Shown here: one piece after another, positions 1-64,000 of the stretch
How positions within the stretch are numbered: position 1 is the first letter of the stretch
Layout: every line of letters begins with the position of its first letter
Origin: Glycera tridactyla
Taxonomy: Eukaryota
Direction of reading: 5' to 3'
Assembly (NCBI GenBank): GCA_965644265.1
Contig: OZ286463.1
Span: forward strand, 94,798,001-94,862,000
Length of the DNA stretch: 64,000 bases
Translations under genes and position numbers: made by a program
The notes under the pieces: model-generated
What the model was told of the DNA's origin: nothing
What the model saw: only the letters and a program-made list of their open reading frames with translations
The model's database searches: none

Positions 1-3000
1 ATTTTATATTTTTGGTTCAAAGCTGCTTGTGAGTGATATATACTCCAATCATTACACATTTGGGATGGATGTCAGTTGTACATCCCATATGAGCATTGAT
101 GTTGTGGAAAGCAAACGTGAGACAAGTGGTAGATGACCCGTTGGATATGTAGGTGAACTAGCAGTATTAGGTTAGCTAGGGCTCATATCTAGGATGGTAG
201 TTAAGATGTATATATATGCTGTGGATGGGGCTACGGCTGTCCTGAGCTCTCAACAAATCAACATCGGACACAGGAGTTGATCAGAACATGGGACGGGATT
301 GACGGTGATTGTTCTTCTTATCCTGATTGAATTGTAGAATTGTGGCATTGCTCTCTTTGATTCAGTTCCGGTTGATTGGTACTTCTAGGAGAAAATGCCT
401 TCCCTCCATTGAATGATCTGTGGTATCTTATGCCTACCTTTCTCATTGTTATCCTGTAGGATATTGCCTTCACCTTCTCAATTGTTGTCATCTTCATTCA
501 ATGACAGTCAACAAGTTGTTGGATTTCTTTTCTGAATTAAATCGAGATTCACATCTATTTGAACTTCAGGGGCTTGTAAAATTATACAGTGCAAATGTTG
601 GCAAACACAATGGGATCAGTCACAATATTGAATTGGCTACCAAATGTTGGTAGCCAAACAATACATTGTCAATTACAACCCCTTGAAATGTTAGGGGCCA
701 TTGCTCACTGACTTTGAAAATATGGTAGCAAGAGGGTAAATTTGGTAGTCATTGGCTACCACAGGTAGCAACAAAAAAGGAGGATATGCTCTCTGTGTCT
801 AATCCTATTTCATGAAAAGATTCCTAGATTGGAAATCATACTTTCTTCGTAGCCTGGCTGATCATTTTGTCATCGGTCTCCTGGCTTTCATATCTCATAC
901 TGGAATGGCGTATCAAGTTGATGTTGAAATAAGTTTCTGATTTTGGGTGCTGACTTGCCTTCTTACTATCAGTGATCATTCAATGATTTGTGGCAATTGG
1001 ATGCTGAATAATCGTCTTGTGGTCCATGATCTGCATGCTGAATCTCATAGGGACAATCACTGCATGGGAGCTGCTGATTGAGATCATTTCTTGGTGTCTG
1101 TCAATTGATACAAATTATTATCTCCCCTCTAAAATAATGGCAATGTCATTAATTATGGTTCAGTGACAATAGACTGAGTAAAAAAAAGCGTTCACCAGGC
1201 TCCGGATACTATCAGTCGGATCCTCTTAGGCCATAAATTAGTAAAGTTTCCATGGAATTGCACATGTATGTGTGATCATTTCATGTTGGTTGGGGTGAAG
1301 GTCAAGGTGGAAGATGTCATGCAAAGATAATCAGCTCAGTTTCAGCCTGATTGTGATATGTTGTGAAGAAATTTCTTTGGCCTATTCTATTGACTGTGCC
1401 GTAATATACCAATATGGAAAAAAATTCAGCATAGTCATTCATTCTTTCATTCTTCCAATTTCTCAATGTCTTTGGTCATTGTCATTGTCAGTGGTAGTTT
1501 TGGGGTGAAAACTGATATTTACTTGGAAAACAATGCATTGTGCGTAGAAGTAGTCAAAGCAGCTTATGAAGAAACTGCAAACTGCTACATTTGGTATTGC
1601 CATTATGAAATCAGTGGTGTACAATACCTCAACAGCAGGACACATGTTGGTCTAGTAGTTGTCTCCCGATACAATTGGCGTTGCCATTTTATCACTCTAC
1701 TTGAATATATAAGCTATGCACTGATAAGATCAGTAATTTCTTTCCTGATCGAAATAACAATATTGATGCTAAGTGAGGTCTCTAAAGTTATTTCCAACCC
1801 ACTCTGCAGTTGGCCAAATTTTGAATCATTGCTTGAATGATGTTGATATTGTGGGTTTACTGCCAGCATTCCTGGAGGTGTTCCACATGGGTCTTCTGCT
1901 GGGGATACTCCAGTCAAGTCATCTTATGTCTGCAGTTGTTAATTCTCAACATCTAGGTTCTTGCTCTCATTCAGCTATAAACTTTCATGTTTGGCACCAG
2001 AGCATTGTCACTGATTATGATGATGAATTGCAAGCTCTGGGCAAGGGTTCAATGTCATGTTTGAATCACAACATAAGAGAGCTCTGTATGGTGGTTATGT
2101 GGAGTTATGTGATGTAGGATAAGAGAGGTATCGTGATTGAGGTTGGGAGGAACTGTTGTCTGATGTTTGATTATGATGAAGACTGTGTCAGTATTGTGAA
2201 TAGCTTGTGGTATGCTGTGTCTATGGCAGCTCTGCTGATCCTAGAGTACCAAAACAGATAAATGACTATCACATGTCCGCTTTCTTGGATGCCTCATGAC
2301 ACTTGATTGTGGGCGGCATGTTGTCATCGTATCACAGTTCTCTTGTCTTGCTTCAAGATCTGCAGATGATGAGCTACATGCAGGAGCTAGATGGAAGTAA
2401 TGGAGTTAGACTGCACCTGAGTATGAGAATGTCTGCACTGTATCATCATCTTGTACACATAGACCTTGCTGGTCTTGTCTGCCATGCCTCTTAACACATA
2501 GAATAGTCTGCACGATGACATCATATTTCAGTCAACAAACAGCCTGTCTTAGATGCAGGATGTCCCATACAAATCTCCCTTTTTCACTTAGGTCAGTCAC
2601 TCATCCGTAAACTAATGTGATTCATTATCTGGACGATTTCTTTTTTTTTTTTTCCAAACTCTTCCACAATTTATTTTCAAGGTAGACCTTATTTCAGTTT
2701 CTCATGAATTTCATCATTTGGGATTCGGTTCATCTGAAGACTTATTCTTCATCACCTATAGATTTTGGATGAAATTGGCATGATACTGGAAAATTGGCAC
2801 TCAGAAGAAAGTGGCCATTCTGTCATTGTCGTAGTTTATCCTATATTGTTGAGTTGTTTTTTCTTCAATTGTTTTGCACTTTGTGAGGTATTTTTTTGAT
2901 TTTGATGTCTTCCCTGCATGGACGAGTTTATTTCACTAAGTGGCATGATTAAATCACGTGGCTATGCCCAGTTTTGGTAACCACTAAAGATATATTTAGT

Positions 3001-5907
3001 TAGCACATTATTAAAATTTGTCCTCATAATCAATCAGATACGATCTCCCATTTCTCTACAAGTTGATTATTTTCACAATGCGGTTCAGATATTCTGGATT
3101 CTTTCCCCATATTGCTATTGCATATGCTACCATTACCCCCATCACCACCAAAAAAGTGGACATATCAATGGAAAGGAGACCACATGGCTAAGATTTTGAT
3201 TGCCTCCTGAAATTGCCTTTGCAGATATATTGATTAAAAGTCAGGCTATTTCTTTTCATTCTGAATTATTGGAAGATATAACCCCGTCTGTGAGGTTCAC
3301 GAGATGAAGTCAATGTATTCTATGCAGCATTTGAAAATTGCATCATTGTTCAACTCGTCTTCATTTTAATTCATCCTGATGAATTGTGAACAGGTATAGT
3401 CACCTGAAGGCATGAGCTTGTGCATCTCTCAGTAAATGAGTCTTTTACAATGGAAGTGATTGGGAAAGCAACTTCACAACAATTTTGCCATTCTTCGATA
3501 TAGGGCATGATATTAAATGGTTGGACATGTTATTTGTATGAAGAAAATAGTCTGTAACTGTGATTCTCCTTGGCTTCGCTGGATTTGATGTAGCAGTTCT
3601 TGATACTAGACTATCTTGATGTGGATACATTCTGCTGTCCTCTTGAGGCTTTCTTTATCCATTGTGTTTGTGTATGTTGGTAATCCAGGTGCTGATTCTC
3701 AAAGGATGGCTACAAGTTTGTGAATGCTGTCGAATTATGAAATCATGTTAGACATTACCACCATAAAATTTGACAGCTCCCAGTGTTGCCAATTTGGATT
3801 CATGATAATTCTTTTCAGGAATTACTTCTTTTTCATTCCTTGTATTTCAACTCGAAGTATCTCCTAAAGCTGACAAATTTAAAGCCCTCTATTACATACA
3901 CTTCAAGAGTGAATCATTATTTTTGGATTTTGACCTCAGCTGTGCATCAGTGTTTCATACCAGATAGGTCATATTTTGTCATGTTTTATTTGTATTACCA
4001 AACTTTGTATCATCTGAACTATTTCATGGAAAATTTTCATCCATTATTTGAATGTATATTGGCTATTTTTCCCCATCTTTTACACTTTCACAGGAAAAGA
4101 GGCTAGAGTGTATTTTACTGTTTTTTTCTATTCTATTTTCTAGGTATTTTAACGTCCAAATAAACATTGCCCTAATGGTATAGAAAGACATGTAAAGTTC
4201 CACTTGAATGGAGTTCAATCCTAGTTATGAGTAATTCATGGACATCGATATGAGTAAAATTTTGAGATTACAATGTTGGGTTTGTGTCTTCACTGATTAG
4301 AATCACTTATCTTTAGTGAGCAGGCAATGCAAATTGTTATTGAATATGATGGAATGTCATTCTTCTGAGCATTTTTATGTCCATACAACACCTGAAAATG
4401 AATGATGACGTCCTTTGACCATAAAGATGACCATAATGATGGTTGTAATATGCTAATATTCATCTAGCAATAATTGTCCCTCTATGATTGCTTTACACTG
4501 CATATCAGAGGTGACCACTGTTCTCCTATGTGAAAAAAGCTCCATAATCCATTGCAAATTCTGTATTCTGCTGAATAGATACACCAGGCGCATGAGTGTG
4601 TGGAAGAAGCCAACCTGTCATCATGCTTTTGCTTTGCATTGCTTTCATTAAGATTCAGAGATGATTTTGCTATCAGGGGTGTGATTTTTCTGCGAATCCA
4701 TGAACTTCTGTGTTTTTGATCACAAATGCAGCAATCCATGCAGTTGTTCGGGCTTCTTGGCCCACAAATTTTTGGTGAAAAGTGCCTCTGATAAAGTTTC
4801 CAGGGTTTGTGGTCGTTATCCAATCGCATCCTTGTATTATTGATCAATATCAGATTATATTGAGAAGGATACTTCGTGTAAGTTGTTGAGTGATATTCGA
4901 ATGTTAAAATGTTTCCAAAATTGCATAGTTTGTAAGAAGACAAGTATCATCTTGTGTAAGTGCAATTCATGGAATTTTTTGCCTAGGACGTAATTACCAT
5001 GCCCCCTCACATCCTCAAAAGGCAGTTCGATGCTTATTTGTGTGAGATTTGTGGTAATATGACTACCAATTTCTTGGCAAGATGTCTGGGATCTGTGTGA
5101 TCAGATCCATTTTGATTTGATATTCCAAAGAAAGGATCTTATCTCAAGTAATGCGGCATATCTATTCAGCAGAACAGACACTGCTATGTTTGCAAAGTCA
5201 TATTCTCACTAGTCAAATGGTCACATATCCTGACAGATGTGATGTCATCTAGTGCTGATTTTGCCATGACGCCCAATGATATTTTGTTGTTGTGGTGCTG
5301 GAGGATATTCTATTCCTATTCAGATAAGACTCTAGTAATCCTATACTTTGAAGCATTTTTCATTCTTCACTTTCATGGCCATAGGATTTTAGCGACTATG
5401 TAGATGTAATCACTTATCCAGAAAAAAAATTGAATTTGGCCGTTATATTCGAGTTCTCTTCTAATGCACTAAGTGATTTAGGGTAATTTTTCACATGCTG
5501 TATCAGTTATTTCTGTTTCAAGTTTCTGTCCATACTCACTACTTAAAAGAACGTGTAAAGCAGACCTTATGAGAATGAAAATTACAGAAATGAGATGCCA
5601 CCAATGTCGAAGACTAACAGATTGGGGGTTATTTCATTTCGATTGGTACATTATAGCAACCCACTTGTCATGTGCATCAGGGTATTCAAGTAATGGGCAC
5701 TGCATTGACTAGCCCATAGCCAGTCATTGCATGGGGCAAGTATTTTTCGGCTGTGTTTTAGATGATAATCGATTTTGTTGATTACACTTTTGGTGATCAT
5801 GAACTTCACTGCCACTACATTTTACTGTCTGTTGAGACTGCAGCTGACACATATACATTTTCAATGTGTTTTGGAATTAGTAGCAATTTTCATTGTTATG
5901 TTTGCAG

Positions 5908-6038
5908 GTTCAATGGACCCTTATTCTCGAGCGCCACGGTCACCCAAGTCTCGAACTCCCGCTTCACGACCACAGGGAATGGAAGGGCTAGCACAGACGC
6001 TGGTGACGGAAGAGAGCAAGTCACCAGTCAACGACCAG
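5908..6038 (+). CDS. STXBP5: Tomosyn (syntaxin-binding protein 5) internal exon, phase 1 to phase 0: (G)SMDPYSRAPRSPKSRTPASRPQGMEGLAQTLVTEESKSPVNDQ
   Basis: Acceptor atgtttgcag|GT at 5907/5908 and donor CAG|gtatgg at 6038/6039. The peptide matches the vertebrate tomosyn segment GSNDPYRREPRSPRKSR...KSPTS (recalled, not aligned). Confidence 0.88.
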
Positions 6039-7538
6039 GTATGGTACAATGCATTGCCCTTGCTCCCCTCCATACATCATTAGGACCATTCTCACTAGGG
6101 TTGTGAAATATCCTCTTATTCGTTCCGGTGATCCAGGTGCGCTGCATTTGGTACCATATGCTTTTTGGTTATATCTTCATCTATTATTTATTTTTGTCAC
6201 CAAGTTCTGGTTCCTATGTTGCTCAACCTATTTTCTCGTTCAGTTCAAAATCAGTTGCTATTTTAGTTGCTGCTTTCCACCTTTCATTAGCCAGGTTGCA
6301 TCGACACTTGCTACACTCTTGAAACCTCATTTTGCTTTGAAATATGCTCCTTTCAATTGTTTATGGATAAATTCATATCTATATTTTGATGATTCTGCAT
6401 TGTATGCCCTTGCTAGTCGAGCAGAGGAAGTAGAAGTTGGGTTGCAATATTTCATCCCCTATTGCTTGCAGCACTGGGTTATTCTATATCAGTTGCCAAT
6501 CAACTTGCTATTATCCTCGTTTCGTCCTCATTTTGCGAGTCTGCAGTCTTTTAGAGCTATCTCCTTTGTTTATTTATCCACCACACGATATTGAATGGTG
6601 GTCATTTCTTAGTTCTATCATCAGTTGTTTGCTTCTTCTGGCTTGTATTCCCATTTATTTTGAACTCATACTCTTCTTTAGTGTTCTTGCAACTTGCTGA
6701 TAATTTTGAGGAAGGGTATAGACTGCAATTATCACACAGCCTGCGTAGAATTCTTCATACTTCTTTTCACATTTACAATCTGTTAGCTATATTCACTTTT
6801 ACTTGCATACTTTGATATAAAAGCCTAACTCTATTGCTGTATATTCACTTTCATCTGAAACTACTGCCAAGGTGTTAGTAGTGATGAGTACATTCAATTT
6901 GACAAAGTTCTATTCATATTGCAAAGATACCTCTGCTTCTCATCATTATCATGTCCTAACTGTCAAAATCAATATTTTTCATCATTTGATAACCAATCAT
7001 ATTTTGAAGTTCAACTGCTAGCGACAATACTTGCGACACTCAAAATTGTGGTAGAAATGAAATTAGGCTTTTACATAGATGAATGCACTATAGTTTATGT
7101 AATGATCAAGATCAAGTCCAATGTCATTCTTTTCATGACTATTGAGTGTTTATTGGAATGATGAATGTGATAGAATACATCAATTGTAAAAGGTCACCCA
7201 TACTGAGTGACCATTAGTCAGTTCATCCAATGTATCTTATATTGGTGTAGTACATCTACCTGTCATTGCTGATATTATTATTGAGTCTTTCATTTATTGG
7301 TGATTGCAAGTTTTTGCTTTAAATGAACCAGTTGTGATATCTATATATCTATGTATGTATAGTATTCTTCATGAATGGTGTTTAATGATCATGCTTTTAC
7401 AGTCATTTGTTCAACAGTTACTCACTTAGAAAGTCCTGCATTTGATGTGATTTTCATGATGATCCAAAATATTAGACACATGCATGCATAGATACAGACA
7501 CACAGACGCAATCACAACCAAAAACACATGTGCGCGCG

Positions 7539-7542
<4 letters not shown>

Positions 7543-7573
<31 letters not shown>

Positions 7574-7590
7574 CCCCCACACACACACAC
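7543..7590. repeat. (CA)n microsatellite interrupted by a C-run
   Basis: Directly visible. Confidence 0.97.
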
Positions 7591-7991
7591 CATTAAATGA
7601 AGATTCATTTTATATTTTTCCTCTTTGTTTTCTAACTATATCATATTTGTAGTACCAACATATCTATCAATGTTCAGTTTTTTCTTCGGTTGGTCCTTCT
7701 CCATAGTTGTTCATTTGATTACACTTTGGCACTCAGTATGTGGTATATATTTTGTGGAATTTTGAAAGTGTGGAGGAGTATTTATCCAAAATGTGGATGT
7801 CAACCATTTGTGAGTCTTTTGTACTTTTCACATTTAATGCTTAGTGTATTGTCGCTTCTGTCCTCTACTAATTGTTGGAGTCATGGCAGGTCTTCAGTTA
7901 CTTCGATGAACCTTGTGTCCAAATGAACACATAGAGACACACAGGCACACACATATGTACATGCACACCCATGAATGCACACACATGCACG

Positions 7992-7997
<6 letters not shown>

Positions 7998-8070
<73 letters not shown>
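7998..8070. repeat. (CA)n microsatellite
   Basis: Directly visible. Confidence 0.98.
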
Positions 8071-8071
<1 letters not shown>

Positions 8072-10328
8072 ATCCAGTTAGTTGCAGTTCATGTTTTGTA
8101 TTTGTCATATGATATTCATCCAATCTGACATCTGATCAACATGTGCCAGTACAGCACTCTGCATTTTCAGCCGCTTTCAGTAAAGTTTTTTTCTACTTAG
8201 GGAAGTTTCAGGTTCGGTACACTCTTGTTCCTTGACTGTGATGATGGTTGCTATGATGACATCTAACCCCTTATGGCTGCTGACAGCATATAGGAACAAA
8301 TAGTCAGTTTGGCGTAGGTATAGAATCCTAGACTCCATCTACTCATCTGTGTACATCCTTTACAGTAATAATCAGCATCTCATGAAATTCCAACAGAGGC
8401 TTATTTTCTTGGCTTCCTGCCAGTCATTGCATATCCAGCTAAAGGTGTATTCGGTAACTGTTGTAACTCATGAAAAGTCGAAAATGAGTCTAGGATTGTA
8501 TCCTTAAACTGCTATTTTACTCTCATATGATAATTTAATCATGTTTGTTCTATTGATCACCAGGCAGTGTAGCTTGATTCTTCTTATCGTAATAAATCTT
8601 GCCGAGCAATAAGTCATCATGCATGTGGCATATATCCAGACCTTTAGAAAATATAGTTGCTGTCATCATGACTCACATGCAGCCTCTCATGTGGCTTACT
8701 CCTTGCTTGTGCTGGATCAGACTTTTTAGTTCTTTGATGTTTGATATAGGCTGCAGTTTTGAGAATATCTCTCTATTTCCAGGATGTATGATTGGTTGCC
8801 TGCTGGTGCCATGAAATAAGAAAAATGAAAGATTGAATATTATATTCAGACAGTGCTCACCATGATATGATGCTTCATGCATCCGCATGTGAGGGTGGAA
8901 AATATGGAAAACTCATTCTTCTTATTGATGCAAGCTGCATACTGTATGCCATTTATTTAAGATATTTCATGTAGGTGGTATGCTTTTGTTATTAGCTCTG
9001 CAGTCATAAGACAAAAATGATTCTTTTCTTTCAATATTGGCCAAACCAAATTGATAATCCAGATAATCCTCATCATGTACAAATATGTATTTAATTGTAC
9101 AACAGCTTGAATTACAAGTGGAGTTATCATGATGGGAAACTGAACTTGTAAGAAATATTTTAAACTGGTGGATTCAATTGGGAAAATCTGCACAGATCAT
9201 TTAGTTGTCTCTTTCTGAAAATATGAGATGAAGTTGTGATAGAAAAGGTAGAAAAAGAATGAAATAGTACCATTGTTTATATTATGTCTCACAATTTATA
9301 AGTGAGTTTTGCTCTGCTGTCATTCATTTTTTAGTGGTACTGGTTTCCACTGTTGCCCGTTTATGTTTCTAGGATAACGGCTCTCCTATTCCCACCATCG
9401 TAGTGCTGGATGAGTTGGAATATGTAGGTGTTACAAGCACTCTTATTGAGCTGTCTTTTTCTGTCCTTCTGCCAGACCCACCCACCCACCCATGGTGGCA
9501 CCACCTCGTTTAAGATACATGCCACCTTCCCATAATACCACAAGATGACTTAACATCAGTCAGTCATAGTCATACTAGCTCAGTAGCACAGTCTTTAAAA
9601 ACTAATAAATGCCAGATTCATTTTGAGCAGCCTGGGGCTTCATTTTGCACTCACCATCTTGCGTCTCCTTGATCACCAGTGACTAATTTTATTTGTCAGT
9701 TTGGGAGCAAAGTCATTTATGTCTGGACCATCTTTCAGTTTATCTGTTGCTTCTGATCTTCATTAGCAAGTAACTTTTGTCAGTATACACTTCAAAACTA
9801 GATGCCAACTCTTCAGAAATGATGGATGAGGCAAAATTGTTTTATTTTTTTTTTTACTCAACATCATCACATTCAAGATCAATTCCTATAAAATTGGAGA
9901 GGGAAATCAGAATGATAAGCCTAAATCAGTATTTATTCCAGTGACTTTTTGTTCGACAATTTCAAGAACAGTCAGTGCTTGATTATTTCAGGTATCATTC
10001 TTGATATCATCCAAGCGGGAGAATGAAGACATGAACACTTGCAGTCAGACTAGGGGTATCCCTAATTTATGGATCAACCCAGAGTTGTGATACATGCAAT
10101 TCTATTGCTGATGTTCTTTAGGAAAGCCATGATCACTCCCCTCCACAGTTCTTATGCACCCACACATTGTCGAAATCTTTTCTGAATTCTCCTAAGATTG
10201 GGCCACCATGGTAGCACTTGAGATGTATATTTCAATGTATGTTTCCATGTACCATCATAGAGTCAGTCTGAGCATGGAAAAAATGAACTTTTTTCCACGG
10301 CCCAGAATTGACTTGTGATGAGGATTCA

Positions 10329-10874
10329 TATATTGGAATGATAACATTATCATCAAGGTTGCATATTTTTGTCTACCTATCGATCACTGTATACACTCAT
10401 AAATTGTCCCTGATATGAATAAGCTGAGGCTAGATGTGAAGTGGGAAGCCCAGATCAGTTCAAAGTACAAGTAATGCTAAATGAAGAAGGGCATCCACAC
10501 GGCTAATTGAATGCTGGATCATGATTGGCTAGCTGTATGATGGATCAGTAGTACTCCAGAATCGTTAACCACAAGTAACTTTTTCGATCAGTAACTCTTA
10601 TATATTGGAATGAATACATGATCATTAAGGTTGCATATTTTTGTCTACCTATCGATCACTGTATGCACTCATAAATTGTCCCTGATATGAATAAGCTGAG
10701 GCTAGATGTGAAAAGTGTGAAGCCCAGATCAGTTCAAAGTACAAGTAATGCTAAATGAAAAAGGGCATCTACATGGCTAATTGAATGCTGGATCATGATT
10801 GGCTAGCTGTATGATGGATCAGTAGTACTCCAGAATCGTTAACCACGAGTAACTTTTTCGATCAGTAACTCTTA
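10329..10874. repeat. Direct tandem duplication, 2 x ~272 bp, highly similar
   Basis: Copies start TATATTGGAATG at 10329 and 10601 and both end GATCAGTAACTCTTA. Confidence 0.95.
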
Positions 10875-13607
10875 GCATTGATATGAATTATGAATATACT
10901 CAAGTTAATGGAGAGGGGAAATAGTCTACTTACTGGTTGGTTGAATGTTTGGTTGGTTGGTTGGTTGGGTATAATGGTATATCTTAAGGACTAAATTCAT
11001 TTTTGAGGTTGGAGAGTGTTAATTTTTATTTGGATCAGAAAGTGGTAAATTTATTGTGAAGACAGAGCATCATATTTTCTGCTCCACCAACCAAAAAACC
11101 TATACCCTACAAGATGACTCATTAGATACCTGGCGAACAAACCTCAGCAAAACATGGGTTGTTTGTACTTAGGCAGTCACTAACATGACCAATAAGTTGG
11201 GATTCACATCTTTATTAGATGTTTACTCACACAATTGTCTAGCTCTCAAGATAGCTTAGTTTAAGCTTGTTTTCTTTTCTAAATATGCACGGATCAGGGA
11301 GAAAGAATTTATTTTGTGGAGAGTGATTCTCCAAGTCTGTTCTTCTGATGAAAGAGCGGATGAAAAATTAATTTAGTGAAGACTGCACAACCCATCTTAA
11401 ATGGAGATAAATTGGAAAGATTGTCCATGTGGTGATAGGATTGCGTATTGCACACCTTATTGAGTATAGGCCTCTTTCCTGGATAATTGTAGCACTTTAT
11501 GCCCCAAATCATTAAGATGGTCATACATTGTCTATATTGCATTGAAAATTTTTAAGTGGGTCTTGTAAAGAAATGCCCTCTTTTCTTGGATTTTCAGGGA
11601 GGAGATCCTCTCAATTTTGGAAATCTTGGATGCAAGCCTGCATTGCAGTCGATAATTCTTGCGACAGATTTCACTGTAATGATACCAACAGACTAATGAA
11701 GAAGTATAGAAATTTGAGTGAGGCGAATGTGTTAAATAATTTGAGGTAATGTTTTACTGAAGTCACAAGTGGAAAATTTGTGGACACAGTAACACTGTGG
11801 CCCCACATGGTCATTCTAGGAATGTGGTCACAATTTGGACTTGTACTGTAGACAGTTATACTATGGTAATCTAGAAAAAATAGCTAGGTTACTGGATAAA
11901 AAACACCTGAGCACACTCTAATATGTAATATTGCCTGATTCAGCTAATTTGATATAATGATCATTAAGGTGAAGAGATTTGTGCATTGTTCTCCACGATA
12001 TCATTTTAGTAGTATTATGGTCAGGCATAAGCTAACATATCAGTAGAGAATGCATTGTACTGAACTTGCCAACTGAGTTTATGGTTGTATAAATGCCTTG
12101 AGCAGTATCGGTATATGTTCACTTTACTTAGGTAATTGTATCTACTTCCTCTCCCTCAATATCCCCTCATTTAAGCATTGAAGTTCGATGATTTGACCAC
12201 ATATAGCAGAGACACTGACTTCATCCTTGTGATTTCAGTCATAAGTTGATCAAAGTACCTCTAGACTATAAAGCATGACTATGATTCAGTTGGTTGTGCT
12301 ATTCATGAAGGAATGTGAAAATCCTTTGAAGTAAGGAATGAAATCACCTCTTGTTTGAAGGTTCATGTTAGAGCCCTTGGAGAGTCAAAATTCACATATC
12401 TATGCACATAATGAACCAAGCCCTTTGTTTTTCAATCAGATATTATCACAAAAATGCATTAAGAGGAAAGCAAGTCTTAGAATGTGTATTACGGCCTGGA
12501 ATACCACCCAGTTAATTAGTTATTTGGAGTTGGATTGATTCAGTTTTGCAATATTGTACAGAAAAGTGAAGAAGGTTATTAATTTGGTATGGCCCTCAAG
12601 TTAAGTCAAGTGCATTATCACCTATGTCTTCATTCTGTTTATTCATCGGATTGCCCTTCCCTCTCTCTTTTTATTCTCTTGCAAAGAATAGCATAAAACA
12701 TTTCAAGCTCTCTGAGATGCTTGCATATTCTGCAGGTTGGTCTACAGATGAATTGATAATCGATGGCATGACATTACAAAGCAAGAATTCAGATGCTGGT
12801 CATTTTGAAATGCTGTACAGTTCATCTCAGTAATTGGAGGGCCTGTCTCTAGCATTTCTTTCCTTTCGATAATGTTTGACTGATGTTCACATTCTGTGAG
12901 TTTGTGTCCGATTCATTGACTGATTCATTGTGAAAAAAAGGTTATGGCTTCACAATTGTCTGCTCTTGGATATTGTTATGGTTCGTTGCCCAGATTGCTG
13001 GTGACTGTGGTGAAAATTTGATACTTTTTGCTGTGTTTTCCATGACATGATTGTAATTATGTACTCTGTATGTATGACTTCATCCATATGTTGTGAAGTG
13101 CAGTTGTCCATTGACTGATGATGTATTTTAAGCAATGCTCTTTTTCATAGATTACAAACAGACAGGTATATCATCTCACTGACTGACTGAACTGTGTGAT
13201 AGTAGTAAGTTGGGTGACCAGGTACTGAGTGTTTGTCATAGATAAAATGTGGAACACAACTAATGATCTCCGGGATCCATGTATTAATCAAGAGTAATAT
13301 TGAGTTACTAATCGTAGTCGATACTTCCATCTGCTCAGTCAAGTAGTGATGTTTACGATGGCAAAATGTATGAGATGCATTGAAAGAATAAGCAACATAT
13401 GAGTTGAATTAAATGAATGAAAAACGGACAGTGATTAGTTAATGAATGGTATGTGATGCGTTAAAAGAATTAGATGAATAAAGAATGGGTTGAGAATGAA
13501 ATAAGAAAATAGAATGAGTCCATCAAAATATAGATTAGGGAACCCTATCAGTGATGTTAAGACATATTTAGATACATGGTACGTACACTATATACCACTA
13601 TGATGTG

Positions 13608-14905
13608 TTTTGGCACGCATGCGGAGCAAAATGCGTGTCTATGTAATGGCGCAGATTCCGTCTGTCCGGCCGTCCGGCCGTCCGGCCGTCCGGCCGTTTG
13701 GCCGTGTGGCGTAAACTTCCTGGTTAAAGTTTTTGGTTAAAGTTTTTCTTTGAGCTACTACTCTGTAACTAATCAAGCAATATTTCTGAAATTTTGCAAT
13801 CATAAAGATCATGAGCGGCAGAATACTGGGTATCAATATTGTTCCAATGACTTTCATGGAAGATGAGTTATTCAGGCTGGAATCCTGAATTTTAAAGCAA
13901 CTTTCTACCAGCAGAATAGGAAAGAGTGGACTATATGGTGTCTATTACCGAGGCAGATATGTAATGACACTGCCGGTCCTCTGAATGGAGCCTTGTCACA
14001 TTTCGTCCTCGGTTACATAACTGTCTTTGCACCAAGTGGAGTCTTTTCACATATCAGCAGAGCTGTCTGATCTCTTGATTAAACTGTGGTGGGCAGGGCA
14101 GGGGGTGGGGGCAGCAGCGAGTGGCCATGGGATGGGGTGGGGGGGGGGGGGCGGTGGCAGTTGTAGCAGGATTGATTGCACCTGGGTGGGGGGGGGGGCT
14201 AGGACAGTGAGAGGGGCAATGGCAGGGGCGGAAGGAGCCTATCAAATGCCTGTGACCTTGACCTTCATTTTCAAGGTCATGACCTTGACTTTGAAAACTT
14301 CAAGCTACATCCATCAAATTTTGCCAGATATGCACCAATGAATGGGGGACAATCCCATCGAATGTGGTTGACCTCGACTTTCACCTTCAAGGTCATGACC
14401 TTGACATTCATAATATTTTGTTACTCCAATAACATGAGAACGCTTGGAGCTACATTCACCAGATTTACACCATATATGCACCACTGAAAGCAAAAGAAGC
14501 CTATCAAATGTCAGTGACCTTGACCTTCATCTTTCAGGTCATGACCTTGACTTTGAAAACTTCAAGCTACATCCATCAAATTTCTGCCAGATATGTACCA
14601 ATAAATGTGGTTGACCTCATCCTTCACCTTCAAGGTCATGACCTTGACTTTAAAAATACTTTGTTACTCCAATGACATGAGAACGCTTGGAGCTACATTC
14701 ACCAGATTTACTCCATATATGCACAATTGAAAGCAAAAGAAGCCCATAAAATGGTGAGTGACCTTGATCTCCATCTCCCAGGTCATGACCTTGTTACTGC
14801 AATTACTTGAGAATGCTTGGAGCAAAAGATTATGCTTGCTAGATTCAGCTGCTTGGATGAATTAGCGGCGCACATGCGTGCCATTTGTGCATTTATGCCT
14901 TGTTT
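13608..14905 (+). mobile_element. Non-autonomous Helentron-associated element (HINE/DINE-1/pearl-like), family 1
   Basis: 5' subTIR TGGCACGCAT (13611-13620) with adjacent inverted copy ATGCGTGTC. Then a (CCGT/CCGG)n microsatellite and internal tandem units (~240-260 nt, 14240-14800). 3' subTIR ATGCGTGCCA (14874-14883), hairpin GCATTTATGC, end CCTTGTTT. Confidence 0.8.
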
Positions 14906-14949
14906 TAATTTTCGTTATCATTTTGTAACGTCTCATAAAGATGAAACTC

Positions 14950-16130
14950 CGGTACTGCCAGTCAGATTAGAAAGTTGAAGCTTTCAGAATCCATCTGGTG
15001 GCTATTGTGACAAGTTGATGTAGTGTCCGGATCATTAGGACATCATATGACTGTAGACGCTCCTGGCGAATCTGTAGAAGGTTGTGCCAGCCCCAGCCCT
15101 TGTTGAGGAAGGGCTCTTCGGAGATGTGAACCGCGTCAGCATCCATTCCAGTTTTGAGTGAACTCATACTTGAGTGAAGAGCCATACACTATCCTCTGAT
15201 TTGATAGATGCTGTTGAACTCAAACTAGTCAACCAAGGAGGGAAGTCAGAAAGGAGAGAAGCAATAGGAAATGAAGATGACCAAAGGGAATCGTTGGCTG
15301 AGACGGTGTTCTTGAGAAGGGCACTAGGGTGTTAGGTATATCATCAGGCAGTGCATCATCAAATGAGGTGATAACCTAATGAAACAGGATGTCACCAGAC
15401 AGATATCAGATGGTATTGAACAGTAGTATCGGACAATTGTTAGTCACAGAGACGTTTTTTTCTGTGACAGCATGAAGGATGTAAAAAGCAGTGTGAGATC
15501 ACATAAGGTCAAGTTTATGTGCCTCAAACATGTACTATCTTTGTTGATGGGGAGAAATTGAAATTAGGAATACCACAAGGGGCAAAATATAGATGTTTAT
15601 GGGAAGGGTTGAAATGTCGCTCATCAGTATAGCAGGTGATCATCTCCTTGAGATATATCAGATGATATGACAACATAAATTTATATTGGTGACATACAGG
15701 GTAATGTAGGAACCCCCCACCAACACCAACAATACCAACACCAAAACCTGATATCTCTCCATCAATAATCAGACACATTGAGATCCACTTCATCTCTCAA
15801 CTCTTGATATGTTTGTATTGCACATGTTGTGGGATGTCAGCAGGGGCAAATTTGGGGCCAGTTGGAGTTGGGGAAGTCTGAGAAGATATACTCAGCAAAC
15901 TCAATGGTATTTCCTGCTCTGTTTGCCATGGTCAGTGCAAGTTACTAAGAAATGCGACTCATGGGGAAGTATTCATATTCCACTTCGAGTCACACCCTAG
16001 GTATCTTACCATTAGCAACAGACAAATTGATCAGATATATTACCTGAGATGAATCCTGTTGGATGTCATCAGAAGATTGAGGTGCTTTAAGAAGGTGAGA
16101 GATACTTACGAAGCATTCAGATCTCATGGA
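14950..16130 (-). mobile_element. Decayed LINE remnant (C-terminal RT region)
   Basis: Minus-strand RYLGCDSKW (cf. RYLGV.FDSKL.W) and PPWL motifs; no intact ORF. Confidence 0.35.
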
Positions 16131-16230
16131 TCAGGAACGCATGACCCCCGCCCATCCTTTCCCTGTCTCCATGCCCATCTCTTTGTTCGTTTATGTGTCT
16201 CTGCACCTCTGTTCTCCTGCCTGTCTGCCT

Positions 16231-16371
16231 NNNNNNNNNNNNNNNNNNNNNNNNNNNNNNNNNNNNNNNNNNNNNNNNNNNNNNNNNNNNNNNNNNNNNN
16301 NNNNNNNNNNNNNNNNNNNNNNNNNNNNNNNNNNNNNNNNNNNNNNNNNNNNNNNNNNNNNNNNNNNNNNN
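16231..16371. other. Assembly gap (141 N)
   Basis: Run of N flanked by CCTGTCTGCCT and TCTATC simple sequence. Confidence 1.
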
Positions 16372-17212
16372 TCTATCAATGAAAATGACCATTAATAGAG
16401 AGAAAAATTCCATCTTGAATATTGCTCTTTGATATCAGGTGTGTCTGGAGCAATTGAATTTGTTTGAAGCTGTAGGTAACATGGCATTATTTGGTTTTTA
16501 TCCTTTATTTCAAAGTCAATGTCATTCTGTTTTTCAGTCTCCGCCAAATAGTCAGATGAATTAGGCTCTTGCCAGAGTCAATCAGTTGAGTTACAGAGAA
16601 GGTTAGATATGCTTCTCTTTGTTTAGACTATTTTGTTCTTTGTTTGTTTGCCCCACTACCACCTGCTGCCATTTCAATCATTAAGACATGGCATCTGTCT
16701 TCATTTTGGTCAAAATGAAATTGAGAGATTACATAAAATACACAGCTTATGGCAACCACATTGGAGCATTACCCACGTGTGTTTCGCTGACAGCCATTCT
16801 AATTGGGCTTGTTAATTTTAATTATTCATTTCCTTCACTTGTTCATTATGGAGTCCACCCATAAACCTATCTTTCACTTGGAAGTTATTGCATTCCTTCA
16901 TTTATATAACCCATTAGGTGGGGAGACCACCATCATCCATACATTCATCATTGCTTGTGCAGAGACCCATTATAATGCTTAATTTCAGCGAGATATCCCC
17001 TTCACCAGCATTATACACTTCAAATCAGGAAAGGCTCTCAAAATGAAAGCCTTCATGGAGTCAATACCCACCCATTGAATGATACCTGCTTGAGTTTTGG
17101 AAGTGATGCCTGCAGTGTGGATAAGCATTTAGCTATCATTGACCAGGAACACACAGCATACATAATCCTCTAGGTTGATACATGCCATTAATCCTCAAAC
17201 AAAGCAAACTTT

Positions 17213-17890
17213 TACAGGTTCAGTCTATGGCTTTTGATGTAATGGGAGAAGCCACTTCCCAGGTTCAGTCTATGGCTTTTGATGTATTGGGAGAAGCCAC
17301 TTCCACTGGCTCAGGTTATGGCTTTTGACATAATGGGAAAAGCCACTTCCACTGGGTCACTTCATGGCCTCCGACATAATGAGAGAAGCCACTTCCACTT
17401 GCTTAGTTCATGGCCTCTGACATAATGGGAGAAGCCACTTCCACTGGGTCAGTTCATGGCCTCTGACAGTATGGGAGAAGCCACTTCCACTGGCTCACTT
17501 TATGGCTTCTGTCATAATGGGAGAAGCCACTTCCACTGAGTCAGCTTATAGCCTTGGACATAATGGGAGAAGCCACTTCCACTGGCTCAGTTTATGGCTT
17601 CTGACATAATGGGAGAAGCCACTTCCACTAGGTCAGTTCATGGCTTCTGACATAATGGGAGAAGCCACTTCCACTTGCTCAGTTTATGGCTTCTGACATA
17701 ATGGGAGAAGCCACTTCCACTGGGTCAGTTCATGGCCTCTGACATAAACGGAGAAGCCACTTCCACTGGCTCACTTTATGGCTTCTGTCATAATGGGAGA
17801 AGCCAAATCCACTGGGTCAGTTCATGGCCTCTGACATAAACGGAGAAGCCACTTCCACTGGCTCACTTTATGGCTTTTGACACGAGGAAG
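17213..17890. repeat. 46-bp minisatellite, ~14-15 copies, decaying further to ~18100
   Basis: Unit approx. GACATAATGGGAGAAGCCACTTCCACTGGCTCAGTTTATGGCTTCT, head-to-tail with no unique spacers. Confidence 0.95.
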
Positions 17891-18595
17891 CAAAGTAGAT
17901 TCACATTCATGGGTTCAGTTCTGGCACGGAGACGCAAAGAGAAGCCACTGTTACATAGTCAGTTCATCAGTTTTGGAATAATAGAAGCAAAGAGCAGCCA
18001 TACTTATGGGTTCAGATCATGGTCTCATGACATTTGAGAAGAACAGAGGTACTGTTTCACAGTATCTGTTGATGACTTTGTGGCATGATGAAGCAGATGG
18101 GGACCCCTCGCAGTCTCAGTTACATTATCAAGGGAAAGGAAAGTCATTCATCTTTGCAACATGATCCTTATGCAATAAATCACTACAATTCAAATTTGAT
18201 GAAGCATCTTTTTTACACAACTTTGATTGCTTGTTTCCCCTTTTCCATCATTACCCCGTAATGTTCTGACTTATGGTATATACATTTTTGAGACATGGAT
18301 CAGCTACTTGAGAACTTCTATCTAGCTTCTCAGAGATGCCAAAGTCACAAGGTGCTATGATAATACAGGGATTAATCTTACATCTCCAATATAATATTTA
18401 CCATTGCATAGGGTTACAGTGTCACAAGTGCATATCAAGATAATCGAGTATATCCTTCTCTGTGTTTTTTTTTTGTAAGCATTCAAACAAATTGGTTGAT
18501 TCAACCCCTTTCTATTCTCCAACTATCTTATTATTAGGGAAATATTCAAGGCAATTTGTCCTACTGCCCAAGTATTTAATAAAAAATGAGTCAAC

Positions 18596-19968
18596 TTTTT
18601 ATACCCCGCTGTTGAAAAAGCGGGGTATTATAGTTTCACCTCCGGCGTCGGTACGTCCGTCCGTACGTCCGTCCGCTCACATTTCATGCAATAACTTTGG
18701 ATTTGCTGGTCCAATTTTCATAACACTCCATAACTGGATCTATGAAAAAAACGATCCCAGAATTTGATTTTGTACCCAAAGGTCAAAGGTCAAGGTCACA
18801 GGAGCTATTTATAGATTTTCTTATTTTACACTCTAACTCAAGCTAGCCTCAATGGATATGCACCAAACTTACACAAAGTGATGACCCAATGGTGGGCCAC
18901 CTCCCTTTCGATGCATGTGACCATAGGTCAAAGGTCAAGGTCATAGGAGCTATTTATAGATTTTCTCATTTTACATTCTAAATCAAGCCGGCTTTAATGG
19001 ATATACACCAACCTTACACAAAGTGATGACCTAATGGTAGTCCACTTTCCTTTCGATGCATGTGACCCTAGGTCAGAGGTCAAGGTCACAGGAGCTATTT
19101 ATAGATTTTCTCATTTTACACTCTAACTCAAGCTAGCTTTAATGGATATGCACCAAACTTACACAAATTGATGGCCCAATGGGGGGGGGGCACCTCCCTT
19201 TCAATGCATGTGACCCTCGGTCGAAGGTCAAGGTCACAGGAGCTATTTATAGATTTTCTTGTTTTACACTCCAACTGAAGCTTGCATTGATGATATGTAC
19301 CTTGCTCACACAAAGTAATAGCCCAATGGTGGGCCACCTCCCTTTCGATGCATGTGACCCTCGGTCAAAGGTCAAGGTCACAGGAGCTATTTATAGATTT
19401 TCTTATTTTACACCCTAACTCAAGCTTGCATCGATGGATATGTACCTTACTCACACAAAGTAATAGCCCAATGGTAGGCCACCTCCCTTTCGATGCATGT
19501 GACCCTTGGTCAAAGGTCACGGTCACAGGAGCTATTTATAGATTTCCTCATTTTACACTCTAACTCATGCTAGCTTCCACAACGTAATGACCCAATGGTG
19601 AGATATCTTCCATTCGATGCACATGACCCTGGGTCAAAGGTGAAGGCCATAGGAGCTATTTTTAAATTTCCACATCTCACAATAACTCAGGCTAGCATTG
19701 TTGGATAAAGATCAAACTGATCTGGGATGATCAAGCAATACTGCAACATCTCCCTTACAATACATGTGACCCTAAGTCATAAGTCGAGGTGAAAGTTACA
19801 GGTGCTACTGTTAGATTTTCACATTCTACACAGTGATCCATGACATAGCCAACCAAACATCTCAATGACCTTTTCCGATATGGGTTACCCACTGTGCTTC
19901 CGTGTGCGATATGGGTTACCCACTGTGCTCTGTTGTGCGGGGTATCTTGCCCCTCTGTGGCCTTGTTT
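18596..19968 (+). mobile_element. HINE-like element, family 2, with ~8 internal tandem units of ~145 bp
   Basis: T-run followed by ATACCCCGCT...AGCGGGGTAT inverted repeat (18601-18628) and a (GTCC)n tract. ~145-bp units start near 18781, 18926, 19071, 19219, 19363, 19508, 19632 and 19775. 3' subTIR GCGGGGTAT (19937-19945), end GGCCTTGTTT. Confidence 0.85.
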
Positions 19969-20559
19969 TCAGGTCATATCGCCACATATTTCACAAATAT
20001 TAATCTTATGTAGACATAGTATGAAATTGTTAGTTGTATTTCTAATGTATGAATAGCAATACAAATTATGAATATGAAAATGTCATTGCATTGATGCCGT
20101 TCACAAATCAGCCATGTGATAATTGTAAACTATGTTTGGTGATACGCCATTGCAATGTACAAGGTACATCCCCATCGGTGCGATACCTTTAAGGGTTTGC
20201 CGATTAAGTGACAGATCCAGACAGATCTAGATCCTGAGACATCACAAATAGCATTGTGATGATTTCTTAATTCTCCAGGCAGTAATATATCGGATCTGAA
20301 CACTACCCAGATTATGTTTACTCATTCATTTCCCATTATTTTGCTGATTTCTGACATTTGTTTTATATTTCACATTTTCTGGATATCCATTACTTTCTAC
20401 AAGTTCAGTTCAAACTCATTCTATGCTGGGATTATCTTATAATCAATTGACATATGTGCCATCCTTCCTCTAAGACATCAATATGTACCAGTCATTTCTC
20501 TGTTTGAGCCATGCTCTTCACAGACTAGTGCAATGGCCAAGGTGTCCCGATTTCCCCAG

Positions 20560-20950
20560 TTTGGCTTGTTCCATGAAAAGTGGCCAGATCAACAATTTTA
20601 GATGTGAAATTCTCTATGGCCATTATGGCTTGCCAGCACTCATATTCATCTAATCAAATTCAGCCAGCATTCATTTACTTCATAAAGCCATGTTGCTTCG
20701 GTCCAAGTATGCCTGACTTTGGATTTAGCACTCATCCTTTGGTGGAGAGGACATGCCAGGATTGCATTCAGGTCACATCTGTCAGTTCTGCTCTCTGATT
20801 TTTTGGCTCTTCTCCACATGTAAGCAGGAGTTAATAGGAGAAGAGCTATTGGGGATTGTGTATTGATGAAGAGTAGGCTTTCCGTTGATCTTATCGGTTT
20901 AGGGGATAAAGTGACCAGGAGCAGACACATTGCTTTTCTTCACACAGAAC
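20560..20950 (-). mobile_element. Decayed LINE RT remnant
   Basis: Minus-strand PIALL followed in another frame by ILGPKQHGFMK (cf. YRPISL...LL..QHGFR), with stops and frameshifts. Confidence 0.45.
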
Positions 20951-22949
20951 CAGCATTCTCAGGTATTTGGGAAATCGTAGCTGTTATCTGGAGAAGTTGC
21001 ATGTAAAAGTTTGGTTCAGAACTACGACACATTAGGGATCAGAACAACTTTTTTCTTCACATGAATATAGACCCAAGATTTATTGATGAAATTCAGGGAT
21101 TTCATCATATCAATTACCATTGGTTTTACAGTTGGTTCGCCGTTTTTTGTGACACCTGCTCTCAATTTTCTCAATTATTGCCACTCTCCCCAGAATTTTA
21201 TGGTGAACGCTTGGTGTATTTGCAACAAATTTCATCTGTTCATTGCTGTGACACAACAAAAGAATGTGTGAATGTGTCAGTTAACCTGTGACATTGATTA
21301 TAATATCATGAAACAATTCCCCTTGTCAGCATTGGCACGAATGTGTCATATAAACAAACAAGAATAAATTGATCAACTATTTGTGCCAAAGACCAATCAT
21401 TCAGATAAAATCAGGTATTTCTCTTGAGTTTCATTTAGGTCAATAACAACTTCAAACAATGTTTTTCAAAAAGAAGATAGATATTGTTGCTTCTGAAGAA
21501 TAAATAGAGAAATACCGGTGTCACAAAAAAGCAAACCAACTGTAGTTGAGAAATATTTTCACCAGGAAGGACATCCAGAATTGTTAGGCAGTCATTGTGA
21601 GCTTTTATGCTGGGTGTGCATGATCATCAAGAATGTAGTTTTCCCTTCTTGCTCGCCCCTGGAAGTCTTCCTCACCTGAGCAACAATGTCTTCACCCACT
21701 TTAATTTAGATTTTTTTCTTTTGGACTGATTATCAAAAAGCCAGGTTCTGAATTTTTAATTTTGATGATTGAATTGGTGCCCTGGTATCTTAATCCAGTT
21801 TTTAGATGTGGATGCATCAGCAATTCTACAACTTTTTGAATAAATTTTCGATGAATTTTCGCCCTCTCCTCTCATCTGCCCAAACATACATTTTAACTGC
21901 CTGCTTTGACAGTATCATGCCGTCCTCCATGTTCCTCCCTCCAAACTGATGGAGAGCATTCACCATAGCTCATTCAACTTGCAGCATCTATGTTTCAAGT
22001 GCCTATCCTCCAGGTATCTTACACTTCCAGTCTTAGAGTACAATCGGTTTTATTCTATAATTTCAGCCACGCACAGAAGCCATTGATGTGAGTTTTGCAA
22101 ATTACCAGTTTTTGTTCCATCTAAAACTTCTGTTTATCATTTCATTGAATCTTTTAAATTTTGATCACAATTTTGAATAACTTATAATTCATCCTGATTT
22201 CAATATTTTGCATAAGCTATTATTCATGAACTGTATAGCTAATATGATAGTGCAATACATCATCCAGTGAACCCATTCCTGAACTCCAGTGTTCAAAGTC
22301 ACTTTAATATATATGCTATAAAATGCATCATAAAAGTGCCTGCTCACTAAATAAATGCAAATCATGATGATGCTAGTGGAATATACTGGTCAGAAATACT
22401 GATTATTTTATGCTCTCATATAAATCTGTTAGATCATGGAGAAAGATGAGAACCAGTTACAATTGCCTTTGTACTATATGAGTCGTGCTAGGGATATCAA
22501 GGGTTGAGTTATGGACAGCCCTTCACTGAGAGCATTGAAAATGAAGATTGAAGATTGTACCAAACTTTGCTTGCATAATTGCTTTCATACAATTTTTGTT
22601 CTTTTTCTTCAATTACCAATGCACTGTGTGGAACCATTGGTTTTTATTCATCCTTCAATTAGTCTGTTCTTATGAAACAAATTTCTAATTGAAGTGTGTG
22701 CGTGGTCAAAATATACCAGTCCATCATTCAAGCTATGGCTCAGTTAGAGTTTGTCATAATTTTGTTGGTCATAAATGATCATTAGGTGAAGTGTCGCATG
22801 ATATAAATGATTCAGTGACAGGGTTGCACCCAGTAGGGCGGCATTGAGGCACTTCATGCACTTCAATGCACTTCAAATTGAATTTTGGTACTGAAATTGG
22901 TTCCTTATCTACTTATTCTTATGTCCGAAATCATAGCCTGTGGGTTGCC

Positions 22950-23150
22950 TAGGGAAGAAAGGGCCCCACGTTTCCCTAAGTGTCGTAAGGGGTGACTAAG
23001 TGGGCATCTCGGAAATGACACCTTGTGTGTCTGTGAATTTGATAAATTTTCAGCCTCTGTTTGGGACCCAGAAGAAGGAGTCTTGGAAGATCCCACCCAT
23101 GCCCATTGTATGGGCATCACAATATAGCCCAGAACCAACCAACCAACCAT
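22950..23150 (+). mobile_element. SINE-like fragment with an (AACC)n tail
   Basis: Contains TGTCGTAAGGGGTGACTAA, a motif I associate with invertebrate core-domain SINEs, and ends ATAGCCCAGAACCAACCAACCAACC. A reverse (GGTT)n tail occurs near 10945-10985. Confidence 0.45.
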
Positions 23151-25079
23151 CCAAAATCATACCTGTAATGAGCGGCATCATTAGAATTTATCATTTGTAT
23201 CTCATAGAGGACAGTCTGGGTTTGAATGATTGCTCCCATTTTGTTTGTTCTACAACTGTGGCAGGTCATGAAATGGATGCTCCTTACTACATTCTCTCTC
23301 AGCTGTTTTCACTCAGAGTTTGTGCCACTTATTATCTCTTCCCTTTGATTCTCTCCACCCTGCATTTCTGTCCGCATTGAGTTTCCTATACAGATGATGA
23401 CAGAATTTTATTTCAAATATTTGACGTATTTCACTATATTGACACAAGGTGGCATTTGCAGTGAGGTCTCTCACGAGGGTTTATCTGGTTTTATCTGGTT
23501 TATCTTATTTTCCCCATGTGGTCAAAATGCCATGGTAAAGAGGTCAGAGGACCTCCAGGAGGTGTGATCACCAGGACATGAATCCCAAAAATTATGGTAT
23601 GGTTTTTGGTCCAGAAAATCAATGACTCCATGATGGTAATTACCGAGTTTATTGGGAAGAGAAATACAGAGTGAAATTTCTCTAGTGGTAGCATCATGAT
23701 GGTCAGAGAATACATGATGTTACTCAAACATGCTTGTCTGCACATCCGCTGGGTACCCTGCTCAGCCACCTTTGCACTAAACACACCCTGACCCTGAATG
23801 GCCACCTGACCCAACTCAGCGATGATGAAAGTGCCCAAATTACTGAATAGGGCCAAATTCACATAAACTCATGTGTTTGATGGTTAATTTCACAATCTGT
23901 AGAGGACAACCAATGATACAAATACTGGCGATGCTTCTATTGTTGGCACAGAGCTGAGAAATGCCTGAGAGAGGTTCACCCCATTCTTTGCTAGCTGCAG
24001 CAGTGGAATCATATCACTATCTAAAATGTCATCCGCTCATTCATAAAGGGAGACATGCCATGAGCAAGCCGGTCCCTTGTAGGAGGTGCTTTTGGTTATC
24101 TGGGATGGATAAAAGTTATCATGAATCAGTCATAATAGGTTGTCTTTCATTGGAGGGTTTTGCCACAAGCACCGATGTACTACTGATGACTTGGGATCCT
24201 TCAACCTTTGAAAGATCTGATGTAATTTTTCACTCCTAAATTCTGTTGTACCAGGCTGGTATGTTATGAGGGACTCAAAATGTCAGTAGCCACTGGTTCT
24301 GAAAATGTTCAGAATTCTGAAATCTGGATGAGAAATTGGAATTGAGAAGCTGCTGCAATCTTGCTTGGAGTTTCAGAACACATATACACGGGAGAATATA
24401 TTGGGGTAATGTTTAGAAAATTTACTCATACTTTCAAAAAGTTTTGCTTCATATTATCAGCATCACTAAGTACCCCTTGATTCATGTTAGCCAATATGAA
24501 ATACGAGATTACATATATAGGGTCTGCAAAGGTCAGTAAAAAGTCAAGAATTTCTCAAATTTCTTGAGAGTCAGCAAAATGTCTATAAATATAATTTCCA
24601 GTCAATCATTTATGGTGTTGGGGTATAGGTCAGTAAGAAGTCAGAAAAAAATCATCAGGCAGTGTGAAACCTAGGATGAGAAACCCCCAGCGAAAAACCG
24701 GCCTCTGATGGAAGACCGCTCTTTCAGAGCACCTGCCTTACTTTCATATTATAAAAACTTTAGCTTAGTCCAACTATTTTGGTGGTCTCGTCACGTTTCA
24801 CTTAGAGAGAAAGCTGCCCACCTGCCCAAGGCAGGTAGATTATCCTGATGGGCAGGTGGAAAGTGATCATAAGTGGCTTGCTCATATAGGTGGTGCTGGC
24901 TGATTTTCCAGGAGGGCGGGTTGATTCTATTGATTTATTCCCACTTTGCATGGGTGTGTGATGTTTTTTGCTGATCCCGATTGCTCAGTGAATGCCTACA
25001 GTACAGCCGTGTATCAATAAATGGTACAAATCATGCGATAAATGAATACTATGGTGTTTGATGATCGTTTTTGCAAAAG

Positions 25080-25534
25080 TCCCTTGTGACTAGACACACC
25101 GATGGCGCCCGGATCGCTATTAAAGAAGCCGACCTTTCGTTTTTATCATGAAATACATGCTTATTCAGTGTTGACATGTGTTTTTATTGGCGGGAACCAC
25201 CTCATCATGGATGTGCACTATGAATCATTGGAGTATGAAGCGCAAACGACAATAGCTGGGGTAAAGCGCGAATTGGCATCTCTACCAGCTGTCAACACGG
25301 TTTTCTTTGTTCTATCGCTGGACTCGTCGCTGATCGCACTTAATGAAACTGATCGATCATGGTTTCGATTGGCCCCTATGTTCGAACTGTCTTTTTTCTT
25401 TGATGACCTTCGCTGTTATTCGCAATTCACAGACTGGGCAATTAAAAGGAACTTTCTTGTGATCAGGGATCAGCTGAAATTTGGGGCAGTGGGCGTTTAT
25501 TGAAGCATGGGCGATTATTACGTCATTTTCTGTA
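25080..25534. mobile_element. CpG-rich, probably young pogo-like DNA-transposon fragment
   Basis: Ends TGGGCGTTTATTGAAGCATGGGCGATTATTACGTCATTTTCTG|TA, a subterminal-repeat style typical of marine-invertebrate Tc1/pogo MITEs. The left TIR was not located. Confidence 0.4.
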
Positions 25535-28500
25535 CATCAGGTTCGTACCATGTCGTTGTGCGCCTTGTTCTTGCCCAAGAGTGTTGATTTGCCCTCATGC
25601 ACTTCGCTACTATTTTTCATCTTCAGAAGTTGGAGTCTATGACTCTATATCAAATGCTATGGCACTGCATGATTATTACAATGAGGGCACATATCATGGC
25701 TAAGAGAGTAGCTCATGATAAAATTAAGTGGAAGGTCAGTAGAATTGGAATTTTGGTCTGGGAAAAGTCAGTGAAAGTTGAAGAATTTCACTTCAGGGTA
25801 CCTGGAATCATATCTCATCCCTAATGGTATCTATATCGTTGACTATATATTTTACTCTTACACGCTGAAAGTGACTTCTTCAGCCCATAACCATCCAGTG
25901 TGTGCAACAGCTCAACCCAATGTAACCCCTATGACTTATATCCATAGTTGGTTTGTATTTCTCATATTTTCAACTGAATCAATTTTTTACCATTCTCTAT
26001 GCAGTGAATACCTTCTGCTTGAAATAATGATTTTCAAATAGATATTTGCACAAAGACTCATTCTTAGCCTGCATCTCATACTATAATGTAGTGTCTGGGG
26101 GAATGGGGGATACTTCTGAGCTATAGAGTGTAGGTCATCCAGAATAATGACGGCACTTGTGACTGAACGATATGCAAACATAGTTGTTGACGAAGTGGCG
26201 AATGTCTTCTGTGATTCATGCACATGTGCATGTTGGCTTCATTACACCCAGTCGGAGCATTGGTCGACATGATTGGTCAGTATCATCTGATTGTTCTGTA
26301 ATATTTTGTCATGTTCAAGTCATATTGTTGGTTATGGTTCATGTTTGGCTGTACATTGTTCAATTTTTTGAATGCTTGTCTTTTGAGTTGGTATTTTGGT
26401 TCGGTGTTTCATTGTGTTTATATTGTATGATTTGGGTCTCTGTTTATGCTGCAGCCAGGTCCTTCATATATTTTCTTGACTACCCTGTATCAAGAAATAT
26501 GACCACAGTCCCGAAATTATTCAGAACCCTAGCTACAATTTATTGGTTCCTCTTCAAGTGGTACTCCATGTAGAATGATATTCCCTAAGGATATTGAAAT
26601 TTGCAGTCAATTTCACTTCTTTTATGGCCTTTATTTCTTGGGATTCTCGCCTTCAGCATGTGAGCTGAAAATGTCATTCTCAGTGAGAAATATGTTTGGT
26701 TGATTGTCGCTACAAATGGAAAGTACATATTGCTGACAACTTTCTAAGATCAGAACTTCAGAACGCTATGAAAAACACTCTGCCTATTCTTACAGGCATG
26801 ACAAAGCAATTGTGACATAGAGCAGTTTCAGCACACATGTTCCATCCATGAACAATGTAACCCGTGTTGAGAACTTATCAGTGTCGAGATTTACGATCAA
26901 GTCATTACAGTGTGACTATTGGTTCTGTCAAAGCCCATTGTTCTCTTTAAGATATTCCTGAAAAACAAAGGTCATGAGAAATGTAGAAATGATAGTATCT
27001 TTCAATGTCCATGTGATGCTGTTTTAGTTATAGATTCCTTGTCCTCTCCAGGTGATATATCTCTTGTAAGCTTGGGGTGTCGGTTAGGAAGAATATCACG
27101 TGTGGAAATCAGGTTTTGGATGAGGTGTCCAACGACCTTTTCCTATGTAGGTTGCTGATCACCAGAGCCCTGACTTTTCATGCTTTTGGATTTGTTGATT
27201 CCACCTCAGATGATCATCAACTATTTTCTGTCATAACAGTTTGACACCATACCCCCTTATGGTGCAAGAGACTAACATGATCTTGTTTAGTTGACATAAT
27301 CTCTCATATACCAGTAGTCATTTTTTGGTGACTGCTGTCACATGAAATCCAATTTAACTTCCATGACAGCCAGTATAATGATGAAGGCTAGTTCCTGAAT
27401 ATGCCAATATTCAGAAGGCATCAAATATAACTTCCTCTTCATGATGGAGGTACGACATGATTTATATATGGACATTCTTCAATATCCAAGTTTTGAATTA
27501 TTCAATGTGATCAAGAGCTACCCAGCAGGAGCATCCATAGAACCGGAACAGATCAGCAGCATCCTCATAGGCACACTGTATCTTGAGTTGTTAAGAATTG
27601 GGTTATCACATGCTTGTCATATTCTTTTTGTATCCCATTTTCTCTTTCTACCAGCTAGTTATCGTTTTTTCTTTGAGGTTCATAGTTTGGTATTGAAATT
27701 GACTGATGATATTAGGCCACCCCTGACATATGTTCTTGATTGCATCACTGGAATTTAAGTGAATGAATTATGCCAGCTTTCTGTATGAAACTCTTGTACC
27801 AATCATTTTGGTAGCACTGTGGTGGTAAATGAGGATGTCACTAGAATCTCAAACTTTGTCTTTCCTCTCTGTTGCCAAATGCTTAGGCATCTGGAATCTT
27901 TATTTCAGTCCATTATTACTCATTTTAAAAAAAGAAATTCTGTGTTTCACGCAAGACTTGCTTTAGATACCACCATGATCTTGAATGGATGATCGTGCAT
28001 TGTATAAAACTCCAATTGAAATTCAGCGGGAGATCTTCAAGTTGGGTTTATAGTACTGAACAGGATACAGACACAACTGTGTGGGTCTAAAATACCTAAA
28101 ATTAACAATCTAAATTGGTAGAAAGTCATGACACAAATGATACTTGTCAAACACATGGGTTGTATCACAAAGTGGGCCATTGTAAAATAGATTTTCAGTT
28201 TGAGAAAATATATTTGTAGTGCAAACATGGTAAAATGAGAAATATGATATTGACATGGTACGATGGAAACCTGTCAATATTTTCCTCTTGCCAGAGCCTC
28301 TCAATTCGGAAAGCCGTTAATCATGTTGTTTTCGTTTAATTTACATTGGATGAAGAGCCTATAAACTTCAATCAATTCTGGGTTTTTTCTTTCAAAATTG
28401 AGATGTAAAGTTAATCACATGTCAAATGATGAAACTTTTCGAAGTGGACTTATTGGCTGGATGAATGAAGTTTTGGCTGATATGATTTGGCTTTTTGCTA

Positions 28501-29074
28501 ATGTTCTTATGCTTTTTGTGTTATCATGTACCACTATAGAAATATATTCATGAGAATATGAATGCCAATTGCACAATGTTTACTGCTCATTCAGTGGTGT
28601 CTACCGTAGTTCAAGAATTGTGTTGATTTCTCCATTAGCAGTATTCCATTATCCATTTTTCTTTGTTGAGTCTTGTTATAGATTTCAAATCTGCTTTTTA
28701 TTTTGTTGTCATAGTTGCAGAGTCCTTGATAGCAAAGGATTGATTAATTCACCTATTTCAGCCAATTGGTATGGATTCGGTCACTAAGTCAAACATTTTA
28801 CCTTGACTATACATGAGTTTTTGATGAGACATTCAATTTATTATTCAGATGTTGCTAGGAACTTTCTATTGCTGCTTTCTTCAGCATATTATTGTGACTT
28901 GTCTGGTTATCTGAAAAATAATTTGATTCTCAATGAATATCCATCATTACTATACCTCATTAGGCATAATTCTAGCATTACTAGTGTGTTTATTTCAAGT
29001 TTTGTTGAGAGTTTGGGTTTATGTGGTGTCGGGGCAATATAAGTTGATAGGTGTTGTACTCGATTCTGTTTCAG

Positions 29075-30158
29075 TGTGTGTTTCCCATTCCTTCCCCTAC
29101 TGCTATCAACACAGTGACCGGTCAGTCAGTTCATCCAGTTCTCAGTGCTACAGTTACTAATGCGACTGCACAACCCCCACCAAGTCCTGGCCGAGGGCGT
29201 ACTGTGATGGGGTTGCAGTGCATCAGTGAGTATTGTGAGCGTGAAGAACGCTGCATCGATGACGTTGACTCAAGCACTAATGGTGAAAGCACTGACCCTG
29301 CCGAAATGTTACAGGTACATGACCCCAATGCCAACTTCAAGCAGCACGGAAAAGACACTAACGATAACATGGATCTCGTACACAACTCCAATGACCACTT
29401 GAATGTTCAAAAGAAGCCACTCTCATTGTCTAAATCACTGCCAATACAAGAAAAGAAAGGTAGAGGGAGACAGTCCCCCAATATCACAGAAAGTGTCAGT
29501 GTGACTTGCCCCCTGAGATTTGAGCGCAGTCCTTCTAGTCCTGATGAGACAACAACATCCGCAGAAACTGTTATGCTCAGTCCCTGTCCAGAAGCCACAT
29601 GTCAAGATCTGGAGAGTGCTGATGTTAAGAAAAGGAAGCATCCGAGCTTGCTGCGACGTTGGACCCGTAGTAAAGAGCATCAGCATAGACAGCAGGACTC
29701 CATGTCCCAAACTAGCAGTTCTCAAAATATTAGTAATCTTGACCAGATGACCGTGACCCCCACTGACCCTTCTCATCTGCGAGACTGTCACTCTGAGACG
29801 GACTTGTCACACCTGACCATTGATGTGAATAAGACGGCACCCCCAACGACAGATTCAGGTTCATCAACCCCGTTAGGTGAGGACGAACCTCCAACTCCTT
29901 CCTCAGGGGTACAGTTACGCTCAGGGGGCTTTGTTAGACGGATGAGCCAAAAAATACGGAGCTCAATGCTGATGATGAAAACCAATGAGGATCTTCCAAA
30001 TCGTGAATATCCAGAGGAGAAGTATGCGAGTGGTTCACCAACATCGCGTAAAGCCAAAGAAGCTGAAGTGAAGTTTGAGTTCTTGGATTTGACTTCGAAT
30101 GAGATTGAAGCAAAGGCACAGATGAAAAAGACAAGCTATCAAGGATATCTCTCCATGG
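29075..30158 (+). CDS. STXBP5: Tomosyn large alternative exon A (1084 nt, phase 0 to phase 1), ~361 aa of S/T/P/D-rich low-complexity loop
   Basis: Longest ORF in the window (29051-30169, 372 aa) and CpG-retaining. Phase-0 acceptor gattctgtttcag|TGT at 29074/29075; phase-1 donor ATG G|gtatgt at 30158/30159, with a stop three codons later. The phases fit the flanking conserved exons exactly. The acceptor choice is less certain (phase-1 alternative acag| at 29114). Confidence 0.7.
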
Positions 30159-30749
30159 GTATGTTGTAATAGGTAGTAATTTAATCCTATTGCTGGCTGA
30201 TTTTCTGCAGGGCTTGCTCTCTGTTCCTTGAACATATATATGGCTGTGTGTGATATTGCAACCCATAAAGGGGGTAATTATGTAAATGGGAGAGTTATTT
30301 GAAGGTCTTCAATCAAGATATCAAGGAAGTGGATTCATGCCACAGCCAGATATATGTCAATTAACAGTCAACAATGCTTATGTGACTTTTTGTAGCAGAT
30401 TTTCAGGTGCGTATTTCACTTTCTTCCAATCCTCCACTGACTTCATCAACAACTTACCAGAAACAATCTGCTTCATCTTTAATCACATTTTTTCCTTTCA
30501 GGTTTTTATCTATGCAGTGTGATCTTACCTATCCATTCAGATTATGCTTTTCGAGTCTGTAATTGTTATTTGTATAATTATCATCAATATTTGCTTCATT
30601 TTCATAATGCTGGCGTGGATTCGATATGTTTTCCCCAATGATGAAGCTTTCCTGGATCTGTCTGTCTATGACTCTTTGCACTGGGGTATTTCATGTTGGA
30701 ATCATGTTCTGAATAATCAAACAGTCTCTGTTTTCTTCTTCCATTGTAG

Positions 30750-30885
30750 ATAAATGGTGTGTGTCTAAGTCCTACTAATACAAAACAAAAGAGAGCACAC
30801 CCACCTGATTTGAAACGGCAAAAATCGCAAGGTACCCGTAAAATAGTGAAAGCGCAAAGCAGTATTTCCCTGGAGGAGGCTAACG
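30750..30885 (+). CDS. STXBP5: Tomosyn alternative exon B (phase 0 to phase 1): INGVCLSPTNTKQKRAHPPDLKRQKSQGTRKIVKAQSSISLEEAN; 3' end uncertain
   Basis: Strong acceptor ttttcttcttccattgtag|ATA at 30749/30750. The peptide resembles the STXBP5L loop as recalled (VNGHCTSPTS...RKAQSAACMEIS). Phase-1 GT donors are possible after 30831, 30861, 30885 or 30894. Confidence 0.75.
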
Positions 30886-33526
30886 GTGGAGGAGGTGCTA
30901 TTTTTGTTTCTACAGCTACACCGGCATGTGTATCCCAGTCTGAAATAGTTCTGCAATCTGCTGCTCCCCCAACACGCTGCACATTATAGTCATCCATTGT
31001 CAATTAAAAAGTCAGAACCTTCATCAGAAGAAGTGTTGAATTCAGGACATTTTGAATGGCAATTGGTGATATGTGTCTTGCATACTGTGCACATATAGTG
31101 ACTAAATCAAAGCATCCAAGTTTGGTGATGCATTTCACTCAACATATTTATGTTCATACACATTATATCTGTTGTTGCCGCCAGCTCATCTCACTGTTTG
31201 AGGATTCTGTTGATTAGGCTAGTCTCATGAAACTAACATTTTTATCTAGTCTTCTCATTCAACTTGAATATCTATTCTACTTTTTGACTTTGAATATCTT
31301 TCAGTTTTAAATAGATTAGTACCTATGCTATTAGTCTCGCTACAAGCGTCCAGTTCTCTCAGTTGCCTCCTTCACAGTGTCCTTTTTTGGCAACTACCAT
31401 CATCTGCTTTTAAACAACCCTTCCATGGCGGACTGAATTCTTTATTAAATCCTTTACTAAAGAAAAGAAATGGGACCCCAGAGGGTCATATTGCATGCTG
31501 ATGTGGCTGCAATGCAATGGCCCAGTGGTAGGTGGACTAGAATTGCTTCAATGTAACAGAGTGAAATTTTTCAAATTTCTGTCCACCCTGAAAAGAGTTA
31601 GATTGCCAAATACAGATGTTTTCACAATATTTGATGCACCTTGCATCATCAGTCAGATTCTAGTGTAGTCGAAGGTAGTCAATCATTGTTCTGGTGTGAC
31701 ATAGTCCTACCTGGTTACTAATGTGACCATTGGCTATTTGTTATGTTCAATTTTACTAATCGCATTCAAATTATTGACTGTTGATGCATTTCAACGTTTT
31801 TACTAATAAAGCATGTCTGTTTATTCATTGTAGCACACAGCAAACCAATATATGTGTTGTAGTTGTGCAGAATTTGACCACAATTTGGAATCAAGAGTAA
31901 AATCCTATTTGCTATAGTCCCCGGTAAAAGCAGTTTTGTTTTGGCTGATAAGGGTGTGGTATATCATCGTGTATATGAGTGTATGTGTGTGGGGTTGTTG
32001 GGTGATTGTGTGCCTGTGTATACCTGCATGGCTGGGTTTGTGTGGGTGTGTGTGTGTTCAGAATGCTTCTGCTAGATTAAAACTGTGTGTAGTACAAGTA
32101 TAAATGAAGATTTCAATTTTTTAATTGGAAAGGCATGTGTTTGTGGACAGAAGAAGTTATAAAGCATATTGTTCTTGTTTTTCATGCAAGGTTTACTTGA
32201 TTGACACTTGGATTGGAGCCAGTTACATTCTGCTGTCAATCGTTTCAGAGGTTCACTACTACTCCTACATATCATTTGATGTTCAGATTCTTATCACATG
32301 CACTGTTTGCATTTACTTGTGGCTGAACATTCCTTCTGTCAGTGGTCTGCCAGGTGGTAAGTCCATCATGGTCAAACTAGCAGACACACACTTTACTCTG
32401 TCGTTGGTAATCAGTGGCAGTCCGGAATGAAACCCATATATGCCATGCCTGTATCTAGCCTATCATTGATGAAGAGTAACAGTTGAAATAGTCCAAATAA
32501 CAATAATCAAATACAGATACAGTAACCATGATGGGTATCATAGAACTTCCTGGATATCACATCTGGCTAGCTTATTCATTCACAATCACAATCAAAATCT
32601 GTTGTGCTCGTAATGATGCATCAACAAATAGAATCATGTATGAAGGTGACCAGACTCATTCTGTTTTTCCATGACACTAGCCACATTTGGAATTCCTTCT
32701 GAGATTTTTTCGCCAATTGCAAATGTAATTCATGCAATCTTCATTCTGTTGCTGGTCATTCAAACCATGCATGCAATTCTTCGGTTCGTTATTCCCAATG
32801 TGCATGAAATGGCACAAATCCCATCCACATTGCCTTTATTTGGATTAGCTTGTGTTTTGAACATTTTATTTTCTGCTTATTCCAGTTTGCTTACTGTTTA
32901 TTTGTTGGCCCTGCTTCCAGAAGCTGGTTTCCCCTCTGATCTTGTCAAGAGGGACGTTCATATTTGCTTTCGTTGTTTTTATAGGACCAGGCCTTTTTAT
33001 TCATGCCCTCCCCAGCCAGTAGTACTTTGTACATCTGGAGGTAACAGTCAGTATGTTTGTTGTGTGGACAGTCAATTGAATTGCTTCTCTGTGAGTGCTA
33101 TAGCTTAAAGAAATGAATCTCATCTGTTCAAACATTGATGATTGAATTGCATTTATTATTGATCAGAGGAGCGATGATGTAGGTTTTTTTCACATGATGG
33201 TCACATGATCGTAAGATTTGGCTGAAAAAACTAAATGAAAACAGATATTTGAACTTGAAGATCAGGTTGTTGATAGTGGAAGGAGGATTTGTACTTAGAT
33301 TCATGAATGTGGATGTGCAGAAATTGATTCTTTCAATGTTCATGCACATTCATCTTCCTATTTAGGATTGCAGGTTTGAATGAAGGTCAAGGTCAGCATT
33401 CAAAATTACTGGATCCGCATCATCATTACTATCAAAATTTGGAGATTAGTTTGAATATCTCACAGAATTTGTCTTTTCCCACTATTATCTCCTCCTTTCG
33501 AGAATATTTTCCTGGATTCAATCTTT

Positions 33527-33527
<1 letters not shown>

Positions 33528-33592
<65 letters not shown>

Positions 33593-33601
33593 GTGTGTGT
33601 G
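33528..33601. repeat. (GT)n microsatellite
   Basis: Directly visible. Confidence 0.98.
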
Positions 33602-35620
33602 TTGAAATAGTATTTGGTGATAGGTCATCACTGTTTTGCTGTAACATCAACAACACACTGGATATCTCAACAATCTGTTTTCAAAGTGCAGTTCATCCAG
33701 ATCTCTGATTTGGGGTTGGGGGGTTGGGCGTTGACATGAACCCAGGCTAGACTGGCAAAGTACATGGAAGAAATCCCATATATTTGGGGGTTGACATACT
33801 GGAGAAATTTGTGTGCATTCCTGATGGGAGTTTCTTGATATTGTACTATATTCAAAAAGTGATCTGTCCCAGACTCTCACTTTTGTCCAACATTTTTCTT
33901 CAACTGCCGATAATAGTACCTGGTTTTGTTGACCTCCCATGAGGTAGGCAGTGAAAAATGACAAGTGGAAAAAGTGGGTGCTCTGCACCGGTAATTATTG
34001 GCGATACAGCACATACATGTGGGAGTTTGATTTCCATGTTCGCTGCTGCTGGTGTTTTCTGTGATATCATCATCAGCTACCGTGCTGCATGTCTTGTCTG
34101 TGTAACATTCGGTATCTCTTCTGTTGTCTCCATTCTGTGACAGTATCTTGTCATGAATTCCTCGGTCCTGATTGCTGTCTAATTTATTCCTTGTGGATTT
34201 TGTATCCTGAAAATTCAGTAGTCAAATTTGGCATTGTCTAGAACACTTTGCTGCTAGGTTGCATAGTCCCTGAAAATTATGAAGATTGAGTATTCTGGTG
34301 GCATGGATGAACTTGCATTGGTCCTGATCATAAGTCGAGTAAATTATCATATTAATGAAGGATAGCATCTCATCTCAAGTTGAGATCTGTTGAGCCAGAA
34401 TTCGTAAGGAGAGATGGTGCTAGTCAATGAGTATGCTGACATCCAAGATACGCACCTCAATTTAGCCCTCGAATGGGGGCCATTTGTAAATGTTTTTATG
34501 ATTGTTCATTACCATGGTAAGTGAAAACTGGTGCCGTCATGTGTATCATATGGATTTTAGGTCATTTTGAAAAAGTCAGCACCCATGAGTTCACAATTTG
34601 GAATTTCATGAATATTTCTATTTGTTGTGACTGCTCTCAATATGCAATGATGTATTCATTATTTTCCGTGATGTTTCCCTTCAGCTGGTAATTTCCAATG
34701 CTGGAGAAAACCACCTATTCAAAACAATGTCTATTGATGACTGATCAGCCATGCGGCTTCTCAAACAGTCATTTCAAGTGCCCGTAATTTTCATATCGTG
34801 TCAGAGAATGGGAAAATAAACAACCATCCATCCAAGCCAATACAAGATGCTAAAATCTGGTTAGATTTTTTGGCATGTACAGAGTTTGCTGGGTACTCAC
34901 AATAATGTAATGAGATTTTTCCAGATCTTTTTGTGACAGTGTCTTCTGGTGTTATCTTGAACTATCAGCTCACTGTGGAGTTGCTTTTTCTTTCTGATGG
35001 GGACTGTGGTGTCCCCTCAGTAGTTGACATTTATATCAATTATTTTGCTTCCCCTCTGACTAAGAATGTCAACTTCCAAAAGCATTTGTGAGTGCGTTAA
35101 AATTTTCATGATATGCATGAACATTATCCTTGTCTACCATCATTATGACTTTCCTTTGCATATTCTGTTGTCCGCTATCCAGTATGGTATCAGTTGTTGT
35201 ACTGGTGTGATTGGTGACTGAATGCTGTGTATAAATGAATGTTTATGAGGTTTGATGCCAACAAAACAGCAATGGGAGGGGGCTACCGTTTTACAGATGA
35301 GATGATTTCATATTAGGTATCAGCATTTTGAATCCAGGAGGTACAAATTTACTCAAGGTTTACTTTGTCTCCTTAGGAATCAATAGTTTAGTAGAGCACA
35401 AGGCACCATTGGCAATCACTCCAGTCAAATTCAGCATTTGGGATGTAAATATTCAACTCTCATTATTGAAAATATCAGTGTGATAGTTGACAACACTAAG
35501 CACATTTAGCTTGCGTGCCTAGCAGATTGTAGTCATTCTCATGTTGAGAATTATTTCCATGCATTTATATTACACCAGTTTTGACTCTGATTATAGGTTT
35601 ATTGCTACTCATGTCTGCAG

Positions 35621-36240
35621 AAAACAAGAGCCTTTTGACTACATTGTAGTTTGAACATGTTCAGTTGTGGCCAGTTTGAAAAGAAAATAGTAGGAAATGA
35701 AGGTGTCTTCTGATATATGGTGGTAATCAGAAACATTGGAAGCACACATGAGCTGCATATCTGGATGACTTTGTTATATGGAGAACAGTCATAAGAGAAT
35801 ATATTCATCCTCATATTGAGAGATGTTTTATTGTGTCCATATCAAGATGAATTGACCTCGAATGCTGTTGGCAACTCAGTGTTCAGATGCAAATATCTGT
35901 TACAATTCATTAAAAGAAATACAAGCTTTCTGACTACATTGTAGCTACACCTATGATTGAAATATGTATTGGGGCCTGGCCAATTCACCGAGAATATTGT
36001 AGTAAATAGAGGTGTCCTCTGTTCTATAGATTTAGTAATCAGAAACATTGGAAGCACACATGAGCTGCTTATCTGGATGACTTTGTTATATACAGGCTTA
36101 AAAAAATAGAGTTGACTTGATCAGTCATAGGAAAATATAGTCATTCTCATATTGAGAAGTGTTTTATTGTCACTATATCACAATGACCTGACGTCAAATG
36201 CTGTTGGCAATTCTAGTGATCAGATTCAAAAATCTGTGGC
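35621..36240. repeat. Diverged tandem duplication, 2 x ~300-325 bp, with partial flanking copies
   Basis: Shared blocks such as GTAATCAGAAACATTGGAAGCACACATGAGCTGC-TATCTGGATGACTTTGTTATAT near 35724 and 36035, and TGACTACATTGTAG near 35636 and 35931. Confidence 0.85.
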
Positions 36241-39200
36241 CGTAGTAACCAGCTGCATATCAGGATGACATTTTTATGTAGGCTCCATAAAGATGTTTTC
36301 AAAATCAGGGATGTCCTGAGCCATCTGCATAGCCCCATGCTACACCTATACTAAATGATGCAGCATTCTGAGTAGAAATCATCGAGTCGTTTTAGTTTCC
36401 TTCCATGTTTTTTTCATTCGGATTGAAATGTGTTGATGAGGCAGTGTTAAAGCAGAATCCTCAAATAGGGTCGATGCAGATTATGATGAGATGTTGTGTT
36501 AAAACAGATTGCGGTAAGATGATCGAAGGTTCATCTGCATCGCAGTTAATATGTATCTAAATAGGAGCCTTGTTGAGACATCTCAGATCATGCTACTTAC
36601 CACTCAAAATGTGAGCATATAGCATTTCAGAAATAATGTAAAATCGTCCAGATCAACTGTTAGATGTAAGATACTTACGAAGATAGGGTACTCTAGCATG
36701 TATTTGCTTTCAGGCTGGTCCCAGCATTGGAATGGTATTAACCTGATTGCGAAATATTGCTAGTATTACGTCAAGAATAATCTTGATATATGAAGATAAC
36801 AAATTCACTGTATGGAAGATGCATATTTATGGGATTCTATTGGTTTTGCATCATGCCATGACAAAGACATAGTTGTCTAAACTGACTACAGTATACTGAA
36901 ATTTTGAATGACAGTATCTGTCCATTTCGCGTTTAATGCCTGTGTTTTGTATGCACTGTGGTATGTATAGTTTTGGCGTAATAAAATAAGTTTTGGGGAA
37001 AATGAACAGACTATTAGAATTTTGACAGGATGTCTGAATTAATGATGCAAGGCATACTGGGTACATGATGTGCAGCGTGGGAGCAGTCCTCTCACCTCCG
37101 AGCAGCTCGCTCCCCCATTTTACCCGATTCCAATCCTAAGAATCATCCCCTTCTAAATTTTTCCTTCAGATTACCTCTACCAATTTGTTGTGCACCTGTG
37201 CTCCCACAAACTTCCTCCAAACCAGCCTAGAGTATGCATATCAATCAAAATATATCGAATTTTCCAAAATAAAAATTGTATACAAACAGTTGAGTAACTT
37301 TTCAAAATCTTGAAGTTTATTAGCAAAGTCATTTTAGTCATTTTTGAAATTGTGTGCCCATAAAGACAAAAAGTAAGTAGGCATATATTATGCATCTCAT
37401 GAGCTTTTTTTCCACTTTTTGGAGCATTGAAAAGTGTTTTTCTCTAGAATTGTTGTGGAATGTTGATGTATGTTCATAATTTCTCCTCAAATGATTGGGA
37501 TACACAGCTGTACCGTGGTTGTTGTATTTTATATATGTTGTCTTCATAGCTATGTATATCTGTTCCTTTACATGGCATTCAGTTCAAGTCTGCCACCTGA
37601 TCCTCCAGTATGATCAGGGAGATTGTTTGGAGTTCATACTTATGCCTCCTCTGTTCTTGCTTCAACCCTCTTGGTTGGCTACTTTTCCATCTTTCATTGA
37701 TGTTCTGGATCTCCAATTTTGTGAAAGCAAATGCTTAGTGACATTCATTTGATGGTTTCCTTTTGGGACACTCTATTGTTTATATCATGGTATGGATGAC
37801 CGGAGTGCCCATAGTTATCATCAACAGCTATTTGATATGTTCACAAAGTTGATTATCCAAATCTTTTTAATTTTTGGCAGCTCTTATGCATACATTTCAG
37901 AATAAGCTAAGCTGACTATTCAACCATTTTTTCCTCGCCATTGGCTTTTGCATTGACAAAGCAACTAAAATGGTATTTGATAGATTCATTTATCAGACTT
38001 CAGTACTGGATACATTTTCCAATTGTGTGTTGGAAATTGGATTTATTCAGCATTATCATTCTGGATTTGCTCACTCTTACTAATCAGTCAACCAGCTTTG
38101 AACTGCACTCTACATAACCAAAGCTGCTAGATGAACGCTGTCAAAAATATAAGCAATTAGTCCATGAAACCAATAATAATCAGAATTGCATAGTTCTACC
38201 TTTTTGACTATCATGTTCTAGTTGGTGTTGCCAGTTACAGCAGCTTTTGCACTGTCTTTTGAGGCAAATTACCATTTCATAAGTTGGCAGCTGAGTATGG
38301 TATGACAGCCAGCATCAAGGAGTAAATCCTGTTGAATTAGCTCATTGATTGTGAGTAAAATATGTGTTAGTCATCACTGATAGCATTTCTACTGCTACAC
38401 TTGGTCAGCCACCAAACCATTTGTGTGCGCTCCCTATTAACTGGAGTTTGAAAAAGAAAAGAAAAAAATTAGAATGAAAATAAACTGAAATGAAAAAATT
38501 ATATCTGTCACATATGACCCTTCATAGTTTGGATTTACAAATCATTTACCTCAGATACATGTTTGTTTGTTCCAAGCTGGAGGTGACTAAAAATCAGTCT
38601 ATCTATGTACTTCATACATACTAAGCCTCAATAAACAACCATACAACTCTCCTTGAGCAATGTAGGTTAGTCTTATGTAGAAACGATATATCATGTGTTG
38701 CCATGGTAAATGTTTCTTATCCTTACATTTTGCAAAAAGGACATTCAATCAACTTCAGTCATGGCGGCCAGTTGTCATTTGGATATTCCCTCTTTTGGAA
38801 TTGAAGTTAGAAATATTTTGAAAGAGTGATCACTGAGTAGTGTGTTGACAAGACAGAAATCAGTCTCGTCAGTAATGATTGATTGCAAAAGTACACAAGC
38901 CACATATGAGGCATGTTTCGACTGTACATTTTGTGCTCCATTGTGATCAAAATGAGCTTTTGGGAAATCTCTATGATCAGATATACATCTCAATTATTGA
39001 ATACTGTGTGCAGATTTTAGTCAGCTGAGTATGATTCTGTCTCAACTCTATATATTATTTTATTTCATATCGCCTTTCTTTCAGGTATTCTATTCTCTCC
39101 TTTTGCCTTTCATGTATATCATCTCAACCATCTTCACTTATAGTCTGCTTCATTATATGTACATTGATTTTGAGTTTCTCCAGTTCGCAGTGCTCAGTTT

Positions 39201-42200
39201 GAATATTTATCGCAGTTTTCAGTTGTATTAATTTGCGCCATCACCACCACCGTCCACCACCACCAACCTTCTCCAGTCGAATGATTTGTCACAATTTATG
39301 GTACTTTTTCCCTGGAATCCATACAGCATGCTCATTCCCCTTAGTAGCAGGAATCAAAGAATTTGAAGTCTGCGTTGAAGTGATAGTATGGTCCATGCTA
39401 TTGGCCAGCTTGAATGAAGTGTTGTGAGCTTCCTGGAATAGATTATTACTTATCATTCTATTATTTGGCATTGGTATTGCTACTAGGTCCAAAGTAGTCT
39501 TTGGGTATCTGTGTGATAATATAGCCGAAGGAATGAGCAGTATTAATAAATATTTAGCCGAGTACGCCCGAATTAGTGTTTCCGTCATTACGTGCTCTTC
39601 GGTTATGACATCAAGCGTATGTAGCTCTTTCTACCTTGCCCTCCTTTCTCAACCTTGTTGTATGTAGAGACTATGTCATTGCCGATTGGTACACAGCATT
39701 CGTTTGACTTTTGGCTGCTCTTGACATATTGGAGTGATGTGCCTGAAAGAAAGATATATTTGTGAGAGGGCAGTCAGAAGTTGTCACCTTCACAAAGAAA
39801 CCTCCAAGTTTAGATGCACTATGCTGTCTTGAAGTGGAAGAATAATCAAAACAAAAATTTTAAATTCTTATATGAAATTCAAAAAGGAGTGGGAATATCC
39901 ATGTTTGAAATCCAAATAAAAAGCACCTGCAGCAAACTCAAGCTCTTGAAATCAAAATCTCATGTCCTTTATTAATTGAAACAGTGTTCATTCCATACTT
40001 TGGATTGCTCCGTAAGGAGCTATTTTCTAGTGATAATCAGCAATTCCTCCTTGCTCCTCATTATAAATTTATTACCAGTTTTGGAAGTTCAGGAAATGTA
40101 TCTGATCTAATTATATAACAAATGCTGAAACCCTGGAGGTCAAATGAGCAAGAAGCTCAGAATTACCTTGGGTCCCACTCAGAATTTATTATCTAGTGGT
40201 GAGAGAGCCCCAGTGAATCAACCTAAGTGTACAGTTTATGTGCTGATTCATTGTGAAAGAAGGTGCTGTGTACTGATAGACAATGATAGACAACTTTAAG
40301 GAGAATGCACTAATCACATGGCATTTTCCTTCCTACTCATCAGATGTAACCTTAACCCCACCTCACCCGCGTAACCCACCCTTCTAATAACTAATACACC
40401 CCATTCTCTTCTCACCACTCATTTTCAGTTTTACATGTGTGTGACAACCTCTTAGAAGGAGCAGTTAAAAATGGGTGCTTCAACCGGAGCTCGTTTTATC
40501 AATGCAATGTTTCTATTCCTCCCTTCACTTTGGGTAGCTGGAGCAGGAAGGAATACAGGGATAAACAAAACTGAATGCATCCCCAAAAATGTGTCAAGAA
40601 GGGTCACAGATTTAGGAATTGACACGCCCAAATATTTCAACTTCTAAAATCAAGAGTGACCCTCTTAACATGAAATGGGAGTGACAGACTCAAAGTTTGC
40701 AGCTTATTATGAATGATCCCATTTGGGTATAAGAACCACCTGTACATTGCAATAAACAGCCACAAAAACAATATTTCTATAAATTCGATAATCTGAACAT
40801 GATATGACTTATTTATTGCAAAATGCTTTCTAAATACACCACCTGATTAAGGTGATCAGTTGAAAGAATCACATTTTGTGAAGGTCCACTTTGTTAATTG
40901 TAATGACTATGTCTGGAAGTCGGTACATACTCAAGGTTTACTGGAAATTCAGACCATGTATATGTATTCATACATTTCAGAAATGCTTTGCAGTACTCTT
41001 GTGAAGGATCAGAGCCATTTGAATAGAATAGACATGGGATTCTGTGTGAAATCACACAAAATGATTTGTATTTTCATTCCCCTTTGATCTGCGTTATAGG
41101 GTCATTCATTCTTCATCACTCACAGTCCGATTCATCTTTGTCAAGATATATTCACTATGAGAGTGATGATTTTGAACTCTGTATAAAATTGATCATATTT
41201 GCAGCACTTAGTGCACTTGAATGGTCACTTGCTTCGAAATCTAGATAGATTCACTCTCTGGACAAGAGCTGCTTTGAGAAAAGAAAATTATGTTTGATTA
41301 TGCCTTTTCACCATAGCTGTTGTTCACACTGTAGATAAGGTTGGCCGTATTCAGTTTGAAAATGGCGTGATGAAATCTGACGTACCACCTCTCTGTGTTG
41401 CATCTTTCTTGCCCACCTATACTACTGTCATGCTCTTACATATGTATTACTAGTATGATGCATGCCTACATTAAGTTGAATGACATTAAGATTTGAGTAA
41501 CATAACAAATGATATATCTCATAAATGCATGCTTGATGTTACTTCGCATGTATTTATACATTAAAGTTTGTGAATTCATAATTGGTTGAATTTTTCAAAC
41601 TAGAAAATTATTAGGGTAGTTATGGACCAAGCTAATTGTTGTATCAGTGTCAAATGAAGTTCAATTAGATTACTATATATTTACTTTAAAATGTGGTATG
41701 TCTTATGCTCCATGGTGTATAAACACCGATAGGGCATTGTGTTTCTGAATCGATCCCAGTTTTGCCTGGGTGGGGGTTTATGGGCGATAACTCAAAAAGT
41801 TTCAGGGCTAGCCATCTCATACTCGGTGTTCACACTCTCCCAATTTACGTCATGACATGAATATCTTGATGAAAATTCTGCTCTCATCGGGATCAGAAAG
41901 TGGTTGATCCTCGGACAGGATTTCACTTATTATCATCACATGATTGAATTCTTAGTCAGCTAGTATATCGAAGAGGAGAACTCACTTTATTGATGATTAT
42001 CATGAAGTTGCATGCATTGTTTATAGTATTATATTCCCCTACCCACTCATCCCGCTATCATTTTTGTGCTTAGGCCCCAATAAAGGAGATGTTCCCTGGT
42101 GGAGGTGTTCTATTCTTCAGCCAATATGTTTTTCCATGAATAAGAAACAAAATAAGTACAAAATATTTCAACTGTCCAATTTTGTGGTGACAATATGTTT

Positions 42201-45074
42201 TGGATCCAACCCATTATATCGGACATATATAATCCTGCCTGGGTTGAAGGGATGTAATATTACTCTATCAAACTCAACCTTCAGATCGCAGTGTTTGAAA
42301 TATTTGGTATCCTGTTTGAGAAGTGCAGTATATTTCTTTCCATTTCATGACAGCCATTATTAGCAAGATGGATTCATGGGAAGCAATTTCTGAGGAAGTT
42401 TCTCGTGTAATTTTGCCTATGATAATATCGAAGTGACATCAAGTATTACTCAAGCAATCTATGGCGATCCTCATGAATGCCGGTTGAATATTCAAGAAAA
42501 CTGCATCAGCATGATCATCGATTACCTCCTGAACTAAACTCCTAGTACTGTTAAAAGCATCATGTTGAGTAGTAGAGGTGTGTCTGAACTGTCAGCTACT
42601 TCCACTTCAGGTTTCCCATCATCTTGTGTTCAGGGTTTGTGAGAGAGATGTCTACAGGGGAGAAAACATCTAGCTCTATCGACCAGGAACACATAGCATA
42701 CATAACCTTAGGGTTGATACATGCCATTAATCCTTCTTGAGCATGAAGTGAATTTGTGCCTCAGATCTGATTTTAGGTGACAGTCACATAAGATGTGCTG
42801 GCAAAGATGCCATTTATCAAGTTGCAGATTACTTACCATGATATTGACAATTTCAAAATCACAACAGAAATCGGATGATCTCTGAGAATGTCATTTGTTG
42901 ATTTCAATAGAGTATCAGTCTAACAATCTTTGAATTTGGCAGCCTTGAACAAGACTGTTCTTCAGAGAATAAAGAGGGATCAGATTGACCCGTGGATCAG
43001 TTACTTTTCAGTGTTTCACAATTTGGGTTCTCCACATTTGACTTTGTCAAATACTTAGAGAGATCACTGATTTTGCTGTTTCTCAGTGTCTTGCTCCAGT
43101 GTCTGATTGACGCCCTGCATAGAGTCTGGCAAGGTGTAAGTCACCACCATAAGATCAATGGATGATGACTTCTCATCATATCTGAGATATGATGTTGAAA
43201 AATAGTTTTTTGTGGTACTCACAGTGAGAAGACTTTGAAGTAGGAACTTTGAAAATGCATCCACATTCTTTCATGAACTACTGGTTGTTGAAACTTCACT
43301 CTTGCTAAATATACCTGCACGTTCCTCACAAGAGTCCCAGTTCCGAAGCATGCGTCTGTCCTTGTATGGTACCTGTATAAGCAACGCCCAAGACCCTGGC
43401 GATGTGACGCGTGTGGTGTGGCAATAATTAAAAAGCCGGAAACTTCGTCATGACTCTTCAAGCAATTGTGCAGGAACAATGATCATCACATTGTCTTTTC
43501 TGTTGACTGTGTCTTCGGTATCTTTATGATATACCATCTGACCTCCGCATATGTCTACATATTGTATAACTATGTTTATCTCTGTTGTTGCCGGTAATTT
43601 TAAGGCTTTTTCTCCATTTAATCAAGGCCATTTTTGGATTATTCTGTTGCATGATATTGGTTGTTTTTATGTGGCTTGGTGCATGTCAGGATGCTGGCAA
43701 AATAGTACATAGATGTAGAATGGGTGCTTGTATTTTAGAAATGTGAGAAAAAGTCTTGAGAATTTGATCCATTGTGCATGGATATACAGTACTGATTACT
43801 TGTGTCAATGACTTGTATTGCCAGCTCAAGGAGGATGATGAGACATTTTATTTGATTCAATGGTTATTCTGTTGTATCTCTTGAGATGGTAATACCATGT
43901 CATATTGTAATTGAACAGAAACTACCATCAGGGATATCTTTACATTTCATTTGTATATCAGCTAGTGTGGATGTTTTTAGTGAGCTGTACAATTCTAATA
44001 TTGCATCTTCATTGAAATCATATGGTTGCTATGCAGGATGTCTACACTTATAGATGGGGGAATGATATGACTGAGGAATGTTAATGATATGATAGTAGTG
44101 GGTAAATGTGGTTAAAATGATAATCATGACATAGTTTGGGTTATATGACTACTACATGTACAAATACAGCACAGCTACGACTGAAGTATTCAATATTCGG
44201 ATTGTTTTTTTCATCCTATTTTTATGCCCAGATTAGGCCTGTATTGCTGCAACATGTACAAATGGAAGATCAATAATTTTTCAAGTAATCAGTATTTAGC
44301 TTCTGTTTGGACCGATTTCTATATGGGATGATTGAGACATTCCACCCTTGTGAGGATAGATATGTGCCATACATTGCAATCATTTACATGAGATGGCATT
44401 CATTTCAGGCTGACCTCTCCTTTGGATATGAGATTGAATTTTTTTTTAGATATGGGTGTTCTTAAGCAGGAAGGACTGAGGGTTGTGTAATTGATCACTG
44501 AAGATGCCAGACTAGAAATTGAATCTGCTCAAGCAACCTCCTCTCTACAAAGGCTAACTACCCACAAAGGCCACTATATGACACAGCTAAAGGTGGCCTT
44601 CGTACATTTCGACAGCATGAATACACCCAGTCATACTTCCAAAATACTTTACATGCACTGATCATGAGTGCAGGAGAGTCTAAGATTTGTTCCAAGATAT
44701 TTGTGTTCAGGGTTTGTGAGAGTGATGTCTGCTGGGGAGAGAACATCTATCTTTCATTGACTAGGAACACACGGCATACATTATATTCTAGGTTGATACA
44801 TGCCGTTAAACATCAAACATACAAACTTCAATGGCTAATGTAACAGATTTGGTTTAATTCAGTACCATGATTTCATATTTGCCGTGGTGCTTTTATACTG
44901 ATTGATCTTCAGTAGTAGCCTTTATTGGCAGAATGAGGTGACTAAGACTGCATTCGATGATCTGGACTGTGTGCCAGTATATAGTATTGACCCCAGTGTG
45001 TTACAATTTGTGTTAGTCATTGACCAGAGTTATGCAATCTTTTTAATCATACTGTCTTCAAAAAGATGTAAAGA

Positions 45075-45304
45075 TAGGGTTACATCCAGAGGGGGGGGGG
45101 GGCATGGGGGCATTTCACACATTTTATTGATCATGGCCCCTTTTCACAGAAACTTAGGGCCACAATGCCCCTTAAATCAGCAATGAGGCTGCTCTTTCTG
45201 ATATGAAGTGAACCCATTTGGGGGAATCTTGTGAAGAAATGCCCCCTTTTCTTGAAATTGAGGGGCAAATGCCCCCAATTTGGAAAATCCAGGATGCAAC
45301 CGCG
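45075..45304. mobile_element. Short hAT-like MITE (degenerate TIRs); related end fragment at ~11565-11642
   Basis: TAGGGTTACATCC ... GGATGCAACCGCG. The right part is shared with 11565-11642 (GAAATGCCC-CTTTTCTTG...GGATGCAA). No clear TSD. Confidence 0.5.
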
Positions 45305-47984
45305 CAGATTCTCATCAAGCAGATGGCTCTCGTGGGATAGGGTATAATGGGCTTATACTCCGTCCTATTTTTTCTCATTTTATTTCATTGAATTTCGAAA
45401 ATGAAATGGGTGAAATTATTCTCAGTTACCATGTGAGCTATCAGATGATATTTATGACTTGCATAATCCTAGGGTTGATACATGCCGTTGAACCTCAAAC
45501 AAACAAACAATTTATGACTTGGCTCTGCCTGCCTGATACAGTATTGACTGATGATAATGACTTTTTGTTTTATCTTCTGCAATTGTGGATTTAACATTGA
45601 CAATGAGTGCAGTTGAGGAGGATCCCTGTACTTTCTGATATACCTAGATTCTCCATTCTTTGCCAGAGAGAGTATGTTTGTTAGCAGCAATGTTGATTTA
45701 TGAAATCAATACTTTAGATCTCCTCACTGGAAACAAATGAATCTGAAATCTTGTATTCTGTTTTGGCCAGATTGTTGTTCAGATGCTAATTCATGATAAT
45801 GCATATCTGATTCCGTGACAGAAATAATTTCTTTCCTGCAATGCTCTTTTATCCACTTGAAGCATTGGCAATAATCGCTTATGTCACTTGATATCAGGAG
45901 TGGTTGTGGTATAGCTCTCACTTTCATGATTTTCGATCGGTGTTATGAGATATTGATTTCAGTACAATCTGTAGTTTTTCAGATCATCCACCTCTGCAGA
46001 CACTGCATTCTGGTAGTCTTGGTGGGTGACTATTTTTGGAATTGTTGATTTATTATTAACCATTCCTCGAGTTATAAATATTGATTCTTCTTAATCATTC
46101 AGCTTAAACAATCACTGAATGTGGCTTGTAAATTACAGCAGAGTTTGCTTCTGGTTATATGTTGCATCATGGTATTTCTCATCACCACATGATGGGAGTA
46201 CTACATTCTTTCTTTGTTGGTGATTATGTTCAGGTTCTGGTCCTTGTTCATACTACCAATGTCGAGGCCATGTGAGGAAATCTCTGTTGAATCGGTAACA
46301 CCTCTGCCAAGATGTCCAAGTATGGTCCATGTCTTGCTACTAGGAACAAGGACTGATTGTCTGGGTGGTAGTTTGACAAGTTCAATTGGATGCCAATCCA
46401 TGTTATTGTAGACATCCGTTATTATGTACTTATATATTTCTTGTTCCATAAGAACTTCTCTGTGCTAGGAATGGAGAAAATAGGATCACTGACTTATTTG
46501 TTAAGTCAGTTTCGGGAGTTGATTAATATATGCTGTTGACTATTTTTGAGGGAACCAAAGGGATTGTTTTTTGAATTTTATACAGAGCCTTATAGCTTTG
46601 ACACTTTGCCGCTTTTAAGAGTTTTAGATAGAAAGTAAGTTCTCTGCCTGTATTGGATTTAGTAGAATAGGTATTACAATATAGGAATCAACTTGATACA
46701 GAACAATATGTAAGGCATGAGAATTGAGTTTTCACTTTAATTTTGTCGGCAAGTTTTCTCTCCTTTTGCATGAAGTTGGCATAATGGATAAGATATTGTG
46801 CATGAATATCATGTCATGCCATATATCATGAAACATTATGCGCATAATTAGATACGTTGATAGCAGCTCAGGCTGACATTTCCAAGGTATGCATGTTTTG
46901 AAAATTGTAGGATAGCTGTTCTTGCAGATCTGTGCATTCTCGATGATTTTTTGCATTGTCTGTAGTTGATGACATTTTGCATCATGTTTGAAATTCTGAT
47001 CAAGGTGTATTTTTGGAAGTTATAGTCAGATAGACTGCTTGCAATACAGCTTAGCTGAATTTTCAATCACAGACTTGCATGATGATTCATATTGATATTC
47101 TGGTCAACACAGACATACATGAGCAAAAATTGAAGACACATATTCATATTATCTTCAGCCAAAATTGATATGAGAACATATGATGATTTTGAATCATTTC
47201 ACTGTCTCGACCCATGCAGAGAGTAGATACATGAAATATAGTATATAGTTCTAATAATCCCCATAGCCTCCTCTATTTCGTGAACTGTTTTTTCAGTCAT
47301 ACTTACCCCATTTCCATGAGAATTCTATTATGGGGGAGCATTTCTGCATAAATTGGATTGCGGAATTGGAAAATGCACATTTATCCTGGCTAAAAGAATT
47401 TGACTTCTTGTTTCAAGTATGTTTGAATATCTAAAAAAACAACCCCCCCCCCCCCCCCCCCCCCAGATATCCAGATATGACCAAAGAGACAAAATTGAAG
47501 CTTCATAGTGACAAAATTGAAGCTCCATATGCTCATCAAATTTCCACTCACAGCATGTATGAGAAACCACAACATCTGAATCAAGGGTAGCCTAAGATAT
47601 ATGTTCCTATTTGTTGTAAGCATAATGGCATATACATATACCTGTCTTCTCTGCAGTTGAGCCAGTGTTGAGATTCATCGAGCCTGACTATATCAGAGGG
47701 TTTTAGATGGTATACATTTCAGTAAAATTTTGATACCGTAACAGCCAGACTACTTGGTTTCATTACTACACTATGTGATAATCTACATAAATCTGAGTAG
47801 CAAACCAAAAGATTGGTCAGTAGTACAGACCTTGTATCATAAAAACCAATTCAGATGAAAGGTTGGTAGTAATTCAGTCTAAGTTCAGAATCATTGCACT
47901 CATAAGAGTTTGTAATGAAGCCAGAACCATTGCAGCGTGGTTGACCAGGATTCGTATTTTTGCTCTGTTCTTAAGCTACATTAG

Positions 47985-48056
47985 GTCGACGCGAGGAGGA
48001 GGAATCGGGGCACACTTACCGTAATTTCCTCCGCACCTCTCCCGTGCCTCCACTTG
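47985..48056 (+). CDS. Candidate 72-nt symmetric (phase 1-1) tomosyn cassette exon: (G)RREEEESGHTYRNFLRTSPVPPL
   Basis: Isolated CpG-rich patch. Acceptor tttttgctctgttcttaagctacattag|GT; open only in the phase-1 frame up to TTG|gtagcc (alternative in-phase donor CTA A|gtatat after 48065). No homology evidence. Confidence 0.5.
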
Positions 48057-48149
48057 GTAGCCTAAGTATATAAATCTACATCTTGCATGCTCTATTTTTC
48101 AGTGTCATATCATTGTCCATTTTTGCTTATATATGCAGCTTTGAGTATT

Positions 48150-48800
48150 CTTCATCTAGCTCTACAGGCCTGGCTTGTCAACGGCCAGTAACCATGAAAG
48201 TGACTCCATTCAGCTCATGAATATTCATGTGGAATTCTATGATATCACTGAACTATGTTTTACCCCACTTGAAATTAGTGGACAGTTGCAGAAATATGAT
48301 ATTCAATAAGTGATGAATCAGTGTTTTCTTGCTGTCCGTTTCTTATTTTGAGATCTTCATAATCATATCTGCCAGGAGAAGTGTGCCATAGTGTCTAATA
48401 ATGTGTGAGAAAATGGCACTTCTTACTTGTCTCACTTATCATTTGATTAATTCTAGTAGAAACATATTGTAGCTGAATCCATATACATTGCTTGAATCAG
48501 AATTCGAAAGCTTTATGTCCTGTCAAAACTGGGAGATATGAACATGAATGCTCCATAGGGACAGAAGAAAAGTATTGGTATCCATCAAAAGTTTTCCTGT
48601 TCTGATTAGGAGTTCTTCTAGCTTATACGTTCTCGATTCACTTCCTGAGATTTGATCTCTGATCATCGTGGAGGAATGTCTCGTGATGATCACTGGCTTG
48701 CAGAAATTCAGGTGATAGAGGATGATGACTGAATAGAAGTTTGTCCATTTCAGAACAGGAAACTGATATTGTTTCATATTCCCAGCTGCACTGAAGTGGG
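48150..48800 (-). mobile_element. Decayed LINE (L2/CR1-like) RT remnant
   Basis: Minus-strand PVLK...NFCKPV (cf. PL.KK...NYRPVS) and IIFLQLSTNF (cf. L.FLDLSAAF); heavily degenerate. Confidence 0.35.
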
Positions 48801-51800
48801 TAACAATTGGTCAGAGGAAGTAAAATCTGCGTTATCCAGCTTGTCTGCAGACAACGGTGTGATGAAATGAATTCCTTCTCCTCTCTGCATTTTACATCAA
48901 ACTGCTACATTTTTCAGCTTGTTTGGAAAAGATGAACACCTCTCAACTGGACTCCTGAATCATTTGAAATCATTCTATCATTTTTTGTGATGAACCCCTT
49001 TATCCTTGGCTTCCCTTTTATTACTGACCCCAGCCACGTCTTTCTCAACTTTTCTATTTTGAATGTTTATGAGGAATGAACTCGAAAGTGCTGAACATAT
49101 GGAGTCAAGACAGAAAACACAAGGCGGAATTTGGGGGGCAGGATGTGAAAGGGCTCATTGTTTATCCATTTTCAGATATTTGAGGCTTTGTCTGAACCAG
49201 TTCTACAGAAGTCCTCAATGCTACATATGTGTTAAACATGGCTCATTCAGGCTTTGGCTAAATGCTGTATCAATTTGAGATCCACCATTGATGGAAATGG
49301 AAAAGTCCCATTATGAATGTGTTGTGGTTGTTCATAATATTTGAGGAACCGAGCCAGTAGATATGTGGGTGTAAGAGAATCAGCCGTGTGTGGGACCCGC
49401 ATTGATGTGTGATGCACAGCCATGCTGCTGAGTGTTGTACCCCACCACCCATGTGGCGCGCGCACATATATATGCATATAATCTATCTGCACCAAGGCGT
49501 GTTCAACATCAGGATGGTCATGGCTATCAGGCGGATAACAAAATTGCCAAGGAAAGATTCGTATTACCAAAAATGAACGGGTGTGTGATTAATAAATTGA
49601 TGTTGATGTTCTCAATTGCCATGGTTTGCTTGGTAACCCTTGGCAAAAAATGGTATCTGCATCATTTTGAGTGCAGATTGGCCGTTAATAAAGTCCAAGT
49701 GTAACAAGGACGCAATCAACTAGTGGGATAACAAAGATGCCAGGTCTTTTCTTGAGTGTAGTACATTTATGTAACCACCGATCCGATCCATATGATAGCC
49801 ATGACTTTTGCACTGGAGTTGTGTCTTAGAAAGGCTGACTGCAGGTCCTTGAGAGCCTGTTCTTGCCTGCAGGGGTACCAGTACCTACCTGTTGGGCAGT
49901 AACAGTCTCTGGGAGTGAGGATGCCTTCAGGAGACATGACTCCAATGACTATAGTGTTGTCCTGTTGTCATCCCAACCAGTACACTTCATGTATGATTAC
50001 AAAGCTCCAGTCACCAACTAGTATAGTCACCTTCAAGATTTTCCGTTTTTGTTGAACCCAATTTATTTCGATGATACCTTTCTCAAACCACTTCTTGTGT
50101 GTCTTTTCTTGAATTTCGACTGTCATTTACTCATCCGGGTCAGGCATTATTCTGGTAACATGTGATTTGGGATGAATGCTATTTGTTCATTCCTTCTCCT
50201 GGTTTGCAAAAGAAGGTTTGAATTTAGTGTGAATACCGAGTATTCCCTCCATAGTATAATCCTCACCCAGTGGCATATCTTCATGCTCTGCCCAAAGTCT
50301 CAGAGCACATGATAGAAACCAAACGATAGGCATTGCATTTTTATTGTTGGATGTACAGTATGTTGAATAATGCAACTTTCCGTTTGAAGATGCCGAATCA
50401 GCAGGGGCACCTTAGAAGCTGGTGTAAATCATATGGGCATCGTAACATAACACTTGAATGATGATAAGAGTGCAAAAAGGACAAATCAACCAACCAGTAG
50501 AGCATTCTGTCATTAATTGGTTGCACCAACAACCAAAGTGTACAGCCAACTACCAGCAAATTCACTGGTCCCTGAGAAAACATTGCTTGGAATATCAAGC
50601 ATCCATCATTGATGGAAAAACTGATAGTACAATGATGAGGAAGAAGTTTTCAAGGATTCATCTGCATCATTCTTTCAGACCATGGGAAATGAGATGCTGC
50701 GTCCTCATTTAATATTTGGCCAGTGATTTGATGACTTTTTAAGAAATTGTAGGTGTTTAGCGGGAGGTCACTGCCGACGTCTATTTATACCTCTATGCGT
50801 ATGCAGAATGTTGTATGTAACAGAGAATCTGAATAATAGACATATTGGTTTGACAATAAATTCACCCAGTGAGCAAGCCAGCAATTCTTTATTTTGGATT
50901 TATTTATTGGAACATTCTTTTGGAACCTGCCATAGTGTCTGGCTCAGATTTTGTTTGCTGGCATGCCTAATAAAGTCTGAATAAATTGGTCATTAATATG
51001 TAATAGGCCTTATTATTGTGGTGACTGGAGCTGTTAATTATTGACTAAATGGCTTAAATATTTTATTACTAGGTGTCTCGGCATCTGTAAGGAGTGATTC
51101 ATTAATCTATGTATCACATTAAGAATGGGGCATTGCCATTCCTGCCGTTATATCAGCATTCAGCTTTCATCATATGTGCATGGAGGGGACACCTATCTCT
51201 TGATCTTGTTCATAGAAATATCAAAGTATTTTAGATGGAATGTAATACAACTTGGCATTGTACTGGTTCTATTCTTGTGATTTATTCCCTAGACTTTAAT
51301 GTGAAATAACTGCCCCTAACTTCCTGTGTCATTATTCCCTTAATGAAGTCACTTTATCCTTATTCCCATCTTAATGTGTATTTGGACACACTGTGCATGG
51401 TGCATCGGAAGCTTAAGGGCATTAAACTTAAGGCTAATGCTTGGTGACGGTGTTATGCTAGACAAAAGATATGACTTCATTCAAGTGGAAATGTACATCA
51501 GATTGACTAGATGTCCACAATCACTCAAACATTGATAGTTATGTTCTATGAAATCATGCTGAGCTTTTGATATAGGTTGGTTACCATGCTGGGCAAATCT
51601 AAGCAGTGGCCCAGCAAACCTAGATCCAAAAATTGGAAGCCTGTTGCAGGACAAGAATTTGTTATACAGCATTAAAATTGGCCCCAAAGCAGTGAATCCA
51701 ATGGCATTGGTCTCAGTTCTGATGTTGATGCCATGATTCGACCCAGCAGCAGCAGCACAGTGGCTAATTCAGAAGTACATATTAAACAATCAACAACCAC

Positions 51801-52569
51801 CGTCTCTTCAGGAAATGCAATTCAGCAGTCAACCACGTTCAGCAGTCATCAATGGGAATCCAGATTCTCTCCATGCTGACTAGCTTCCACTCAATTGAGT
51901 ATTGGATTTAGCTTTTGGCACTGATGAACTCTTAGCATATGTAGGTCATTCAGTATTCTTGGCTGTGCATATCCTTGAATATTCAGATTTGCTCAAGCTT
52001 GATTTTGCCTGCAGTGGGATGCATGCATTTGTGAAGTTCTATAAACTTCCAGGATATTGGAATTAAAGAGTCATGTGCACATGTGACTCATGATCACGGT
52101 GTTAACTTTACCATCTTCTTCGCCCTTCAAACTAAAGATTACTCTGTGCTCGTCACTGTCTTGGACAGAGACAATTCGATGTTTCTTGCTTTCTCCATTC
52201 ATTACTCATTATTCATTACTCACATCATTGCAGTGTGGAAAAATGGCCTGACCATCTATGTTTCTTTTTCCTGGATTCTAGATGAACTTCTCCTCTTCAG
52301 TGCTGAATGATATATCCGTGCATCCACTTACTATTGTTGGATAGAATGTCTTTCTTAGTCTTCTCACATTTGAGTCTTATTATATCCCTGATCTCGACCA
52401 GTGTAATTTTCGTAAGAGACATGTACCATTGTACGGTATGTGTATGCAGTCAGCAGAATTCCAATTCATATAATGATATAAATGAAACATATGACTCTTG
52501 ATCCACCTGATATACATAAATTTTTTCATAGTAATTCACATGTTTTACCCATGCCCTCCAGGTTTGAAT

Positions 52570-52743
52570 GTGTCTGGACTGTCAGCTAATTCCACTTGAC
52601 AACCATTCAGGTTCCCCATCATCTTGTGTTCAGGGTTTTTGAGAGAGATGTCTGCAGGGGAGAGAACATCTAGCTTTCAGTAACCAGGACACGGTATACA
52701 TAACCCAAGGGTTGATACGTGCTGTTAAACCTCAAACAAACAA
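52570..52743 (+). mobile_element. SINE-like 3' fragment ending in an (AAAC)n tail; related copies at ~17085-17209, 42579-42733, 44700-44826 and 45463-45508
   Basis: Five dispersed same-strand copies share ...GACCAGGAACACA-GCATACATAA-C-TAGGGTTGATACATGCC-TTAA-CCTCAAACAAAC. No tRNA-like head was identified. Confidence 0.65.
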
Positions 52744-53649
52744 TCCAGGTTTGAATGATGAATGACAATGTAGTCAGAGTTCAGCAAATATCCTTTTGAG
52801 GGCAGTTGGACTTCAGATCATCATAGCACAGCTCATTTCTGAGGTTAAAGATAGGAAAATGGAAATTATTCATACAAGTCCCAGTTCTTCACATGGACGA
52901 TTCTCCTCAGTGACTCATGGTCTTACCGAGTCCCACCAATATCTGAGATAGTGGAGTAGCTCTCATCTCAGTGTTGATATATGAGTGTTACATCTCCTTT
53001 AGATTTACAGAATGGAATCATGAAATGTCTTTTTGGATAAAAGAGATTTTCAAATTGTGTAATGAATCATATGATTGGTTCTCCACTCCATGCATCCCAT
53101 CATGCAGTTCTTCATTTTTTGCAGGTATCCAGTTACATGAAATACTACTAAAAGCTATTTGCTTCTCTTGTTGTACTCTTACCCATTCCAGGTTATTTCT
53201 CGCCAGTGATGTCTTTAAAAAGACTGCTACCCACTAACTCTTCTCTCTTAACTATATTGAAACTAACATTTTTCATAGCTTCAGTTCTCATACTGCTTCT
53301 TTCTTATTATTAAGTTGTTTCATGATTTTCTTGGTTTTGTATTATATTAGTATGCTTCATTGTATTTTTTTCTTTTTAGTTTCCATGATTATGGCTAAAC
53401 CTCTGAAATCACCAATCCAGAAGATTTCATGTATTTGTATCATTCAGTGCAGCGTGACTTGTGACTAAAATGCTGTGGACTGTTAATTCACTTGCCGGCA
53501 AGGTGGCTGGTGATGAGTGAAAGACATCATTTCTGTCCAATACTCATCAATACCCCTGTTGACAGTGAACTAAAAGGCTAAAATAACACTATCAGAAGCT
53601 TTATTTGAATCAAGAAATCAAAGCAAGCATTGTATTGTGGGACTCTCAC

Positions 53650-53960
53650 TACATCAATAGCTTGGACCATTGTTGGTGAATTTCTTGGTTTATTTTTTTT
53701 TATATCTTATATGCTAGAATACCCATCGTACTTAATAAATCTCAAGAGAATGATACATATGGTATAAAACTGTCAAGCTTTTTGCACCACATTTCCCCGT
53801 CTTGCACCATTTCTGTTGTACTTATATCTATCCTGATGGAGTATGATTTAAACTCATCATTGAGTTGCCAGATGAATTTTACCTTTTCTTCCTGAATAGA
53901 GTCTTATTATAACATTCCCCTTGAAGTTTGTGACCGTTATCATGTCACATATAGCAGGTA
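53650..53960 (-). mobile_element. Decayed Gypsy-type integrase remnant
   Basis: Minus-strand HDNGHK (cf. SDNGPQF) followed by NRNGARRGNVVQKA (cf. QSNG.AER.VQT.K). Confidence 0.35.
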
Positions 53961-54277
53961 TTATAGAAAATTCTTAGGAGACAATGAAAGATAATATTGA
54001 TCTGACTAACGGGTGGAATCCCTACATCTACTCAATCAAATGTGATTTCTATGAATAGATTCAAACACAACTTTGGCTTTTAAAAATTCCCAGTTTATTA
54101 AGATTTTGTGGGAAATTTGGAACATTTTGTTCATTTGACATCAATAAGTTGCTGTTATCATTTTTCTCATACATGGCAATGCCATGTGTATATTCCTTTG
54201 ATTTAATTTTAGTTTTATTGGTCATATGGCTTATATAAGAATGCTGGCTCATTATGTCTTGTGATTGGCTGTTGCAG

Positions 54278-54394
54278 ACAAGACGGATAGTTCCTTTTCT
54301 CGATCACGCAGCTCCAGTATGTCCAGTCTGGAGAATATCACCAAAGAGGCGATATCGTGCCTCGTGTTCGCTGACGCTTATACCAGGAAATCAG
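54278..54394 (+). CDS. STXBP5: Tomosyn internal exon (phase 1-1): (D)KTDSSFSRSRSSSMSSLENITKEAISCLVFADAYTRKS
   Basis: Acceptor gttgcag|AC and donor TCA G|gtgatg. Matches the tomosyn signature DNSFSRSRSSSVTSIDKESREAISALHF..TFTRK (recalled). Confidence 0.93.
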
Positions 54395-55247
54395 GTGATG
54401 CCTTTTCTATCTATGATTGGGATAGGAGGCGGTATAAATGCTGCATATCAATTTTATTCGATGTTTTACTAACTCCAGCCAGGGGAAGTCATATGTCTAT
54501 GCTGTGTATGGGGGTTTGTCACCTGATCAATTCACCTAATGTTAGATAGTTGTAGTAATGTTGTAGTAATGCTGTAAGTATATCTGAATATAAATATGAA
54601 ATACAAACATGAGAAAGAGGGAGAACCACATTTGAGAATTGCTGGGTGGGTAGTTGTGGATGTGGATGCAAAGGGGTCCATCAAATATATGAAAAGATCA
54701 ATAAAGAAGTCTCCCTTCTTCAGGGGTGTGGTATTTAAAGGTCCAAAACCTCCACCTGGTATTTCACTGATGACCTGTCCGACTCTGCATCAGCTTGTCT
54801 TTAGAGTGTACCTGCAGACCCATCTATCTATTGTAAATGTTTTTAAAGAACATACACCCTGGTCATCCAGTCACATCTCTCATTTACTCATGATCATCAA
54901 TCCTGCTATTTCTTTAAATGTAGGTTTGTCAACTTAATGAGAAACGAGGCTTGTTTCCCAATGAAACAGTCATTGATATGTTCATCGAAATTGTGTGCAC
55001 AAATGAACAAGAGTAGATCCAGTTGCAATATTCAAAATCATGCTTCAAACACTGCTACTTGATATCGAGGGAAGTGATGTGTAAGTTTGAGCAACAGTCG
55101 AAGAGAATGCCGGAAAATTTCTTTGGATATAGTTTTGTTAACGAAAAGCACTCCCTCAATCCCATTGTTCACAAGTTGACATGTTATCTGTTTTTCTATG
55201 AAGTCTATCCTTGAATAATGATTGAATGTGTAATCTTGTTTTGCCAG

Positions 55248-55370
55248 ATCTGATGACGGTCCCATGCTTATGGGTGGGAACCAGTTTAGGATCAGTACTA
55301 GTCATCAATCTACAACTTCCAGCAGAAGGCGACCCACGGAAAACACAACCAGTGATTGTTTCACCTAGTG
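55248..55370 (+). CDS. STXBP5: Tomosyn internal exon (phase 1-1): (D)LMTVPCLWVGTSLGSVLVINLQLPAEGDPRKTQPVIVSPS
   Basis: Acceptor cttgttttgccag|AT and donor AGT G|gtaagt. Near-identical to vertebrate PCLWVGTTLGTVLVIALNLP...QPVIVSPSG (recalled). Confidence 0.95.
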
Positions 55371-55582
55371 GTAAGTCATACTTGTTTTGTGTCTGTGGAG
55401 CATTGATTTACTATCCACAGAATACAATCTTTGACTAATTAAAGACAAACAATTCATAGAATATATAATATTGTGGTACAATATGATTTATCCACTTGCA
55501 GTTATGCTTGGGTCTGCCTTGATCAAGACCCATCAAATCATATCTGTTCACTTATTGAGGACATATTCATGGACCATTCCTG

Positions 55583-56420
55583 TTTTTATCCCTCGCCAAA
55601 AGGCGTAGGGATATTAAAATAGTGGCCGTCCGTCAGTCCGTCAGTCTGTCAGTCCGTCAGTCTGTCACACTTTCTTGGCTGTGCAACTCCTCATTCATTT
55701 TACATGCGATTTTCACCAAACTTTCACAGAATGATCATCATAAGGTTATGCAGTGCATATTGTCAGGGTTTCATGATCAGATTATTTTTTGAGAAGTTAT
55801 AGCCCTTTTTTGAATTTTACATATGAATTATTGGCTGCACAACTCCTTCATTTTACATGCTATTTTCACCAAATTTTCACGGAATGATCATCTTAAGGTT
55901 CTGCAGTGCATATCATTAGGGTTTTGTGATTGGATTATTTCTGAAGGAGTTATTGCCTTTTTTTGGATTTTACATGCATTTTTGGGCATATTTTGGCACA
56001 TTCACTATGTCTGTACTGTGAAACAGCCCCCTGAATGAACACACCTCTTTCAGCTTTGCCCTCATTAATAGGTCAGCTTCTCCATAACCAACGTATTCTT
56101 TTGTTCATACAGTGTTTGTGATATGTGAGACCTATACAACTATTCTGAAGCCATTCATTGACCTGCGTCGATTACGTCTGGAGACTCCTCTATTCAAACA
56201 CANNNNNNNNNNNNNNNNNNNNNNNNNNNNNNNNNNNNNNNNNNNNNNNNNNNNNNNNNNNNNNNNNNNNNNNNNNNNNNNNNNNNNNNNNNNNNNNNNN
56301 NNNNNNNNNNNNNNNNNNNNNNNNNNNNNNNNNNNNNNNNNNNNNNNNNNNNNNNNNNNNNNNNNNNNNNNNAAAAAGCACCCATGGCGAGGGATACACT
56401 GTCTGTGACAGCTTCTTGTT
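55583..56420 (+). mobile_element. HINE-like element, family 3 (spans an N gap)
   Basis: 5' TATCCCTCGCC (55587-55597) with inverted GGCGTAGGGATA, a (GTCC/GTCT/GTCA)n tract and ~2 internal units. 3' GGCGAGGGATA (56386-56396), hairpin CTGTC-TGT-GACAG, end CTTGTT. Confidence 0.8.
56203..56372. other. Assembly gap (170 N) inside HINE-like element 3
   Basis: Run of N. Confidence 1.
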
Positions 56421-57016
56421 CAATATCAACTGATCAGGGCCTCTTCTGGCTTGCCAGTGAGAACTGAATGGCCCTTTTTGGTTGCCTAAATGGCCCCATG
56501 ATGTTTCCACACTTCTACTCAAATGGGCCAGTTCAGTTTGCCTCAACTGATACCTAAAAGGGCCTCTTCTGGGCCATTCATGAACCTGAAATGGAGTCAG
56601 ATCAGCCTTAACTGAACCAGAAATGGGCCAGTTCATATCCATTTAGCTTTCCCTGACTGAACCATGAAAGACCCATGAACCCCAATCAGCCTTTCATCAT
56701 AGGTTTGGTTTCACGGGTGGAAAGTCTTACAATGGAACCCTATGATACAAAACAATCTTCAAGCAAGCCCAGTACTAAGCAAAATCCGATCTTGGGTACA
56801 ATTCTGAGTTTATCCAATCAGAATATGAGGACCATATCTGTATAGAGCACCCTCTGGGTCAGGCAACATCCTTTCAAGATATGCACTTCTGTAAAATTGG
56901 TCAGAAGAAAGGTGGGAATATTGAAACAGTGAAATGGTTCTGAAATGGCTTGCCATTTCCATCCACATGGTCATTGCATGAATGGATGTTCAAGAATGAA
57001 TATGTTTGCATTGTAG

Positions 57017-57145
57017 GTACAATATTCCGGTTAAAGGGTGCGATAGTGGCAATGTCTTTCTTGGACTGCAATGGCGTACTAATACCAACCATAACAGATC
57101 AGTGGAAGGATGCGGGTCGGGAAGACCCCAACAAGAAGTACAACA
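57017..57145 (+). CDS. STXBP5: Tomosyn internal exon (phase 1-1): (G)TIFRLKGAIVAMSFLDCNGVLIPTITDQWKDAGREDPNKKYN
   Basis: Acceptor tttgcattgtag|GT and donor AAC A|gtatgt at 57145/57146. Matches GTILRLKGAILRMAFLDTTGCLIPPAYEPW (recalled). The 3' boundary is inferred from the best GT before the stop at 57202. Confidence 0.9.
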
Positions 57146-57230
57146 GTATGTTGACACGTAATTATCCAACACCTTCTAACCATCTCAGTGTCAGGATAGT
57201 GTAGACTTACTAACAATTTTCTTCTCTCAA

Positions 57231-57422
57231 TCTCCTATTTCTAGAGAAATGTGTGTTATCTATTTGACTGACTTTTCCCTTGGTGAGGAATTTTCAGATC
57301 AACATAGCATCCAAAATTGGCCTGTGTCTCCTATTTCTGGAGAAATGTATGTCTATCTATTTGACGGACTTTTCTCTTGGTGAGGAATTTTCAGATCGAC
57401 TTAGCATCCAAAATTGGCATTT
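57231..57422. repeat. Tandem duplication, 2 x 96 bp
   Basis: TCTCCTATTTCT-GAGAAATGT at 57231 and 57327; both copies contain CTTGGTGAGGAATTTTCAGATC...AGCATCCAAAATTGGC. Confidence 0.9.
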
Positions 57423-58059
57423 GCTGTCGATCAGCTGATTTTGGCCATTCATGATAAATCATATTAATATACTTGCATGAACCTTACTTCTTGATCTTTC
57501 AGTCAGCATCCATTTTCGTGTCTTCCTTTTTGAGAAATACATTATATATATATTGAATTTAGTTGACAACCCCATCCTCATCATTTGGAGAAGGCAACAT
57601 CAACCTCCATGCACTTCTTCTACTGGAGAAATTGAAAAGTTGGAGGGTTTATTCAATCCTGAAGCAATCCAAAGCACCTATATCAGTTTTGATTACACAT
57701 TTGCTCTAATTGGCCATCCCCTAGATTCAGTAGAATATATTTGAGCATGCCATTCCTTTGAATGTATCATGAAGAATACCCAGCAAAATAGTGTCGTTGA
57801 CGTACCATACCTCAGTTGATGTATAGAAAACATGAATAGGGCTCTACATCAATTGTCCCCGTGTGAAATCATCAGAACTACATATCCAAAACACTGAGAT
57901 ACATTTGAATCAATTCATATGCTGATCATGATTCATTGTTGACATTGAGAGCAGAGTCGGTCATGCTGCACCTTTCATAAGCCCCCTCCATCGCACCTTC
58001 TCTGCATCATTGCCCACCACCATTCTGTCACTCATCTTTCATCCCATCATATTAAGATA

Positions 58060-58236
58060 CAGTCAAACCTGTCCTAAGCATGCAGCCAAGAGGAGATGCA
58101 AAAGTGCATGATTAGAAGACATGCATGTTCAGAAAAGTTGAATTTAAGTGAAAATACTCTGGCGGGAAGAATACAGCATGGTTGCCTAAGTAAGGTTCTT
58201 GCTTAGAACAGTGCATGTTTAGGGCAGGTTCAACTG
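58060..58236. mobile_element. pogo/Tigger-like (Tc1/mariner superfamily) MITE
   Basis: TA|CAGTCAAACCTGTCCTAAGCA ... TGTTTAGGGCAGGTTCAACTG|TA: imperfect TIRs with a TA target-site duplication. Confidence 0.8.
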
Positions 58237-58839
58237 TACTATAAGAATTTTGTATCTGTCATCTCAAATCTTTTGTATCATTGTTGTTAGGTCATACTTG
58301 TATTCTTCAGTCATAGACGTTTACAATGTGTCCATAGTATCTTGGGTCATGTTACATATTGAAGTTTTTATGCATCTTTCAGAAATTGGCACTGCATGTA
58401 AGTCATTTCATGATCAGTGATCTCTGGGGAAATTAATCTTTTTTGTTCCTAGCCAGATTGTTTTCACGGAAGGACTGATTTCATTGACCTTTGAAAAAGC
58501 TGTGCCCCAGTTTTTGCCAGTGAGAGTTACTTTTCCTTCACTGCAATATTAGTGGGAAGGATATTTTTGGCTTTCTGATCTGAAATGACTTACAGTTTGG
58601 AATTAGGAACATGACACATTTGTTCAAGACCTGATTATCGATTTTTGTTGATATACTTTTGCACTTTCTGTTGGATTTTGCATGTTTGGTGCATGATTTT
58701 ATCTTCACTGATTCTCTGGAAATTTATGTACTTTTACGTTCACATTTGATACAATTCTGAACTATGTTTCTATATGATTTCTTTGGGTATTGAATGTCAC
58801 TGCAGTCACAGCTCAGTCCTTTCAAACTGCTTGAAAATA

Positions 58840-59002
58840 CAGTGGAACCTGCAATAAGAGGCCTCCCTAAATGTCTTTAAAAGAATGTTCTCTCAAAGAG
58901 GTGGTCTCTCTTCAAAGGTATTATTTGACTATGTCATATAGGCAAGCCGCCATGTGGAAGCGGTCTCTGGTCTGAGGTGGTCTCTTGTCACAGGTTTCAC
59001 TG
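58840..59002. mobile_element. pogo/Tigger-like MITE
   Basis: TA|CAGTGGAACCTG ... CAGGTTTCACTG|CA. The internal GAGGTGGTCTCT motifs are shared with the element at 63816. Confidence 0.75.
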
Positions 59003-59474
59003 CAGAGGCCAACATGGATGGATTTACTTGAGATGAATCCGTCCTGTCTTGACAGTGAGGTGGATTTCAACTGCGAGCTTATTATCTACAAAATATCTAA
59101 CAACTTATACGGTTATTTTCCACTTGTGAGCCCAGTTACATGGGAAATTTAGACAGATTGTAAAGCCATGAAGGGTATTTCATTAAGATACTGTCCTCAT
59201 CCTGGCTGTCAGTGCCTAGTGATGAAATGATGTTCATGCGAGTTCTCATTGTCTGTGTTTGAGAGACCCAACTTCCAGGAATCAGAAAGTACTCACTAGT
59301 GAAAGTTGTAGGTTGATTTCCAAATAGTGTAGCACAGTAAATGAGAATATTACGAAACTGATTTTTGGGAGGGGGTTACCAACTTATGGATGAGCTCTGA
59401 TCATATCTGCTCCCAGAAAATGAAAAATCTATTCTTCTAATGACTCTATTTTGCCTGTTGTTCATGGTCATTAG

Positions 59475-59744
59475 CATCTAAAAAACGGTGGCACTCCAGC
59501 ATGGCTGCTATTTCTGAAAAGAAGACCTCCCCTCCCCGAGCTCGCAGAGCAAGTTTCTCTGACGTAGTTGAAGAGGTAATGGTTGCACGTTCACAAGGCC
59601 GCAAGTGGAGAAACCTTGCCCGCTATCATGACTGGCCTAAGCAGATCCGTAAAGCAAAGCCAGTCGTGCGGCGGCGCGACCGGTGGCGCAGTGGGCTGCT
59701 GTGTTGCGGGAGTCGTTATGCAGCGGCCGCGCAGTCGGGGGATG
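59475..59744 (+). CDS. Candidate 270-nt symmetric (phase 1-1) tomosyn exon, Arg/Lys-rich: SKKRWHSSMAAISEKKTSPPRARRASFSDVVEEVMVARSQGRKWRNLARYHDWPKQIRKAKPVVRRRDRWRSGLLCCGSRYAAAAQSGD
   Basis: Consensus donor GAT G|gtaagt at 59744/59745. In-phase acceptor tgttcatggtcattag|CA at 59474/59475. About 20 CpG in 270 nt within a CpG-poor intron; no stop codons. Confidence 0.7.
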
Positions 59745-60149
59745 GTAAGTGGGATGAATGAAGGTGGTTAGGTACTTGGATCTGTCGGGTTGGGTGCACT
59801 TGGACCACGTCTCTCTCAGACTTGTTGCCATGATGGCTCTACACTTGAATAACATACATAAGAAACCCTCTAACATCTGGAGTGAAACACTAACCACTTT
59901 AAAGAAATTCATCTCAAAGTCTCATCAGTTTCTTCTTCAAATAGTACACCTCATGCTATGCTTTAAAGTTTGAGGGTGAGTCCCTTTATCAGGGTGAGAG
60001 ATATTCCTGAAACATTTGTGTGTCTTAATCCACTAGTGAATCTTAATCTTTTGCTGAAATTGTATGAAATTCGACTCATTTACACTAAATCTGAACCTGT
60101 TAGTCAAATTTGACTATTGCTGGATTTTTGTCACCCCAAATTGAGTACA

Positions 60150-61300
60150 TTTCCACAAAGCATCAACCAAGATATTCAGATTTGACCATGAAACTTTCTA
60201 TAAATTCTCCACTGCAAGTCTTTGGTTGTTAGATGAGCAGGAATAAGTAACCGTTATGTTGATGTTTACATTTCTGGGAGGTGATGTGCTGCATTTCCAT
60301 CTTGATAAGTGTCCCAGGAGTTTTGATATTGTGTCAGGTGGAAGTGAGAAATAAAAAGAACAATTTCTGGTGAATTTTGACTTGTTGGACAGGGGTTATT
60401 TTCATAAATACCATGGTATATCTTTGAAATGTGCTGTGGAGGTACATAATCGTCTGGATTGATACCTGCTGTTGAACCACAACCAAAAATAAAATAATCA
60501 GTTAGGTATGAACATATCTTGAACACAGTCCATTTACATTACATATAAACTTCTGGCATGTTCGGAGTGAGCCTCAAAATATTTGCAGACAGTTGAAGCT
60601 AAAGGTAAAATCAAGTACCTCTCTTCCTCCCAGTGAAGTATCTGATTGCATACATCCTTGGTCAAACATGAGAAATGACATTGATATCTGAAAGGGATTT
60701 ATATCTATATCTATTCAATTTATCACATAAAATAATGGAGGGTTATTTTAGACAAATTAAAAAAAGAAGCATTGGTCACTATGCTGTGCCCATTCTGATA
60801 GGAATTTTACCAATAAGTTCTTGCAGATGTGGTTCAAATATCTCTGTACAATAGTCTTCTCAGGTGCTGGCTGGTTTTTGATGGATATTGGAGTCCCATA
60901 TATATTTGTAGCTTTTTGGTTCAGTGGGGCAGTGGCTACCAGGAAGTTCTGGCATCTTGTAATTATCCACTACCTGTATTTCCTTCTGAGTCACCATTTC
61001 TGAATATTGAATCTTTTTTATTCCTTTGAAAAAAAAATGAATGATTGAAATTGAGGCAGTTGGCATTGTAATAACATTCTCATTTCATTGGATTCAGATC
61101 CTTGTTAGGAGTTCATTGCAAATACAAGCAGATAGAGCTCCCACCGGGATGATCTTACCACGGTTGAATAGATAACAAACCGTCTTCAGGATGTTGTTAG
61201 TGGTGACAAAGATTTCTCTCAACAGTACACAGAAACCTTGGTAAAGGTGCACAGGACCAGATGTCAGAATGGAATGGGCTGCCATTTTTTGGTAAAATGT
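60150..61300 (-). mobile_element. Decayed non-LTR retrotransposon (I/Nimb-like) reverse-transcriptase remnant
   Basis: Ordered frame-broken motifs on the minus strand: ALSACICNELLTRI (cf. IALTSCICK.MER), IPIRMGTAYSD (cf. F.VRVG..YSD), and KLLG...W..HI....KC. Confidence 0.5.
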
Positions 61301-62656
61301 ATATAGTCACCAAGTGTCAGGTGCTTAGACGGTCATGGTTTTGAAGATGGTCATTATATCGTCCTTTGGGTTCCTTCCACTCAGGTTTTGGTGAAAACAT
61401 GTATGCCATTCTTGTCCATCGCCGGAGGGGAGAGCTTCTCTCTATTCTGCAATCTACTGCAAACAACCAGTTGGTGATGGAATTTGGATAGCTATCAGTT
61501 GGATAATGATTCTGCCCAATGCTTCTCCAGTGTAAGTTCGGTGCTTTACTGCAGATTGTCTGGTTCTCAGAACTTGGTTATCACCAAAGTGTGTGTGTAT
61601 TCAAATTAGTGAAGAGCTGATTTCATGATCATGAGTAAGGAGCAATATTCAGTACCTGCTGCAGTCAGCTGTTGTGTTTATTATGTGCAATCCACCAAGT
61701 CCTCACATCAGAATGAAGTTCAGGTATGCATTTTGAAGGAAAAGAGAATATGTGGAGAAATTTGTTTGTTATGGTATGATAGCAGTTTTGTCCTATACAG
61801 TCGCCATATTCACGTCCATGATAAGGTATCATTAGAGGATTGGACCAGGGGTCTTTCAGCATATCCTGTTTAGATGTCTGAGCATAATCTCAGATATTTG
61901 TGTTGCAGATGATATGATCAGATCTCATCCTAGGTGTCCAGTATATTGGGTATCAGTACCTTTATTGGGAATCAATGAAAAATTAATCATGTCAAGTGAT
62001 TGCTGCTTTTATTCAATTTTCAGTCAACCCTTGAAAAAGGCAGAATTGTTGAAATGGAACATGGTGACTGGCATAGCTTTAGAAGTGGGACAGATGTTCA
62101 TCTGTAATGAGTCACAAGATACGGGAAGGAGAAAGATTGACAAACTTGTCTTGGGATAATGATGACTGAGACATGTTTGTTTGAGGAAAACACGATTCAT
62201 GTTGAGTTTTGTCTTGCTGAAAATGCAATACAAAAAAATCATTCCGATAATGTAACTTTGATTCAGTTTGATCTAAACACAATTCGATCAGTTTAAGTTG
62301 ATAATAAGGCAACAGACTCATCTTTATATATAGACATATTTTGGTAGGTGATCATGAAATTGGTGTTCTTGCTCTCACATGGTAAGGACTTCCCTTTCCA
62401 AGTGAATATTAAAAACTTCTATTACTAGGAAAGGATAGTCAATTCTACAAGCTGCATTGACATCACACAAGTATGCCCAAAATTCTCCTAAATAGTTATG
62501 AATCATTTTGAGGGATTATGAATCACAGACTTATCTGTTATGCTTTAATTCTTGTAAGCTTCTAAGTTTTCTCATGATCTAAATACAGATCTTTGTTCAA
62601 CAGATTTGCATGTTTTTGGTTATCTTACCTCCTTTTTGAATTTTTCCTATTGACAG

Positions 62657-62779
62657 CTGCGCGAAAATACATGCATTTCTTAGTTGATGAAGCGACGGCC
62701 ATGTTCAAACATGGTCATCATCACCACCATCAGCAGCAGGCAGCGGGAGATGGTGCTGACCAAACTGCAGGACACTGTG
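62657..62779 (+). CDS. Candidate 123-nt symmetric (phase 1-1) tomosyn exon: ARKYMHFLVDEATAMFKHGHHHHHQQQAAGDGADQTAGHC
   Basis: Strong acceptor tttttcctattgacag|CT and donor TGT G|gtgaga. Length divisible by 3, CpG-retaining, and in the same phase as the upstream exons. Confidence 0.7.
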
Positions 62780-63815
62780 GTGAGATGCTAAACGATGGTG
62801 GAAGATAAATGTACCTATAAATAGTGGTGGAACCATAACCTGATTAAATCTGTGATCAGTTGAAATAACTGCCAACTCTGATGATTTATTTAAAATGCCT
62901 GGAATCTATTATTGTTCATTTTGGAGAAGTCGATGAAAATATCATCAGATTCTGTTCAGGACTTAATATTATTAATTCTTCAGAGCATACTGATGGGTTT
63001 GGACTGATCATTTCCCTGTATTCTTCATTTTGAATGTACCATGGCAGACCACTAGGCATCAAAACATCCAATACATGTATGTCAAATTTCTGAAGATCAA
63101 GATGAAACTAGTCAAGATGATTTTAGTTGATCATCGGTTAGTTTTGTGCAATAGTGATCACTTGTGAAAATCTGACCAACTTCCACTTCTACCAAATCCC
63201 TGGTGGACTGGTTTAATTGGTTGTTTGAATTCAGGCATTTCTTTGCTATGGCAGCGCTGTTGTCAGAAGAAAGTATGGCCCCGAGATGTGACCACATCTA
63301 TGAAATGGCTCAAGTCTGGTCACCCTGTGGAGCATTCTTTTCTTTTGTTACTGTCATCATCTTTATTTGAATGAGATCACCTTTATTTGAGTGAGCTGCT
63401 TCACTGCAGCCTTGATTCTGATAAGTTTTCCCACCCTAGACTCCTTGGAACAGCTTGTAAGCAAGAAGTTGTCATTATGTTCATCCTGAGAGACCGGATT
63501 CTCATCACCTCCCCCCCCCCCCCCCCCCCCACTCTTCTGTATTATGCGATGTGGGACCATGGTATGGGATATGATTCAAATGAAACAAATCCTGCTTCCT
63601 AGAAATTCGTGCCTCATCAAGAATTACGTCTGATGAAAAACATTTGGAGTTCTCAATTCATTGAAATTTGTACAGTCACTATATTTATGATAGAACTGCT
63701 TCTCAGTCATCAGGCAAGCTCTGGTACACATGGATATCATATTATGAGCATGTAAATTAATATATTGGAAGTTGATCACACTTAAATCATTCCATCATAT
63801 CTACTCTTTTAAATA

Positions 63816-64000
63816 CTGTGAAACCTGCGACGAGAGACCGCCCCAAATGTCACCAAAAAGCGGTCTCTCAGAAGAGGTGGTCTCTTGTCGGAGGTATACA
63901 GTCGAACCTGCTCTAAAGACCACCTCTCTATAAAGACCACCTGTCTATAAAGACCACTCTGAGCTGCGACCATGATAGTATTTTCAACAGTAAATGTCCT
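63816..64000. mobile_element. Two pogo/Tigger-like MITE ends, apparently nested (second starts at 63899); truncated by the window end
   Basis: TA|CTGTGAAACCTG at 63816, then TA|CAGTCGAACCTG at 63899 followed by three TAAAGACCAC repeats. Confidence 0.7.

Follow-up and report, generated by a model that had tools for sequence, protein, structure and literature searches.

A probable pair of mutually exclusive exons for a long and a short loop in a tomosyn gene of Glycera tridactyla

The tomosyn locus and its loop exons

A stretch of 64,000 nucleotides of the Glycera tridactyla genome (contig OZ286463.1), here called the window, was analysed. It contains part of a tomosyn gene in which two exons of very different length, A and B, lie between constitutive exons of the variable loop (Table 1). 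Tomosyn is a brake on synaptic vesicle fusion and sets the release probability of synapses.

Table 1. Positions of the loop exons and associated elements in the window, with the lengths of the homologous exons in other assemblies (a slash marks an exon boundary)
Feature	Position	Strand	Description
Upstream constitutive loop exon	5909-6038	+	SMDPYSRAPRSPKSR...SPVNDQ; ends in phase 0, GAC CAG/GTATGG
GTGTTGT element	29051-29057	+	18 nt upstream of the acceptor of A, within a G+T-rich tract; resembles (G/U)UGUUGUG
Exon A	29075-30158	+	1084 nt (3n+1), 361 codons + 1 base; acceptor tttcag/TGT, donor ATGG/GTATGT
A-B intron	30159-30749	+	591 nt, GT..AG; removal seen in one X2 contig
Exon B	30750-30894	+	145 nt (3n+1), 48 codons + 1 base; INGVCLSPTNTKQKR..KR.KSQGTRK...
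TAA in the frame of A joined to B	30776-30778	+	116 nt upstream of the donor of B
Downstream constitutive exon	54278-54394	+	starts in phase 1, AG/AC AAG; x/AC AAG: DKTDSSFSRSRSSSMSSLENI...
Next exon, beta-propeller strand	55248-55370	+	...PCLWVGTSLGSVLVI...; holds TGA 55251-55253
Homologues of exon A			L003 937, L004/L005 1216, L006 1492, L007 1171, L008 1288 nt; all 3n+1
Homologues of exon B			L003 142, L004/L005 139, L006 151, L007 139, L008 145 nt; all 3n+1

The gene was assigned to the tomosyn family because related loci carry an LLGL domain together with a synaptobrevin-like SNARE; both lines of evidence come from those loci, and the window ends before the SNARE part of the gene. A synaptobrevin-like R-SNARE motif is what separates tomosyn from Lgl. 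At locus L006 an open reading frame (2863-3105) matched PF08366 LLGL (E = 5.3e-13), on the same strand as the homologues of the upstream exon, A, B and the downstream exon and 4 kb upstream of them. At the more distant locus L010 an open reading frame (14965-15240) matched PF00957 Synaptobrevin (E = 1.2e-7; 31.8 bits, cut-off 26.4), on the same strand as the homologue of exon 54278 and 4.7 kb downstream of it; upstream of this SNARE, an A-like exon is followed by a B-like exon, the order seen in the window. An Atlas look-up of the spliced homologue P0038 returned clusters for Lgl_C, LLGL and Syntaxin-binding protein 5, the top score being 0.95, and look-ups of single exons returned generic beta-propeller or nothing. 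The window's own exons and the spliced homologues, pieces too short for the purpose, gave no Pfam matches. Compared with PDB sequences, the downstream exon and B gave nothing relevant, and a literature search for the peptide FSRSRSSS found nothing.

Exon lengths and reading frame

Analysis of the exon boundaries confirmed the phases claimed in an earlier sequence-only reading of this DNA (0 at 6038 and 1 at 54278), as well as its claim that A and B each run from phase 0 to phase 1. The phase-1 acceptor at 54278 requires one base from the preceding exon, and the junction codon that results is identical for A and B (G/AC). The donor before the pair is in phase 0, the acceptor after it is in phase 1 and both exons are of 3n+1 length, so that the frame is kept only in mRNAs that include one of the two and not the other. 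Both premature stops proposed earlier were found where they had been placed. Joining A to B gives G/AT AAA TGG ... TAC TAA, with the stop after nine codons of B, and mRNAs with neither exon are read through 54278-54394 to a TGA 4 nt into the next exon. The two exons thus behave as a frame-enforced pair: they belong to the same 3n+1 class, either alone is in frame, and both or neither lead to a premature stop.

The acceptor of B is ttgtag/ATA, and its donor is weak and conserved, reading GGAG/GTGCT in the window and GGAG/GTGCY in five other assemblies. Because of this conservation B was taken to end at 30894 and not at 30885, the end given in the earlier reading, which makes it 145 nt and 48 codons long. 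A site after 30831, CAAG/GTACC, is likewise conserved; it would give a B of 82 nt (3n+1) and may be an alternative internal donor. For A, an alternative acceptor at 29115 was rejected on account of its wrong frame, despite a strong pyrimidine tract.

Exon A is a transcribed coding exon

Exon A exceeds chance expectation and is coding and transcribed. No other open run in the window is as long (372 codons, followed by one of 195), and the chance expectation for an open run of this length is about 5e-6 as judged from stop-codon frequency. Its G+C content is 0.48, compared with 0.36 in the flanks. Nine of 17 codon changes between A and a relative that is about 93% identical are synonymous, as are four of five within-species variants in A. 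In character A is a long loop insert of low complexity that evolves fast and contains short conserved motifs. Used as query, it gave zero matches both in a word search and in an exhaustive HMMER search, because it is too diverged and too low in complexity. Comparison of A with B by BLASTP gave a best match of only 11 residues (E = 0.11); the two exons differ 7-fold in length and lack the mutual similarity of tandem-duplicate exons.

RNA evidence was taken from the contigs of four runs, placed on positions 27500-33400. The runs were found through words of A itself and are therefore biased to A-containing RNA; the three best runs were presumed to be RNA, and X5 is a true RNA library. Contigs cover 46-70% of A, within 29140-30158, and 0% of the A-B intron, inside which no contig fell in any of the four runs; nor did RNA from these runs cover the acceptor of A at 29075. 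Intronic pieces at 28035-28446 and 31996-32832 occur in the three best runs, which therefore hold some pre-mRNA or DNA.

Joining of A to the downstream exon without B was found in contigs from two studies. A contig of X1 covers 29556-30158 and continues with the initial 30 bases of exon 54278, and a contig of X5, from the relative about 93% identical, has the same junction. A single X2 contig joins 30158 to 30750, the frameshifted form; it uses the phase-1 donor, shows use of the acceptor of B and reads 2 nt past 30831. Since this contig joins A to B, exclusion at the splicing step is not absolute, and since its depth is about the same low depth as that of the A-to-54278 contig, double inclusion may not be rare. 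Of the junctions to which the sequence-only reading had pointed, the two that leave 30158 were thus found, and 6038 to 29075, 6038 to 30750 and 30894 to 54278 were absent among the contigs of the four runs chosen by words of A. That mRNAs with B alone are made is suggested by the conservation of B in a frame that requires A to be skipped.

Conservation of the layout and coding frame of exon B

Comparison with five other assemblies (L003, L004/L005, L006, L007 and L008) revealed the same succession of upstream exon, A, B and downstream exon with identical phases. Both A and B were found in these assemblies, but the homologues of A were identified by position alone. The flanking exons are alike as well: the upstream exon ends in ...CAG/GT (...GAT CAG/GT in L003, L004, L005 and L006) and the downstream exon begins AG/ACAA. 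The A-B intron measures 549-1063 nt in the five assemblies. For the downstream exon a total of 42 homologous fragments were found, and the short contigs L001 and L002 hold this exon alone. The introns around B could not be aligned between species.

B is highly conserved and appears to be protein-coding only in the frame that is reached when A is skipped. In frame 0 none of the six loci has a stop, whereas the other two frames have 2-6 and the frame derived from A has 4-6, the earliest of which lies within 7-10 codons of B in all six loci. Variable columns number 13, 7 and 23 at the first, second and third codon positions, all indels are multiples of three, and dN/dS in frame 0 is 0-0.66. Translation in the A-less frame would be needed to explain the third-position bias, the 3n indels, the open frame 0 and a dN/dS below 1.

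The synonymous sites of B are also strongly constrained. Of 37 codons in B, 29 are identical, compared with 37 identical codons among the 87 of three neighbouring exons (Fisher p = 3e-4), and dS in B is 0.28-0.97, whereas it is saturated in the neighbouring exons. Constrained synonymous sites are the usual mark of exonic splicing signals.

Comparison with known exon pairs

Mutually exclusive exons that are incompatible in frame and policed by NMD are known, for example, from FGFR2 (IIIb/IIIc). As in pairs of this type, double inclusion or skipping at the Glycera locus leads to a frameshift and to premature termination upstream of an exon junction. Such pairs are usually duplicates of similar size, whereas A and B differ 7-fold and are without similarity.

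The closest precedent is in the same gene family. Exons 13A (490 nt) and 13B (124 nt) of C. elegans tom-1 follow each other in this order, are both 3n+1 and are mutually exclusive (Kuroyanagi et al. 2013, PMC3627589). The neuronal CELF protein UNC-75 represses 13A and activates 13B, and it acts via (G/U)UGUUGUG within the intron upstream of the exons that it represses (PMC3627589). Compared by description, the two loci share a long exon followed by a short one, the 3n+1 length of both and a GUGUUGU before the long exon; they differ in that A is 2-3 times longer than its counterpart, the introns of Glycera are far longer and regulation in Glycera is suggested by the motif.

The 13A/13B exons of Drosophila tomosyn, which the sequence-only reading had correctly named as a precedent though the worm pair is even closer, are mutually exclusive and encode a loop that extends from the WD40 core (Sauvola et al. 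2021, PMC8612732). Conservation among insects is high for one of them and poor for the other, and both isoforms rescue release, 13B being weaker on overexpression (PMC8612732). By description, the contrast between a conserved and a poorly conserved exon resembles that between B and A. The fly isoforms have been functionally tested, whereas the Glycera pair is known from sequence and RNA contigs.

In vertebrates the variants s, m, b and xb are reported for tomosyn-1 and tomosyn-2 (Groffen et al. 2005, cited in PMC3948876 and PMC1514790). The loop has regulatory sites such as the SUMO site K730 in SLPTDLKPDLDVKD, and skipping of an exon in tomosyn-s1 removes this site. The same loop is spliced there, between the PYxRxPRSP... 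and ...SFSRSRSSS... exons, but the event is described as cassette-exon skipping and not as a frame-enforced choice of one exon or the other. B itself bears a weak resemblance to a vertebrate exon (LSPTN...PDLK and SLPTDLKPDL).

A putative CELF element upstream of exon A

Analysis of the region up to 60 nt upstream of A revealed GTGTTGT in four of six loci (the window, L003, L006 and L008), compared with none of the 40 further acceptor regions examined in the related loci. The motif occurs twice in L008, including the only complete UNC-75 8-mer, and L004 and L007 have variants alone. Across the whole window the 8-mer is not enriched (10 matches, 8.75 expected). The copy at 29051-29057 is a putative CELF/UNC-75 silencer, a function proposed by analogy with the worm report.

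Proposed mechanism and alternative explanations

In our judgement A and B are probably a mutually exclusive exon pair that gives two versions of the tomosyn loop, the choice being made by regulated splicing. The 361- or 48-codon choice enforced by the frame, as put forward in the sequence-only reading, is supported by the RNA contigs, the conserved layout, the coding frame of B and the worm and fly precedents. The disordered loop would project from the WD40/LLGL scaffold with 361 residues when A is used and 48 when B is used. The choice would be made by regulated splicing, through neither steric hindrance nor RNA pairing. A may be repressed through the GUGUUGU in its G/U-rich acceptor region, under CELF control such as that of UNC-75 on tom-1 13A. 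The weak, conserved donor and the constrained synonymous sites of B would serve as splicing control. NMD would remove wrong combinations, and the choice between A and B would be tissue-specific.

An explanation that we regard as unlikely is that A is effectively constitutive and that B is a conserved poison exon, which tunes tomosyn by unproductive splicing. In its favour, the sole junctions seen are A to 54278 and A to B, conservation of B at the nucleotide level exceeds what the protein needs, as is typical of conserved poison exons, and the A-derived frame is closed within 7-10 codons at every locus. It is opposed by the signs of coding in B, namely the third-position bias (13/7/23), the 3n indels, the open frame 0 and the dN/dS below 1, and by the worm and the fly, which make both proteins. 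The two readings are compatible, since B may code for protein in mRNAs that lack A and act as a poison exon in those that contain it. It is very unlikely, in our view, that exclusivity arises mainly from competing RNA base-pairing, whether by docking and selector sequences as in insect Dscam and 14-3-3zeta or by a stem at the donor of B. A 10-bp stem (AGUGCUUCCA with UGGAGGUGCU) does lie over this donor in the minimum-energy fold in five of six species, two substitutions in the window preserve its pairing, and the synonymous constraint of B could reflect structure. Folding energies, however, are no better than those of shuffled sequences (z -0.5 to -1.1; +1.1 in L006), covariation, with just two compensatory pairs, contributes an unfavourable term, and the stems were not significant when B was analysed with RNAalifold and RNAfold. 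In the window the introns around A and B have no long complementary arms, and the introns flanking B cannot be aligned across species. A search for inverted repeats around the two exons yielded no pairs like docking and selector sequences; all it found was a local hairpin of 17 nt in the A-B intron. Folding, covariation and inverted repeats thus gave no significant support to the earlier suggestion that RNA structure polices the choice.

An unrecognised exon in one of the 23-kb introns could shift the phases and make A and B ordinary cassette exons that can be combined. The introns are very long, RNA contigs were placed on 27500-33400 only, and intronic pieces at 31996-32832 occur in three runs. 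We nevertheless consider such an exon extremely improbable, as A is spliced directly to 54278 and tblastx between the flanking exons of the relatives, where the introns are only 0.9-4.2 kb, revealed no other block with consistent conservation. At 32061-32308 the contigs pass without splicing over the sole candidate acceptor that a scan found there, and, a TG microsatellite apart, the sequence of 31900-32900 is not repeated elsewhere in the window. When the 48-kb interval was scanned by splice sites and frame for further exons of 3n+1 length, the outcome was uninformative, as neither A nor B was recovered at the thresholds chosen.

A mutually exclusive pair under regulated splicing might also be part of something older. 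We hold it possible, with considerable reserve, that this marine invertebrate clade has an ancient neuronal switch in common with nematodes and arthropod-like animals, one older than the split of these lineages, in which CELF silences the long exon via a GUGUUGU at its acceptor, joining of A to B is an output put to use to lower tomosyn dosage and the near-frozen synonymous sites of B are the exonic half of the control.

Implications

The arrangement is not new in principle, as it is known from worm and fly tomosyn. For annotation, gene models with both A and B, or with neither, are wrong; A is real and transcribed despite absent homologues in sequence searches, and B ends at 30894. The variable loop of mammalian tomosyn carries regulatory sites. 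A hard-wired choice between a loop of 361 and one of 48 residues, kept across distant invertebrates, would point to two functionally distinct forms of tomosyn, B giving the conserved form of the loop and A the rapidly evolving one, possibly under a very old CELF-dependent neuronal splicing programme.

Exon layout and reading frame

Analysis of splice phases confirmed the frame arithmetic by which the sequence-only reading had held exons A and B, in the variable loop of the tomosyn gene, to be mutually exclusive. Joining A to B gives G|AT AAA TGG TGT GTG TCT AAG TCC TAC TAA, with a stop at 30776-78. When both are skipped, the downstream exon (54278-54394) is read out of frame to a TGA at 55251-53, within the next exon (55248-55370). 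The end assigned to B in that reading, 30885, was wrong; a conserved donor in related loci places it at 30894 in the window. An internal donor in B (CAAG|GTACC; 82 nt, 3n+1) is also conserved in these loci, so a shorter B of 27 codons is possible.

Coordinates of the exons and N runs in the window
Feature	Position	Strand	Remarks
Upstream exon	5909-6038	+	Reads ...SKSPVNDQ; complete final codon, CAG|GTATGG
Exon A	29075-30158	+	Acceptor tttcag|TGT; donor ATGG|GTATGT; 1084 nt; 361 open codons
Exon B (start)	30750	+	Preceded by ttgtag
Downstream exon (start)	54278	+	AG|AC AAG ACG; reads (x)AC-KTDSSFSRSRSSSMSSLENI..., so one base is needed from the preceding exon
N runs	16231-16371 and 56203-56372		Left unaltered in the analysis

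Exon A is most unlikely to be open by chance. Its open run is the longest in the window (372 codons against 195 for the runner-up), about 5e-6 runs as long are expected, and G+C rises from 0.36 in the flanks to 0.48 in the exon.

Inside the A-B intron lies a 17-nt inverted repeat (30232-30248 / 30341-30357; 94% complementary, 92 nt apart), and at 30859-30899 the weak donor of B (GGAG|GUGCU) is pairable with AGUAUUUCC about 25 nt upstream. Elsewhere in the window, long (TG/CA)n microsatellites occur at 7426-8128 and about 33500-33600; a similar repeat at 32029-32060 was left out of the read comparison. An open, G+C-rich (0.55) stretch at 59444-59758 encodes an Arg-rich peptide with no Pfam match and no L003 counterpart by tblastx.

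Related loci and gene identity

Neither a word search nor an exhaustive HMMER search against 1.84 billion representatives gave a match to exon A. The ORF surrounding exon 54278 matched 42 fragments with ...DK.D.SFSRSRSSSMSSLENI..., and the ORF from the acceptor of B matched seven fragments with INGVCLSPTNTKQKRPHPP(D/E)LKRTKSQGTRKIQKAQSSASM(E/D)..., in which similarity is kept over 45-50 residues and then breaks off. In many arthropod-like genomic fragments (P0003-P0042), the residues that immediately precede the ...DKLDSSFSRSRSSS exon are conserved too, as (T/M)GR(V/A)DK; the exon may start earlier in these fragments, or its acceptor region may be under constraint.

The contigs retrieved were L003, L004 and L005 (one assembly), L006, L007, L008 and L009, the last a near-identical copy of the L008 region from another sample. 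In each of them, an ORF of 400-500 codons lies some hundreds of bases 5' of B. The contigs L003, L004/L005 and L006 also reach the flanking exons, since their introns measure 0.9-4.2 kb (L003, L004, L006), against about 23 kb each at 6039-29074 and 30895-54277 in the window. The A-B intron has remained at 0.5-1.1 kb everywhere (549-1063 nt in the related loci).

Comparison of the related loci revealed the same architecture. At its 3' end the upstream exon reads ...GAT CAG|GT. The position of A is taken by a long exon (937, 1216, 1492, 1171 and 1288 nt in L003, L004/L005, L006, L007 and L008) whose phase-1 donor is G|GTATGT, G|GTGAGT or G|GTACGT. Exon B (142, 139, 151, 139 and 145 nt) ends GGAG|GTGCY, and the downstream exon begins AG|ACAA. 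Both A and B are 3n+1 in all loci compared, and at every locus the A to B reading meets a stop within 7-10 codons. When L003 was compared with the other loci by tblastx, the matches were the flanking exons, B and two islands of A; no further consistently conserved block was found between the upstream and downstream exons, which argues against a hidden third exon there. The gene has another conserved exon at 57010-57123, with 76% identity to L003 16986-17099 by tblastx.

Tomosyns are defined by an LLGL scaffold with an R-SNARE tail. The exons of the gene in the window are all of the loop or propeller and gave no Pfam match. An LLGL domain (E = 5e-13) is encoded by an upstream, same-strand ORF of L006. 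In the more distant locus L010, which carries the downstream exons, a synaptobrevin-like ORF (E = 1e-7, better than the Pfam cut-off) lies 4.7 kb downstream. L010 further contains an A-like ORF, which ends ...GNFMRRFS and has a phase-1 GTAAGT donor, and a B-like exon reading MNGVC...RKSRSQGGKKLQKCLSTAS...; the pair is thus older than the split of the L010 lineage from that of the window.

Contrasting evolution of exons A and B

The two exons have no similarity to each other. Identity among A exons is only 19-25%, and what they have in common is short: KKPL..SKSLP, a polybasic KK(R/K)R..SFF.KWR, HSE.DL, G(F/I/L)M(R/K)R(M/L)S (a putative RRxS-type kinase site), K(F/I).F(I/L)DLT and a terminal (K/R)K.(T/S)Y. 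Judged from the sequences, this is the pattern expected of a disordered, fast-evolving linker.

Exon B has 23 invariant residues, a dN/dS of 0-0.66, variable columns distributed 13/7/23 over the codon positions, and indels that are all multiples of three. Frame 0 is open in 6/6 loci, while the other two frames carry 2-6 stops. This pattern indicates that B is translated in the frame whose sole entry is from the phase-0 upstream exon, A being skipped, and is our main argument that B-only mRNAs probably exist. Synonymous sites are also constrained. Between the window and L003, codons of conserved degenerate residues are identical at 29/37 sites in B against 37/87 in three neighbouring exons (Fisher p = 3e-4), and dS is 0.28-0.97 in B against saturation in the neighbouring exons. 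Introns adjoining B do not align between species. Synonymous-site constraint of this sort is typical of regulated alternative exons.

In a distant AT-rich animal lineage (L010 4605-4860, L011 2074-2310) the B-like exon keeps both ends, MNGVC... and ...RKSRSQGGK.LQKCLSTAS, around an insert of about 35 residues mid-exon, so the ends of B look like its constrained parts.

Junctions in RNA contigs

Region 27500-33400 was compared with contigs of four runs, of which three are from the same organism, their library type only guessed to be RNA, and the fourth (X5) is a marine metatranscriptome; the runs were picked by the sequence of A itself, and their contigs show junctions, not abundance, tissue or strand. 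A 940-nt contig of X1, a same-organism run, covers 29556-30158, and its next 30 letters match the start of exon 54278 exactly. The same junction, 30158 to 54278, occurs in a 335-nt X5 contig, whose source is a relative, since 19/281 positions differ from the window. These contigs establish A as a real exon, spliced from its donor at 30158 to 54278 past B; this junction had been singled out for checking. A 185-nt contig of X2, another same-organism run, joins 30158 to 30750 (GT..AG) and extends 2 nt beyond 30831. The phase-1 donor of A is thus on occasion spliced to B, which gives a frameshifted, stop-containing product. This contig fits imperfectly exclusive splicing.

Coverage of A by contigs is 46-70% in each of the three same-organism runs, and that of the A-B intron is zero. 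No contig of the four runs covers 29075-29139, so the acceptor of A is without RNA confirmation, and in these runs, selected by A, no contig spans the junctions of B with the upstream exon or with 54278. Codon variants support the reading frame of A, 9/17 changed codons in the X5 relative and 4/5 within-species variants being synonymous.

A few 151-nt pieces in the flanking introns (28035-28446 and 31996-32832) suggest that some pre-mRNA or DNA was present in these libraries. At 31996-32832, 3' of B, unspliced pieces of 151-170 nt cluster in three runs, most of the surrounding intron having none. The region has no second copy in the window except a TG microsatellite and is not kept in relatives; the pieces may derive from pre-mRNA, from DNA carry-over or from an independent transcript.

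Possible mechanisms of the choice between A and B

Overall, A and B are likely an either/or exon pair. Steric exclusion cannot account for the choice, as had been argued, because the A-B intron (591 nt) is too long. An arm search and folding gave no convincing case for RNA pairing, also proposed to police the choice. A 10-bp stem over the donor of B recurs in 5/6 species, yet is no more stable than shuffled sequence; a stem at the 5' end of B is invariant, without covariation, and the search gave no long complementary arms around the two exons.

A G/U-rich tract with GTGTTGT lies immediately 5' of the acceptor of A in the window (29051-57), L003, L006 and L008; L004 and L007 have only variants of it there. 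No copy precedes B, and none is present in 40 other acceptor regions of the related loci. Exons that the neuronal CELF protein UNC-75 represses in C. elegans are marked by (G/U)UGUUGUG in the intron before them, and tom-1 is one validated target of this protein. On this basis, the model we prefer is that a CELF-type factor would silence A in neurons, so that B is used, and A would be used outside neurons. Mis-combinations lose the frame and meet stops 116-117 nt before the following junction, and NMD would remove them. CELF control is a speculative lead.

Relation to known tomosyn splicing

Vertebrate tomosyns vary the same loop, which bears SUMO and kinase sites, by cassette exons. In fly tomosyn, exon 13 is mutually exclusive and encodes a loop off the WD40 core; one alternative is conserved and the other poorly conserved, and both isoforms are functional (PMC8612732). 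The 13A/13B exons of worm tom-1 are a long and short pair, 3n+1 (PMC3627589). The A/B pair therefore belongs to a kind already described. This study adds a corrected exon B, conservation of architecture and phases in no fewer than five more assemblies and in one distant lineage, the strongly constrained synonymous sites of B, the GUGUUGU element close to the acceptor of A, and direct observation of an out-of-frame A+B transcript.
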